Assembly: GCA_008632985.1 (NCBI GenBank)
Contig: QPGO01000104.1
Coordinates: 124,001 to 188,000 of the forward strand
Source of the DNA: Psammoneis japonica
Taxonomy: Eukaryota
DNA length: 64,000 bases
Direction of reading: 5' to 3'
The position numbers and the translations under genes were made by a program. This document shows positions 1 through 64,000 of the stretch, piece after piece. The notes under the pieces are model-generated. The model was not told where the DNA came from, searched no databases, and saw only the letters and a list, made by a program, of their open reading frames with translations. Positions within the stretch are counted from its first letter, which is position 1; every line of letters begins with the position of its first letter.

Positions 1-1050
1 GCATTTTTTTCTTGGTCAGGTTGAGGGGGGAGCTTTTGTTGCTGCTTGCTGCACCCTTTGCTTGTTGTCTTTGCCTCTTCTCAAGCTTCTGAGTGCAATG
101 ACCAATCAACAGAGCAAAACAAGATGCTGGTGGAACAAAAGAGCACCAAAGGGCCACAACATAAAGTGCAAAACTGTTGTCAAGCAGGCAGCCAGCCACA
201 CAGCCAGTGCTGCATCATCAGCACATGTGCAGCATGCTCCAGTGCTGGGTGGAACCTTGTGCTGCTGAGCTGCAATGCTGGCAGCATTTTGTCTTGTGCA
301 GGGCCATGTTTTCTGCTGCAATCAGGGGGGGGGGGACATTTGTTGTGGCACGCTCTGCAGAGAAACAACGCCCTTTTTTTGATGTTTTTTTCATGCAGAG
401 GTGTGGGAGAGCTGGTGATCATGACCTTTCTGCAACCTTCTTTCAATGCCCAAAAAAATGCTTTGTGTGGCAAAAAAGTTGAGAAGTGAGGAGGGCTTGC
501 CTTCGTGGAAAGAGGGGTGCGGGCCATTTGATCAACGTGCTCCCCAGCAAAATGCGTGCCCAGAGCTGGGGCAAAAAACAAGCAACCTCATCAGAGCGCG
601 AAATGTGGTGATCCTGGCCACCCTTCTTGTGGGCAATTTTTAATGCCATTGCATGTAAAAATGCACACCCATCCTTTTGAGAGAGTTGTGTAGAACGTGA
701 TTTTTTATTGCACATCACAGTGTGCCATTTTTCACCATGGGACCCCTCCTTCACCCATGGGACCCCTCCCTTGACTGTCAGAATTCCGTCACTTTTCACC
801 TTTTGAAAGCGATGTTCACAACGTTTTAGTCAACAACAAATCAATGCCAATCATTGCGTTGCATTGATTTAAGAACCTCACATTGCACACACTGGCTCCA
901 TTGCGTGCACTGGCTGGAAAACAAAAGGTTGTGTCACAAACCAATGATTCCTAAAACACTTCATCAAACCTCACAACTGTTGGCATTGAAACCCACTGCA
1001 TTGCTCATCCTCTTTCCATTGTCACACTGACAAAAGCCTCCGCTGCCTTT

Positions 1051-2286
1051 TCACACCGCAGCTTGCTCATCCTCTGCATCTGCACTCGTGTCGCTGCCCG
1101 CATCACTTTCCTCCTCCTCTTCCTCGCTGTCCTCGTCTCCTCTGTTCTTGTCCATTGCCTCTTCCTCCTTCTCCTCATCGTCACTTGAAAGCTCTGTCGT
1201 TGCCTGTGTTCTTGCCTCCTCCACCGGCTTTTTCTTTCTTTTCAATCCCTTGCCTCTTTCGTCAATCTTCCTTTTCTTGCCTTTGCTGTGCCATGTGTTG
1301 AACTGCATGCCCTCCTCACTGAACCTGTCTTTCTTTACTTCTGCCATCAGCTCGTTGAATCGCTTGATCCCTGCATCCTTCCAGGAGTCTCGTTGCCTCG
1401 ACGGGTCCGTGTGCTTGGGTGTTGGTTCCAACTCTTCCTCATCTTCATTGTCCGAACCTCCCCCTGCTGCAACAGTCTTGTCATGACGTGCCTTGTGCTC
1501 CCAACTCTTCCAGCAGTTCTCCAATGTCAACAGCACTGGAGCCTCGTCGCTCGCTGCAGCCAGACCGGTTGCCTTCGTCTCACCCGACTCCATCTTCCTT
1601 CTCCATGTGGTGGTGCTCTTTGTGAATTTCAGGATGTTTTCGCAGAACCAAGCACATGCTTCCTTGTTCTTGCGCTTGTCCTCCACAATCGTTGTCACTG
1701 TCTCCTCCCCCCAAGTTGCCAGGAATGGCTCTTCCTCTTCCGTGCGATCGTTCTTCTTCCTCTTCTTGCTCTTCTTCCCACATCCACCCTTTGCTGCCGG
1801 CTCCTTCTGACTGCGCATCTCCTCTGCTTCATTCTCTGTCAACACGACTTCAGCAAATGAAGGTGCAGCTGTGTTGAGCACAACTAAACTCAACATGCCG
1901 TGCACCACAAAACACTTGCCAGCCGTTGCATTGTTCTTGATCGCCTGAGTGACCGTGCTCCTTTTCGCGTTAATTGCATGCATGATGCACTTCTTTGCCC
2001 AGTCTTCCCACGCTCCCGCCCATTCTTGCTTGCTGCAATTGCCTCCGGCTGTCTTTTTCCTGATGAGCCGCGACACTTTGCCACTGCTTGCCATGTCCGC
2101 CTTGACAAGGAATTTTGCCTTTGGGAAAAGTTCCTTCTGCGCCACCTCTTCCACCTCTCTCTTTATGGACTGGTGATCCCCAGTGGCTCCCACCCACACC
2201 AACGCTGCGGCTGGCCTTGGGCTTGTTGGTTGATCTCCAGCCACCCCCGCAGTTCCTTTCTTCTTCTTCCTTGCCATGGTTGCCAA
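1051..2286 (-). pseudogene. Transposon accessory protein (LFPKAKF..W..INAKRS..DEA.vLL.LEN.W..W..G.kRFNeL..VK.DR pattern, acidic tail), mutated
   Basis: 411-aa ORF with zero Tyr. It reads through a probable former intron whose donor now reads GCAAGT (~1914-1919, minus), presumably from GTAAGT. The motif pattern is recalled as typical of ORFs accompanying such transposases. Confidence 0.5.
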
Positions 2287-2766
2287 TTGTGGGTGGCTCC
2301 ATGCCTTGTGTCCCAGTTATTTTTGCCGTTGGAAAATTTTCAAACCTCTCTTTAATGCTAAAAATCTCATGGTTGCCACCAATGATTCCTTTTTCTCAAA
2401 TGCAACACAATGGAGAATCAACCAAATCTTTTAATGTGCGTGTGATTCATCCATTTTGCCACTCCTTGTGATCTCACGAAAATTTTGAATCATTGTGAAT
2501 TCCAGTTCAAACCTCTCTTTTGCTGCAATTTCAAAATCCACTTCCACAGTGCAAATTGGAAGCAAAAGCACTTTGTTCAAAACATCATTGTGAAACGTGC
2601 ACCTGCAAAAGTTGTTTTCACTGCAATGAACTGGCCCCTCACCTGCTTTAACGTCACTCCGGTTTGCTGTTGGGGCCTGAGCACATCCATCCTTTTTGGC
2701 GCCAAATCGTTTTCTCTGGTCCAATTCGTCATCACCCTCTAACTTCGTAACTCTCAACTTGATGTG

Positions 2767-3891
2767 TCACCCGTGGTTGGAACAGTCAGTCATGTGGGTG
2801 AAAGCCCTCGTCTCCGCTCCGACCATTCTCACGAATTTGTTAACTTCAACGCGACGACGTCTCTCCACCCAACGCTTTTCCTTTCTCCTGCTTTGAAATT
2901 TCTCCCGCTCACCATCCTCCTTCCGGACAATGTCCAGCATCCATTCATTGACTGTCTTTGGAGACAACCTGAAGAACTCCATTTGCTCACAGAACCAAAG
3001 TCTTTCATGGTTGTCTCGCACGATGTCACACTGGAACCACTTCGCCAGTTTTAATGCATCGCAAACAATTCCCTTCTTGTCCATCACAAGTCTGCACGTG
3101 CCTCCCCTCGCCGATGTTTCTCCCAACGGTCCACAAGTGCCTGTCTCGTCCATGCCACAGGTTGGCATGCTGACGCTCGAATTCCGTCTCAATCTCGAAA
3201 TGTCTCCCCTGTCAATGACCAGTTTTGCATCATCACACGCACCCACTGCAAATTCATCCCTCAGCTCTTTCTCTCCTTCCTTGTGCCAAGCACTGCAGAC
3301 ACAGCACATCCTTCCTTGCCTGTCTTGGTGAGTCGCAACGCAGCCCCAATGCTCCGGGCAATGGTGAGCACCAATCCCATGGTTGACGATGCCATTCAAC
3401 CAGCTCAGGTTGTCGTGAATTGAGATCATGCCTGTGCTGGCGTGCATGCACTCAATTGCTTCTGTGCTCCAATCACTCACATGTTCGTGCAGCCAAACCA
3501 TGTGGTTGTACCTCTGCTTCCACAGTTCCTGCCACCTCCCTTTGACATTGTCCTCATTCATCATGCGATGCAGGTCCATCGCGTCATGGCGCAGGTGCGG
3601 GTTAACCGCATGTGCACCACTCTCAAACTTGATCAAAGCTGTCCCTGTGTCATCAGAATGCACCATCCCACCTTGTGGCAAACTTTGCATCAAATGCTCC
3701 AATTCATCAAAAGCCGCCTCGCACTCTGATTCCATGATTTGTTGCCTTCCATCTGCCGTCATGATTGTCAAACTTTCAAATCTCCTCCAGCAGTTGTTCG
3801 GCCAATGTGCCATCAAGCGGTCATTTTGTACAACAGCATTCATTGTTGATTGCAATGTTTGTGTCTGGTGCTGCAGTGGGTGTGGGTGCAC
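2767..3891 (-). pseudogene. Hypothetical transposon-borne protein, TpA-mutated
   Basis: 374-aa protein-like ORF with 1 Tyr and an excess of Cys/His; no family recognised. Confidence 0.4.
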
Positions 3892-4122
3892 CCCTCCTTG
3901 ACTTCTCGCTGTAACGCACCATGGCTTGTCACGTCACAACTCATTTTTTCCCATCTGTAGAAAAACAACCTTTGCAATCAGTTGTTCATGCTCAAAGGTG
4001 TCAATCATTGCAACGCACTCGATTCATTCTCACCCATTGATGTTTTCATTGATTGGAAGAACACAATGCACCCATGTTTTCGTGCCAATTCATGTCGTGT
4101 TTTCCTTCCTTGCCGCCCAAAC

Positions 4123-5830
4123 TGTCTCACTTTTCACGAACTGAACCGGCGCTGCCATTCGAACACACCTGTGTTTGGGTGGCCCACAAACCTGCTGCAG
4201 CAACAAATGGAAGGAAACAGTGGTTGGCAGGGTGGGGATGGTGTGGTGGCATGTCCCCATTGCAAGCGATCCTTCAAACGGATGCTCACCCATTTCCATC
4301 ACTGCCCGCTGTGTTTTTCATTTGCTCAAGAGATGTCCAACTTGTCACGTCACAAGGCAGTCACAAACTGCCCAATGCCAGAGTTGTCAGCAAGGGTTGC
4401 GGCTAAAACTTCCAACGTTGGCAACCAATTCTCTCGCAGACGTGGGTCGGTTGATCTCGACATTTCCTCCTCATCAGATGACTTGTCACAGCCCCGGTTG
4501 AGGCGGTCCAGACAAGGTGCTTCCGCAGCGAACATTGGGCTTGGGTCCACCAACCACAAAAACGACAGAAGCGATGAACCATGGTCACCACCGTTTGATG
4601 ATGACATTTCCGCTCTTGGGTCACAATCCCATCACGAGGAAATTCATGACATGTCCCTGGACTTGTCTTCCGAAGCCAGCTTGTCACCAGATGGCTCATT
4701 TGACACGCTGCCAGATGTCACAATGGAGGGCTCTGAAGTTGCAAATCCTGATGAATCAAACAGCTCAGACAAAGATGATTCGCGGAGTGAAGATGGCCGA
4801 TTGGGTGAGGTGCACCGCAGCCCAGCTGAAGACGCACTTGCGCGCATGCCATCTCTCAGCAATCTCAACGGTGCTTGTGCAGAGCCGTGTGAGCTCTTAG
4901 ACGACTGCAGAGCACCGCTTCACCTGTGCGACAAGATCGCCAAGTTCATCGAAAGACACTGTGGCAGTGCCTTCCATGTCTCACTTTTCATGAACTGAAC
5001 CGGTGCTGCCATTCGAACACACCTGTGTTTGGGTGGCCCACAAACCTGCTGCAGCAACAAATGGAAGGAAACGGTGGTTGGCAGGGTGGGGATGGTGTGG
5101 TGGCATGTCCCCGTTGCAAGCGATCCTTCAAACGGATGCTCACCCATTTCCATCACTGCCCGCTGTGTTTTTCATTTGCTCAAGAGATGTCCAACTTGTC
5201 ACATCACAAGGCAGTCACAAACTGCCCAATGCCAGAGTTGTCAGCAAGGGTTGCGGCTAAAACTTCCAACGTTGGCAACCAATTCTCTCGCAGACGTGGG
5301 TCGGTTGATCTCGACATTTCCTCCTCATCAGATGACTTGTCACAGCCCCGGTTGAGGCGGTCCAGACAAGGTGCTTCCGCAGCAAACATTGGGCTTGGGT
5401 CCACTGACCACAAAAACAACAGAAGCGATGAACCATGGTCACCACCGTTTGATGATGACATTTCCGCTCTTGGGTCACAATCCCATCACGAGGAAATTCA
5501 TGACATGTCCCTGGACTTGTCTTCCGAAGCCAGCTTGTCACCAGATGGCTCATTTGACACGCTGCCAGATGTCACAATGGAGGGCTCTGAAGTTGCAAAT
5601 CCTGACAAATCAAACAGCTCAGACAAAGATGATTCGCGGAGTGAAGATGGCCGATTGGGTGAGGTGCACCGCAGCCCAGCTGAAGACGCACTTGCGCGCA
5701 TGCCATCTCTCAGCAATCTCAACGGTGCTTGTGCAGAGCTGTGTGAGCTCTTAGACGACTGCAGAGCACCGCTTCACCTGTGCGACAAGATCGCCAAGTT
5801 CATCGAAAGACACTGTGGCAGTGCCTTCCA
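4123..5830 (+). repeat. Direct tandem duplication, 854-bp unit (4123-4976 / 4977-5830)
   Basis: Both units begin tgtctcacttttca and end gtggcagtgccttcca; about 10 differences, essentially all at CpG-type sites. Confidence 0.95.
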
Positions 5831-7205
5831 TCTTGGAACACAAATCCCTTGCCGGACCAAACCAATGGAGAACCCACACAAATCTTTTGCAGGTCCGGAA
5901 TGCGAGATGATTCCTGTCAACCTAGAAAGCGTCAATGGGGAACGCGGTGAGACAACAGCAAGAGTTCCGCGGTGGAATTTCAAAGACGTGTGGGAATCGT
6001 TCATGCTGGATGCTTGCACATGGGCCAATCCCAGCAATCTCGCCGACACTGCCGATCCACACGGAATGTGTGTCTCAAAGGGAAAGCACGACAAGTGTGT
6101 TTTGGCAGGAGAGTGGCACAGAAGCACGCACGCAGCCAGGATCTCGGATCCTCTTAAAGAGTTCCTCAAATGTTTGATGATTTACGTTGACAAGACTGGT
6201 GAGACAGCCTCCATGTCGTCTTCCTGCAGAGAACCTGTCACAGTTACGTCGGCTCACATTGCCCACAACCAATGGCATGACAGAGCGAAGTGGCGTGTCC
6301 TTGGTTACATTCCCGACCTAGAAAAAATGTCCTCCTCCACCGCCAAACAGCAATCTAACGCTCGAAAGTTGGAGAAGGGCCAAAGCATCCGGGATTGTCA
6401 CAAGGTGTTGGCAACAATGCTCCAGCCTCTGCCAGACACAATGGAAAACGGCGGCTTTTGCTGCTGCATTCGACGCGGTGATGAGACACGTTTCCTTCAT
6501 GCCATTCCAACAATGATCCCAATCAACGGAGATGCAAAGAGTGGTGACTGCCTTGTGGGCAGGTGTGGTGCCAAGAACTGTCACCAACGTTGTTCCAGGT
6601 TTTGCATGACCGGATGCAATGAGCTTGACGACCCTTGGAAGGAGTGCGAACCAGTCAGGGCTTGTGACATTTTGTTGGTCCAGAACCAAGCAAATGATCT
6701 CAGTCTTGACGAGCAAGAAAGGAACCACTGGCTGCAGCAGCTTCATTGCATGAAGCAGCACAATGTGCCCACCAACAGCTTGCTCAATGCAGATTTCAGA
6801 GAACAGCCGTTCGGAGCAACCCTTTCCACGGCAAGCGACATGATGCACCTTTTTGAAAACGGAACTTTAAAAAGGGAGGTTGGTGTTTTTGTCGACAGCA
6901 TGACAAACTCAGTGAGAAGCGAGGTCGACAGATTGGTGGAAAAAAATTTTGGAAATCACCGATCCACGTGCAATTCTTTCTTACGAACCAACCTCAAGGG
7001 CGGGGCCACATCACTCACCTGCCTCAACTCACATCATTGGGCGGGGATGGCCTTTGTTTTTTATTTGTTGCTGCTGACAAAGGAAGGCAGAGATCTCTGC
7101 GAATCTTGTTTTCTCCAGGAAGACCAAGACAATCCTCCATTGCCATCAGGGCAGGACACGAGCATTCCTCCAACAACACAGACTCCTCCAAAGACAATGA
7201 GCTGA
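4926..7205 (+). pseudogene. Plavaka-like transposase (N-terminal C2H2-like CPRC..H..HC, core IYVDKT / WRVLGYIPDL / GDAKSGD / DMMHLFENG), TpA-mutated and apparently truncated
   Basis: Motif order matches Plavaka transposase catalytic motifs as I recall them. Only 3 Tyr in 759 aa, all in TTA context. Confidence 0.65.
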
Positions 7206-7364
7206 GTTCATTGTCTGCGGCGAGTCAAGACTCCTCCGAATCCAATGAACTTAGTTCTTTCTCCGCGTCAAATCAACAATCCTCCGAAGACAATGAGCTA
7301 AGTTCATTGTTTGCGGCGAGTCTAGACTCCTCCGATGACAATGAGCTAAGTTCATTGTCCGCGG
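7181..7364. repeat. 48-bp tandem repeat (~4 copies) with internal 23-bp imperfect palindrome gacaatgagctaagttcattgtc
   Basis: Palindrome copies start at 7193, ~7241 (degenerate), 7289 and 7337. Confidence 0.85.
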
Positions 7365-9828
7365 GCAGTCCATCAACAGCAGAGAAAACACTGGCACCGT
7401 CTGATTGCACGGCTGATTCACACACAAATGTGCGCGATTCAGCATTGTCTTGTGATTGGCAAAGGTTGGGGTCGTCGTCAACACACTCCAAAATTTCACA
7501 CTCGGTTGACCCACATGGCTTGCGGAGACGATGCCCAGAGGGAGAGAAGGTAAACAGGTCTTGTCCTGAACAGGGTCCTTGGAAAACACAATCAAAAATG
7601 TGGGTGCAGCAATTGTCTGAATTCTCACAAAGTTTGTGCTCGGTTCCGTTCCAACCGTGCTCTTCGGTTCCTGTTTTGGATGATGTCCTTTGGTGCATGA
7701 GCGGCCTTTCTTCCGGTTGGACATGCCCCAGTTGTGCGGCAGCTCCCAAATTGAAGACAGGACAGATGATGTCATTGAGTCTTGGATGGTCTTTCACTGC
7801 GACACCTGCCAGCACCAGACATTGCAGCACCAACATGAGACGAATCTCACTGAAATCTGCTCCCTGGTCTGCCCAAGCATCACACGCTGCCTTGCACCAT
7901 TGTTCCATTAAGTTGGGACAGAACTCGTTGGTGTCGACGTTGTTGTTCATCCAGAGAAGTGCAGCACAGATTTCTTCCACCATTGCGCCAATTAGGTCAT
8001 TCGCGTTTCCGACGCAACAAGGGTCTAGAAATGCATCGCAAAATTTCTCGTGCGTCAAATTGGTGGGGCTGATCCCACCCACCTGTGGGTCACCGTGTGG
8101 CACCCCAAATGTGTTCTGCAAGTGATCGGCAAAGTTGACAAACGGGTCAGCACCTTCGCAACAAAGGTCAGGAAGACACTTGTCCCCCACGCAGCAAAAT
8201 CGGTGACATCCAGTGGGACAACCAGCATGGATCGCCAAATGAATGACTCGTTTTGGGTCGGGACCCAATCGGCACACAATGTTCTTGAAACGGCAGATCA
8301 CTGTGACTGGGGCAGACAAGTGGAAGTCCCTGACTGGGAAAGTGGGGAACTTGAGTCAATCCATGTGCACCTCGACATGTGAAGAGTTGCCACCTCCACC
8401 AATGAGAACATTGTCCCACGGCCTGTTGTCGTCAAGGGAAAGATGCTTGAATGCAATGCTGGAGAGTGACACATCGGGGTGGGTGGGACCATTGTGCTGC
8501 AAGTCCAAGTCTTTAAGTGCAAAATCAAGCTGAGCTCGATTGTGGTGCATGCGAGCAAGCACAGGCTTCATGTCGCACTGGTCGTTGCAGTGTTGACCAA
8601 TGGTCCCTCTGCTGTTGGCAACAACCTTGAAGGACCAGATGTCACCAAAGGCATCCATGATAAAGAAGCAACCTGCAGCTGTCTTCCTGTGTTGACGCCA
8701 CATGCAGTTTTTATTGTCACAGTGACCATCACAGTCTTGACCCCGGGAAATGCACAATCCCTGCATGGTGACGTCCTCACGTTTGAAGAAGAGACAGCCC
8801 ATTTCGTTGCCCAACTTTTGCGAGCATTCCTCGCACCGAAGTGACCAGTTAAATGGTGGTGGATTGCTCAGTTTTTTCAGCTCTGCCTCATTTTCGCAAA
8901 GCTGAATCGAGTCAAGGATGTCGGCTGCCATCGCCTTGATTTTGGAGGTCTCGTTGGCGTCAAAGTTGTCATCGGGCTCAAAGACATCAAGCCCGTAAGC
9001 AGCCTTTGGTTTGGCCAGTTTGGCAGAACCAGGCATCTTGGGGTGACACGCTCTCCCAGCACAACCAAACTTCATCCTGCGTGCTTCGCCGTTTTGAACT
9101 GCAACCGGTCCGTCACGTGTCAAATCGGACTCTCCCTTCAACAGAACAAATGGAAGAAGGGCAGGAATGCATGCACGAAGGCACCCGAAGTGCCCTTTGT
9201 ACAGAGAGTTAGCCTGACGGGTGACGGAGAGTTCCTCGGAGAAGTGATTGAGGTTAGGAGGGCACTCGGTTCGAACACGAGATGCGGTTGCAGAATCACA
9301 CAATGGCGCATTGTTTGAGAACGTGTGCCAGTTTTCCCGCAAGTCATCTGCCAGGCAAAAATCCGTGGCGGAATGATGAAGCACCCGATCAGTGTCAGTG
9401 GCTTTGTCAATGATGTGAAGGTGTGACAAATGAGAAGAAACTTCCTCAGTTGTGACGGGTTGACAATTGGACGGGTCAAAGCGGTCGCGGAGTGTGGACA
9501 GGTCCAGCCATGACATGTCGTTTGGGTCACTAGAAGGAGACGTAACCGCGGGAGGATTAGCTGAAACAGAAGGAGGAGAGGAATGAGGTTTGGACGAAGG
9601 ACCTTTGGAGGCAGAAGTGGGTTTTAGGTTTTCCACAATTTCTGAGAGTGATGGAAGGTTGGCGGCAAGAGTCCGGTGCGCCTCCCCAGACGACGGAACA
9701 TTGCCAGAAAGCGATGGAGGGGCTTGTTCATTGCAAGATGCAGGCTTGGCCTTCTTGTTGGGAACGGTCAAGGAAGGCTCTGGTGGGTCGTGAACAATCA
9801 TGGGGTGTGAGAAGAGACATTGAGACAA
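7273..9828 (-). pseudogene. Large transposon cargo gene; possible TET/JBP-like HxDxxN region followed by a possible aG/PT-pyrophosphorylase-like helical region
   Basis: ORFs 8356-9828 and 7273-8319 are in the same frame, separated by one TGA (..HMD*LKFPTFPVRDFHLSAPV..). Motifs GHCDNKN and LGAAAQL...EHKLCE. Domain identity is tentative. Confidence 0.4.
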
Positions 9829-10996
9829 CAGACACAGGTGGAAAGGCAGAAGGCGGGAGGTGGGGGGGGTTTCTTACCATCGTACAAACAGGTGCCATCC
9901 TTGCGGGTCCTCCTAATTTTCCGTTTGGTTTTGGAGTTGTAGATTCGTTTGTCATCATCTTCCAAGCAGTCGGCCCTCTGACCATGCATTCTGCAACGGA
10001 GCATTGTGAGCTGCTTGCTGTGCCCAGGTTGGATGCCAATTTGCTCCTTGGGACAATGCTTCCCAAATTCGTGATTCAACATGGAATTGATTTTTTCTTC
10101 ACAAGCCTCACGGCGTGCAAGGGAATTGCCTTGCATTGTCACCGTGTTCTTTGTGTTGCCGGTTGAGTCGTCAAGGAACCCTTGATCTCATCTGCCTGGG
10201 CACCAGGATTGTCAGTGTCGCATGCAACCAGAAAGCTGTTGACAAAGAGGCGCCATTCCTTTGGGTTTTGATGTGACGGAAAATCTTCAAGAACCAATGG
10301 TCCATGTCCTTGGGCTTGCACTGAACGCAACGCATGACGATGTCAGTGACAAAACAGGCACTGTGGAGGTCTTGGGCTCGATCGTTGATCAAACTTTGGA
10401 GACTTTTGCACCGTAAAAATTGGAAACAAGGCTCACCAGATAAAGGATCGTTTGGGTCATCTCCGGCAATGATCGCACAAACAAATTCCACCATCGCCTG
10501 GATGTTGCGGTGAAGAAGCATGTGGTCATGCTGTTCTTTTTCTGTCTCTCCGGACATTTTGGAGAAATGCAGAGCCTCCTCGAGATTTTTATGTCGCAGG
10601 ACATGTTCGCCTTTCGCACGGCGGGATTTCTCAATGGACCAACCACGAGTCATGATGCAGGACCAAATGTCGGGATAGCCAAGGGTTTTCCTCACAATGT
10701 CATTGGTGCGGATTACTTCGGCAACATGAGGAACACGGCATGACTTCGGCTTGTGACAAAGGAAGGGAAGAGCGAGGAATTCTGGAGAGGGGGGTCCAAT
10801 TCGTTGACTCCAAAAACTTCTTTTTTGAGGCACGCATTGCAGTTGTGCTTTTGAGCTTGGGTTGGAACAATTCGAATCCAAAACCATTGGTGAAACATTC
10901 TGTTTCATCAAAATTTAAGTCCTCGGTAATTTGGAAAGAAGGGTCAGGGTCGACCTCGTCGTCAGACGGGGTAAAGTCGTCAGATGCCATGGCCAA
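9798..10996 (-). pseudogene. Frameshifted protein-like ORFs, probably the 5' part of the cargo gene or a further cargo gene
   Basis: Overlapping minus-strand ORFs 10700-10996, 10171-10911 and 9798-10142 with acidic N-terminus MASDDFTPSDDE. Confidence 0.35.
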
Positions 10997-11030
10997 CAGT
11001 CAGTTGCCGATTCACGTAGAATGTGCAGGA

Positions 11031-11089
11031 TTCACAACAGTGCACCCTCTCGTCAAAAGCATTTTGGGGAGAGGGTGCACTGTTGTGAA
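11031..11089. repeat. Perfect 21-bp inverted repeat (hairpin)
   Basis: ttcacaacagtgcaccctctc (11031-11051) and gagagggtgcactgttgtgaa (11069-11089), with a 17-nt loop. Confidence 0.9.
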
Positions 11090-12209
11090 ATGGGTGGAGA
11101 ACTGCGCATGTAGAAAAGGCACCAAAATGCAGGTAGGGGCCCATTCACTGGACAACTGGAGCATCCAGGTGGAAACAATGAGACAGTGTTCCTCTGGGCA
11201 ATTGCGTGGCCGACTGGGGTGAGGGAGAAATGCCATCATCTGTGGTGACGCAAGGCTGCGGTGAAGCCATTGAAAAGCACTGTCAAAGTTAACGATTCCA
11301 CAAACATGTGAAAAATTGATCAAAACAAAAAGCATCATTCAACAACAAAGGGATTGTTGAAATTCTTTGGTGACTTAAAAGCAAAAAAAAACGGCAACAA
11401 TTGCCAACATAAAATGGCAACAACAAATGCAAGTTGACTGTCAAACAAATGATGCAACATTGCCAAATTTAGCACACATTTGTCAAATTAAATGTTCCAA
11501 AATTTTCCAAAGGAAAGTGAACAACACCATGTTGCGGCCTCTGATGCTGTGGCCACTTTTGCTGGCCACAGCCCCCCTTGCCAAGCTTGGTGGCCTGCCA
11601 TGCTGCTTTCATTGCAGCAAAATCAGCAACTCCAAGAGCCAAGCTGCAGGGAGAGGACCCTCCCCTGGGGTGGTGGCCAGCTGGGCTCCCGTTGACTGCA
11701 ACAAACTTCTTCCAGCTTTGGGCTGGGCTCAATTGTGCACACATTTGAAGCCAACAAAATGGTGCAAAAAGTCAGTCAGAAAGCAAAGTGCCAGTGCGCC
11801 ACACTTGGGTTGACAGCACACTCCTTTGCACCAAGCTCCTCTGCAATGCGCTGTCCACAGCCCCAGTGTTGCCAAGCTGGCAGAGCTGTGGAGCACACAT
11901 GAGGGAAGTCTTGTTGGCTGCAAAGCTGATGCCAGCACTTCCAGCCTTGCCTCAGTGGCCGCATTCATGCTGCGCACTGTTTTGCGACCTTTTCCAGTGT
12001 CATCATCTTGCCTTGTTGAGGTTGGGGCCAGTGCGCTGTGCTTTGAAGAAAGGAGCCTTCTGGCCATTCTCTTGCAAAGTCATGGGTGGCAGTCACATTG
12101 CAAGCTGGGGGCGCCACGGCCACGGACTCAAGCAGCTGCAGCCCAGCAACAACTGGAAAGCAAAGTCGCTGGTCCATCCAGCAACACTTCTCTCAACATG
12201 TGCAGATGC

Positions 12210-12954
12210 AGAATGCGTGGGGTTCATTTCCCAAGATCGGCGATCACGAGGGTTTGCATCCACCATGGAAGCTCTCGGATCTTTGGCGGAAGATGTGAAC
12301 AGTGTTTTTGTTCTTCAAGTTCGGGTTGAAAAATCTTGGAACATGGTGCAACTGCAGATGGATCCAATCTATGCCCTGACAGATTGTCTTGCTGTCTGAG
12401 AGACTGTAATTTGAACAATGTGGACACCCAGTGCTGCTCTGACGAAGATTGTTCATTAGCTGGGTGCGTTTGTCGCAGCAAAGAGTGTGTCTGCAACGGA
12501 GACTGCCCCGAGGTCACGTGTGAAGTTGATGATGTTGTCGGAGTATGTTTGCCGGCAGAGCAATGTAGTGGACTTCCAGCCCTATCGTCGCATGACTGCC
12601 CGGGTCTTGGCATGGCTGCTTGTCTTCCCGAGTCGTCTTTAGCTTGCTGTGCAGCAAGTGAAGCTGGCGTATGTTGGAACAGAATGTACCAGAGAGGCCA
12701 TTGGATTGATATACTGCCCCGACGGTCTTTCTTGTTGCCTTCCAGATTGCGACAAATCCGATCCTAGCGTCGAATGTTGCGACAACTCGGACTGCACAGA
12801 AGTAGATTTCGTGTGCTACGGAAACAAGTGCATTTGCGGTCATGAATGCTGTTCGGACAACGACTGTGGCGACATTGGCTACAGGTGCATAGATAATGAT
12901 TGTCGCATACAACGACGCTATTGGGGCACTTCCGGCACTTTACCACCACAGTGA
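12210..12954 (+). pseudogene. Cys-rich repeat protein (CCSDEDC / CP.gLSCCL.DC repeats), 5' part inside the TpA-depleted gradient, frameshifted
   Basis: ORFs 12336-12767 and 12649-12954 share the repeated CP.xLSCCL.DC..ECC..xDC unit. Confidence 0.5.
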
Positions 12955-13199
12955 CTTGTTTTCCGCCATGTGACGGTGTTCTGAAGTGTTGTTTCTGAAC
13001 TTTATGGCAAAAAAGTGAGCAGCAGAACCAATGTCTCCTCTCGAGCGCGGTTCCCGTTCGCACTGATTGACATCTTGCATGTTTTTGCTCGTAGAACACT
13101 CCGAGCTATTAGTAGTAATGAAAAAGTAAAACGACGATCCTCATCACAACGACTCGTGTTCTCTATTATATGGTCTTCAAAAATAACTACAAACTCCAT

Positions 13200-14237
13200 G
13201 TGTTTATTCTTGCTCCGCTCTTCTGGCGTTTTGGCTCGTGTTATTTGCAAGGCATGAATCTTGCTCATGATATCACCAAGAAGCATGTAAATCAATTGAT
13301 GACGCTTCACCAGGTCAAGCCTTCAAAGGCGGGTGCGACAATGTCGAGTTCAAAGTGCGATTCTCCATTAAATCCCCTGGAACCAGCGTGACCCGCATGT
13401 TGGTCCGAATTATCTTTTAATTCCAAGTGCGTCGGCTGCAACTTTTGCAAGGCTTCCATCATGCCCTTGTACATGGGACGATCACCGTCCAGGGATACTT
13501 CGGTTTCTGGTTCTTCCTCAACAACATCCTCGTCACTGCAGCAGCTTGTGCTTCTAGTGCTTTTTTCTTCATGACGGCCATCATGTTGAGAAATCCATTG
13601 TTGCGGCCCGGTGTCAAACTAGCGGCAATACCAGCCGTCTTGATAAATTCGGGATTCACCTTTTGAATATCGTCTGCCGTGTTTCCCGAAAGGCCTCTGT
13701 GTGAAATTGAGAGATTGTAGATATGGAACGAGGAACGAGGTCAGTCAAACGCGCCTTGACGAACGCATCACGCATCATAATCAAACAATAAGAATACACA
13801 CACCTGACCAACAACGCCACCAATCCTTTCGTCAAGAGACCATCGCATTCTCCCACATAATCAATCGTATATTCATCCTATCCGCATCATAGACTGCTTT
13901 GGCATCCACATAGACCGTACTGAGGCATCCCGGTACTTTGTTTTCGGGAATCATCACCGCCTCGGGTTGTTCGAGAGGAGCCAATTGGTTCGCCATGTAG
14001 AGCAATTGCTTGTGACGCAACTTGTCATCTCCCACCAAGGCAAAGGCTTTTGTGATTTTGGCAAGTTCCGGTGTCAGTCCAAGATGATCATCTGATGTGT
14101 TTCTGTGCAGAGGATTCAGTGGCTTGAGACGAAACACTCAGAGCAAATAAGCTTCTTCGAGTAGAAACGACAGAAGAAAAAGCATACGTTGACTCGACAA
14201 GCAGCAGTGTAGTGAGACAGGACTTTAGAAACTTCAT
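13200..14237 (-). CDS. sufE: Plastid-targeted SufE-BolA fusion (SufE1-like Fe-S assembly protein)
   Basis: Signal peptide + TYAF. SufE motifs NKVPGCLSTVYV, DGLLTKGLVALL and LTPGRNNGFLNM; BolA motifs QHAGHAG..GESHF and KRHQLIY..IHALQI. Intron ~13701-13800 and several 1-bp frameshifts; 3' end approximate. Confidence 0.85.
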
Positions 14238-15169
14238 GTTGTTGTTTGGGGAGGCTTATTGGTGGTATTGAAATAAAGAAATCGTCGTCGTCGTCAATGC
14301 TCTGTTTGCCATTGGCGGCAGTCGTAAAAACAAAATGAAAATCGAATGAAAGTTCGAAAGGCAGGTGACGTCAGCAAAATGACGTCGGTGTTCACGCTCA
14401 TAACCTGATTCGAAATTTTGGGTGGGGGCAAAACAAGAAACGTAATAAAACTATTCAGACTGTAATAAAATGAATGTTTAGACCCAAACACGACACCAAA
14501 AAAAGACAGAAGCGCTTTGAAGACTCGGCGACTCCGCCCAAGAAACTTCCAGAAGCAACACCAACAACGCCGCTAAAGTTAATCAGCGGCAACAGAATCC
14601 GTAAAAGAGGTAAGAGAGATAAAAGGATGCGAATTTCCAGAGTGTTGGGTTGAAAGCGGGAGCTTGGTATTGAGCAAGAGTTGCCGGGATATTCTTCGTT
14701 GACTGCGGTATGTTGTCATCTATTTCTTGGAGTTTTCGTCTCCCGAAGAGCGCGATGCTTCCTGATTTGTCCTCGATGAATGGGTTGGAGTCGTATCTCG
14801 TCGTAAGCTCTTGATGTGAAGCATGGCGCCTGAAGGAATAGCCGCAACGCAGCGGCGTCAACTTCCTCATGGTGGTCACACCATTAGTATTTCATGTGTT
14901 ATTACGAGTCACGCATATTGAAGTATTCGTGATGCTTTATTATATTGTATTGCCCTCTCCCTCATAGTCGTTAAATGCACTTCTTCCTTGTGACTAGAAG
15001 AATATTTATTGACCTTCGAACTTGTATGTATTGATATTTTGCAACGGAGCTCTTGAATTTTTCCCGGAGCTCGTTGGTCCCGAATTTTGTTTTACACGAA
15101 CAACGGTTTTTGGTCACACTCAAACATACCGCTGTTGTTTGTTTTATTGCCTTTCAGGTTGTTGTTACC

Positions 15170-16644
15170 ATGTCGGACGTGGACAATAGCGACTCATCGA
15201 CGGAGGGGTCCGATTACGTTCCCGCAAAACCGGCAGCAACAGAAAGTCAAATTGCTCAAGCCATGGGAATCGAATTGCTGCCTCCGTCACCCACGGCTCG
15301 CAAGAAAAAAATTGCCGAGTACAAGTGGTTCCCAATCCGGATTCGGAGAGTGTTGATCTGAGTGCGCTGAGAGGAGTCAAGGCTCCCGGGGGTGCTGTGG
15401 AACAAATTCGTAAGTGGATAAATACGCTTTTACAAATTCTTGTTCACATTGGCATCTTACTCATTTTACACGACCCCCCTCTTGCGTTTCCATATACAAC
15501 TTTATCCTACAGAAGCTGCAGAAAAAGAAATTGAGCTATCAGCTTTGGCAGAACTTGTCCCAGCGTTGAAGACGGGCACTGACCCTAGCGAAAAGGAAGA
15601 TGCGGATTCCAAACCAAAGACAGAAGAAGTTGATTCTTGGGCGCAGGAGGAGAATGTGACTAGCACACAGACGCAATTTAGTGCGGAGAAAAAGAAAATC
15701 ATGTCCTTGGCCGTTCCGAATGAGTTTGTCAAGGAGGATGACATAGAAGAAAAGGAGGAGGGTGTTTCGCAGTCTTCATCGAGGCGGGGAGTCCGGGAGC
15801 GGCCGGAATGGTTCTTCAGGATCAGAACCTTGGAGGTTTTGATGGCGATGAGTCTTCTGGGCATGATGCAGGATCATCTAACAATGCCTTGAGCAGCGAT
15901 GATGAACGAGGTGGACATCGATTAGGCCAAGACACAAAGCCATATGCGTCGAAACAATCGGGTGGATCCGCCGGAGATTATCCGCAAATGTCATCTGCAG
16001 CATCCTTGTCGACCGCCACACAAACGCACGAGGTGCGCATGCCCATGTATCTACCAACCTTTAAACCCGCAACGGGCTGTACCAATGCTTCGGACTTTAT
16101 CGTTCGGTGTTTTGTGGCTCGCCTCCGTGCTGGCATTACCGTGGTGAAGCACGGCAGATCCCGATGGTGCAAGTCTCGCCTCCGCATTTGCACGTTCATC
16201 CCGACGGCCGATCGCTCAGCTGGAAACCCGCCATGGGAGAGCCCACCAGTTCCAAACGACCGCCCAAGCTGGACTTGAGCACCTGCACCGAAGTTCGACA
16301 CGCGTGGAGTCCCGATCCAATGAATCCCGTGTTTACCGGAACACCCATTTGAGACAAAAGTGCGAAGCCGCCAATGCTCACAAGAGCTTTGCGCTCATTT
16401 TTCCAAAGCGCACAGTGGACATACCGCCGTGACGGCGGATCAATGCAAGGTTCTCATGGAGGGATTCTCGGCGCTGTGTTTTAGACTTCAAGTGGCGAGT
16501 ATGGCTGGAAAGGGTTCCAAAAAGAGCGAGGAAAATGTCGAGGAGAACTCCACGACGGCAAGCAATACGCTCACCAACACATCGGCGCAGATTAGTCCCA
16601 CGAGCAGTGGGAAGGTTGGCAAGAAACGAGCAAGTCGATCATGA
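15170..16644 (+). CDS. Protein with acidic low-complexity N-terminus and C-terminal PH-like domain
   Basis: LRAGITVVKHGRSRW..LSWKP..LDLSTCTEVRHAW..FPKRTVD pattern; GTAAG intron at ~15410; frameshifts. Confidence 0.65.
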
Positions 16645-16980
16645 TGTTCTCGGTAGTGTGTGTGGCTAGGTTGTGTCTGTTATGCACGGCTTCTTTCGCA
16701 TTGCATTTTTATAGAACGAATAGTAAGTTAATCCTTTCATTGCAAGCCTTGCCATTTTTGTCTATTGTAGATGATGATTGTCATGTTGCTTGCCGGCGTT
16801 ATAAAGAGCTACTTCCCTGCATCCATGAGAATTAATGTCATCACAACGCGAGTCGAGTCACGGTTGCATTTATTCTTCCGCGGACCCATAGTCGTGTCGC
16901 TGCGCAGTTTTCGCGATGTGCGGTTCTCATTTTTTTTTTTACAACACCCTGCATTGCATATCTACTACGACAAGGAAGCA

Positions 16981-17682
16981 ATGATCTCCAGCAAGTACTA
17001 TGACCCCAGCGCGCCTATTCCGCAAGCATATGGTGGGTCCAAGGTTGCAAACTCGAATCAATCCAGGGACGATCCAGTGTTGGAACCCAAGATGAGTGAA
17101 CCAGGCTTGGCAAGCACGATTGAGACCCGCCATGTGCATGTTGGAAAGCAAGGAGCCAAATGCTGTGGCTGCTGCTGTGACATGCGGCGTGCAGTGATCA
17201 TCTGCAATGCTGTGCTTTTAATTCTATATCTTATTGGCACACTAGTCTACCTGGCTGGCAACGACTCGCTTGCAGAACAGTACACAGCCGAAGCTGGTGG
17301 TGCCAACCAAAACCAGGTGGAAGACATTTTGTCTGAATACTACATGAAACTCGGTATCATCTCTCTTGTCGGTGCTTTCAGCAGCGGAATTGCTATTCTA
17401 GGTGGCGTCAAGTACAACGTTTGGCTCGTGGGCCTCAACAGTATCTTTCTCTTTGCTAGCTATATTGCCACCGTCGTCCTTGGCGTCAACGCAATTGAAG
17501 ACGTGGAGGCTGAAGGTGCAACGACGGATGGTGCTTTAAATACCGTTGGCTTTGTCATTAACGGAATTGTTACCGTGCTCTGGATCTATCCCCATGTCGG
17601 CTTCATCGTTGAAGTTAACAAAGGTGTACTGGCGCCAGACACGTATTCTCGAGAGGAATTCTCGTGCTGCTGTGCGGTCTAA
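16981..17682 (+). CDS. Multi-pass membrane protein with Cys-rich termini (KQGAKCCGCCCDMRRA..YPH..REEFSCCC), tandem paralog 1
   Basis: Clean ORF with about 4 hydrophobic segments; near-identical paralog downstream. Confidence 0.8.
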   Translation: MISSKYYDPSAPIPQAYGGSKVANSNQSRDDPVLEPKMSEPGLASTIETRHVHVGKQGAKCCGCCCDMRRAVIICNAVLLILYLIGTLVYLAGNDSLAEQYTAEAGGANQNQVEDILSEYYMKLGIISLVGAFSSGIAILGGVKYNVWLVGLNSIFLFASYIATVVLGVNAIEDVEAEGATTDGALNTVGFVINGIVTVLWIYPHVGFIVEVNKGVLAPDTYSREEFSCCCAV

Positions 17683-18050
17683 GTAACAAAGAAAGAGATT
17701 CGCACAGACGGAAAGAGCGACTCTCTAATCATGCGTGGTCATTTGGTATACACATTCAACGAAATGCATATTTTAGACCAGTTTCGACATCATAGGAAGG
17801 TGTAGATGATGATTGCCATGTTGCTTGCCGGCGTATTCATAGCTAGGGCCTACTTCCATGCATCCATGAGATAGAATCGCAATGTCATCACAACGGTATA
17901 GGTCTATTAGTAGAGTCGAGTCACGGTTGTATTTTGTCAGTCGTGGCGCTGCGCAGTTTTCGCGATTATTTTGGTTCGTGATTCTCATTTTTTCAGAAAA
18001 CAAAACTTATGACAACACCCTCTATTACATCTACTACGACAAGGAACAAA

Positions 18051-18739
18051 ATGATCTCCAGCAAGTACTATGACCCCAGCGCGCCTATTCCGCAACCATA
18101 TGGTGCGTCCAAGGTTGGAAACTTGACTCAATCCAGGGACGATCCAGAGTTGGAACCCAAGATGGATGAACCACGCTATGCAAGCCGCACGATTGAGACC
18201 CACCAAGGAAAGCAAGGAGCCAAGTGCTGTGGCTGCTGCTGTGACATGCGGCGTGCACTTATCATCTGCAATACTGTGCTTCTGATTCTTATCTTATTGG
18301 CACAATAGTCTACCTTGCTGGCAATGACTGGCTTGCAGAACAGTTCACAGCAGAAGATAATGCTACCAACAAAGCCGAGGTGGAAGACATTCTATCTGAA
18401 TACTACATGAAACTCGGTATCATCTCGCTTGTAGGTGTTTTAAGCTGTGGCATCGCCATTGTCGGTGGCGTCAAGTACAACGTTTGGCTCGTGGGCCTCA
18501 ACATTCTCTTTCTCGTTGCTGGCTATATTGCCACCGTCGTCCTTGGCGTCAACGCTGTGCAAGACGTGGAGGCTGCAGATGCAACGGTGGATGGTTCAAA
18601 TACCGCTGGTTCCATCATTAGCGGAATTATTACCGCCCTCTGGATCTATCCCCATGTTGGCTTCATCGTTGAAGTTAACAAGGGTGTCATGGCGCCAGAC
18701 ACGTATCCTCGAGAGGAATTCTCGTGCTGCTGTGTCTAA
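18051..18739 (+). CDS. Tandem paralog 2 of the membrane protein (frameshift near 18290)
   Basis: Aligns with 16981-17682; the duplication unit includes flanks (~16766-17790 vs ~17801-18842). Confidence 0.75.
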
Positions 18740-19393
18740 CCGAGAAAGGGAATCGCATAGACGGAAAGGGCGATTCTCTAATCACGTTTGGTCATTTGGT
18801 ATACACATTCAACGAAATGCATATTTTAGAACAGTTTCGACGTTAGAGTGTGGGAGCTGAATCATCTGCTGATAGCCCGCATACCACGCTCTAAGCTTTG
18901 GATTTACGGTAGATTAACTATGTTAGTCAAGAACAGTGCAACCGAAGAGGTGCAAACTCATTTAGGAGACCAATGTTTCTGACCAGTTGCTGTTGGCTCC
19001 TTTTCTCACTGAATATTATTGACGATACCACACTTTTATCCCTTTCATTGAGATGGAGGATGCGATTGTAAAGATGACGGGGTATCGACCGCTCTGTGCT
19101 TGAAACCCTCTACTCCAAACATTTTGTCGTCCTTCCATAGTAAATGCTATTGGAAAGGGCAGTGCAAGAGTGTGATTTCGGCGATGAAGGTAGTGACTCA
19201 ATGTCGGCGAATCTATGAAGATTGGATACCGCCGACGTCATGGTAGTTGTAGAGAAACACAGCCACAGTAACAAAGGCTGAAAGACGCAACATTGCTCGA
19301 TTGAATATATGTTGTAGTACCAACATTAATTGTACATTGAGCTGGAAAATATTTGAGTCGTCGTTGATCCAACGCAGCCAAGTTCTGCCCTCT

Positions 19394-20536
19394 CTAGTCA
19401 TCAGCAGTTACCAGAACGGAACGAACAGTTAAGCCGTCCATATAAAAGACATGGATAGCCTTGTCTCCAACATAGACAAGTGACTCATCGTCAACATCAC
19501 CATCGTTCATGAGATCTAGGACACTCAATGCGAGCTGCCTCTTGCCATATTCTACTGCAGCAGCACGAGCCTCCAGATTTGGTGTTCGGCGAACGCGGCC
19601 ATTCGTGCCGCCCAGTGTATTGTGCTCTCTTAATTGTCGACGAACATTATTTTGACATGTATAGTCATTGTTAAGTGGTTCAGCGGTGCTGTAGTCAACT
19701 CCATACCCCATATCTTGCAAACTAGCAATAGACACTGAAGAAAACGGATGTGTCGCAACAAAGGGGTCAAGTATTCCAGTCATGATCTCACTTCCGAGAT
19801 AAAGTTCATCCCAATGACCACGAGGTCCGAGGCCTGCGTCGTTCTCGATTGGGGGACATCCAGGACATCCCGTGAGATTCTGATAGGCATCGCAGGCGAA
19901 GGTGCCATTTTTGTACGTATAGTTGCTTCCGGCGCCCCCGAATCGACCAATCAACCCCAAATCATCCCACTGTGTTCCAATACCCACGCAGTGGCCGATC
20001 TCATGAGTAAGAACCGTTTCTAACAAGCCCAGTATTTCAAGCAATCTAATATCGGCTTCATCGATTGAAACGATTCCAATTGCGGGCAAGTCGGAATCCG
20101 ATCTCTGCCATCGTACTCCCGCAAAACCCAAATTTCCATCAAGCCCGTCAATTTGTTGCGTCCTGATGCAAATGAAGAGGTCATCAATGAATCTAGGCTT
20201 GGCACAACCAATGTCTCGAGACAGACCATGCCCCGTATCGGGAATGTCTTCAACAATTATGCTTTCCCAACGCGCGACGCTCGCATTGACAGCCGCTTCA
20301 AACGATTCACAAGGCACACCGCTATATCCGATATCTAAATTGTAAACTCGCTCTACACAAAAAATGAACACAAGCTCCTTTTCAGTGATAATGAATATGG
20401 CGCAGAAATCGTAGTGTGCACAGCTTTGCTTACCAGACTCTAGCGATGGCGCTGCCGTCGGACTCGCACTAGCCACGCGGCTGTTGGACAAAGCGAAAAG
20501 GAAGGGTAGGCCTAAACGATGCATAAACCACAACAT
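19394..20536 (-). CDS. Secreted zinc metalloprotease, leishmanolysin/M8-like
   Basis: HEIGH zinc motif, GHWDE, EIMTG Met-turn and SLQDMGY; hydrophobic N-terminus; GT-AG intron ~20353-20432. Confidence 0.85.
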   Translation of the reverse strand: MLWFMHRLGLPFLFALSNSRVASASPTAAPSLESGKQSCAHYDFCAIFIITEKELVFIFCVERVYNLDIGYSGVPCESFEAAVNASVARWESIIVEDIPDTGHGLSRDIGCAKPRFIDDLFICIRTQQIDGLDGNLGFAGVRWQRSDSDLPAIGIVSIDEADIRLLEILGLLETVLTHEIGHCVGIGTQWDDLGLIGRFGGAGSNYTYKNGTFACDAYQNLTGCPGCPPIENDAGLGPRGHWDELYLGSEIMTGILDPFVATHPFSSVSIASLQDMGYGVDYSTAEPLNNDYTCQNNVRRQLREHNTLGGTNGRVRRTPNLEARAAAVEYGKRQLALSVLDLMNDGDVDDESLVYVGDKAIHVFYMDGLTVRSVLVTADD

Positions 20537-21161
20537 TGACAAGTTTGCTACTTGTTGCTTGTTGCAAAACAAATTCAAGGGCGAAGCCCATATGTCCTCT
20601 GTTTGTTGGTGGCGGCTTGTGGGAGCAGTTCTAAAAGTTTTCGAAATTTTGAGATTGCCGCGAATTTTTTCAAACTTTTATGATATGTACAGACGTTAAG
20701 AATACTGAATTATTTTGAATAATAATGACCGAAGACAAACATTGCAATGTGAGCTTTCGCACCAACTCGACAAAAAACACATGATGTGGAGGACCGTGAA
20801 CTACAGTTGGCATGCCCTTGCTTGTAGAAAACTCTAGCTAGAGCTAGTTCGCACAAGACTTCAGATGGAGGATAGCCCCAATGCTAAAGGTAGAACAAGC
20901 AACACTGCCAGAAGGCCACTTGAAATACAAGAATGCTGGCAACAAGCATCTCAACCCCAAGCATCTGCTGGAGAGGCAGGGGGGGCACAGCAGCAGTCAG
21001 ATTGCGACGACTTCTCCCCCGTTGGTTCGTTCTCTGGCTCAGATCATTTGCATCTCTCTTTCTCTTGCACTTGCAATTTCAGACAAAGAATTGGTGAGCA
21101 GCATGACACAATGCTGAAGTTCAAGGCACGAGTGTCATGCGTGTCCCCTCTCTTTTGATGC

Positions 21162-22900
21162 TCACAATTCTGAATTTGTGCTCCAAGATGACCGCCTTGT
21201 GAAGCTCATCTGGGGTCCTTTAACTCGAGTGATCTCCAGCAGCTCTTGCTCTTCTGTTTGAGACGTTGAAGTCTCAGTGCATTTGACAATCTTGGGACAA
21301 CACAAAAATGGAGCCATGAGCCAGCACTCGCAATGATCCAGTCCTCGAAACACAAATGCTCCCAAGTCCTCCAATTGGTTGGTCTTGGCATCTTCAAAAT
21401 CTTGCACAGATGATCCATGTGTCCACAGGGCGGGACTCCTGAATGTCCAATGGGGTGATGTGGTCTTTGCCACTCATGAAAATCATGGAGTTTCTTTCCA
21501 ATGTTGCCAACAAAGAGGTTGCCTTGTGCCCAGCAAAGCTGATGTTGCACCACCCATTTTGCCATGTGGTCTGACCAAATCACAAATGAGACATCTCCTG
21601 GATGCAGTGCACACTGTGAATGACATGATTTTATGAGGGCTGCACATTGCAGAGACACAAACACAAACTGGATCAAGAAACATCAGTGCTGTGCAACAAA
21701 ATAACTTGGTGTGTGCTTTGCAACATGCAAGACAATGAACTCCCATGGGAATGACACTGAAATGTTGCCTTGTGATGTCCATGGCAAGCTGACATTGCAG
21801 CCAGTGATGCAGCAATCTGCCTGGGAGATTGTGTGGAGCCAGGCATGACCCACGATCAAAAGGCTGACAGCATCAACATTTCCCCAAGGAAGATCGGATG
21901 CTTGGTTTGGAGAAGTTCCCAAAGCAGAGGCAGATGCATGACAACACCCAATCCAATGCTGCCTCCCACAAGTCAGTCAATTTTGTCCACAGCTTTGGTT
22001 TTGTCTTGTTGTTTCTGATTGCTTGTACCCACACAGCCTGTTGGGACATTCCCAGAAGGTTGAAGAGGGCCAAGACATCTCTCTGTTGCAACAAACTCTG
22101 ACGGCACAACACGACCACTGAGTTGATGAAGAAGTCTGCCACCCTCAGCAACGTGGGTCAAGCTTGTGATTCCTTGGATGTTGCAAGGGCTCTCAGCAGC
22201 TTGAGGCTCATCTTTGATGCCTTTGTTGAGAACTCTGAGATGACATGGCTCTCTGGCAACAGCTTCTCCATCGCCAACATAGATTTTTGACAAGAGTGGC
22301 AAGCAGCGGATCATGAGCAATGGCAACACTCACAAAATTGCTGCAAACATGCTCAGCAACATTCAAAACAGCATTTGCACCTTCTTCCAACAACTTGGCA
22401 ATGTCCCTGACCAACCAGTCAATCCAAGATTTGGAGACCAACATCAGCCATTCTCCCCCAGAACCTTTGGCAGCAAGTGCTTGCTCTTTCAGCTTGCTGT
22501 GCAATTGAGCTTCACTTCAAGCACTGGCAAGCACCAGCGGATTCTCTGCTGGTCATGGTGTCTCCATCCAAGAAACTGAAGTCTCCTTTGTTGGCATCTG
22601 ACACAAAGTTGCACAAAAAGATGGGGCTCCCAGTCATTTCTGAAAAAAACCTTGTCAGCATCCCATCATCTCGGCTGCCTGTGGTGGCCAAGAAAGGCAC
22701 TGACTCAAGTGCTGAAGAGTATTTGTGACATCATTGGCTGCAAGCTGTTGACACATTTAATTGCAAGGTTGCAACCAATCTGGAAATGTTGAGTTCAGTC
22801 AACTGCAGAAGGCATGCAAGGAAAGCATGTGGTCAAAGCAAGCTGGCCCAAATTTTGCTTACCAAGGACCTGACATGCATCGACTTGGGCCAAAAAACTC
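21162..22900 (-). pseudogene. TpA-mutated paralog of the alpha/beta hydrolase at 35602-37494 (copy A); TpA-depleted domain 2
   Basis: WVVQHQLCWAQGNLFV and TRRSSWS match WAVQRQFCWARGNLFV and TRRSSWS; Tyr replaced by Cys/His; frameshifts. Confidence 0.9.
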
Positions 22901-23382
22901 AAACATTGCGTCATACGATCGGAGTTTATCAGCCGTATAGGCGGGGTGAGGTCGTTTTCAAGAACAACGTGGTCTAGCGGCAGCCGAGCGAAAGCAGCGA
23001 GTGTAACAAGAAGAGTCACAGCAAGAAGAAGGAGAAGACGAACAGCTAGAAATTTTAGCTGTAACCTAGAGAGTACCCATACTCGCGGCAGTTTCGGCTG
23101 GAAGTAGATGGACGTTTCTAGGTTGACGCATTTGAGCCGTATCTGTAATGCATCCACGTTAATAACTTCGTCTTCGATTGTATCCACCGCATCCTCGACT
23201 TATCGATTGTTTGCTGCTATCGCCGTTGTGACGGAAGCAATCGTCGTCCGATGAGTATGATCTTCTCTTGCATTATCAAGCTCAACATTTTTGCTTTGGA
23301 GAGTGTAGCCGGAACAAGTTGATTGGAATCACTTTGGGCGCGGAGAAAAGACTAAACTGAGTGAAGCCGTCTTCACTGCACC

Positions 23383-24831
23383 TTACTCATCCACAGCAGT
23401 CGATTTACTCGTAGTTCCCGCATCAAAGGCAAACAGTCGAGCGAAATTACCTTGTATGGCCGCAGTTCCACCAACAAATGTCAACATGGAGGGCACAATG
23501 AATAAAAGAGCCGGAAGCCCCGAGCTTGAAACACCCGGAACAAACTCGCACGCGAAACAGCCCGTGGCAAATCCCAGTAAGGAGGCTACAAAGCAATTGC
23601 TACCTTTCTGCTCTTGATCAAATCTGAGACAAAGCGTCGACAATAGACAAGGAAAGACAGAATCTCCCAACCCCAACAAGTCAGTGACAATGCCACGCAA
23701 CCGCACCACAAACAATCCCGGCTGCCACATTGCTTCTCCCGTAGTCTTGGCAAGTGCCACTGCGCCCATGGCGGACGATGAAGCGCTACTACTACTCGCG
23801 GTTTGACTTTGAGCTAGACTTGCACTGCCCAAATCAATCAGTTGTATGCCGACCGATACCACATCATACAAAACCAAGCCCGTCAGTGCCACGAGAATGG
23901 GCCCCATTCGTGGCAATTGAATGGCACGCGCCACGGCAATGGCCAAACAGACGCACAGTATATTTTGAATGGGCCAAACCAACGCAGATGGACCGGCAAA
24001 GGCAAGAGCCGATAGTATCAAAGCGATAAGAGTTGTCAGTATTTCGTTTTGTTGGAGTATTGGCAAGCGTGCCAGTTCAGCACGGCAAAAGAGAGAAACG
24101 ACCAACCCGTTGGTTAGCAATGTAAAACTTGGAATCAACTCCTTTATGCTCTCCAGCAAGGGAATTGAGGGAGAAGAGGATACCAAATCGTCTTGCTGCT
24201 GTTGAAATAGGAAAATCAAGACTGAGGTTGCAAAACTCGCCACGACAAGGAGGGGTAGTCCCACGGCTTGCGTTGAGTCCTCCACACGGTCGAGTTCAGT
24301 AGCCATTTCCTGAAAACGCGTATCGTCTTGTTTGTCCTGTATTTTTTCAACGTTTGGCGGCAGCACTTGTCGCGTCAAGTCCACGAGCCGTGTTCCCAGA
24401 GCCGCATCATCGGTCGCCCCACGTGTGCTGCCAATCATCACCACGAGGAGTGCCAGGGCATAAATGTACAGCCGTTTGCAAATCACGAGCGGTGCAACGA
24501 ACCGGAATTGTAACAACAAGGCCAATCCAAGAGACAACAGAGGGATTCCCCCAAACACAAGCAATGGAGCTATATCCAACGATGATTCGTTAACATCATT
24601 GTTCTCGTCACTGCTCAGCGACAACCGGCACGATGATCTTGTTGTTGAGGTCGGCGTCGGCAAGTTGAAACAATCAAAGGCCCTTCTTGGAGCACCGACT
24701 AGAGGACCGCACTGGCGACTGCATGCTGCTCTTGATGTGGAAGAAAACTGTTGAAAACCATGAAGGAAACGGGCTGGGAGTGTAATGCAGAGCAGCAACA
24801 GACAGCCGCGAACGACGCCGTGCTTCATCAT
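23383..24831 (-). CDS. Signal peptide peptidase-like aspartic protease (A22B, GxGD family)
   Basis: VLYD, LGLGD and LPALLF motifs in a multi-pass ORF; presequence-like N-terminus. Confidence 0.9.
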   Translation of the reverse strand: MMKHGVVRGCLLLLCITLPARFLHGFQQFSSTSRAACSRQCGPLVGAPRRAFDCFNLPTPTSTTRSSCRLSLSSDENNDVNESSLDIAPLLVFGGIPLLSLGLALLLQFRFVAPLVICKRLYIYALALLVVMIGSTRGATDDAALGTRLVDLTRQVLPPNVEKIQDKQDDTRFQEMATELDRVEDSTQAVGLPLLVVASFATSVLIFLFQQQQDDLVSSSPSIPLLESIKELIPSFTLLTNGLVVSLFCRAELARLPILQQNEILTTLIALILSALAFAGPSALVWPIQNILCVCLAIAVARAIQLPRMGPILVALTGLVLYDVVSVGIQLIDLGSASLAQSQTASSSSASSSAMGAVALAKTTGEAMWQPGLFVVRLRGIVTDLLGLGDSVFPCLLSTLCLRFDQEQKGSNCFVASLLGFATGCFACEFVPGVSSSGLPALLFIVPSMLTFVGGTAAIQGNFARLFAFDAGTTSKSTAVDE

Positions 24832-27800
24832 GGTGTCATCAGAAGATTGCTGTCGCAAGTAATTTTTGGAATTTTCGTTCAACGGCAATTACATAGAGAG
24901 AGGGCAGTTGATTCTTGATTATGTAGTGTAAGTGATAATTTCGTCAGCGAATAAAAGCATAATTGATCATTTGAAATATTCAGAAAATTAATAGTAATAA
25001 AACGCAATGTCTTTCCACAATCCTTCGAAAACTGCACGGCGAAGTCCATCGTGTTTTCTTTGTGCATTGTTTGACGGCGATGAGAAGAATACAAACGCGC
25101 TGTCATTGCTGTTGTTGCCTTGCAGCTTGATTGTGTCCATCTGTCAGCACTGCCATGGTGGACATTGCCAACAACATGCTGTCAATTAAATGTGGGCAAG
25201 AATGTGAAACATGCAGAACAAAAGAGGATGGGCCAGGAACAGCAGCCAACCCATGTTTGAGTCCTTTGCTGATGTTGCAGACACTCGGAATGACATGCAT
25301 CAAAGACTCTTTGAGTGTGCCCTTTTGCATCTGTGGCATGGGAGGAGGCAGAACCATCATGTGCATGTGGATGGTGCATTGTTTGATGATGCTTTTGTTG
25401 GCACATTTGTCCCTCTGCAAAGAGCACTTTTCTTTCACTCGCAAACAGCTCAAGGTGACTCTCATCTTTCATATCTTTGCTGATGCTGCAGATGCACAGA
25501 ATGACATGCATCAAGACTCTTTGAGTGCACCCTTTTGCATCTGTGTGGCACGGGAGGAGGCAGATGGTCATGTCGCGCAGATGGTGAGTGTTGTTTGAAT
25601 GACGTTTTTGTTGGCACATTTTGTCCCTCTGCAAAAGCACTTTTCTTTCACTTGCAAACAGCTCAAGGCAGGTGAAACTCAATCCATTCTTCTCCCACAT
25701 GCTCCACAAGCCATTGAGCTGGGGACAGAGCTGCTGCGTTCTTGTGTCTTTTTCAAGCGTTCCACAATCTGAACAATCTGTGCTGCTCTCCCTTCTCCTT
25801 CTCCTCATGCACTCACACACCTGCCATCATGTTGCCATTGCTGGACTTGTGGGATTTACAATGCAGCTTTTGGTCATCACTCAAGGGCAACCAACACTGT
25901 CTCAATTCATTTTTTCCCAGCTGGACTCCCAGATTCTTTTGTCAAGTTCAATTGTGCTCCAGCTCTGGCATTGTTCGCCCTGGCCATTTGAAGCCACCAA
26001 GAGGCTGTGCCAAGTGGCAACAAATTCTCCACACAAGAAGTGTGCCAACAACAACAAGCAAAGCAGTTGTGACTCTTTGCCATGAAGAATGCTTGTTGCG
26101 CTCTTGCACACACTGAAAGCCCATTTGGGCCTTTGACCTTCAACACCGACTTGAGCAAATCTCCACAGGTGGAGATTTGCTTGCTCACATCAGAAACATG
26201 TCAACAATGTTTTCTCAGATGTGAACAATGGACAATTTGCACAATTTTGTTGTGGAACGTGCATTTGCCAAAAGCTCTGGTGGACCACTCCTCTTGCAAT
26301 TTAGAAAGTTCGATGTCAACTTTTAACTTTGACACCGGTTTTTTTCCACACTTCATGTGTGCACAGAGAGGAACCAAATCTCAACCTTCAACAATGAGAT
26401 TTGTGACAAGTTGCTGTCACAACAGAGCAGTGAATGCCACACCCTTGGAGCAATCTCCACCGGCGGAGATTGCTTGCAACAAGCAAATGCCTGTGGTGTG
26501 TTTTACACAATTTGCACATGATGTGACATTTTTGCATTGTGCACATTGTGTGTTGTTCTTTTTTGATGCATGACACCTCACAATTTGTCAATCAGAGCAG
26601 TGGAGATTTGCTCTGTGGTGGTTGAAGGGTCAATGTTGGCAACCACAGCCTTTTCTGTTGAGCTTTTAACAAGTGTGGTGCTTGGCTTGGGTGTGGCCAT
26701 GCCATTTTCTACAATGATGATGATTGCCACATCACCACAAATCCATGCTGCAACTTTGTGCATGACAAAGAGGATGGGTGCCTCATCAAGAGTGACAACA
26801 GTTGACACAGCAGTTTTGATCAAAACAGAAACCCAGAATGCAATGGCGGTGGTGGACTGGAGACAATTTGTGAGATGAGCTTCCACACAACGTGATTGTT
26901 TGTCCTCTGGAGCACAAATTTGGCATTTCCAAGAGACAGTTGCAAGTTGGTTTTAAAAAGTGTTTTGCAAGAAACAGTTGCAACTTCCTGCAGCGCCTCT
27001 TTTTGCAATCCCCCTTTTTGTCTGCAGCCCGATTTCATCCCAAAGTGCTGGGTGATTGTGATCCTCTTTGCACTGTTTGTCATCCATGTGAGCCACTGTT
27101 TGCTGGCTCACATTCTGTGCCAACATCCTAAAATCCTGTGAAGTGATGCCACATGTTGCTTCCATTTTGATGCTGCTCCCAAAGGATGCAAAACTCATTT
27201 TGCTGTCATTGCAAATGAAAAAGAAACACAAGAAACATGTGGTGCAACACACAATGACTGGTCCAAAAACACCAAATGAGTGTTGTTGCATGCTTGTGCC
27301 AACCACCGCTGATGTAAAAGACAGATTTTGACATGTGCAAAATGACAAATTGAAAAAGCTCTGCAGTGGCTCAGTTGATGGCACTGCATCCAGCAGCTGG
27401 GCCAGCTTTGCAACATTTTCTTGCCCCAGCTGGCCCACACAATGGTACAACCATGCAGCAGAGAGCAGAGAAATCACCAAACTGGGGCCATTGATGGCAA
27501 CAAAGGTCACAAACCTGGACAGTGTGGAGCCACCACACACTGGCAACTCTTGCTTGGGTGGGTGGTTGCTCTGCTGCAGCTCTGCTCTTGTGGTGGGTGG
27601 TGGGTGCTCTTTGCACTGCTGAAATGATCACACAGCATGACCGCTTGAGCATGACCGGCGGGTGCTCTTGTTTGGCCAAAGCTTGGAAAGGGTGTGGCAC
27701 TCAAGACCACAGTCTTTTTGCAACAAGCCCTGCTTTGAACAACCAGAGAGTGGGAGCCCCAATTTTTCCCTTCTGACAAGCTGGCTCCCATTTCAGTTGT

Positions 27801-28924
27801 TGGCAATGGCTTGCCTGGTGCAGATGCTCCAACATGTCAAACGCAGAAAATGCCGGACCTTGCTTTGACCAGGGAGGTGAAAGTTGCTGATGACTCAGTG
27901 CTCAAACAGAAAAGGATGCCAGGTTGACCCCAAGAATGACACACACTTGTGTTTGTGCATGTCTTTGAGGGCAATGCTGTGGCAGGCTGCTCCTCTCTGC
28001 TGGTGGTGGGATGGGCTCTGTGGGATGATGACAGGATTTTTGTCAGCTCTGACTCTTGTCTGACAAGCAGCTCAAAGGACACTGTTTGCAGAAAAGATTT
28101 TGGCACATCTCAAGAGACATCTTCTCTTTGGAAGGAGAGAAGTGCTTTCTGCCATTGCAGCAGGTGCGTGTGCAGCACAGAAGCTCACAAAGTTCAAAAC
28201 ACCTGAGCCAATGGCAGAAATGGCTTGAGGGAGAGCTGAGTTTTGGTGGAGGACTGTGTGTCAAGTGCTGGGGCTGTGAGGAAGAGCTCATTTCAAGAAG
28301 TGCAGCCTCCACAAGGGCTGGATTCACCCAAGTGACCTGGTGCTGCTGCAAGAGCCAAGTTTGCATGTCTTGACAGAGACAGCAGCTGAAGTTGAAAGAA
28401 AACAAAATCAAATGCATCATTGTCTCACTGCCAGCCCCCCCCCCCATGCAAACACCAAGGTCTGCATCATGCCAAGTGCCAAACCAAAAAAATTGAGGGC
28501 GCCAACATCATGATGTTTTCTTGCTGAAGAGCTCAAAATCTGCTTGGCCTGCTTCTGCTCACCTGAGTGCTGGTGCTTGTTTGTCAAAAAATCAAGCTCC
28601 CAGTGCAACAAGAAAATTCATCATGGCCATGTGCTCAAATGCAATGGAGAGCTGGCTATGAAGAACAGGTTCGCTGTGCTTTTCCTTCCTTCCTGCCATG
28701 TGTGCACTCTGCACATGGTTGCTGAGGCTTGTGCAAACTGCTGGCAATGTGATGATGCATTCCAACTCAAGCTTTCAAGTGGAAGGGGGGGTCACAACAA
28801 CCCACACAGAATCCATGCAGGTTTTTGTGCTGGTGTGCAATGATTGGATGATTCTGAGGTGTTCAGGCTGCATGAAAGAGGAGGAGAAAGTCTGCTGTGC
28901 GCACGCATCTCACATTTTTTTTTG

Positions 28925-31025
28925 TCACCACAATTCTCTCAGTGTTCTCTGGGTTCCGTCAAAGACCCCCAATGCCATCAGTCTGCAGCTGGCATGCTGG
29001 CATGCCATGCCAGGGTGTCCTTTCACTCTGGAGAGGGGAGAGCTTTTTTGAAGCCTCACTCTCTCTTCTGACTGGGCATGCCAGATGGGTCTTGCAGTGC
29101 CCAACCAAAGCTCTTCTCACACAGTGTTCACCAATGTCTTTAGTCTGCAGATGGTGTCTTTGTTGGTTGCAGGCAGAGTTGTGAGCCCCAGCACTGACAT
29201 GAAAAAAGTGACCGTGGGCCACAACAGTGCCAGACGGGCCTTGCAGCACTTGAGCACAATTCTCAAAGTGTTCTCTTGGCTCTGCCAGAGACCATCAATG
29301 CCCTCATCCTGCAGTTGTTGTGCTGCTGGTTGATTGCACATCACTGTGTCCTGTCACACTGAAAGACAGGAATTTCAGCTCTTGCTCTGACATGGATGAA
29401 ATGACTGGGGGCTGCATGCAGCTGCACAAAATGTGTGCAACACTCTCAACCACTTTTCTCAAAGTGTTCTCTGGGCCAACCTGGAGACCTTTGGTGCTCT
29501 CAGCCTGCAGTTGTTGGGTTGGGTTGGTTGCAAGAGGGTGTCCCATCACTCTGGAGTCAGCAACTTCAGCTCACTCTGGCACATGGATGAAGTGACTGGT
29601 GGCAGCAACTGTGCCAGATGAACCTTTCAACACTGCACCGCCATTCTCAAAGTGTTCCCTGGGTTCCATGGGAGACCTTCAATGCCCTCATCCTGCAGTT
29701 GTTGGGTTGGTTGGCTGCATCAGGGTGTCCTTTCACACTCTTGAGTTGCAAATTTCAGCTCCCTTTTTGGCATCAATGAAGTGACTGGGGAGGGCCACTG
29801 CACCAGATGAGCCTTGCAACGCTCCACCACCATTCTTAAAGTGTCCCCTGGTTTTCCCCTGTGGATCATCAATGCTCCAAGCCTGCAGTTGTTGGGGGTT
29901 CATTGGCTGTGCCAGGGTGTCCTTTCATTCTGGAGCACCAGATGAGCCTTGCATCGCTCCACCTGCATGGATGAAGTGACTGGCAGCTGCAACTGCACTG
30001 GATGAGCCTTGCAACACTCCACCACCACTCTCAAAGTGTTTCCTGGTTTCCTCTGGAGACCTTCAGTGCCCTCAACTTGCAGCTGTTGAGTTGGTTGGTT
30101 GTGCCAGGGTGTGCTTTCACTCTGGATTTGCAAACCCCAGCTCTCATTTTAGAACAAAAGGAGCAACTGGTGGGGAGCAACGCTGTGCCAGACAAGCCTT
30201 GCAACACTTGGCTGCCACTCTCAAAGTGTCCCCTGGGTTCCCCTGCAGATCTTCAATGCCGCCCAAACTGCAGTTGTTGGGTTGGCTGGTTGCACCAGAG
30301 TGTCTTTTCACTCTAGAGCCATTTGTTGGGAATTTTTCTTATCTCATTTTGGCATGGATTGAGTGGCTGAGGGCTGCAACTGCACCAGAAGGGCTTCTCC
30401 ACACTCCACCGCCATTTTCCAAATGTTCCCTGGCTTTCCTGGAGACCTTCAGTGCTCCCAGCTTTCCTTGAGACCTTCAGTGCCCTCAGCCTGCTGCTGT
30501 TGGGTTGTTTGGTTGTGTCAGGGTGTCCTTTCACTCTTGTGTTGTGAACTTCCAGCTGTCATTTTGGCATGACTGAAGTGACAGGGGAGCACCGGCGAAC
30601 CAGAGGAGCCTTGCAACACTGGCCACCATTCTCAAAAGTGTTCCCCAGTTTCTCTTGCAGATCTTCAGTGCCACCAGACTTCAGTTGCTGGGTTTGTTGG
30701 TTGCACCAGGGTGCCCTTTTACTTTGGAGTGGCTGGGAATTTTTCTCTTTTCATTCTGACATGGGCTGAGTGACTGAGGCTGCAATTGCACCACCAGATG
30801 AGCCTTGCAACGCTCCATCATTTTTCTCAAATTTTGTTCCCTGGGTCCCCACAGAGACACCTTCAATGCCCTCCTTGGCTTGCAGTTGTCAGGATGGTTG
30901 GTTGTGCCAGCAGGGTGTCCTTTCACTCTGGAGCAGTTGGGAATTTTCCTCCTCTCATTTTGGCATGGATTGAGTGGCTGGTGGCTTCAAATGCACTTGA
31001 TGGGCCCTTCGACACTTCACCACCA
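28925..31025 (+). repeat. Degenerate tandem array, ~190-bp unit, ~11 copies
   Basis: The motif cagggtgtcctttcactct recurs near 29015, 29345, 29540, 29725, 29915, 30110, 30300, 30525, 30710 and 30915, with shared gagccttgcaacactccacca and ctgcagttgttgggttgg segments. Confidence 0.85.
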
Positions 31026-31139
31026 AAATCCAGTTTGCTTGCCCATCATGACAGATGCACCAGTTTTTGAGTTTTTTGGCAGCACTTGCTGCAGCGCTTG
31101 CTGCTGTGGTGCCACCACACAAGAACACACATGGGGGGC

Positions 31140-31870
31140 ATCCACCAGGACATCCCATGAGATTCTGACAGGCATCGCAGGTGAAGGTGCCATTTTTGTG
31201 TGTGTGGTTGCTGCTGGCACCCCCGAGTTGACCAGTCAACCCCAAATCATCCCACTGTTCCAACACCAATGCAGTGGCTGATCTCATGAGTGAGAGCTGT
31301 TTCCAACAAGCCCAACAATTCAAGCAATGGAACATTGTCTTCATCAATTGCAACAACTCCAATTGCAGGCAAGTCGGAATCCGATCTCTGCCATCGTGCA
31401 CCCACAAAACCCAAATTTCCATCAAGCCTGTCAATTTGTTGGGTCCTGATGCAAACAAAAAGGTTGCCAATGAATCCAGGCTTGGCACAACCAATGTCTT
31501 GAGACAGACCACACTCCGCATCAGGAATGTCTTCCACAATTGTGCTTTCCCAATGTGCTGTGCTCACGTTGGCCGCAGCTTGCAGCTTCAAATGATGATT
31601 CACAGGGCACACCACACTGTGTCCGATGTCTAAACTGCAAACTCGCTCTGCACAAATGATGAAGAAAAGTTCCTTTTCAGTGATGATGAACATGGCACAG
31701 AAATCGCAGTGTGCACAGCTTTGCTTGCCAGACTCCAGTGATGGTGCTGTCATCGGACTTGCACTGGCCACGTGGCTGTTGGACAAAGGGAAAAGGAAGG
31801 GCAGGCCCAAACAATGCACAGACCACAACATGGACAAGCTTGCCACTTTTCGCTTGTTGCAAAACAAAAC
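31140..31870 (-). pseudogene. TpA-mutated partial copy of the M8 metalloprotease (5' part, intron retained)
   Basis: ORF 31247-31924 aligns with the intact gene (HEISH vs HEIGH); splice donor GTAAG changed to GCAAG. Confidence 0.95.
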
Positions 31871-32456
31871 ACAAGTGGGGAGCCCATCTGTCCTCTGTTT
31901 GTTGGTGGTGGCTTGTTGAAGCATTTCTGAAAGTTTCGAAATTTTGAGGTTGCACCCAATTTTTTCAAACTTTTATGATGTGTGCAGACGTTGAGAATGC
32001 TGGGTTGTTTTGAATGATGATGACCAAAGACAAACATTGCAATGTGAGCTTTCGCACCAACTCGACAAAAAACACATGATGTGGAGGACCGTGAGCTGCA
32101 GCTGGCATGCCCTTGCTTGTAGAAAACTCTGGCCAGAGCAAGTTCGCACAAGACTTCAGATGGAGGACAGCCCCAATGCTGGGGGTGGAACAAGCAACAC
32201 TGCCAGAAGGCCACTTGAAACACAAGAATGCTGGCAACAAGCATCTCAACCCCAAGCATCTGCTGGAGAGGCAGGGGGGGCACAGCAGCAGTCAGATTGC
32301 GACGACTTCTCCCCCGTTGGTTCATTCTCTGGCTCAGATCATTTGCATCTCTCTTTCTCTTGCGCTTGCAATTTCAGACAAAGAATTGGTGAGCAGCGTG
32401 ACACAATGCTGAAGTTCAAGGCATGAGTGTCATGCATGTCCCCTCTCTTTTGATGC

Positions 32457-34200
32457 TCACAATTCTGAATTTGTGCTCCAAGATGACCGCCTTGTGAAGC
32501 TCATCTGGGGTCCTTTAACTCGAGTGATCTCCAGCAGCTCTTGCTCTTCTGTTTGAGACGTTGAAGTCTCAGTGCATTTGACAATCTTTGGACAACACAA
32601 AAATGGAGCCATGAGCCAGCACTCGCAATGATCCAGTCCTCAAAACACAAATGCTCCCAAGTCCTCCAATTGGCTGGTCTTGGCATTTTCAAAATCTTGC
32701 ACAGATGATCCATGTGTCCACAGGGCGGGACTCCTGAATGTCCAATGGGGCGATGTGGTCTTTGCCACTCATGAAAATCACGGAGTTTCTTTCCAATGTT
32801 GTCGACAAAGAGGTTGCCTTGTGCCCAGCAAAGCTGATGTTGCACCACCCATTTTGCCATGTGGACTGACCAAATCACAAATGAGACATCTCCTGGATGC
32901 AGCGCACACTGTGAATGACATGATTTTATGAGGGCTGCACATTGCAGAGACACAAACACAAACTGGATCAAGAAACATCAGTGCTGTGCAACAAAATAAC
33001 TTGGTGTGTGCTTTGCAACATGCAAGACAATGAACTCCCATGGGAATGACACTGAAATGTTGCCTTGTGATGTCCATGGCAAGCTGACATTGCAGCCAGT
33101 GATGCAGCAATCTGCCTGGGAGATTGTGCGGAGCCAGGCATGACCCACGATCAAAAGGCTGACAGCATCAACATTTCCCCAAGGAAGATCAGATGCTTGG
33201 TTTGGAGAAGTTCCCAAAGCAGAGGCAGATGCATGACAACACCCAATCCAATGCTGCCTCCCACAAGTCAGTCAATTTTGTCCACAGCTTTGGTTCTGTC
33301 TTGTTGTTTCTGATTGCTTGCACCCACACAGCCTGTTGGGACATTCCCAGAAGGTTGAAGAGGGCGCCAAGACATCTCTCTGTTGCAACAAACTCTGACG
33401 GCACAACACGACCACTGAGTTGATGAAGAAGTCTGCCACCCTCAGCAACATGGGTCAAGCTTGTGATTCCTTGGATGTTGCAAGGGCTCTCAGCAGCTTG
33501 AGGCTCATCTTTGATGCCTTTGTTGAGAACTCTGAGATGACATGGCTCTCTGGCAACAGCTTCTCCATTGCCAACATAGATTTTTGACAAGAGTGGCAAG
33601 CAGCGGATCATGAGCAATGGCAACACTCACAAAATTGCTGCAAACATGCTCAGCAACATTCAAAACAGCATTTGCACCTTCTTCCAACAACTTGGCAATG
33701 TCCCTGACCAACCAGTCAATCCAAGATTTGGAGACCAACATCAGCCATTGTCCCCCAGAACCTTTGGCAGCAAGTGCTTGCTCTTTCAGCTTGCTGTGCA
33801 ATTGAGCTTCACTTCAAGCACTGGCAAGCACCAGCGGATTTTCTGCTGGTCATGGTGTCTCCATCCAAGAAACTGAAGTCTCCTTTGTTGGCATCTGACA
33901 CAAAGTTGCACAAAAAGATGGGGCTCCCAGTCATTTCTGAAAAAAACCTTGTCAGCATCCCATCATCTCGGCTGCCTGTGGTGGCCAAGAAAGGCACTGA
34001 CTCAAGTGCTGAAGAGCATTTGTGATGTCATTGGCTGCAAGCTGTTGACACATTTAATTGCAAGGTTGCAACCAATCTGGAAATGTTGAGTTCAGTCAAC
34101 TGCAGAAGGCATGCAAGGAAAGCATGTGGTCAAAGCAAGCTGGCCCAAATTTTGCTTGCCAAGGACCTGACATGCATCGACTTGGACCAAAAAACTCAAA
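32457..34200 (-). pseudogene. TpA-mutated alpha/beta hydrolase paralog (copy B)
   Basis: Nearly identical to 21162-22900. Confidence 0.9.
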
Positions 34201-35601
34201 CAATTGCGTCATGCGATCGGAGTTCATCAGCCGCACAGGCGGGGTGAGGTCGTTTTTCAAGAACAAGGTGGTCTAGCTTCAGCCGAGCGAAAGCAGCGAG
34301 TGCAACAAGAAGAGTCACAGCAAGAAGAAGGAGAAGAAGACCCGCTAGAAAATTCAGGGAATGTGAAATGTGAAAAAGGACAATCTGACAAATTAGAGCA
34401 ATTGCACTGTGATGCATGCTCACCTGTTTGTTTGAAATTCCACCAGATTCTGTCCTGCCTCATTTTCTTTGATCGGATTGGCGCAAGAAGCGACGGGTGA
34501 AACAGTTGCAAAATTTTGACGGCGCTGCAGGCAAACCAGCGGCTGCAGGAGCCACCCAGGACTCCATGTCAGCATCCTCCATGGCAGTGTCGAGAGAACT
34601 GAAGGTGAGCATAGAGACATGCTTGCCAATGTCCACGTCCATCATGCCCATGCCATCAACGACCGTGATTTCACACTGAAAAGCAAAAAACAGTGGCACG
34701 AAAAGCAAGGGTCAGCTGGGGGAATGTGAAATGCTAAAAAGGACAATCTGACACTACAGAACAACAGCATTGTGATGCATGCTTACCTGTTTGTTTGCTG
34801 TTCCACCAGATTCCGTCCTACAGACGACGAAACGACAACACCGATTCTGTTGGTTTCGGTCGGTCGCGCATGACACAAGGCAAGAAATGCCGATGCGACA
34901 TCCGGCAAGTGAAGACGTGAAAAAACAACGCCAACGCAACAACAAACCAAACCAAGCTATCATAATACACTTTACCGTGTCAACGATCACCCCGTATTGC
35001 ATGGGGGTGCTATCTGTTGTAATGACTCGGAACGGCGACGTGCCATGTTGGTTGTCTTTTTGGTTGGGTGCTGCGTTGCGCGGCACGAAAAAAAAACGCG
35101 CGCGTGTCGCTGTGGTAAACAAAGAGTTAAGAACATTCAATTATTTCGAATCTACATGGCCGATGACAAATGTTGCTAACGTGAGCTTTCGCACCAACTC
35201 GAAAAAGTCACGCAAGACTTTAGATGGAGGATAGCCTCGACGCTAAAGGTAGAACAAGCAACACTACCAGAAGGCTGCTTGAAGTACAAGAATGCCGGTA
35301 AGCGTCTCAGTCAAGCATCTGGAGGGGGCAGCAGATTGCGACAACAGACCAGTTGGTTCATTCTCTGGCTCAGATAATTTGCGGCGCTCTCTCTTTTGTG
35401 CTCGTAATTTCAGACAACTCGAGTTCGCTGCCGCCAGTGCCGGGTATACAAGCTTTAAATGCCACAACTTTAACACTACTGTACCATAAACAAAAGGAGT
35501 CCAAGGAGCCGAGACCTCCGAAAGAAGCGGAAAAAATTGGCGGGCAGCGTAACGTAATAATGAAGTTCAAGGCTGATATGAACTCTCTTCGCTTTCGACG
35601 T

Positions 35602-37494
35602 TTATGCTGAATTTTTGCTCCAAGATGACCGCCTTGTGTAGCTCTTCAGGGGGCCTTCAACTCGAGTAACCTCCAGCAGCTCTTGCTCTTCCGCTCGAGC
35701 CGTTAAAGTCTCTGTGCATTCAACAATCTTGGGACAATACAAAAATGGCGCCATGAGCCATTCGCCATGATCCAGTCCTCGAAACACAAATACTCCCAAG
35801 TCGTCCAGTTGATTTGTCTTGACATCTTCAAAATCTCGCACAGAAGATCCATGTGCTCGTAGGTAGGACTCCTGAATATCCGATGGGGCGATGTGGTCTT
35901 TGCTACTCACGAAGATCACACACGGTTTCTTTCCAATGTCGTCGACAAAGAGGTTGCCTCGTGCCCAGCAAAACTGTCGCTGTACCGCCCATTTCACCAT
36001 CATGTCTGACCGGATCATAAATGAGATGTCTCCCGGATGCGGTAGGCTGTAAACGAGACGGTTTGTGAGGGTTGCATTGTAGAGACAAAAGCAAACTGGA
36101 TCAAGAAACACCAGTGCCGCGACAAAGCTTGGTGTGTATTTTACAACGTACGAGACAATGAAACTCCCATAGGAGTGACACTGAAACGTTGCCTTGTGAT
36201 GTCCATGGTGAGCTAACATTGCAGTTAGCGATGCGGCGATCTGCCTGGGAGATTGTACGGAGCTAGGCATGACCCAGGGTCGAAAGGCGGATACCGTCGA
36301 TATTTCCGGGAGGAAGATTGGACGCTTGGTTCGGAGAAGTTCCCAAATCAGAGGTAGATACATGACAACACCCAATCCAATGCCATGAACAAACACAATT
36401 GGTGTTTTATCCTCTTCGCCGTCATTTCCCAGTTTTCCATTATTTGGTTTGTAGTAATATGACGTGGCGCAAATCACATGTCTGCGAAAACCCAGACACC
36501 ACATTACCAACCGAAGCATAATCTCGGCTGGCACGACAATAAGTATGTGCAAAACGAGAGGAAATAGTTCGACTCCCAAGAGAGGATCCGAGAATGGACG
36601 TAGGTATCGTTGGGTGTTGGGAGGAGCACCGTCTCCTTCCACATTGCCTCTGTCCTCGTTTAGCACATTGTGGCATTCTGTGATTTTCCGCATGAGCTCT
36701 GCCAGCACAGCCGCGGGTAGATCATGGGACTCTGGTATCAATTGTTCCAACAACCGCCTGAAGCCCCTCAATTGCTTCATAATTTGACTTGAAGGAGCAG
36801 CTTTTGAAGCAAGCAAGGTATCATCTGTACTTTGCGAAGATTCGCTACCATCACTATTCTCCAGCTCGTCCTTGATGTTGCCAAGACTCGCCAACGGAAT
36901 AATGCTTGGGCGATGTGAGACACCGTTGCCATTTCCTCGATTGGTCTTGCGGAGCACTTCTTGAACGAATTTGTCAATCTGTTCGTGCTCTCGGTCCAGC
37001 AAGTGTTCTTGACTCCTCCCATCAAAAAAGCCCCAGGCTATAAAGTTTCTCAGGTCGTGTAGGGTAATACTGTCAATGTCTACATTATGGAACCATCTCT
37101 GAAAAAAGAGAGAAACATTGTCCTTTTCTGCTTCGAGCACTCGATCCCAGAGCGAGATTCGTTCCTCCATTGGCATAATAGGCGCTGCTTGTAAGGCAGC
37201 CTCCATTGGATCAATCGAGTCGAGATAAGCCAGTTTCATTCTCATACAAATGTTGAAGCATACTTCAAGACTAAGAGCAACAACCAACCACGTTGGGACC
37301 AACTGAGTAAAGGAAGAGCATACTTCATTGCCTAGTGACTCGGTGATGAAAACTTCGCAAAGGATCTTCTGCAATAAGATGATGGGTAGAGCTGCATTAA
37401 ACAAAAAGGTAAAACACAGATAAAGCGAGTCAACGCTGCCAATATCGTGCTGCCATGTGCTGAATCGGGAAGCCCTTCGGTTGGCAACTAACAA
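35602..37494 (-). CDS. Alpha/beta hydrolase-fold protein (probably with an upstream exon beyond ~37565)
   Basis: PIVFVHGIGLG, nucleophile elbow HSYGS, LVFLDPV, KD and GLDHG catalytic-triad-like motifs. Confidence 0.85.
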   Translation of the reverse strand: MLVANRRASRFSTWQHDIGSVDSLYLCFTFLFNAALPIILLQKILCEVFITESLGNEVCSSFTQLVPTWLVVALSLEVCFNICMRMKLAYLDSIDPMEAALQAAPIMPMEERISLWDRVLEAEKDNVSLFFQRWFHNVDIDSITLHDLRNFIAWGFFDGRSQEHLLDREHEQIDKFVQEVLRKTNRGNGNGVSHRPSIIPLASLGNIKDELENSDGSESSQSTDDTLLASKAAPSSQIMKQLRGFRRLLEQLIPESHDLPAAVLAELMRKITECHNVLNEDRGNVEGDGAPPNTQRYLRPFSDPLLGVELFPLVLHILIVVPAEIMLRLVMWCLGFRRHVICATSYYYKPNNGKLGNDGEEDKTPIVFVHGIGLGVVMYLPLIWELLRTKRPIFLPEISTVSAFRPWVMPSSVQSPRQIAASLTAMLAHHGHHKATFQCHSYGSFIVSYVVKYTPSFVAALVFLDPVCFCLYNATLTNRLVYSLPHPGDISFMIRSDMMVKWAVQRQFCWARGNLFVDDIGKKPCVIFVSSKDHIAPSDIQESYLRAHGSSVRDFEDVKTNQLDDLGVFVFRGLDHGEWLMAPFLYCPKIVECTETLTARAEEQELLEVTRVEGPLKSYTRRSSWSKNSA

Positions 37495-38148
37495 AATTGT
37501 TATATTAGAGATTCAACTTTCACAATACGTCAGAGAAAAAGGTATTTCGCGAGGAGGTAACTTACGTTTTTGCTGCTAATCTGATCCAGCTCTCTGGAAT
37601 GTCTGGATGAAAATCGACGACTCATCTCTCACGAGTTGAAGAATACGTTGCGTTGTGTGTTCTACGGTATGTGTGTTTGTTGTGGAAAGCAAGTAACAGA
37701 TACTGTCGTAATCTCACACATAAAAGAGGCAAGGAACTCCGACGGTCACCTCAAAGATCGTCCTTCATTTTATTGGCATGCAGAATTTTTTTGGAATTTT
37801 GGATTTGCGTTATATTCATATTCACTGCTTTAGCATTTATATATATCCCTGCTTATTTTTCACGAGCTCTAATTTGCACAGAAGCCACACGCTGGTTTCT
37901 GTGCATTTACGTAGATTTTGTACCAATCGCATCGTAGAGGGGTGCTGTTCGCCGGCCCTGACGAACTCTTTCTCAGACATAAAATACTTTTCACGACGGC
38001 CGGCACATGACTGCCGGCTCGGTGGACACGTTTCGAGTGCGTTTTCACGTAGATCCTACTGCAGATGTAGGCACTCAGATTTAATTCGGTACAAATCTAT
38101 GCAGGATTTTGCGTAGGGTGCACACGAGCCACCAGGTGGTTCGTGTCA

Positions 38149-39680
38149 CTCCCTCGGATCGTAACATATTTCAACTGGCGCACAGAGAGATTTCTACGTG
38201 ATTTCTACGTACCTCGTACGAATCACGTAGCCGTAATAGCACAAAACGTCTGGCCTCCACCCCAATCCCATGCCGGCAACACTCCACACTCCCGCCCATT
38301 TATTGCACCGGCCGGCACCAAGAGGTTCGATTCTCTCATGCTTTTGAACTTCATTCAGCACCCCGTCTACTCACCACCAGTCCAAAACAACACGAGTGCA
38401 TCTCTTTCAACTGGAAAGTTGATTGACAGAAGAGTGAAGAAAGACCTCTTTCAGAACTTTTGCTCTCTTGACTGTGCCAGCATGATGCAAGTGTGACGAA
38501 TCGGGAAACTCGGGTCGAGTCGTCGACACGGCCGGATTGAAGTCAAAAGGAGGTCCGAAGGAAAACAAAACAAATGAAGAGCCAAGAGAGTTGCAACAAG
38601 ACTGTGAAAAGATGCCAGCTCGATTCCCAGACAAAGGTGACTCGATGCAAAAAATCGACACTGCTCATTGCATGGAGTGATCTGAGTGACAAACCCCGGC
38701 CAATCGCACGACACTTTGCACCTCGGGCAAGAACAAAGCCCACCCAACAGTGTCTGAACAATTCCCACAGGAGTGATGTTTCTGTCACCAATCTTCTCCA
38801 AATCAAACATTGCCAGCACAACCACGCACACGTCCTTTTCCCACCTGCAAATGCTCCTTGAAACCAACTGATCCACCACGAATGACATTGTTGTAACCTG
38901 CAAAGATGTCCTCCAAGAGATTGATGTCTTTCGACCTCCCAATGACACCAAGTTTTCTGGGTTGTCAAATGGATCAGGGTGTCCACAATGTCATCGGATG
39001 CAGAGAGGTCTTCAAGGAATTTCTTGCAAGGCCACCCAGCTTGCCAGAGAACTCACACACCGTGTTTTAATGCATGATCCATGAACACCACTGTTTGCAT
39101 CATCAACATGTTCCACAAAGTAAATCATGAGGCCCTTTCATGGGGAAGAATCTGCGCGCGGACCGAGAAACAAACAGAGTGAGTGTCGGACCGCTGTCGT
39201 CTGTTGGAAACACACCAACCACGAGCCGCGACATCCAGAGCTCGTCTCAAACACTCCAAAGGTGCCGCGCACATCAGCGCCTTTCATCTGTGTTTGTTGT
39301 GAAACGAGTGAGGCACAGGCAAAGGGATGAGAGGAGGGAAACAACAACAAACTCGACAAAACATGCCGGAACGACGACAACAGCAGCAGACTCATGCACC
39401 GAAGGAATCGAAATCGACATTCTTGCGCGGAGCGGTGCTTGTCAAAATTCAGCCAACACGCAATGGTGCCATGGACAAATGTCGACAATGTCCTGAGTGA
39501 CTCACCTCGTGAAAACAGGTGACAACGACGGTGGACGCGAAACAAATTCGCCATGGTGGCCACGCAAATTCTGCGCAGAATTTTTCGTTTTTGTGCCAGG
39601 AACCAAAAAAATCGCACGTTGCGATTTTTTTAAGCTGTGCCAGTTAGCCTGGTACAGCGTTATGTTACGATCCGTGGGAG
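38149..39680. mobile_element. Non-autonomous TIR element (~1.5 kb), interior TpA-depleted
   Basis: 20-bp TIR with 1 mismatch: ctccctcggatcgtaacata (38149-38168) and tatgttacgatccgtgggag (39661-39680). The CTCCC terminus is mariner/Stowaway-like; no clean TSD. Confidence 0.7.
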
Positions 39681-40287
39681 GTCTTCTCTGTCTTCTTCCG
39701 TACCACTTACAGACCTCCCAGTTGGGAGTGGGTTCGTGTGCATAAGCAGGGATATTTTTAAAAGTCCATCCAGATATCCTGTCTGCCCTTCTGTCCACTT
39801 GTTTACGTAGAGACTGGTACTACTGTACAAGCCTGCGTTTGCCGCAATCGAAAGCTCACAAAACGCCATACTTGACGTCATTATTTTGCATTTTCAGACG
39901 CGTCGATGTGGGGTGTTCGCATAGTGATGCTGCAACGTAGAATCCACGATCATTCAGTACCAGAAAATAGGGAACTTCTGAAGGGCTCTGACGTCTGTTG
40001 ATTTATTTAGCTCGGGCTCAGCCAACGAGAGTTCCGTATCGGCGGGATTCCATCAATGTACTGCTGTACATTTCTACGTGCTTTGGAAGATTTTCTGTCT
40101 TTTCCACGCAGTTTCTCGTAGAAATGGTAGAAAAATCACAGAGGCAAAATCCAGTGTCACTTTTTGAGGATTGCCACTTTTTTTATGCCGGCAGAAAGAA
40201 ACGCATGAGCCTGACATCCGATTCATTACTTGTAGCCCAAATAGAATATAAACATGGTGGTCGCAACAACAAAACCAAGTAAGAGTG

Positions 40288-41166
40288 ATGGTAAGTCCGT
40301 GTAGAGAGTTGGTGTTTTGTATGTTTTGAATTGCGGCTGCAATTGTTGGAAGAAACTGTCTCGTCGTGTTGGTGTTGAGTTGAATCGTACACGCGTCGAA
40401 GATGCTGTATTTATTACTCATGCTCACACTCATATTCTACTATCAATAGACAAGGCTCCAGTCAAGGCCAAGTTGAGTAGCATCAAGAAGGCAAACACAA
40501 ATAATCAAACGAGTCCTCAGGTTCCCGTGTCGCCCAATTCGTCGCTGTCGCTCGAAGATGAGGTCTTGGCTCTTCGTGCTCGCAACAAAATCCTTACGGA
40601 TGCTCTAAAAGCCGTAGAAGAAGCTGCCACTGAGCAGCTTAAAACCAACTTTGATCTCGTTTGGTTTGCTAGAAATCGCAGTAAGTACTTGTTGTTGCTG
40701 TGACGTGTGTTACGTGTGTTGCGGGACTGCTTGCCGTTGTTGTAATCCTTGGTGATGCTTACACATATACATTATGAAATATCATTCTAGACCGCTATCC
40801 CAATCATGACATGTCGAAAAGGCTCGAGTCATCGGAAGAGCACCGCACCGAGATTGAAAAGCTCCGTAGCAACGAGGGTGATTACCATCACGGGTTTCAT
40901 TGCGGTTTGCTTGCGGCGTCTCGCATGTTTAAGGACCACTCGGATATTTTGCATGTCAATGAAGTTGAGGTACGTAAGCAGTGTAGCTGCTTCTAAGATA
41001 TGAGTTTATAGGTGATCTCTGTCCTAGTCAGTCGCATTGACGAGCCTTTTTGTTTCAGGAACTCACGGATGAAATGAGAAACAAGGCTCAGCAGCACGCC
41101 GAAAAGATTACGAAAAGCCGCAAGTCCTTTCCCAATCTTTCCGTGGAGGAGATTCCCAACTTGTAA
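40288..41166 (+). CDS. Hypothetical protein with coiled coil (..FDLVWFARNR..GDYHHGFHCGLLAASR..), 4 exons
   Basis: ATG followed by a GTAAG intron; further GT-AG introns at ~40681-40790 and ~40970-41058. Confidence 0.65.
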
Positions 41167-41565
41167 ATAAACGTTTGTGTATGCTTTGGCTGCGGAGATT
41201 GAATGCGGTTATGCTTCTTCTTGATGATGTGACGTACCGCTGCTCGGCTTAGGATTTGCTACGCAATGTACATACATATCTACTGCCTACTACATACTTA
41301 GTTTTTCATTTAGCTGCTACCGGTACAATCCTCTTCTCATCTTCTGTGCTGCCATTCTAATGATGTCAACCATGCGTTTCTGTTTCGTCGATTCTTTCGA
41401 TCGCCATGTCTAAACTATGAGCACCATGCGAGAGCGCCACATCATGGATCCGAGGAAGACTGAGACTCGAACAGAAGCTACTCTCTGAACAAGGCTGTCT
41501 ACTTATCCAAACTATCTCAAAGGTAGTAGTGCTAACCCGTTCTAGAATGGCGCGCTTTATCCCTA

Positions 41566-44398
41566 CTACAAGGAGCCTTCACTTTGCAACAGCTCGGCCG
41601 CAAATTCACATCCCACCGGCACGACACCCTTCTTTCGCAGTGCGGACACCAGATCCGTCAAGGCTATAGTCTCTTCGGTCTTTGCATTGAGATCCTTGAG
41701 CTTACATTTTTCGTCCTTGGCTTCTTCTTCGCCGACAATTGCCATGAATGGAATGGCGCGATCAAGCGCATTCGTGATCTCGTACTTGAGTTTTGGGTTG
41801 TCTTGTTGACTAAACTCAGCACTAATCTTGGAATCCCACAAGAGCTTGGCGACCTTCATGCGTTCCTTCATCATGCCTTCTCCGACGGTTGCAATGAGAA
41901 CCTTGACGTTTGGTTGCTTGATAGATCCGCCTTGCTCTTCGCGGAGTCTGTTGTGGATCATTACGAGGGGACAGTCAAAAAGGTGAACAACAAAGTGTTA
42001 GATACTTCCCCTCCCATATTTTTGCTGACACCTTCACAAAAACAACACTATGAGCATATCCAAAAAGTTACAAGTAATACATACCTTGCTTCCATCAAAG
42101 TAAAGACACGTTCAATTCCGACACTAACACCAACACAGGGCGTGACTTTACCAGCTTCTTGAAACATGGATACCAAATTATCATATCGTCCGCCACCTCC
42201 AATACTACCAACCTGCGTGTTGCCGCTCATACACACTGCTTCATAAATGACACCGGTATAGTAGTCTAAACCGCGTGCCAGACTCAAATCGAAAGAAATA
42301 AACTGAAGTTTGCCCATGGCGTCGAGATAGTCGAATAGAATACGCAGATCCTCCATTGCCTCCAAGGCACCAGCGTGCTTTCCGAACCGTTCTGAATCCA
42401 TCAGCTCCTTGTAAAGAGCCATGGGAGCACCCTTGTTAAGCACAAATTTGCCAATCTTGTCCGCCACTTCGGGTTGCAATCCCTTGTCTTGAACCATTTC
42501 GCGCTTGACTTCCTCCCACGGTTCCTTGTCCAGCTTGTCGACTGCAGAGCAAATAGTACGAAACTTGTCAGCCGGTACACCGGACAAGTCCAAAATGGCA
42601 TCCAACAGGCATCGGTGATTGAGTTTGATACCAAAGTCCCAATGGGCAAGGCATCCAAAATATCACACACAACCGCTACACACTCGGCATCGGGAACCAT
42701 GCGTCCGTAGTTGCCCGCAATGTCAAAATCACATTGATAAAATTCCCGATAACGGCCACGAGCCAAAGCCGGCTGATCACGGCGGTACACTTTACCAATG
42801 TGGAATCGCTTAATGTTTCCCACCGAATTCAAAGCCAAGAAACGTGCAAACGGCACAGTCAAGTCGTATCGCAGAGCCAACAATTCTCCACCTTGATCCG
42901 CCAAGTCATAAATCAACTTGGAGTCCTCTCCGTACTTTCCCGTCAATGTTTCCTTGAGTTCAAAGACGGGCGTATCAATTTCCACCGCCCCGTGAGATTC
43001 AAAGACTCGCCGAATAATACCAAAGGCCTGTTGACGAATCATCATTTGTTCCGGCAGATAGTCTCTTGTACCCTTGGGAATCTTTGGCTTTCGCTGTGCA
43101 CCACCCGATTGGAGTTTCTCGACAATGGCTTGTACTTGTTCCAATGTATCTTGTGATGCAATGGACGAAGACTGCAGAATTTGAACAATGGGCATGGTTC
43201 CGGCACCAAACGGACTCTTGCTGGAGGACTGTTTGGCAGCAGCCTTTTTCTTGGCCTTGGCTTCCTTTTCGGCACGCTTCTTTTTAATCTTGGCAATCTG
43301 CGCTTCAGTCAAACCATCAAACTCGTCCTTGTTGCTGGACCCCTGATTTGCGGCTGCCGCAGCACGAGCCGCCTTGGCTGCCTCCTTTTGCCGTGCCTCT
43401 TCTGTGACACGTTGCGTTTCTTGCGTGACAAAGTCGCATCCCATCTTTGATTCCATTTCCATAGCCTCCCTTAAGCTCTCAACTGCTGCAGTCAGCGTCG
43501 CGGATTCTGTTATAGGACTGTTGGTTCGCTGACGCGATGCCGTATCCAACGTGACGACGGCAGCCATGGCTTGCTTGAGTGCAAGTGAAACAACCGTATC
43601 ATCCATCACCTCGGACGTACAAGTCGGAAAACAATTTAGTTCCAACTCGATCGTCTTGTACACGTCCTTGAGAGACTCAAGAGATGGTCCGTTTTGTTGT
43701 GGAATCAATTCACTTGCATTGCTACTGCTACTCGGACTCTTTTGCGGTGTCGCGTACTTGCTCCCATTCAAAATGGCTCGCAGAGCTGCCGCCGCCGTGA
43801 CCAATCCCTTATGAGGTCGGTTGGTATCAAAGTTGACTTCGGCATAGGCAGAAAGGTTGGCAGACGTGCGCTCGGCCGATAAAGCGCCAATCGGTGTCGC
43901 CAGGTTGGCAAAGTTGGTGGCTGCAACGATATTCATACTGGCGGTTGCCAATTGAATGCAACGAGACACGAGCTGCTCCGAGATGCATGACTGGATTGGT
44001 TCACCACAAGCTGCCGTCAGAGCATCTACAAGTTGACCAGCATCCGAAGTAAGTGGTTTTGCTGCATCGCCAGCATCCACAGTGCCGTTGACGATCCCCA
44101 CTAGAGTCGAAACCACGCTTTTGCTTTTCTCGGCACTCGCAAAACGTTCCTGAGCTATACTGAAGGCCAACAGAGTCAACGTTACAATCGATACTGATAC
44201 AGACAAGGCAGGTGAATCATCACTGATTGACAATTTTGAGAGCGCCTCAGTCACGTTTGTTTCGGTTGCTTCACTTTCTTCTTGTTGTTCATCCGTCGGT
44301 TCAAAGAGCTCCAGAGCAGATGCCCGGTCGACGGCTAGTGACTGCAGTTCTTCGAGCGTCACTCGACGGCCCTTTCCAACCAAGATTGTTCGCTTCAT
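41566..44398 (-). CDS. HARS: Cytosolic histidyl-tRNA synthetase with long N-terminal extension
   Basis: [48 protein letters not shown] and SVGIER motifs; intron ~41963-42084; frameshift ~42630. Confidence 0.95.
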
Positions 44399-45403
44399 GA
44401 TGGTACTTTATTATGTGCTCAATCTCCACACAACTCTTTCAGAGACTGTTGAAACGGGTTGCACGACACGTTCGGGGAGTGAAGAAGCAGGAATAAAATG
44501 AGGCGAAGATGTGGCGCATGAAAAAATCCGCGAAACAGCAACCATTCAAATTCGTGTAGAACGGGTACCAACATGCACGGCTGGTATTTGAGACCGTAGA
44601 ACCTACAGTGATTGTTCGAAGGAATCGAATATTGGAGACAGCCAGACGAAATGGCGGGAAATTCAATATCAAAAAATCAGAAAAATATACTATATAGATG
44701 CGAATAAACTCAATACCGATACTTAGGAATTTTCCAAGTCAAAATTTCATACAAACCACTATCGTGAAAAGACTGAAATTTCTGAATATCGATTGTATAT
44801 AGATTCGATAGAAAACAATCAATCTTTCGATTTTGTATGTGCTCTGTTTGATCGCGGAATTGTCGCCGATACAATATTCGCCTCAAAACTGATATTCACA
44901 TTACTATCACAATAGAGAATGTTTCAGCGAAAGCCGAGTGGGAGCAAAATTTGCTTCAACGTGGAACCGCTTCTGCGGAGTCGAGGTAAATGAGTGGCTC
45001 TCCGCGACTTGCCCATCAAACCGAACGCTTTTGGTCCACGATTCGAAAGATGCCAATGATGCTCGATCTTTCTCGGATTGGATCTTTGGATTAGCAAGAA
45101 TATAACAAAAAGTAAAAAGCCATACTGTAGCAACGCAAAACAACAACACCAAGAACGAAGGGTGCAGGGCAAACTAGCTAGAATAGTAGTAGAAGAATCC
45201 ATTCTAAAACGTAGTTAATTCCATTACCTCTAGTATAAGATCCATTACGTCGTTTATATTATTAATTCAATCGTTCAAATTAACCTAGCATCCGGGACAA
45301 CAAAATGGACAGATAGGTGGATATAGCAATTCCCTAACTGAAACAACCACAAGACAAATATGTATAGTTCTGGTGAGTGTCATGACGAGTCCCCGATCAA
45401 TTC

Positions 45404-46476
45404 TTAGAACCTGGTCATGAAGCCACCGGCATCTCCTCCGAGTACCACTTCGGATCCATTGTCGGTAGATCCGACAAGGTAAGGCTCGACCCAAGCAGTC
45501 ATTGGGAACTCAACAGTTGCAGAGTTAACAACACGGACAACATTTCCACTTCCTGGGGTCTCAATCACCATGAAAAAGGGACGATCCATACCGTCTTCCG
45601 TGTAAAGCTCTACAACTTGCTTGTTGTTGTTGGGACCTTGCAACAACTCAATACGAGCATTCAGTGGACGACCGTCAGTCTTCAACAAGATGCGCACGCT
45701 CTCAACAGATGGCTCAAAGGGGTAAGTACGAAGGGCTCCACCTTGAATAATCTGGGATTCTTGCATATCGGAGGAGTAAGCGGCAGCCAACGGACCGGCG
45801 GGGTCCTCGCTGGCATCTGCGGCAACGTGGGCGGCCAAGGGAAATTCGAGCTGTCCAGTGTTGCGAATAGCAATGGTGTTGGGTCCACGGGGAGTCTCAA
45901 TCACAGCCTTGAAAGGGCGAAGACTTCCGTCCTCAACGTACACACGCATTCTGTGCGGGGTGTTATCGGGTCCTTGCCACAATTCGACATCAGCGTCAAG
46001 AGGACGACCTTCGGTTCCCAAAACAACCTGGACGCGCTCCACAGCGGGGTTGGCAAACGACCAAGTCTTGAGGGATCCTCCCTGCACCGTGACAGTGCTC
46101 TTCTTTACGACAGTCCTCTTGATGGGCGATCCGCCGCCGGGTCCAGGACGACCAGCGGGAACAGGAGCCTTGCCCTTTTCAAGAGCAGCGAGACGCTGTT
46201 CCAGCTTGTCCTCCAAGGCTTTCTGTAATACAAAGAGTGAATAGCAAAACGCGTGAGAAACAAGTCACAAAACATCAGTACGGTCATTATACACGAGATT
46301 CAACGTACGGATTGGAGACCAGGATCGAGACCCGCTTCGCCATCGCCGAGGCTCTCTAGGTAAGAGAATTTGCTCGTCTGCGGTCCGGAGAACGTGAGAG
46401 ACTTGGGCGACTGGCTGATAAAAGCAGCAGCATGGGAAGCACAGAGAGTAAGGATAGCGGCACCGTAAATCTTCAT
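45404..46476 (-). CDS. Conserved algal protein of unknown function with internal duplication ([21 protein letters not shown]), probably plastid-targeted; paralog 1
   Basis: MKIYGAAILTLCASHAAAF presequence; intron ~46223-46308; inverted paralog at 49384-50489. Confidence 0.85.
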
Positions 46477-46639
46477 TGTAGCTTTGATCGAAAGAACAAA
46501 AACAAAATTGTGTGTTGATGTTTTGTGTCGGTTGATTTTATGAGCGATGCAGTTCGGCACATCTACAACGAACTTTAATCGCCAGCCGACATACGAGCGC
46601 TTCGTAGAATGTACGTGTTTGACTTCGCATATCGAGACA

Positions 46640-49160
46640 CGCTTACGTCAGAAGATGAAGCAACGTCACTCAGTACTAAATGTTGGCGGAGATATTGACG
46701 TCATCATCGCTCGGTTTGCGAACTGATGTCATTATTCATTCACAACGATCTAAATCAACGCTCGTACAGTTAAATCACGAACACTAAATAGCATATAACG
46801 CTTGATAAACGTTAAATTTGGTGAATATCTTATCTACATCGACATAGATAATTACAAACATATCGCAAGCAATCTGTTTTTGGTGGCGGAAATTCTGGCC
46901 GTGGTACGATTTGTATTCAAAAATCAAAATGAAAGATTTGCGTCCGAATCTTGTCGCGGTGTCTCCCGCCAACAGCCACTTTCGTTGAGGTTGCATCTGG
47001 CGCCACATTATGAACGGATTGTAACTTGCGTGACAATCTGTCGATACGCATTTCGACAACGGTACGAGTTTTACCAATGGAGTGCGAGCCTTGGTCATGA
47101 ACCCTGGTCAACTCGAGTCCTCCGACAAATGTCAGCTTGGTCTTGGTCCCCGTTGCCGCTTTCAGTGATCTCTCGACGATGCGATTCGAAATGAATAACA
47201 AAAAGAAGCCCTTGTAGTTCTAGCTGTACAACGACAACGCACGTTCGTACGTCACTGCCAAAATGAGGAGGTATGGCAGCCCCCCTGATTGTTTCTGAAG
47301 TAAACAGAGCTCCTTCACCTACATTTCCTCTCAAGACTCGTGTCAACGCAGATCAACATCTCGACTTGAATTCTCTTCCATGGCAGTAGACCCATTTTCG
47401 ATGACGGACGTCGTACGTCATTACGCAATTCATTGTACCGTCTGGCGCATATAAGGTTGTTGCTTGTCTTCAAACTCGAGTCAGGATACTATCATGATAC
47501 TGGATCGATCCAGAAGATACGTGGTGATATCAAGGTCGACTCCACACCAAATTCCAGCCAACGGCACTGAACCATTCTGACTGCAAGAGACGACACGTGG
47601 GTTTTACGACTGAATGATACTACGGCACTCGAACTGCGATATATCTCGAAGAGTAGCTTTATCGTCAGAGTTTATACGGGGCTTTTCCTTCTTAGAGTGG
47701 TGGGTGGTGGGTTTGTGAGCTCTACGGCCAATCCGTGCTAGTGACGACTAGGGACTACTCTATGTTGACGGAAGATACTTACATTTCAGATGGATTGTGA
47801 TATAGGAATGTGGGATGACGGGGGTCTCTCTGGCGCAACATGTGAACCGTCTTTGAATTGTTAACTCCATCCTATGTGGAATAATGTGAGCTCAGAATCG
47901 ATACCTCGCTCTACTTCTTGGAATCACAGCCGAAAGAAACGACAACGGGTACGGCAGATAGGAGATAACGGGAAAAACTTGTCAACCACCCTCGTTCAGT
48001 CCTTCTGAAATTCACTATGAGCCTTGGTATTGTATCACTGGAAGCAAAACGGATGAAAATGGGTCGCAGAAGAAGGCAACTCGAGGCGGTTGAACGAAGC
48101 CAGAGGCATATCTTGCAGTCTTGCGACTTTTCTGAGCACTTCTGGGGCAAGAAAAGAAACAGAGTCGACTAGTATGCTTCATAGATGCGAGGTGAAGTGT
48201 TTTAGATCCTAGTTCAAGCCAGTTACAGGTGTTTCTCGCGGTCTTGGAACTTGGAACGAAACACTAGAGTTCTTGGAGTATTAGCAACACATCTAAAATG
48301 CCGCGACTTTCACTATAAGTATCTACTATTATTACTTCATATACTACTGCACTTGATTCACTTTTTTAAAGCATTATAGCAAGCAAGGATCCAGTCTAGA
48401 GTACCATTCTCTCGAGGTTAGGAGAGCTCCGATGCTCTAGCTACTAGCTAGAGACTATTTGGTCGGCATCCAGCATCCAGCGTCCTTCGCGAACCACAAG
48501 ACAGACGGCCAGAATGCTGAACGAATCAGAAATCGCCAAACCCTTGACACGGTCAGGGTGACGTATGTTCTTCCGGTTTCGGGATCATGACGTGTGCCTG
48601 TCCGCAATCGAGAAGTTTTGACGTACGTTTCTCCGCTTGACCATCCTACTTTGTGACCAACTACAACGTCTGTCTTCCACCCTATGATGCTAAGATCATA
48701 CTGATTCCTACTTAGCTGATCGTTACCGCCTCCTTTGATCACGCTTCTCATGTCTGTCTGCGTTCCCTATTTTTATAGGTTAGCTACTGGTTCTAAAGAG
48801 CGATACACAAATCTGACGTGGGTGAATTTTGGAACACGAAGAATCCCGCCAAAATGTCTCTACGAACCGTTCAACGCATATTTGCTGTCAGCGTTACTTA
48901 ACGCATGCGTTGAGCTACAAATATTTTTAAGGGAATTGTATACTCGTATGACTGACGCCCTATCGCTAATTCTTTCTCGTTGCGAGACAACTCTACGTAA
49001 GCAGGGGCAGAAGCAGATACGTCAGCGCTTCTCACTCCAAATTTTCACTTGCCGTAGAAACATACTGCGATCCTACAGAGAGAGGTTTTGGTCCCTCCTG
49101 AGAAAGTTTGGCCACATCATCTTTGCGGACGATGAAGTCAGAGCTTCCGCTGACGTGGAC
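46640..49160. promoter_or_regulatory. Divergent promoter region with 11 TGACGT/ACGTCA (bZIP/aureochrome-type) sites
   Basis: Sites at 46645, 46663, 46696, 47249, 47415, 48559, 48588, 48619, 48814, 49019 and 49151. Confidence 0.55.
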
Positions 49161-49383
49161 TGTGTAGCTCAATACCAGATTGTACAGAGACAAAGTGAGG
49201 TCAATGTGATGTCATGAAGGTGTTCTCCGCCTTCATTGGTACCGAGACTTACGTATGCGAAAAATCCTCCATCCGTTTGCGGCTCTGCACGAGTCTTCTC
49301 ACAAAATTCAACGTGACAGGTATTTTTGGTTTTACCAACCTCCCTCCACTATTTTTTATACAGCAGTTGTGTGTTGATTGACG

Positions 49384-50489
49384 ATGAAGTTCTACGGTGC
49401 CGCTCTCCTTGCGCTTTGCGCTACCCAATCTGCAGCCTTTGCTCCACAGCCGGCCAAGACGCTCACATCTCAGCGATTCTCGTACTTGGGAAGTCTCAAC
49501 GCAGAGGTCCCCGGGGTTTCGGCCGACAGCAAAACTGTACGTGTCAAGCTACACGAGACGTTGATGTCTCTTGATGTATGGCTCTGTCTGAGTCTGTCTG
49601 GTTTGTGTAGACGCGTCTCTCTAACGTATGCCTTGTTTCTGTACTATGAATTGGTCCTTGTTCCTACTTTTTAGCGCGCTCTTGAACAAAAGCTCGAACA
49701 ACGTCTCGCTTCTCTCGAGAAAGGTGGACCACAGGGTGCTCCTATCCAGGGCCGTGGTCCCATGGGCAAGGCCAAGGTTGTTGTTGACAATGGCGTAACT
49801 GTCCAGGGAGGATCCCTCAAGACTTGGTCCTTCCCCAACCCCGCTGTCGAGAGAGTGCAGGTTGTTTTGGGAACGGAAGGACGTCCTCTTGACGCCGATG
49901 TCGAATTGTGGCAGGGCCCCGACAACACTCCCCACAAGATGCGTGTCTATGTCGAGGACGGCTCGGTCGCCCCTTCAAGGCTGTGATTGAGACTCCCCGT
50001 GGCCCCAACACGATTGCGATCCGCAACACGGGTCAGCTTGAGTTTCCGTTGGCGGCCTATGTCGCGGACGACGCGACGGGTCCTACCGGTCCGTTGGCTG
50101 CTGCCAACGCGTCTGACATGCAGAACCCAATGACCATTCAAGGTGGAGCTCTTCGTACATACCCGTTTGATCCTTCTGTCGACAGTGTCCGTGTTTTGCT
50201 AAAGACTGATGGCCGTCCTCTGAATGCCAGAATCGAGTTGTTGCAAGGTCCCAACAACAACAAGCAAGTCGTGGAACTGTACACCGAAGATGGTCTGGAC
50301 CGTCCCTTCTTTATGGTCATTGAGACCCCAGGAAGTGGAAATGTTGTCCGAGTTGTGAACTCTGCTACCGTTGAGTTCCCGTTGACCGCTTGGGTGGAGC
50401 CATACCTTGTCGGGTCTACCGATAATGGTTCGGATGTTGTGATGGGCGGTGATGCCGGTGGTTTCATGTCTAGCGGCCGCCGCTGGTAA
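49384..50489 (+). CDS. Paralog 2 of the conserved algal protein (frameshift ~49965)
   Basis: [21 protein letters not shown] presequence; intron ~49537-49674; near-identical core to 45404-46476. Confidence 0.85.
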
Positions 50490-51147
50490 AGTGCATTTAA
50501 CAAGAAGGGGGCGACACGCGCACTAGTGTCACTTCTTTGGGGATTGCCTTTTGCTGCAAAGTCTGAATGGCGGATGGTACAGTAGATTACGCTCTCTCCG
50601 GCGTTCGTTTTTGTATTCGTTTCGTTTTACCTTAGATTACGGTGAGATGATGTGTAACGGGTAAAAGAGAGGTATAAATGCATATATTAGTTGTTAAATT
50701 ATTGGCTTGTGAGTCTATTACAGTCTAGTTTTGTTTGTTGGGTGTTTGTGAGATTTGACTGTGGCCAATTCCGTTGGATGGGTCCCTACATCATGGTTGA
50801 TGGCCATCACTTGGGCTTGACATCAAACTTCGGATTCGCCCCATCCACACGATTTGCCGCCAAAAACCCAAAACAGCGAGCACTTTCCAAGGACGTAATC
50901 ACGAGCCAACTGACGTACTTTTTGTGCGCACGTGTCAACTTCACGTGGTTCGCTCGCCAACTGTTTTGACCTTAAGTAAATTAGTCGAATGATTCGATTG
51001 CAGATTCGCAACTTCAACTTGGGAAGAGGTCGTAAAAACGAGCTCGTGATTGCCGATGTCATTGGATGCAAGTTTTGCACCGAACACATCACCGCAACAA
51101 CATCACCGCATTGAGAGAACAACTCTATAGAACAACAAAACGAAACA

Positions 51148-51960
51148 ATGCCACGCAACAACGACAATCCTTATACATTATTCGAACAAACCTTTAAGGA
51201 AAATCAAGAGCGCCAATTGGAATTGAAACAATTGGAAGAATCGGTGCGTGACGCTCAAGAATTGCTGCAGCAACAAGAGGAGCAACGTCGTCAGACACGT
51301 GCGTCTTTACTACGACAAGAACGGAGTCGTTGTGGACTCGAATTGGAATTGTATAATGTACAAGATCAATACAAGTCGAGTCAAGCTGAATTGGAAACGC
51401 TGTTACGTGAAGTGGAATCGAAAAAGACCTTGTTGCAACGTCGTCAAGCCGAGGTGGAACACGTTCATACAACCGTGTATGCTCCGCACTTGACGACGAT
51501 TGCAGTGTATCAACAACAAGCTCAAGCCAAACTTGATGTAGTGGAGGAAACGAAACGAGTGCGTCTTGAAAAGTTACAAGAGCTACAACAGTCGGCACGA
51601 ACCAATCACGAGCAGACGCTCTATCTCAAGCAAAAAGTGACGGAAACGCGAGACGATATTCAAAAGCTGTTGCGAGAGGAACAAGAACGGGATGAATTGT
51701 CGGAACAACTTGATAAGGAAATCAAAGCTGCAATCGCAAAGGTATATATAGTATTACTATTAATTGTTTTGTGCTTTTGTTGTTGTATTCCTGCTGACAC
51801 ACTTATGTATTTCATTCATTCTATTTCACAGCGCACCTTGAGGCGACACGCTCTCCAAGACGCCAAGGACTCCCTTCAACAAGCCGAGGAGGAAGCGCTC
51901 AAGTGGGAACAAGAATGTGTCGACTTGGCGGCGGCAGGGTCGAGCCGTGGTAATCATTAG
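51148..51960 (+). CDS. Coiled-coil hypothetical protein
   Basis: Q/E/L-rich heptad-like ORF; likely in-frame intron ~51742-51831. Confidence 0.7.
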   Translation: MPRNNDNPYTLFEQTFKENQERQLELKQLEESVRDAQELLQQQEEQRRQTRASLLRQERSRCGLELELYNVQDQYKSSQAELETLLREVESKKTLLQRRQAEVEHVHTTVYAPHLTTIAVYQQQAQAKLDVVEETKRVRLEKLQELQQSARTNHEQTLYLKQKVTETRDDIQKLLREEQERDELSEQLDKEIKAAIAKVYIVLLLIVLCFCCCIPADTLMYFIHSISQRTLRRHALQDAKDSLQQAEEEALKWEQECVDLAAAGSSRGNH

Positions 51961-52993
51961 AATTGGGATTGGTATATATTATTATGGGGATCATTACTTT
52001 GAAAGAGCTGTAGTATTCGAGACGGGGTTGCTTGAACCATGTAACCGGCGTATGATGAGAGAGTTCGTTCAGGAGAAGTGGTCTCTTTGCGTGTTTTTAC
52101 AAAAACGAAAGCTTGTTGGATTGAATCTGATTTTGCTTCTGGTCGATTCGCTCGGTTGGGTTGAATCCATCTTGGTATATGGATTGCTGTGTCTATGGAT
52201 CCATGGGTTGAGCAAGAGATTGAATCTCTGTGCTTATGTCTCGATATACCTTATGGCTTATGGAATGAGATGATTGGTTCTACTTTACGTGGCTTGTCTG
52301 TATCAAAAGGCTGGCTATGTTTACGTCTAGGCAATCATCTCCCAACTTCTACTCATATATTGGAACCGATTTGACTGTGTCATTGTCAATTGACCAATTT
52401 GAAAGAGTTGACGCACGTAATAGCTTTACTATAAGATATCTGGTACTACTGTAAAGCACTCTTACAATGTCATTTATAGGCTTTAATTACTGCAGCTTGT
52501 TTTAGTCCTTTGTTGCCTCTTTTGCTGGTCACGGGTTTTTGTTCGAGACAAACATGCAGGATGAGGCAAGAACGGATATCTGTATTTGTTGTCCTTAAAC
52601 TACCACTTACCGGTATAACATTGATTATCCGCAATGCGTTCTGTCAAGTTGCTCGCCCGGCGGTTTGCATCCGTGAGGGCTCAAGTCAAAGTTCATACAC
52701 TTATTGCTTGAATCATTGCAATAATGTATTCGCAGTTAGTCGTAGAGCAAGCAAACGAATTTTTCCAATATGATTCGACATGGATCCAACGATTGGTTCC
52801 GCTAGTGTAATAACAAAAGGTCCCTGCGACTTACTTTGGTGGGTCCATACACGACATACGTACCGATTTGATGGTGGCTTCCTTCTTCAACGACCGGATG
52901 GAATCATGACGAGTATGAGATGAGCTTTGTGCTATTGAGTACTATTGTATCATCAACTCTATCAACTCACTTGTAAGCCTTGCATTGTTTTCT

Positions 52994-53431
52994 TTATCCT
53001 TTTGCTGCTTTTTCTTGTTCGGCACGACGTTTCGATTGATTCAATAGTTCCTCTTGTTGCTTGATCATTTCGTCCGTCACTTTGAACTTTTTCTGTTTCT
53101 TCTTCTTGGGTGCAGCTGCTGCTCTTGTAGACTTGATTTGGTCTACAGCACAATCCTGTAATCCGATTCGTTCCAGACATTCTTGTACATGGTGTGGTTG
53201 TACCAGTGCCGATAGTTTTTCTTCTTCTCGACATGCCAATTCCGAAGCCAACAGCGATAGAAATTGTCCATGAGCCACGCGCAAGGCCTCCATGCCTCCG
53301 TCTGAAATTAGAGTATGAGTATTTTTTGGATCCATAATGGATTGTATACAGGAGCAAAAGGCTTGACTTGACAAGGCACAGCCGTCATTGTCGGCTTGTT
53401 GTGCTGAGCTTCGGCGGCGTTTGGGTGGCAT
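52994..53431 (-). CDS. Small histone-fold-like protein resembling NC2-beta/Dr1
   Basis: VQPHHVQECLERIG and KKKK..EMIKQQEELLNQSK resemble the Dr1 helix 3 and C-terminal helix. Confidence 0.5.
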   Translation of the reverse strand: MPPKRRRSSAQQADNDGCALSSQAFCSCIQSIMDPKNTHTLISDGGMEALRVAHGQFLSLLASELACREEEKLSALVQPHHVQECLERIGLQDCAVDQIKSTRAAAAPKKKKQKKFKVTDEMIKQQEELLNQSKRRAEQEKAAKG

Positions 53432-53906
53432 GCTTAAGAAACAGCTTCGATTTTCGTTTCAACTTGTCGAGCTCTGTGTGCCGTGATTACAAAGTATAAT
53501 GAGAATACCGAGTCAATAAGTCCTCTTATGATCAAGAACGTGCACGGAACAAGAGCGCTTAGTAAGACCGGTATGTGTTTGACATGAACATCAGCAAGAG
53601 TGACAACAGCATCAGCCATCAGAAAAAAAAAAAATGAGCGAATCTCGGTTCGGGACTGAATCTCATGATTGAATCATCTGCCTACATGAAGTTTGTACCA
53701 GGAAATGCGTACCTTTGACGGGTGACGTGGATCACACATACGTAGAAGCTACGTGGATTAGTACCAGAGGTGGCGGCAGTTTTCTCACTAGTTTTGTTTC
53801 ACGAGAGCAACATCATCGACATGGATGCTTCTGCTTTCTGTTCTCTCAAAACGAAGCAGCTGGCAACAAAAAAAAGACAATTCTCTTGGTAAACCAACAC
53901 GATAAT

Positions 53907-55031
53907 ATGATTGCCACTATGAAACGATTGACAATCACAACAACTCTGTTGGTGGTTTTGAGTTTGTCGAGCTCCAGTTTCTGTTTTACTCCTGGTCCCA
54001 CGAGATTCGGTTACAAACGAACCCAGATTCATCCTTTCACTCAATGGAGATTCCGTACAACTACTCCACCACAAACACGATCTTTGGCTCGGTTTATGAA
54101 TTTCGGTCTCGTACCTCCACCGGAAAAGACACAAGAGAAAACAGCAACAACGTCTTCTAGGAAAACTAGTTTAGCCATTGAAACTGCACAAGAACAAGAC
54201 GACGAAACACCGCTATGGAATTTTCTATCCTCAAGTAGCAGTAATGTTGGCAACACTGTACAAGACATGGAACGATTTGTGGGAAAAGAAAGCGATGGTG
54301 GAGAACGCAACATTTTTCCACTCGGCATTGCTGCACTTCTTGCGTCGGGTGTGGCCCTTGCCAATGGATTGCATTTGCATGTGCCCAGCATTTTGGATTC
54401 CGCCCAAGCCGTCTTGGCCAATCCCACGGATGCCTTGGAACGTGTCGTGGAATCGATTCAGTCCATGGGAATGTGGGATTGCTCTACTTTGGTGTGGCGT
54501 ATACCGTGGCGGAGATTCTTGCCATTCCAGCCATTCCCCTGACGGCATCGGCGGGATATCTCTTTGGCGTCAAAGAGGGAACCGCCGTGGTGTTGCTGTG
54601 TGCGTCCGTGGCGGCTGCCATTTCCTTTGGTATCGGACGGACCTTGTTGAGGGGTATGTCGAAGGCATTTTGGAAGATTATCCTCAAATGAGAAAAATCG
54701 ATAAAGCCATTGGAAAGGAGGGATTTAAACTCATGCTGCTCTTGAGACTGTCACCCATTTTTCCCTTTGCTCTATCCAATTACCTTTACGGTGCCACGTC
54801 GGTACGTTTTGGCCCTACTTTTTTGGGACAATGCTGGGCTTTACACCGGGAACCATTGCCTATGTGTACACGGGCGAAGTGGGCAAGGCCCTAACGCTGG
54901 GTGGTGATGAGATACAACCGTGGTATGTCTATGCCGGTGCGTTTGCGCTGCTGGGAGCCTTTCTCAAGGTGGGAGCCGATGTGGCGTCAAACATTATTTC
55001 AGAATTAGAGGACGAGGAGCCATCACCGTAG
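53907..55031 (+). CDS. TVP38/TMEM64 (DedA/VTT-domain) membrane protein with targeting presequence
   Basis: AIPLTASAGYLFG, LLLRLSPIFPFALSNYLYG and PGTIAYVYTG motifs across frameshifted ORFs. Confidence 0.85.
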
Positions 55032-55434
55032 CATATAGTGTGTGGTTCATGATGTAATACATTCAATAACATATATACTACAGGAAAATCGTTGTCACGT
55101 TGCTCTTTGAATAGGCAAACCGTACCATCTCATGAAGGCGTCACTCTCCTAGCCTATGACTGAACCTATTCATCAAACCTTCTGGGATATTCATGTAAGA
55201 TGCAGATGTGCAAAAATGTATTATTAGTAACTTCGTCTCTTCCATCTATCCGTTTACCCAGCGACACTAGGGCCAATAATCTTGATGTCGTTCAGGTCGA
55301 TGCCGCAAAATTGCATTCAATAACATATACAACAGGAAATCGCGTCACGTTGCTCTTTAAGCGAAAACAAACCGTACCATGTCTTCGAAGGCATCCCTCT
55401 CCGAGCCTACTCTAGTATGACTGAACCTATCCTT

Positions 55435-56654
55435 CTACCCAGCGCCTCGGGCCATAATCTTGATGTAGTTCAGGTCGATGCCACCCGTGTCAAAGACAAC
55501 GCGCAACACGTGCTTGCATTCGTCATTCTCGTCACACCCAGTAACAAAGTAATATCCATCTACCTCATACCGAGTAATGACATTTAACTTCAACTTTTTC
55601 TTGACGACACGCGTCCTCCAATTTTCCCAACCTTGGCCGGGACCGTAGATGGGTCCACTAATGTCTTTTCCGTTTATCTCGACGTGAAAGTACTTGTTCT
55701 TTTTTTTGCTAGCAACTCGTGCCTCGATATCAAACCTAATGAAGCCATTTCTGCTGTAACCATTCATTGAGAGGTTGTACTCAAGCCAATCTCCTTTCTG
55801 AGTTCTTTTCACGTAGCAATAACCATCCTCATCTCGGACGGGCGCAAGATCAACCCCATCTCCACGATCACAAAAAGTTCGAGTGCTAGGTTTTGGTGAA
55901 TGCTTGTGTGCGTTGCTGTATTGTTGTGCTTCAAGTATAGTCTCTCTCTTGAAGCGGTTAGGCAACTCTGTTTCATCGATTTCAAGGGCAAGGGAGCACA
56001 GATTAATCGTGCCCTCGAGAAGCTGAATTTTGAATCCTTGCCATGAACGATTAACACTAACTTGGCCACCACCAAGCGCATCTTTGAACACCTCTAACCC
56101 CTGGCCATCACCCCATTGTGAGGAAACGAATTCTTCTTTCATCTTATTTTGGAATGCATAGTCCGACTCCGATGCAAACCGGGTCGTATACTTCACTATT
56201 GCTGGGCTTGCATGGTAGAAATTATACAGAACCCAGTCGCCAGGATGCTCCAACGTCAAGTTACACCCAGAAGAGCAAGTCGTGCCCTTGTAGTTGGTTG
56301 CAGCAACAATGGGCCCGTCGCCGCAACTGCCCAACCCATTCGTGGCAAAGTTAGACTTTGTAAAATCACGCGCGTTAAAGGTCACTGGCAAATGAGGGAA
56401 ACTGTTGGTTTTGGGGAGTATCTTGGTCACCTTTTCCATTGTTTCAAGAACATCCTCTGCACCTGCAGAATGAAAAGCATGTCACTCGTGAGAAGGGCCA
56501 ATACATTGTGTTAACTGAGTAGGTTTGAAGAGAAAGGAGCAACGGCTTTAAACGGTGGGAAAGCTGCTTTGCGACTAAAATCTACAATAGTTGACTAACC
56601 TTGAACCCACGCAGAAAAAGATACGGAGGCTACAATGAAGCTTGTCAAGCGCAT
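55435..56654 (-). CDS. Secreted protein with CBM6-like carbohydrate-binding domains
   Basis: DGVDL..GDWLEY..RVAS..GWENW..HVLRVVFDTGGIDLNYI pattern; signal-peptide exon MRLTSFIVASVSFSAWVQG; intron ~56463-56599. Confidence 0.7.
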
Positions 56655-56759
56655 TAGATCAACTGTTGTTTGGTTGCAATGTTCTTTGAGTTGTGATGTG
56701 ATAATAACGACCACTGACACGCGGTTCGCAAAGTGGTCTTTGATTTGTGATGTACCGCG

Positions 56760-59700
56760 ACCGCACGCTGACACACGGTTCGCAAAAGACGTCGCACGGA
56801 GTTCGCAAAACTCGAATCGATCAAACCAGCTCCGACAAGTCATTTCTGACAAACTCGGAAGAACAAGGTCGGTTTGCAAAGTCAAATTTGCACAAAATCA
56901 AACTTGATTGATGACAGCAAAAAATGAAATTGATGAACATGGCCAACCTCTGCTGAATCAGAAAGTCGCCAACTTGGCAGAGGTTTTGGGCAGCCACACC
57001 CCCATGAGCTGCAACCCACACATGGTCTCCTTCTTCAGCCGGACCAGTTGGAGGCAATTCTTGTCCTACTGTGACCCTGTGCTATGACACCAATGCATCA
57101 ACTTGGGTGTTTTGCCATCAAGAACCTCTGGAGTCTTTCAAGAGACCTTTGGCAAGGTCTTCTTTCGAGCAGCTCTGCGAGCCTGAGCTCCTCTCTTCCA
57201 AGGCTGTCTCAGCAAGCAGCAATGCTGTCTCTCAAACCGTCTGTGGTGTGCAATCAAACCCACTCAAGTGGAGGCAATGGGTGCCAACTGGAAGCGAGGG
57301 CTTGGTGCTGCAAGGGCTGATCTCGGTGCAGCACACACTTGCCCGCTGTGTGCTGAGACCCCCGCAAAAGCGCACACACCGCGCAAGGCTGCACAACTTG
57401 AGCTCATTCCACAGATTGGTTGTGTTGACACAACTGCATGTTGTCCCATGGTCAGAGTGTCCTGGCACAGAAAAGCACTCACACATGAAGCTGTGGAAAC
57501 CGATGCCAGTGCTCAAAGGCAGCTGAAAAGAGAGTCATCTTTCCCATGTGTCAGAGGGTGAGCAAAACATTTTGTGTTGATCAATTGTCCACAGATGACC
57601 ACATCTTGGCTGGAGCAAAGCAGATGTTTTGCAACATGCTTGCAGGCACCTTGGTCATGAAACTTGAGCAAGCAACCCACCATGTGATCCTTCTTGCAGC
57701 CACCAGCAGCAGTGCAAGTGCCAAAGGTGCACTCATCAATTGGGCTGGACTGGAGTTGCAGATGGCAGTGAGCACGCACTGCAACACACCCAGCTTTGTT
57801 TGCCATGGGAGTTCCAAGGCATCCACAGCCACAGGGAATGAATGACAGCTTGGCCAAGTGCCGGGTTGACCTTGAGGGGACAAGGATTTGATGGTGTGAA
57901 GGCTTGACGGTGGCTGTGCAGGAGAGCAAAGTCACTGGCACAGGAGACACAGGCCTCAGATCATCAAACTGAGCACAGTGCTTGTTGGTTTCAAAATGGG
58001 TGTTGTTCATCTCAAAAGCTCAAAAGCTTGATGTTCCTCATTGAAAGCAGCAGTGGGAGACACCCAAGATTCATTGTTTTGAGATCTAAAAGGAGTTGAC
58101 AGCAGCAAAGCCCAAGCCTTTGCATTCATTGAAATGTTTGAAGTCAAAAGGTTCCAAGGGGGGTGCTCAACAATTTCCTCTGCCCTCCCCTGATCTGCGA
58201 TGCAAATCAACAGATCATCATCAGGTGGAGCGGTGATGTCAGGTGTTGTCAAGGAGGAGATTGGTTGGGTGGTTTCAACAACGGCATCTGGAGAAAGAGG
58301 TTTGGAAGTGGAGGGTGACAGAATGGTGGGTGCCTCTTTCACAGCCACCACCTTGCCATCATTGGTGTCATCTCAGAGAGGAGAAAATGGGCTGCATCAA
58401 AGATCCAAAGCCAGCTGTGATGGCCTGACTGAAAATCCAAAGGTGGAGAATCAGCAGGTGGGGGAGAGCTTGACCATTTTGTCCAGCAGGCAAGTTTCCC
58501 TGGGTGCCAGCAAAGGCAGCTGCATGCTGAGCAGCCTCTTGCTTCAAGAGCTGGCAGAAGCAAATGTGAAATCCCTTGATGTGAGGGTTGTTCCACAGGA
58601 CAGGGCAGCAATCTTCAAAAAGATGATCACCTGCACTTGCACAAACATGGGCACTTGGCAGCCTTGTTGGGTGCAACCTTGACATCTTGAAAACAGATGC
58701 CAAGCATGTGTGATGCAGGAGCCAGTCATTGTCCATTGCAGGCACGTTGAGGGAGTGCAGCTCATCACAAAGGGCATCAAGGGATTCATTGTGCAGAGCC
58801 AAAAGATTGTCAGTGGACAACACATCCCCTGGTGTGTCAGCTGGCAGGGTTTCAAAGTCCATGGCATTGATGCAATGGGAAGCAGTGTGAGGTGGAGGCG
58901 AGAGTCATTGTGCCATTTGTGTTGTCTGGCTGTGTTGGGCTGTCTGCTTGACACAAGAGCACACTGAGTGTTTCAACAATCTGCTTTTTGGCACACTTGT
59001 TCATGTGAGCCGGCAAGTCTCATTCATGTTTTGGCAGCTTTTGATGAGAACTTTGAGTGCTTGGCATTCTTGACAAGAACAGTCATCTTGTGAGGGCCAT
59101 CTGGGGAGGTGTCCACATCAAATGTGAAGGCATGAAGCTGCAAAAAAATCCTTGGTTGGCACAAACAATTGTTGGTTGGTTGGTTGTTTTGCTTGGGGCA
59201 TGCGTCAACCAATCCTGCTGCCACTTCACAAAATGCTGGGTGTGCTTCAAAAAGAGTCTGTTTCAAGTTGTGACTGTTGCCACAGCATGAGGCAACAACA
59301 TGGCACAAGTTGCTGTTCTTGGGGAGCATGTCCAAGTGCAAGAGAAGCTTGTGCAGGGTGTGCCAAGCTTCAAGGCAATGAACATGCATCCGTTGCAGGA
59401 GATCACCATCAGGGCTGTTTCCAATGGCAAAACCTCTGTCATGCCATGGTTTTGTTTGAAGCACCACAAAGGGTGTGTGCGCAGCATCCACAATCAGTGG
59501 CGTGATGAGGGTCACAGCAGGTGTCTTGCCAGAGCCTGCAGCTCCCAGTGAAGGAGCATTTGACAGAGCACAGTTGTTGTTCAGTGCTTCAATCAAATCC
59601 TTGAGGTCTGCAGAGCCTGAAATTGTGGGTGGCACCGGTGTGGCCTTGGGAGGACAGGGCCTGTTCCAGCCCAAAAATCGAAAGGTGAGTGCACACAAAA

Positions 59701-61130
59701 AAACAGTCTGCAATGGTCATTTTCTTCAATGTCTTGTGTGTGCTGCAACATGAACACTTGAAATTTGCATGCTGCACGAGGCATGAACAAGCCACATTTT
59801 TTCTTTAGACATGATTGGGTTTGTTGCTGTGAGCATTGTTGATTTGCATCAGCTTCATTGACAAAGAAAACATTTGAAAATTTGAAAATGCGGTCTTGGC
59901 CTCACAAGATTTTTTTCTCACCATCAGCCACAAGAGAGATGTGATTGAGTTGCACTGTGTGCAATGCTTTGGATGTGGCAACCCAACACCATGTTGCAGC
60001 ACTGTCACTCTTGCTGTCTGCTTTTTTTAAATCACAATGATGTCACAGTCATCAAAAAAATGATGCCAGAGTGGGGCAGAGTTTGGAAGCTGATTGTGAC
60101 CATGTTGCTCATCACTGTCATCTTGGCCAATGTGTGTGCCATCATCGCCAAGCAAAACAATGGCAAACACATCAACACTGCCCCATTGGAAAAGAATGTG
60201 CTGAGCCTCAAGACCTTGCCCAAAATCATGGAGCTCTAGTTTGAACTTGCCCGGATCCATCTGGACCTTGTGGAATCAGACAGCTGGGACCTTGACCATG
60301 CCAAGACCCTGGAAGAACATTGCCAACTGAGAGTCAATCTGCTGTGTGACTTTGTTGACAATGCAGTCAACACAGTGGGGATGAAACCTGTGTTTTCAAT
60401 GCTGTGGCACCACAGCAAGCTTCTGAACGTGCACAGCACAATTGCACACTTTGAAAGGAACCTCATTGCCAAGTTTTTTGCTCAGCTCTGCCACAACAAG
60501 AACCATCAGCCCCACTTTGTTGCGAAGCACGCACCCAACAACTGCAAGAGCTGTTTGATTTCCCATCAGATGGGCCACTCTGCTTTGGCTGTCCATGGTG
60601 GATGTTTCATTGGGTGGGTGCAATCACCACCAAGAAGATGCTCAAGGACAGCCACCTCCAGATTGACACATGCACAGACACAAAAAATGAATGGAGGCAA
60701 ACAGGAGGATTGGAAACACCTCAACAGCCTGAAGGAGGCACCAATGGCTGTCATCAAGTGGATGTGTGACAAACCCTGCATGGAGCTCATGACAAACCAC
60801 AATCTTCATGGATTCATCTGGCAAGCCATCATGGCCCAAACCATGCCTCACATGGACACCTGCCCTGCCAACTTTGCCTGGAGCATGGGCTCTGGTGAGA
60901 GTGTTGCAGCACCTCTCCGTGTTTCACCCATCATCACTTGTGATCCCTGGGGTTCCTCGCACCAAGAGGATGATTGTTGGCTGTGTCACCATGGTGCAAA
61001 TGTTTTGTCTGCAGATTGGCACACCGTCATCAAGACATTTCAAACGTCACGTTCGATTGGACCCATCTTTGCCGAGCTTTCTACGAGCGAGCGAAAACAC
61101 TTGAATTGATCAGATGCGTGGACGACCGCT
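56760..61130. mobile_element. TpA/CpG-depleted domain 5, probable decayed mobile element (family not recognised)
   Basis: About 4.4 kb nearly devoid of TA; Tyr-free fragmentary ORFs; repeated ctgacac(g/a)cggttcgcaaa at the left edge. Confidence 0.5.
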
Positions 61131-62275
61131 GAACCACACTACTTGGTGAATAGCTCACGAGATTTGTCTAATAAATTATTCTAAAACTAAGGATCAAGCA
61201 AGCTTGCAACCTAGCCATGATGGTATAGAGCGTCATCATCCTTGGCTCACCGCGTATGGGTGTGCAAAAACACCCCGATTACGTCCAAGTGATGCGTATA
61301 AATCGAGCATAATATGTGTATCCACATGCACATGCAACGTCATGAAGCTTACTCCCCTTCCGACGTATAATATCCAAACACGCATCGGTCCGACACTGGC
61401 TATCGAATTGAAACTTTGTCTTGACAGATGCCATTCCAGTTCTGGACCGAAAAACATAAAGGCAGAATCCTAGTTCTTCCTCTAATCGTACATCGTACCA
61501 CGGTTATATACATGGCAACGGCCACCAGAGGTTCGAACGTTCACAGATGCCGTGCATGTGTCGCAGATACGCCGTTTCTTTTCGTTCCCCTTAGCGTCAC
61601 TCTTGTGTATCCAATGCCGTACGGAGGCGGAGGGTTTTGGACAAGAGTCAAACTACCACCTCTGGGGTCATGAGAACCATCATCAACCGTCGCCCAACAG
61701 TCGCACAGTGGGTGGAAACGGGTTTTTCTATTCACGTCCTTGCAATGCATGACTGGAGTTATTGGACACATGCAAAAATACAACACCTGGTTATGTGCCA
61801 ATGACCTGACAATGGTAGTTGTGGCTGTGAGAATAGAGAAGAGGCGAACTCTTTCATGGTCTTGGTATAAAAATGTTGAGAAAGCGGCGACAAGCTTTGA
61901 CACAAAAGGTCTTTCTGGTTCACTAGCTCTGTTGGTTGACAGCAGCAGTGATAAACAAAAATATGATAATCAATCTACAACTGCTACAAAATGCTGTTTT
62001 GTGTTATATGCCTTGGATTTGATTATGCTGGTAACAAACACATATGCTTTGACGTGAAGCACAAAAAAGGCGAGACCTGTCCAACTTTTCCGGCTGACAA
62101 TAGCACGACAAACATTTGGGTACAGCACTGTAACCTACAACAACGTGGTGCGGCAATACCCGGTTGACAGACAATTTGACACTACTAGAATTATTAATCC
62201 GCTACCAATACGCACAGATTTGACAAGATTCTGCGATGGCGTAAACACACGTTTTTGAGGCCATCGATCCTCTTC

Positions 62276-62646
62276 TTAAGGATAGTAGTGTCCTTCCTCC
62301 TCCTCTTCTTCTTCCTCCTCCTCTTCTTCTTCCTCCTCCTCTTCCTCCTCTTCTCCTCTTCTTCCTCCTCTTCCTCCTCTTCTTCCTCCTCTTCCTCCTC
62401 TTCCTCCTCCGAGGATGATTTGCTTGACTTGCTAGACTTGCTAGACTTGCTTGACTTGCTTGACTTGCTTGACTTACTTGACTTGCTTCCCATTCCTTTG
62501 CCATACAGCTCGCGAGCATTGTAGGTCGATGTTTTCTCCAACTTGCGGGCATGGATCTCGCGGCCGCGGACACGCGACTGAGCGGCAGCAACGTCCACCA
62601 ACGCCATCGTGGCAACAGCAAGGAGGAACAACGGAAGAAGCTTCAT
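62276..62646 (-). CDS. Secreted silaffin-like protein: signal peptide, RXL sites, (SKS)n block, poly-Glu tail
   Basis: MKLLPLFLLAVATMALV..RKL..RELYGKGMG(SKS)x8, then an E-run. A 1-bp indel near 62352 would give a continued E-run ending GHYYP*. Confidence 0.7.
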
Positions 62647-63214
62647 GGTTGAGGGGGGAGAGAACACTGAAAATCACGCTGCAATCTGTTTTGTGAGAGT
62701 TGTGAGTTGTGAGACGATGGCGGATAAAGTGGGCAAGTTTTTGTTTTTTCACAAAAAAAGTTGATAAATTTTGAAACATTTATATGACCTTCAGAACAGT
62801 ATGATTCGCAAAAATTTAAAAATCAATGATGTTATTTCACGCTTCATACCGAATAATAAAAATTTAATTATCAAACCGCATGCCGTATCAAAATTTTAAA
62901 GACAATGTTCGAATATGCACGTGAAGATATTCACATAATGACGCATACTCATTTATTATAAAATGTCAACGAATCACAATCTTAGATGCTGGATGTCGGA
63001 AGTCATGACTTACATAAAGGTGGTCAAATTTTTAAATATATTCAGAAACAAAAAAATGAGTCGTAGACATGACTCACACTGCGAAAGTAAAAATTTGTAA
63101 AGCGCTGCCAGTCGTGGGAAAGCAATTTCTTTCTCGCAACAAAACCGCTTCCATCGTGCCGCTTCTCACTTTTTCTTGTTTAAAAGAATCATCCCCCCAA
63201 CCCTGTTTCGAACC

Positions 63215-64000
63215 ATGCGTGTTTCTGCCTGTGTTTTCTTTGGTGTTGCTAGTCTGCTCGATTGGCAGAATGGAGCCTTGGCGATTGCTAATCCTTCGGG
63301 AGAAGAAACAGTCGAAAAGGTGGCGGACTCGGAGCAAAAGTTTGTATTGAAGCCGGATGCGAGCCTTTTAGACTATCTAGACCCCTCCCTGTTTGAAGAT
63401 CCATCGGTTTTGAAAGAAATCAAGGAAACTCTTCGTAGAGGAAGCCTCGTTGCTATCAAGGATGCGTTTATTCCAGAGTTTGCAGAATATGCGTGGTCCT
63501 CTTTTAGTCGAGATGATCTCGAATGGGAGCCGTTTGTGTCTATCAAGCCCAATGGCCACAACTTTCTAAAACACAGACCGGTCTCGAAAGATAAAGAGGA
63601 GGTGTTTAAACAAGTTTCAGATGTTTTCAAACACAAGGAATCGAGGAAGTTCATGTCTTCTCTTTCAGGCAGAAATTGCCATTCCAGCAACATTTCTACC
63701 TTGTTGAGCTGGTACAAGCCGGGAGATCACAGTAACCCACACAGTGATCGACTGGGAAAAAGAACGGTGACTTTTCTTTGGCAGCTCTCCAAAGATTGGG
63801 ATCCAGCTTGGGGTGGTGCCTTTTATTGGAACAATGCATTCTTCCAAAACGCTTACCAGCACGCCTCGTTTAACACGCTCCTCCTGTTCCCTGTAACGGC
63901 CACATCAACCCATGCTGTCACCCCAGTCTTGCCTGCTTCGGAAGGTTACAAACGACTGACCTTTTGTGGTTGGTACAATGCCAAAATAACTCGAGACGAA
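63215..64000 (+). CDS. 2OG-Fe(II) oxygenase (prolyl-hydroxylase-like), runs off the window
   Basis: WYKPGDHSNPHSD, WDPAWGG, FNTLLLF, HAVTPV and RLTFCGWY motifs. Confidence 0.85.
   Translation, partial: MRVSACVFFGVASLLDWQNGALAIANPSGEETVEKVADSEQKFVLKPDASLLDYLDPSLFEDPSVLKEIKETLRRGSLVAIKDAFIPEFAEYAWSSFSRDDLEWEPFVSIKPNGHNFLKHRPVSKDKEEVFKQVSDVFKHKESRKFMSSLSGRNCHSSNISTLLSWYKPGDHSNPHSDRLGKRTVTFLWQLSKDWDPAWGGAFYWNNAFFQNAYQHASFNTLLLFPVTATSTHAVTPVLPASEGYKRLTFCGWYNAKITRDE

Follow-up and report, generated by a model that had tools for sequence, protein, structure and literature searches.

The window, by which we mean the whole 64,000-nucleotide stretch of DNA that was analysed, contains a duplicated block whose two copies, copy A at 19850-23058 and copy B at 31132-34357, are 93.7% identical over 3229 columns in a self-BLAST, bearing out a preliminary description of this DNA in which an unmutated copy was paired with a mutated one. 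The left flank of copy A (19850..20950) is of ordinary composition, with 49 TpA and 56 CpG, and comprises the 5' part of a protease gene together with its upstream region. The gene itself (19394..20677, minus strand) is an intact 427-aa stop-to-stop frame for a leishmanolysin-like M8 metalloprotease with a TpA observed/expected ratio (o/e) of 0.6-0.7; six homologues were found, five of them carrying PF01457, and the gene represents the "before" state. The left flank of copy B (31132..32245) holds the "after" state, a truncated and frameshifted protease fragment whose reading frame is broken near 31250 and whose six tyrosines have all been lost, three to Cys and three to His. The two cores (20951..22850 in copy A, with 7 TpA in 1.9 kb, and 32246..34147 in copy B, delimited by BLAST and alignment to copy A) are near-identical and both TpA-poor. 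The right flank of copy A (22851..23058) is again of ordinary composition and has 9 TpA, 7 of which are TG or CA in the right flank of copy B (34148..34357), where the CpG are intact (0 of 13 changed to TG or CA). Background transversions between A and B amount to 0.2% in the core and 2.3-2.4% in both flanks, and this roughly tenfold difference calls for a further event, gene conversion for example. An older paralogue, copy C, which is about 80% identical, lies within ordinary DNA at 35126..36383 (three BLAST pieces plus alignment; TpA o/e about 0.55), overlaps an open reading frame with an alpha/beta-hydrolase match (35605-37512, minus strand), and served as an outgroup. Among the other genes of the window, a signal-peptide-peptidase reading frame has best matches that are only 55-57% identical, which hints weakly that this DNA does not belong to the B. 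natans reference.

Alignment of the diverged 1.1 kb (19860-20950 of copy A) with copy B revealed a strongly biased pattern of substitution. Only 3 of the 49 TpA in A are kept in B, while 43 have become TG or CA (25 TG and 18 CA) and 3 have changed otherwise; no TpA is present in B that is absent from A. The TG and CA changes are interleaved within the 1.1 kb, so that both strands are affected. When substitutions were tabulated by dinucleotide context, A to G changes were found at 43 of the 98 adenines that follow a T, compared with 26 of the 487 other adenines, or 5% (Fisher p 1.6e-20), the rate by preceding base being 44% after T, 8% after A, 5% after G and 3% after C. Over the whole duplication, 52 TA have changed to TG or CA and none in the reverse direction. 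The 56 CpG of copy A have also suffered, with 17 retained in B, 19 changed to TG and 13 to CA. The transition:transversion ratio between A and B is 110:31, whereas two control pairs of duplicates in ordinary DNA (82-88% identity) show a ratio near 1:1, with symmetric exchanges and 30 of 44 TpA retained, against 3 of 49 for A/B (Fisher p 1.5e-10). Besides the transitions, copies A and B are separated by indels, a frameshift and the 31 transversions. The counts first given for 20581-20940 proved exact (19 TpA, of which 12 are TG, 3 CA, 2 otherwise changed and 2 kept in B, with about half of the CpG, 6 of 11, surviving), and the example singled out there, tacgtatag at 19914-19922 against tgtgtgtgg at 31199-31207, reads as described.

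Two comparisons give the direction of change. Copy C matches A at 12 of the 14 aligned A/B differences and B at none, and it shares the TpA of A at all 12 polarisable sites. Of the 65 residues that differ between the two protease sequences, 25 match the homologues in A, as against 6 in B, and the copy A protease retains homologue-invariant residues that copy B has lost. Since copy C and the homologues both place the change in B, the direction is A:T to G:C, as originally proposed. The same comparison extends to the core, where copy C has 32 TpA in the kilobase it has in common with A, and A keeps none of these as TA (13 are CA and 14 TG). The TpA to TpG/CpA hypermutation of copy B is thus confirmed as real, TpA-specific and directed from A:T to G:C.

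The scan of TpA and CpG o/e within the window showed that copy B is part of a larger pattern, whose scale the preliminary description had understated. Discrete TpA-poor domains with an o/e near 0.05 (range 0.02-0.09) make up about 40% of the window and together hold 82 TpA in 25,640 bases where about 1,050 would be expected at the frequency of the rest of the window. The adjoining ordinary DNA has a TpA o/e of 0.58, and the domain edges are sharp to about 100-300 bp. The first domain, D1 (1..12394), is cut by the window start and holds a Plavaka-type DNA transposon; its sub-domains have TpA o/e values of 0.02-0.09. Copy B lies in D3 (25146..34634), as does a 190-bp tandem array (29194-30318); TpA there number 31 over 9489 bp (o/e 0.05), and CpG is scarce as well (o/e 0.19). 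D5 (56806..61019) is likewise poor in both, with a TpA o/e of 0.02 (6 over 4214 bp) and a CpG o/e of 0.17. D4 (38385..39511) is a small island with 3 TpA in 1127 bp (o/e 0.04) and nearly normal CpG (o/e 0.76), and it has no similarity to anything else within the window. Within the domains, the depletion is equally strong in every reading frame, on both strands and in non-coding DNA. These results show a TpA to TpG/CpA process that acts from A:T to G:C on either strand, is regionally confined, and is nearly complete in the domains.

CpG loss follows a different map. It is found in D3, in D5 and in the left flank of copy B, where 32 of 56 CpG have become TG or CA, and it largely spares D4, the right flank of copy B and D1 (CpG o/e 0.56-0.69 in five of seven D1 sub-domains, with 0.18 and 0.30 in the two end ones). 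Because CpG decay is limited to some of the TpA-poor domains, the decay of CpG to TpG/CpA is a second, slower process that is separable from the TpA loss.

The contents of the domains are varied: the Plavaka-type transposon, decayed sequence without identifiable origin, and the fragment of a host gene duplicated into one of them. Apart from A and B, the domains have no similarity to one another within the window. None of 90 domain reading frames of at least 100 aa had a Pfam match, nor had the first set of long reading frames examined there, and consequently the term foreign DNA is shown to apply to D1 only. Long open frames nevertheless persist in the TpA-poor domains, which yield long spurious reading frames that would mislead gene callers.

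The D1 element was recognized from a 770-aa open frame (P0007, 4893..7202, plus strand) identified by homologue search as a relative of Plavaka-family transposases. An exhaustive search of representatives gave 673 matches, where a prior homologue search had given none; P0007 is 38-41% identical to the three best-scoring matches, and PF18759 is carried by 12 of the 14 top matches tested. P0007 itself has no Pfam match at E 0.001 or better, PF18759 included, and together with its PF18759-bearing relatives this identifies it as a decayed member of the group. Its tyrosine content is 0.4%, compared with a homologue median of 3.2%, and the positions that are Tyr in the homologues are mostly Cys or His in P0007. 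Metagenomes yielded 28 related Plavaka-type loci, not one of them poor in TpA (o/e 0.42-0.79), so the depletion is not inherent to the family. Three more Plavaka-family proteins in public data (P0093, P0120 and P0163) are nearly Tyr-free, with one tyrosine per 1100-1300 residues, which suggests, from protein sequence, that the footprint may be widespread; a metagenome scan with two Tyr-free proteins as queries found no relative. TpA erasure can be looked for in databases through such Tyr-free transposase "proteins".

The best explanation overall, and one we consider likely, is a domain-confined TpA to TpG/CpA process of the kind reported in the chlorarachniophyte Bigelowiella natans, in which adenine would be deaminated in DNA. 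We hypothesize that a mutator enzyme is recruited to silenced or foreign chromatin, that it deaminates the adenine that follows a thymine, and that the hypoxanthine product is then copied as G. Missense changes, such as Tyr to Cys or His, would inactivate the elements, which would persist as long "ghost" open reading frames because the change from TpA to TpG/CpA never creates an in-frame stop. Targeting would follow the domain rather than pairwise homology. Thus, of the earlier proposal of a targeted mutator in transposon or heterochromatic DNA, the confinement to silenced or transposon-type domains holds, and a trigger by repeat homology is not supported. Nor is the label of a RIP-like hypermutation of repeats, as the duplicated gene in A is untouched, the TpA-poor domains are mutually dissimilar within the window except for A and B, and the preprint text describes the viral region mutated in B. 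natans as present in a single copy (10.64898/2026.01.13.699255).

The TpA that survive in the domains suggest that the process may prefer RTAY over YTAR sites: the ratio of low to normal DNA is 0.40 for TTAA and 0.24 for CTAA, compared with 0.004 for ATAC and 0.008 for ATAT, a reading that assumes original tetramer frequencies like those of ordinary DNA. Among polarised events, the flanks gave no signal as to which strand's adenine changes (20 against 15). Clustering by strand was seen when all A to G events were taken together (P 0.016), with P 0.22 for TpA events alone and P 0.66 for CpG events, and is too weak for us to claim a processive single-strand enzyme. More tentatively, and with a confidence that falls somewhat short of even, we propose that diatoms, and perhaps the stramenopile-alveolate-rhizarian group, may have a domain-targeted DNA adenine deaminase defence that removes TpA from transposons with a preference for RTAY, is faster than and independent of cytosine methylation, acts by missense only, leaves long frames free of stops, and spreads to DNA copied into the domains.

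Adenine deamination has to be weighed against a modification of the other base of the dinucleotide. Thymine in the TpA of silenced DNA might be modified, for instance by a dioxygenase of the TET/JBP type that oxidises it to 5-hydroxymethyluracil or to a derivative resembling base J, and might then mispair with G. The resulting T to C changes would leave the same footprint, since TpA reads identically on both strands. The symmetry of the changes (25 TG vs 18 CA) and flanks that do not reveal the strand or base attacked agree with such a route, and hydroxymethyluracil favours TpA in dinoflagellate DNA. We regard it as unlikely, however, since no TET/JBP-type dioxygenase is found in the window, where the 2OG-Fe(II) oxygenase match is of the prolyl-hydroxylase type (PF13640/PF13661), and since the secondary changes rank adenine after A above adenine after G or C (8%, 5% and 3%). 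Adenosine deaminases typically show this preceding-base ranking of A > G > C. Adenine deamination is also the mechanism favoured, though not tested, by the B. natans authors in their preprint text (10.64898/2026.01.13.699255). That the bases are misread, with true TA (and CG) hidden behind modified bases in a sequencing or basecalling artefact, is very improbable. TpA and CpG are indeed palindromic, of the type that carries symmetric modifications, and the read set used as a check (X1) may come from the assembly's own sample. Nevertheless, X1 contigs (exact 31-letter words, depth about 30-55; library type unrecorded, possibly the assembly's sample) match 31323-31743, 27733-28805 and 30011-30942 with no other letters, reproducing mutated stretches with 0 differences over 421, 1072 and 931 bases, as noisy long reads would not. 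These exact matches to the mutated copy make an artefact unlikely; A and B also differ by indels, a frameshift and 31 transversions, and Illumina data gave the same spectrum in B. natans according to the preprint text (10.64898/2026.01.13.699255).

Selection, rather than mutation, could also lower TpA, if mobile or viral sequences shunned TpA/UpA (and CpG) to evade a host nuclease or sensor, in the way that RNA viruses avoid UpA and CpG. One TpA-poor domain is a transposon, and long open frames persist, in line with selection; the frames, however, are explained by the loss of TAA and TAG stops, and a host-gene fragment and the non-coding DNA upstream of it lost their TpA after being copied, alongside conserved residues and the reading frame. 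With all frames, both strands and non-coding DNA hit equally, and with 0 of 28 related metagenome elements TpA-poor, we find selection highly improbable. The reverse polarity, with B ancestral and A gaining TpA from CpA or TpG by C to T changes of the RIP type, deserves mention because RIP makes TpA from CpA and a comparison of two copies alone lacks direction. It is refuted by the outgroup, which shares the TpA of A at 12 of 12 polarisable sites, and by the protease homologues; moreover, A is an intact conserved gene and B a truncated pseudogene, and T to C changes at 32 sites would be needed to make the CpG of A. We assign this polarity almost no probability.

To our knowledge, before the 2026 B. 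natans preprint mutational genome defence was known as cytosine deamination only (RIP and APOBEC). If a TpA-specific adenine counterpart is also at work in a diatom-like alga, it would be no curiosity of one chlorarachniophyte but a widespread means of inactivating mobile DNA in ecologically dominant algae. A naturally occurring deaminase that acts on adenine in DNA and prefers TA would also interest the builders of base editors. Two PF25192 matches in the window are diatom pyrenoid-shell genes, according to passages of the PyShell preprint, and they indicate that the window probably represents a second lineage, distant from B. natans. TpA hypermutation has so far been described in one unrelated alga only; our literature search found no report of it in a diatom, and the passages searched of a mutation-accumulation paper on P. 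tricornutum give a GC-to-AT bias and no hotspots. New with respect to the preprint text are the natural before/after copies with an outgroup, erasure that is complete over tens of kilobases, the spread onto host DNA, the clear separation from CpG decay, and a candidate extended motif.

Several known systems share part of this footprint. Fungal RIP, which depends on a methyltransferase of the RID/Dim-2 type and on the sexual cycle, is likewise a transition hypermutation of mobile or duplicated DNA that leaves a strong dinucleotide footprint and dead elements. Its C:G to T:A changes, however, make TpA and stops, whereas here TpA is destroyed and no stop can arise; RIP also mutates both copies of a duplication, while the left flank of copy A keeps its 49 TpA, even if selection on the gene could mask mutation there. 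Decay by deamination of 5-methylcytosine accounts for the CpG to TpG/CpA changes in D3, D5 and the left flank of copy B, but it cannot give A:T to G:C and is spatially separable from the TpA loss. ADAR hyperediting, which affects RNA derived from repeats, and the ADAT2/TadA-type deaminases change A to G and favour T or U before the edited A, but these enzymes act on RNA. An RNA intermediate does not fit here, because both strands are hit (interleaved TG and CA, Tyr to Cys together with Tyr to His) and because the changes extend to promoters, to intergenic DNA and to a DNA transposon. ADAR hyperediting through such an intermediate was accordingly rejected: A to G on one strand would be expected, and 25 TG and 18 CA were found interleaved.

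The closest system is that of B. natans, in which Mettrop et al. (bioRxiv 10.64898/2026.01.13.699255, 2026) report, in the preprint text, a TpA-specific hypermutation of integrated NCLDV and virophage DNA; the preliminary description, which knew of no such system, is superseded on this point. In Illumina-sequenced mutation-accumulation lines, 230 of the 231 mutations found across two viral regions were A to G or T to C, all of the AT-to-GC mutations in the viral regions fell on TpA, and an ADAT2-like candidate was named (10.64898/2026.01.13.699255). The two cases have in common, as far as the preprint text goes, the TpA to TpG/CpA change, a direction (A:T to G:C) that opposes the usual AT bias, the confinement to regions, TpA depletion with CpA+TpG enrichment, and the proposal of an adenine deaminase. 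The clusters in B. natans are rich in transposon and viral domains according to the preprint text, and D1, with its Plavaka-type transposase, may be their counterpart here. They differ in that de novo mutations were measured there, whereas here a footprint is read from the sequence, and in the degree of depletion: the main target in B. natans has a Rho(TpA) of 0.45, with clusters defined at 0.43 or below (10.64898/2026.01.13.699255), compared with a TpA o/e of 0.02-0.09 over about 40% of the sequence here. Almost no G:C to A:T change would be expected of a process of the B. natans kind, and CpG goes unmentioned in the preprint text, while CpG has decayed in some domains here, with 32 of 56 changed to TG or CA in the left flank of copy B. 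The RTAY preference suggested here has no counterpart in the preprint text, although Table S2 or Figure 2B of that work may show one. Finally, in contrast to the viral DNA of B. natans, the targets demonstrated in this window are a DNA transposon and a piece of a host gene that had been duplicated.

Self-comparison of the window revealed a single long duplication, with copy A at 19850-23058 and copy B at 31132-34357 (93.7% identity), and a partial older copy, C (35126-36383), that is about 75-81% identical to 20695-21959. Identity between A and B was very uneven along the block: counted per 100 columns, it was 67-94% as far as A position 20950, rose to 96-100% from there to about 22850, and was lower again over the last 200 bases. 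In the left flank (A 19860-20950), B kept only 3 of the 49 TpA sites of A, 3 were changed otherwise, and the remainder had become TG (25) or CA (18), while no TpA of B was absent from A. The 56 CpG sites of A in this flank gave 17 kept, 19 TG, and 13 CA. Adenines preceded by T were changed to G at 43 of 98 positions compared with 26 of 487 for other adenines (Fisher p = 1.6e-20), these secondary changes amounting to 8% after A, 5% after G, and 3% after C; cytosines in CpG were changed to T at 32 of 111 positions compared with 9 of 385 for other cytosines (Fisher p = 2.1e-15). Transversions stayed at 2-3% whatever the base context in this left-flank tally. For 20581-20940, the TpA counts of the preliminary description proved exact (19 in A, of which 12 are TG, 3 CA, 2 otherwise changed, and 2 kept in B), and its estimate that about half of the CpGs survive agrees with the 6 of 11 that remain.

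Two duplicate pairs in ordinary DNA served as controls, 16766-17788/17801-18841 (88% identity) and 45416-46093/49795-50468 (82% identity). Their transition to transversion ratios were 57:58 and 59:63, they kept 30 of 44 and 6 of 16 TpA, and exchanges ran both ways. Because these pairs lack the spectrum seen between A and B (110:31, with TpA kept at 3 of 49), the A/B pattern is unlike the ordinary divergence of this genome.

The direction of change was read from the older copy and from protein homologues. C can be aligned to both copies over 20695-20950, where A and B differ at 14 sites: C shares the base of A at 12 of them, never that of B, and matches neither copy at the other 2. At the 12 sites polarized in this way, B shows a change of A to G nine times, of T to C twice, and of G to A once. 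Copy A holds an open frame of 427 aa that encodes a leishmanolysin-like metalloprotease (PF01457 was found in five of six homologues), while the corresponding fragment in B ends at the duplication edge and is frameshifted. At the 65 protease residues that differ, the homologue majority favored A at 25 and B at 6, five residues invariant in all six homologues are present in A and lost from B, and the 6 tyrosines of A are replaced in B by 3 Cys and 3 His. Outgroup, homologue agreement, the truncation and frameshift of B, and the tyrosine losses thus mark B as the changed copy and the change as A:T to G:C, bearing out the direction proposed initially. The reverse, RIP-type polarity, with B ancestral, is excluded by C and the protease homologues. 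Both strands were affected: TG and CA products occur, and tyrosine was replaced by Cys at some positions and by His at others. This rules out an origin in edited sense RNA that was then reverse transcribed.

The loss of TpA was regional and extended beyond the duplicate. Segmentation placed 25,640 of the 64,000 bases in TpA-poor domains, in which the observed/expected ratio (o/e) of TpA in sliding windows was 0.00-0.15 with sharp boundaries, compared with 0.5-0.8 elsewhere in the window. The domains had a TpA o/e of 0.05, a CpG o/e of 0.35, TG and CA at 1.7, and 49.6% G+C; the rest of the window had 0.58, 0.96, 1.21, and 46.8%, respectively. Only 82 TpA were found in the domains, where about 1,050 are predicted from the density in the remaining window. 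As an example of a sharp edge, TpA sites are dense until 24998 and sparse beyond. The core of the duplication (A 20951-22850) is TpA-poor in A and B alike, and at its edge in A a TpA at 20926 is followed by the next only at 21221. In the part of the core that can be aligned to C, the 32 TpA of C are matched in A by 13 CA, 14 TG, and no TA, and 6 of the 50 CpG of C remain in A. Apart from A and B, we found no similarity among the TpA-poor domains within the window, and 90 domain ORFs of at least 100 aa (outside the transposase-like P0007, 4893-7202, plus strand) had no Pfam match. One domain, D4 (38385-39511), stands alone: this 1.1-kb TpA-free island has close to normal CpG and neither a Pfam match nor a relative in the window. 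In the domain D3 (25146-34634), two bins had a summed word depth 25-40 times higher in the public read run X1, which suggests high-copy repeats. D3 also contains a degenerate tandem array at 29194-31025 (units of ~190 bp, 70-74% matches), part of which has very high summed word depth in X1. A change from TpA to TpG or CpA removes TAA and TAG stops and never makes an in-frame stop. The many long open frames of domain D1 (1-12394; 770, 505, 422, 421, 388, 360, and 345 aa) follow from this loss of stops and do not imply function.

Several comparisons show that TpA loss was faster than the decay of CpG that cytosine methylation would be expected to cause, and independent of it. Five of seven sub-domains of D1, as well as D4, are almost TpA-free with a CpG o/e of 0.56-0.76, whereas D3 and D5 (56806-61019) are TpA-poor too with a CpG o/e of 0.17-0.19. 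The left flank of B lost 43 of 49 TpA to TG or CA, and 32 of 56 CpG likewise; in its right flank (A 22851-23058), TG or CA replaced 7 of 9 TpA and none of 13 CpG (Fisher p = 1e-4). Within the core, CpG differences were symmetric (7 each way), while TpA differences were one-sided (2 lost in B, 0 in A). The CpG-sparing domains, the right flank, and the core asymmetry together carry this conclusion. Separately, the Plavaka-type element contains at 4123-5831 a tandem duplication in perfect register (855 bp, 98.6% identity), whose 12 differences are all transitions, 8 of them at CpG, a pattern that fits ongoing CpG decay once TpA is exhausted.

The TpA sites that survive were strongly enriched for TTAA (29 in poor domains versus 72 in ordinary DNA; a ratio of 0.40) as well as for CTAA/TTAG (0.24), compared with 0.084 for TpA tetramers overall, while ATAC/GTAT (1 versus 245) and ATAT (1 versus 125) were almost gone. 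If original tetramer use resembled that of ordinary DNA, this points to RTAY being favored over YTAR. Flanking bases gave no signal predicting which strand's adenine changed (20 versus 15), and strand clustering of events was weak. Transversion divergence outside TpA and CpG was 0.2% in the core but reached 2.3% and 2.4% in the left and right flanks, respectively. The simplest reading would be that gene conversion later acted on the cores of A and B; conversion from B to A would also explain a sharp-edged TpA-poor island in A's ordinary surroundings.

P0007, the 770-aa frame in D1, had no Pfam match of its own and none in a word-indexed protein search. An exhaustive search gave 673 relatives, and PF18759 (Plavaka transposase family) was present in 12 of the 14 top hits tested. 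Tyrosine makes up 0.4% of its residues, whereas in 30 homologues the median is 3.2% and no value falls below 1.8%; Cys reaches 4.9% (homologue maximum, 3.6%) and His 4.4%. At the 19 aligned tyrosines of its best relative, P0051, it has 5 Cys, 3 His, and 2 Tyr. None of 28 related metagenome loci is TpA-poor (TpA o/e, 0.42-0.79), so the depletion was acquired in this genome and not inherited with the family. Among the 150 best relatives, three Plavaka-family proteins (P0093, P0120, and P0163; 27-45% identical mutually and to P0007) have one tyrosine each in 1127-1290 residues, and the 31 tyrosines of the nearest ordinary homologue aligned with P0093 correspond to 12 His, 11 Cys, and 1 Tyr. These three divergent proteins, with His or Cys standing in for the Tyr of homologues, probably record the loss of TpA in other public sequences, and they may come from the same organism as the window.

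A misreading of the mutated bases during sequencing, the alternative named initially, is very improbable. X1 holds 73% of sampled words from 25000-34400, and its contigs, assembled from exact 31-letter words at a depth of about 30-55, agree at every letter with 31323-31743 (part of the mutated protease fragment in B), 27733-28805, and 30011-30942, and match copy A equally well. Noisy long reads would not yield such contigs, and B is set apart from A by indels and by 31 transversions as well; what an artefact has in its favor is that X1, with its library type off record, possibly derives from the assembly's own sample. Contigs specific to D3 and copy B (27733-31743) had a word depth of 30-35, about half the 54-56 of those specific to copy A (19000-20761); D3 may be carried by a single haplotype. 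The targeted mutator proposed in the preliminary description is supported by the sharply bounded domains and by changes that are TpA-specific relative to the controls, while its "repeat-induced" label finds no support among domains that are mutually dissimilar except for A and B; the underlying observation holds on a larger scale than first described. As to mechanism, we tentatively infer an adenine deaminase, at close to an even chance, with modification of thymine in place of adenine deamination as the main alternative.

Two window genes, at 45407-46264 (minus strand) and 49893-50486 (plus strand), form an inverted pair with 82% DNA identity and match PF25192 (diatom pyrenoid shell) with E-values of 1.6e-94 and 6e-60. 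The available part of one preprint places this family mainly in diatoms and haptophytes (bioRxiv 10.1101/2023.10.25.564039). These two genes make it very probable that the lineage of the window differs from that of Bigelowiella natans. Nearby, a single stop-free frame at 42404-44407 (minus strand) gives partial matches to aromatic amino-acid lyase (PF00221) as well as to histidyl-tRNA synthetase (PF13393), with the remaining synthetase parts in neighboring frames at 42051-42662 and 41569-41997; the double match probably reflects adjacent or intron-split genes.

The process is a TpA-specific, A:T to G:C regional hypermutation in a diatom-like genome. Fungal RIP runs in the opposite direction, makes TpA and stop codons, and mutates both copies, features that were looked for here and not found. 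Our literature searches returned no report of TpA hypermutation in diatoms, and the accessible portion of a mutation-accumulation paper on P. tricornutum gives a GC-to-AT bias. The searches did return one directly relevant paper, on B. natans (bioRxiv 10.64898/2026.01.13.699255), so that "undescribed" no longer applies. In the part of this preprint available, 231 of 302 nuclear mutations in mutation-accumulation lines lay in integrated giant-virus and virophage regions, 230 of these 231 were transitions of A to G or of T to C, the AT-to-GC mutations are said to be all on TpA, and a rate of roughly 6e-7 per site and generation is given. The hypermutation in B. natans is the same kind of process as in this window; new here, as far as that text goes, are the erasure of TpA to completion, its spread onto host DNA, its separation from the decay of CpG, on which it does not depend, and a candidate preference for RTAY sites.

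What the first reader, a model, noticed from the sequence alone, without database searches (positions are those of the whole stretch)
31920..34320. Mutations come in same-strand runs, suggesting a processive enzyme (TadA/ADAT-like signature)
Seen: tgatatgtacagacgttaagaatactgaattattttgaataataatg (20681-20727) becomes tgatgtgtgcagacgttgagaatgctgggttgttttgaatgatgatg, nine A->G changes all on the + strand. gctaaaggtag becomes gctgggggtgg (~32178-32188), converting non-TpA adenines too. Elsewhere tttatcagccgtatagg (~22925) becomes ttcatcagccgcacagg, all T->C. Established: tRNA A34 deaminases (TadA/ADAT2) edit an A preceded by U, and TadA-derived base editors prefer TA. Inference: a strand-coordinated DNA adenine deaminase, or equivalently a thymine-modifying enzyme on the opposite strand. 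Retained introns argue against editing of a spliced RNA intermediate.
Basis: partly seen in the sequence, partly recalled or inferred. Interest (0 to 1): 0.85.

Follow-up and report, generated by a model that had tools for sequence, protein, structure and literature searches.

The report
TpA-erasing hypermutation domains in a diatom

Summary
The three quoted examples are in the sequence exactly as described. They belong to a 3.2-kb duplication: A at 19850-23058 and B at 31132-34357. Wherever A has TpA or CpG, B has TpG or CpA, and the reverse almost never occurs. A third, intact paralogue (C, ORF 35602-37512, minus strand) and 40 diatom homologues show that TA and CG are ancestral. The real changes are therefore A:T to G:C at TpA, plus CpG decay, in the broken copies. 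This is the opposite of fungal RIP.

The pair is only the edge of a larger pattern. About 45% of the window lies in sharply bounded domains with TpA observed/expected of 0.01-0.15 and TG+CA of 1.5-1.9. These domains gave no Pfam hits and contain high-copy repeats.

The same signature was measured directly in Bigelowiella natans (bioRxiv 10.64898/2026.01.13.699255). Here it is in a diatom-like genome, close to saturation, on host pseudogenes and repeats, and mostly accompanied by CpG loss.

The "same-strand runs / processive enzyme" claim is not supported:
- 43 of 80 adjacent polarised events lie on the same strand.
- One run of ten has P of about 0.02-0.04.
- TG and CA are equal in number and randomly interleaved across the domains.

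The enzyme could not be tested, because no genome is held. It could be an adenine deaminase or a thymine modifier.

The parts
31132..34357 (+). Copy B of the 3.2-kb duplication. It is wholly TpA-purged and CpG-poor and contains the finding's coordinates.
   Evidence: blastn 93.7% identity to 19850-23058; 98.2% identity after purine/pyrimidine recoding; dinucleotide classes
19850..23058 (+). Copy A. Its flanks (19850-20926 and about 22860-23058) keep the ancestral TpA and CpG.
20927..22860 (+). TpA-purged core of copy A (a single TpA between 20927 and 22719). It is about 99% identical to B and is probably a gene-conversion tract or a younger copy.
   Evidence: TpA positions. Differences that are not of the CG/TA type: about 16 of 2132 columns in 20931-23058 against about 48 of 827 in the 5' flank.
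31929..32131 (+).
   Evidence: P 0.02-0.04
35602..37512 (-). Intact alpha/beta-hydrolase gene C (636-aa ORF), the unmutated paralogue of the hydrolase pseudogenes in A and B. Homology to A and B covers 35126-36718.
   Evidence: Pfam PF00561; tblastn shows stops and frameshifts in A and B
19394..20677 (-). Intact 427-aa ORF whose first part lies in copy A's unmutated flank. The counterpart in B is broken.
   Evidence: distant homologues, 36-40% identity
24999..34734 (.). TpA-purged, CpG-poor domain that contains copy B, a roughly 190-bp tandem array (about 28900-31030) and high-copy repeats.
   Evidence: read-depth peaks
1..12370 (.). TpA-purged domain with only moderate CpG loss (observed/expected 0.6-0.7 over 1001-11000). 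It holds a degraded copy of an unnamed multi-copy protein family (ORF 8356-9873, minus strand).
38238..39630 (.). Small TpA-purged domain with normal CpG content.
56754..61081 (.). TpA-purged, CpG-poor domain.

Best explanation
Copy B lies in one of several sharply bounded chromosomal domains of a diatom-like nuclear genome. Two context-specific transition processes have acted there on double-stranded DNA in place.

(1) A TpA-specific A:T->G:C hypermutation turns nearly every TpA into TpG or CpA. Each dinucleotide is hit once, on either strand with equal probability, and no strand persistence can be shown.

(2) CpG->TpG/CpA decay of the kind that cytosine methylation causes.

The targets are silenced, repeated or pseudogenised DNA. 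Active genes beside them are spared.

Shown: the direction, the contexts, the near-saturation, the domain structure and the equal use of both strands.

Inferred: that process 1 is an enzymatic, chromatin- or silencing-directed editing of DNA like the one measured in Bigelowiella natans. The chemistry would be adenine deamination to inosine at 5'-TpA, or oxidation of the thymine so that it mispairs with G. The TA-free core of copy A probably reached A by gene conversion from B.
For: Polarity:
- 40 diatom homologues favour C's residue at 71 of 85 C-vs-A amino-acid differences (A at 8, ties 6).
- For within-codon TA(C)->TG/CA(A) changes, 12 of 13 favour C and 0 favour A. Tyr385, Tyr455 and Tyr488 are Tyr in 40 of 40 homologues and His in A and B.
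- C agrees with A at the mid-region sites.
- A and B hydrolase copies carry stops and frameshifts.

Rates, taking A as ancestor over 19850-20930:
- TpA: 43 transitions at 98 T-sites, that is 43 of 49 dinucleotides.
- CpG: 32 of 111.
- Other contexts: 1.9-8.0%.
- C->A: TpA 29 of 59, CpG 36 of 90.

One hit per site: of 50 C=TA sites, 41 are TG or CA in B and only 1 is CG.

Heritable, not noise: A and B share the same outcome at 34 of 34 TA-derived and 45 of 45 CG-derived sites. K-mer contigs of run X1, at depth about 30, match four TA-low stretches of 395-1072 nt with no other letters.

Domains:
- 129 TpA in 29,004 nt (4.45 per kb) against 1514 in 34,355 nt (44.1 per kb).
- The loss of TA (-39.6 per kb) and CG (-30.5) is balanced by a gain of CA (+32.8) and TG (+30.1).
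- Edges are sharp to tens of bases.
- 0 of 71 ORFs tested in TA-low domains reach a Pfam cut-off, against 9 of 45 in normal domains.

The TpA process is independent of CpG loss: domains 1-12370 and 38238-39630 keep CpG.

Control repeat pairs in normal DNA show no asymmetry and have about equal transitions and transversions.

Precedent: in B. natans, 230 of 231 de novo mutations in two integrated viral regions are A->G or T->C and fall on TpA (abstract, Results and Discussion read).
Against: - No enzyme, base modification or ongoing mutation can be observed from one window.
- No viral or transposon domain was found in the TA-low DNA, so the 'foreign DNA' targeting of the B. natans case is not reproduced.
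- Targeting is not simply by homology. A's 5' flank is duplicated yet unmutated, and B's domain extends beyond the duplication on both sides.
- A slow, non-enzymatic context bias in unrepaired heterochromatin cannot be excluded.
- The read support comes from one run, which may be the assembly's own sample.
- The 5' flank has about 8-fold more background divergence than the core. The A/B pair is therefore a mosaic of ages, and rates per unit time cannot be derived from it.
Confidence: 0.7

Rival explanations
1. One reading: a processive, strand-coordinated DNA adenine deaminase (TadA/ADAT-like) slides along one strand and converts many adenines in a row.
For: One run of ten successive TpA->TpG changes at A 20632-20835, with P=0.020 among the 52 A->B events. 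The A->B runs test is marginal at P=0.06. The 5' neighbour preference is T >> A > G > C. That this fits tRNA A34 deaminases is recalled knowledge and the argument of the preprint.
Against: The C->A set shows no clustering: 18 runs against 16.0 expected, P=0.83. Pooled, 43 of 80 adjacent events are on the same strand. TG and CA are equal (27/25 and 15/15). The TG/CA series of all five TA-low domains are random, with z from -0.89 to +1.30; my estimate is that only about a third of TG/CA there derive from conversions, so power is limited. CpG-derived outcomes are also unclustered. The run was picked out after the fact.
Confidence: 0.1
2. The chemistry is on thymine. A TET/JBP-type or other modification of T in TpA (5-hydroxymethyl- or 5-formyluracil) mispairs with G and gives T->C. 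Because TpA is its own complement, the sequence outcome is identical to adenine deamination.
For: The outcomes are symmetric (TG = CA) and there is one hit per TpA. The minor contexts TpT and TpC are raised. TTTA->CCCA-type strings, such as B 32181-32183 read on the other strand, could arise stepwise. Recalled and not checked here: dinoflagellate 5-hydroxymethyluracil sits mainly in TpA and TpC, and 5-formyluracil is mutagenic towards T->C.
Against: No sequence evidence separates it from adenine deamination. No such enzyme or base is known to me in diatoms. No TET/JBP domain was hit in the window ORFs scanned.
Confidence: 0.2
3. Fungal-type RIP: C->T at CpA created the TpA in copies A and C, so that B is the unmutated form.
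For: Diatom DNMT4 enzymes are related to fungal RID and have no known function (PMC9998398, passages read). Read backwards, the A/B differences look like CpA->TpA.
Against: The polarity is the opposite. The TA-bearing copies are the intact ORFs with conserved Tyr, Ile and Leu codons. The TG/CA-rich copies are the broken ones. TA-low DNA has TpA observed/expected of 0.01-0.15, which is the reverse of RIP's TpA enrichment.
Confidence: 0.01
4. Artefact: modified bases in heterochromatin are misread as G or C by the sequencing chemistry, so TG/CA are miscalls of TA.
For: The TA-low unique stretches have about half the k-mer depth of the neighbouring normal DNA: about 30-36 against 58-72. The platform of the run is not on record.
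Against: Contigs built from exact 31-mers reproduce mixed TG and CA outcomes within tens of bases, with no other letters over 395-1072 nt. A and B share identical outcomes at 79 of 79 polarised sites. The same copies carry real stops, frameshifts and indels.
Confidence: 0.03
5. RNA editing followed by reverse transcription: the TA-low blocks are retrocopies of hyper-edited transcripts.
For: Clustered A->G changes with a 5' U/T preference resemble ADAR-type hyperediting (recalled).
Against: Both strands are changed equally. The blocks are up to 12 kb. They cross intergenic DNA and parts of two genes, and end inside homologous segments. The 115-nt segment that C has and A and B lack (35417-35531) has no GT..AG ends on the gene's strand.
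Confidence: 0.03
6. No dedicated system: a slow, context-dependent mutation bias (TpA and methyl-CpG both unstable) accumulates in old, unrepaired, non-recombining heterochromatin.
For: CpG loss mostly accompanies TpA loss. The 5' flank of the A/B pair is old, with about 3% transversions.
Against: TpA loss reaches about 90% where other non-CpG contexts changed by 2-8%. Two domains have lost TpA but kept CpG. Edges are step-like. Old duplicates in normal DNA, 18% diverged, show no TA asymmetry.
Confidence: 0.1

Closest known systems
TpA-restricted hypermutation of integrated viral DNA in the chlorarachniophyte Bigelowiella natans (Mettrop et al., bioRxiv 10.64898/2026.01.13.699255; abstract, Results and Discussion read)
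   Same: Almost only A->G / T->C changes, at TpA, giving TpG or CpA. It is confined to regions. [quoted passage not shown] By that paper's thresholds (Rho TpA <=0.43, Rho CpA+TpG >=1.52, at least 3 consecutive windows), this window holds at least three clusters: 3001-6000, 25001-34000 and 57001-61000. The affected DNA is mostly unannotatable.
   Different: This is a diatom-like stramenopile, not a rhizarian. Depletion is close to complete (Rho TpA 0.01-0.15, against 0.45 for their NCLDV region). The targets shown here are host pseudogenes, a tandem array and repeats, with no viral signature. Most domains have also lost CpG, whereas C->T was 1 of 211 mutations in their region. About 45% of this window is affected, against 124 clusters in their whole genome. 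There is no live mutation measurement here.
Repeat-induced point mutation (RIP) of Neurospora and other fungi
   Same: Context-specific transitions that wreck repeated and duplicated DNA to near-saturation, in blocks, with associated cytosine methylation. Diatoms carry RID-related DNMT4 genes (PMC9998398).
   Different: The direction and context are the mirror image: TpA is destroyed, not created, and the change is A:T->G:C, not G:C->A:T. Only one member of the A/B pair is hit in the flanks, and the block does not follow the limits of the duplication.
Methyl-CpG decay in methylated repeats (vertebrates, plants, diatom transposons)
   Same: CpG->TpG/CpA on both strands. CpG observed/expected is 0.07-0.33 in three of the five domains. 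Both A and B lose CpGs in the shared core, 7 each way.
   Different: It explains only about half of the differences. It cannot produce TpA->TpG/CpA, and two TA-low domains keep their CpG.
ADAR-type hyperediting / tRNA adenosine deaminases (ADAT2-ADAT3, TadA)
   Same: A->G changes with a preference for a 5' U/T. ADAT2 of trypanosomes and amphioxus is reported to act on DNA, as cited in the preprint.
   Different: The substrate here behaves as double-stranded DNA in place. The strands are hit equally, and there is no single-strand or transcript polarity. No enzyme could be examined.

Membership tests
B. natans-type TpA hypermutation | Changes are almost only A->G / T->C transitions | tested here: met
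   At ancestral TpA there are 43 transitions against 3 transversions (A->B) and 29 against 3 (C->A). Polarity.
B. natans-type TpA hypermutation | Mutated base lies in a TpA dinucleotide | tested here: met
   43.9% of TpA T-sites changed, against 3.1-8.0% of T in other contexts. A weaker excess at TpT and TpC is a difference of degree.
B. natans-type TpA hypermutation | [quoted passage not shown] | tested here: met
   Windows 3001-6000, 25001-34000 and 57001-61000
B. natans-type TpA hypermutation | Targets are integrated viral or other foreign DNA | tested here: inconclusive
   0 of 71 ORFs in TA-low DNA reach a Pfam cut-off. The family of ORF 8356-9873 has 125 homologues, but none of the 18 scanned reaches a curated Pfam cut-off. 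One scan of viral contigs found no relative. Host-gene pseudogenes are clearly among the targets.
B. natans-type TpA hypermutation | Ongoing, episodic de novo mutation at about 1000-fold the background rate | not testable with these tools
   Needs mutation-accumulation lines or strain series.
Fungal RIP | G:C->A:T transitions, mainly CpA->TpA, leaving TpA-rich DNA | tested here: not met
   Opposite direction. TpA observed/expected is 0.01-0.15 in the affected DNA.
Fungal RIP | Both copies of a duplication are mutated over the duplicated length | tested here: not met
   A's flanks are unmutated, and B's block extends beyond the duplication.
Fungal RIP | Dependence on a RID/DNMT4 cytosine methyltransferase homologue | not testable with these tools
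   No genome is held.
Processive single-strand deaminase tracts (APOBEC kataegis-like or ADAR hyperediting-like) | Neighbouring events fall on the same strand far more often than by chance | tested here: not met
   43 of 80 adjacent pairs are on the same strand. Runs tests give P=0.06 and 0.83. Domain series give z from -0.89 to +1.30.
TadA/ADAT2-like DNA adenine deaminase | Presence of a deaminase-fold protein (HxE...PCxxC), with evidence that it acts on DNA | not testable with these tools
   No genome is held. No deaminase domain was hit among the 116 window ORFs scanned.
Methyl-CpG decay | CpG->TpG/CpA on both strands with CpG depletion | tested here: met
   32 of 111 (A->B) and 36 of 90 (C->A) CpG C-sites changed. 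TG against CA is 21/18 and 25/20. Methylation itself was not measured.

The most novel reading that the evidence does not exclude
Diatoms have a genome-defence or silencing-linked DNA editor. It recognises the TpA step in double-stranded DNA of heterochromatic, repeated or pseudogenised domains and converts A:T to G:C until the domain is essentially free of TA. This erases TAA and TAG stops and Tyr codons. It acts independently of cytosine methylation but usually alongside it. Together with Bigelowiella, this would make TpA editing an old, widespread SAR-group counterpart of fungal RIP, with the opposite chemistry.
Probability: 0.55. Interest if true: 0.85.

Novelty: new member of a known kind. 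Interest (0 to 1): 0.7.

Why it matters
If this is real, it is the second lineage, and the first stramenopile, with TpA-directed A:T->G:C hypermutation of nuclear DNA.

It also shows the end state of the process: multi-kilobase TA-free blocks with step-like edges. That makes the process easy to map in any assembly with a simple dinucleotide scan. It gives a clear phenotype for finding the unknown enzyme, which could be a natural editor of adenine, or of thymine, in double-stranded DNA.

There are practical consequences:
- TA-free DNA loses two of the three stop codons, so gene finders will call long spurious ORFs. This window has 117 ORFs of 120 aa or more.
- Repeat and pseudogene ages, and homology searches, are distorted. 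Y->H/C changes are an example: Tyr is 0.4% in the degraded ORF against 2.3-4.1% in 18 of 19 relatives.

Equal use of both strands without persistence constrains the mechanism. It points to independent single hits on duplex DNA, not to sliding on an exposed strand.

Tried and rejected
- Whole-genome work was not possible: no genome is held. Earlier notes: none for this genome.
- The homologues of ORF 19394-20677 were too distant (36-40% identity) to polarise the 5' flank.
- Naming the organism: the PyShell ORF's best database identity was 78% (P0018, over 79% of the query; 75% for the top-scoring hit), and no listed hit was identical. The nearest named hits for the hydrolase are pennate diatoms at 43-49%.
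- Collateral-repair idea: non-TA/CG differences are not nearer to TA/CG events than random sites. Observed 9.76 nt against 7.63 nt, P(<=observed)=0.99. Rejected.
- Flanking bases as a predictor of which strand is hit: no consistent effect.
- Purine/pyrimidine-recoded self-comparison of the window found no further hypermutated paralogues beyond A, B and C and the repeats already known.
One metagenome scan with P0201 and one viral-contig scan with P0203 each found no relative.
- The protein atlas and the cluster look-up were unavailable, so the sources of P0202, P0203, P0209 and P0127 are unknown.
- Sequencing runs: no RNA holder was listed, so nothing can be said about expression. Runs X2 and X3 covered little or nothing.
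- Literature: no paper on RIP-like or TpA loss in diatoms was found in the searches 'diatom' + 'repeat-induced point mutation', 'diatom/TpA/dinucleotide/transposable elements', 'TpA/TpG/CpA/hypermutation/deaminase/alga' and 'TpA depletion' + 'diatom'. The preprint's supplements are closed and were not seen; they may hold strand or clustering data.
- The 115-nt segment present in C but not in A or B (35417-35531) was checked as a possible intron. It has no GT..AG ends on the gene's strand.
Full report
**1. Observation**

The window holds a direct duplication: A at 19850-23058 and B at 31132-34357. They are 93.7% identical over 3229 aligned columns, with 181 mismatches. A third, partial and older copy, C, lies at 35126-36383 (about 80% identity). 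After purine/pyrimidine recoding, the B/C match runs to C 36718.

- Nine A->G differences at A 20685-20724 / B 31980-32019.
- gctAAAggtAg -> gctGGGggtGg at B 32181-32187.
- Three T->C differences at B 34225, 34234, 34236.

**2. What the differences are**

Classed by dinucleotide (sites within two columns of a gap were left out), the A/B differences fall into two main classes.

5' part (19850-20660), 114 differences (88 transitions, 26 transversions):
- 29 are TA in A against CA/TG in B.
- 29 are CG in A against TG/CA in B.
- The reverse CG class has 2, and the reverse TA class has 0.

Middle part (20661-20930):
- 14 of 22 differences are TA(A) against CA/TG(B).

3' part (20931-23058), 41 differences in 2132 columns:
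- 9 are TA(A) against CA/TG(B), with 0 in reverse.
- CG<->TG goes 7 each way.

The same pattern separates C from A and from B. C has CG where A has TG/CA 34 times, and TA where A has CA/TG 25 times. The reverse counts are 1 and 2.

Two other old repeat pairs act as controls: 16766/17801 and the inverted PyShell gene pair. They have about equal transitions and transversions (54/50 and 58/60) and no TA asymmetry (8 against 5, and 5 against 4).

**3. Direction**

C sits in an intact 636-aa ORF (35602-37512, minus strand) with an alpha/beta-hydrolase domain. The A and B versions have in-frame stops and frameshifts.

I collected 74 homologues of the C-terminal 297 residues. The named ones include the diatoms Seminavis, Epithemia and Cylindrotheca. 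I aligned the best 40 of the 74.
- At 85 amino-acid differences between C and A, the homologues favour C at 71 and A at 8, with 6 ties.
- For changes where C has TA inside the codon and A has TG/CA, 12 of 13 favour C, 0 favour A and 1 is tied.
- For CG the counts are 15 of 18 for C and 3 for A.
- Examples: Tyr385, Tyr455 and Tyr488 are Tyr in 40 of 40 homologues, with codon TAT/TAC in C and CAT/CAC in A and B. Leu433 is TTA in C and TCA in A and B, and Leu in 40 of 40.

In the three-way alignment, of 50 TpA in C:
- 34 are TG or CA in both A and B.
- 7 are still TA in A but TG/CA in B.
- None is TA in both.

TA and CG are therefore ancestral.

**4. Rates**

With A as ancestor over 19850-20930:
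- TpA: 43 transitions at 98 T-sites counted on both strands. That is 43 of 49 TpA dinucleotides destroyed. B keeps 3.
- CpG: 32 transitions at 111 C-sites.
- T in TpT 8.0%, TpC 5.4%, TpG 3.1%.
- C outside CpG: 1.9-2.9%.

From C to A the figures are 29 of 59 for TpA and 36 of 90 for CpG.

Almost every TpA has taken exactly one transition. TA->CG, a double hit, is seen once in 50 sites. The target is therefore the intact TpA step.

**5. Strand runs**

Because TpA is its own complement, each site can become TG (A->G on the plus strand) or CA (A->G on the minus strand).
- A->B: 52 events, 27 TG and 25 CA. There are 21 runs against 27.0 expected from shuffles, one-sided P=0.06. The longest run is ten TG, at A 20632-20835. 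Such a run has P=0.020 among these 52 events and 0.043 among 82 pooled events.
- C->A: 30 events, 15 and 15. There are 18 runs against 16.0 expected, P=0.83.
- Pooled, 43 of 80 adjacent pairs share a strand.
- CpG-derived outcomes are also unclustered (P=0.52 and 0.30).
- The nearest flanking bases do not predict the outcome.
- In the five TA-low domains, the series of all TG and CA dinucleotides has runs z-scores of +1.30, -0.40, -0.34, -0.65 and -0.89, with near-equal counts, for example 1090 TG and 1037 CA in 25000-34500. That test is diluted by TG/CA that were already there, so it only argues against strong, long tracts.

One notable run exists, but strand coordination is not shown.

**6. 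The larger picture**

One-kb and 250-bp profiles and TpA coordinates show that the window is a mosaic.

TA-low domains:

| Domain | TpA observed/expected (1-kb windows) | CpG |
|---|---|---|
| 1-12370 | 0.03-0.34 | 0.6-0.7 over 1001-11000 |
| 20927-about 22860 | 0.04-0.15 | 0.25-0.33 |
| 24999-34734 | 0.02-0.21 | 0.07-0.72 (0.07-0.32 up to 34000) |
| 38238-39630 | 3-5 TpA (250-bp counts; positions) | normal by 250-bp counts |
| 56754-61081 | 0.01-0.04 | 0.08-0.22 |

- In the TA-low domains TG+CA is 1.46-1.93 over most of their length. It is lower (1.30-1.40) in 9001-11000 and in the small 38238-39630 domain.
- The rest of the window has TpA 0.43-0.87, CpG 0.8-1.3 and TG+CA 1.0-1.3.
- G+C content is the same in both kinds of DNA, about 0.48.
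- Overall: 129 TpA in 29,004 nt against 1514 in 34,355 nt.
- Per kb, TA is down 39.6 and CG down 30.5, while CA is up 32.8 and TG up 30.1.
- TAA and TAG fall from 9.7 and 9.1 per kb to 2.0 and 1.2. This explains the many long overlapping ORFs.
- The edges are steps of tens of bases.
- Surviving TpA are enriched in TTAA (0.46 of the normal density) and CTAA/TTAG (0.29). They are nearly absent as ATAT (0.009) and ATAC/GTAT (0.010). This is either a context preference or new TpA arising later.

The two domains that have lost TpA but kept CpG show that TpA loss is not a by-product of CpG methylation decay.

**7. What the TA-low DNA is**

- None of the 71 ORFs of 120 aa or more that I scanned there reaches a Pfam cut-off. 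In normal DNA, 9 of 45 do. These are the hydrolase C, a signal peptide peptidase, histidyl-tRNA synthetase pieces, two diatom pyrenoid-shell genes, a CBM protein and a VTT-domain protein.
- ORF 8356-9873 (minus strand) has 125 homologues at E<=0.001 in the representative library. None of the 18 that I scanned (of the 125) reaches a curated Pfam cut-off; one has two sub-threshold matches. The ORF has 0.4% Tyr, against 2.3-4.1% in 18 of the 19 aligned homologues. That is the expected effect of losing TAY codons.
- Contigs of public run X1 pile up to depths of about 800-1900 on 25841-26680 and 29621-30040, and to about 370-740 on 34241-35080. Parts of the B domain are therefore high-copy repeats.
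- The domain also contains a tandem array of about 190 bp per unit and the two host-gene fragments of copy B.

No viral signature was found.

**8. Is it an artefact?**

- Exact-k-mer contigs of run X1, at depth about 30, match TA-low stretches of 1072, 395, 931 and 421 nt with no other letters.
- A and B carry the same TG-or-CA choice at 34 of 34 TA-derived sites and at 45 of 45 CG-derived sites.

The states are therefore inherited sequence, not stochastic miscalls.

Two caveats remain. The run may be the assembly's own sample, and its platform is not on record.

**9. History of the A/B pair**

The core 20931-22860 is about 99% identical between A and B and is TA-low in both. The flanks on both sides are 9-14% diverged, with TA and CG kept in A.

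Differences that are not of the CG/TA type number about 48 in 827 columns in the 5' flank, against about 16 in 2132 in the 3' part. Transversions are 26 against 10. These other differences lie no nearer to TA/CG events than random sites.

The simplest reading, which is an inference, is that the core was homogenised later, by gene conversion from the mutated B into A or by a younger copying event. That would also explain why A's TA-low block ends inside the segment that is homologous to C.

B's block extends beyond the duplication on both sides, and A's duplicated 5' flank is untouched. A's flank holds the start of an intact 427-aa ORF. Targeting therefore follows a chromosomal domain, not the limits of homology.

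**10. Comparison with what is known**

A 2026 preprint on Bigelowiella natans (10.64898/2026.01.13.699255; I read the abstract, Results and Discussion, and searched its text) reports mutation-accumulation lines with these features:
- 231 of 302 nuclear point mutations fall in two integrated viral regions.
- 230 of those 231 are A->G or T->C, and these fall on TpA.
- The rate is about 6e-7 per site per generation, and only some lines show it.
- There are 124 clusters of TA-low, CA+TG-high windows in the genome.
- The authors propose an ADAT2-like DNA adenine deaminase and draw the parallel with RIP.
- The text holds neither 'diatom' nor 'Phaeodactylum', and neither of its two uses of 'strand' concerns runs.

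The present case meets that signature (see the membership test). It differs in these ways:
- Lineage: pyrenoid-shell genes with Pfam E of 1.6e-94, and hydrolase homologues from pennate diatoms.
- Near-saturation.
- Host pseudogenes and repeats as targets.
- Accompanying CpG loss.

Diatom DNMT4 is related to fungal RID and has no known function (PMC9998398, passages read). The chemistry here, however, is not that of RIP.

My four literature searches found nothing on TpA loss in diatoms.

**11. Mechanism and verdict**

Most likely (about 0.7): a domain-directed, TpA-specific A:T->G:C editing of duplex DNA, with independent single hits on either strand, plus ordinary methyl-CpG decay.

Sequence cannot tell whether the lesion is on adenine (deamination to inosine, my estimate about 0.4) or on thymine (oxidised T mispairing with G, about 0.2).

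Its central claim of same-strand, processive action is not supported.

The phenomenon itself is striking, and outside one preprint it is unreported. I rate it a new member of a known kind, with interest 0.7.

Noticed in passing
window 25001-37600: Unique TA-low stretches have k-mer contig depth of about 30-36 in run X1. The adjacent normal DNA (35501-37600) has 58-72, and the A/B-shared core has 73-91. The TA-low block may be hemizygous, or its two haplotypes may differ too much to share 31-mers.
   Followed up: no
window 45404-46264 (-) and 49893-50489 (+): Two diatom pyrenoid-shell (PF25192) genes sit in inverted orientation, about 82% identical at the DNA level and about 3.7-4.3 kb apart. 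Their differences are symmetric, with transitions about equal to transversions.
   Followed up: partly
window 4123-5831: A perfect-length tandem duplication of 855 bp (98.6% identity) lies inside a TA-low domain. All 12 differences are transitions: 8 are CG<->TG, and 4 form two sites where one copy has TG and the other CA. That pattern fits independent resolution of one ancestral CG or TA.
   Followed up: partly
window 28900-31030: A tandem array of units of about 190 bp (62-84% identical) lies inside the TA-low domain. Its units show TG in some copies and CA in others at the same columns. It continues copy B's broken leishmanolysin-like gene on the minus strand and may once have encoded repeated Ig-like domains. 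The distant homologues of ORF 19394-20677 carry PF02369 and PF01457.
   Followed up: no
window 1001-4000: There is strong strand asymmetry inside a TA-low domain (GC skew -0.23 to -0.33, AT skew -0.16 to -0.41), with long overlapping ORFs on both strands. The cause is unknown.
   Followed up: no
window 1-64000: There are 117 stop-to-stop ORFs of 120 aa or more, many overlapping in several frames inside TA-low DNA. TAA and TAG are about 5-8 times rarer there, so automatic gene calls in such blocks are likely to be spurious.
   Followed up: partly
P0209 (homologue of ORF 8356-9873): One database homologue (387 aa) also has almost no tyrosine: 0.5% against 2.3-4.1% in the other 18. It may be another TpA-purged copy from this or another organism. 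Its source could not be looked up.
   Followed up: no
window 41566-44407 (-): The histidyl-tRNA synthetase is split over three ORFs (core, core, anticodon-binding). An aromatic amino-acid lyase match lies in the same long ORF as the first piece. Introns or two adjacent genes may be read through.
   Followed up: no
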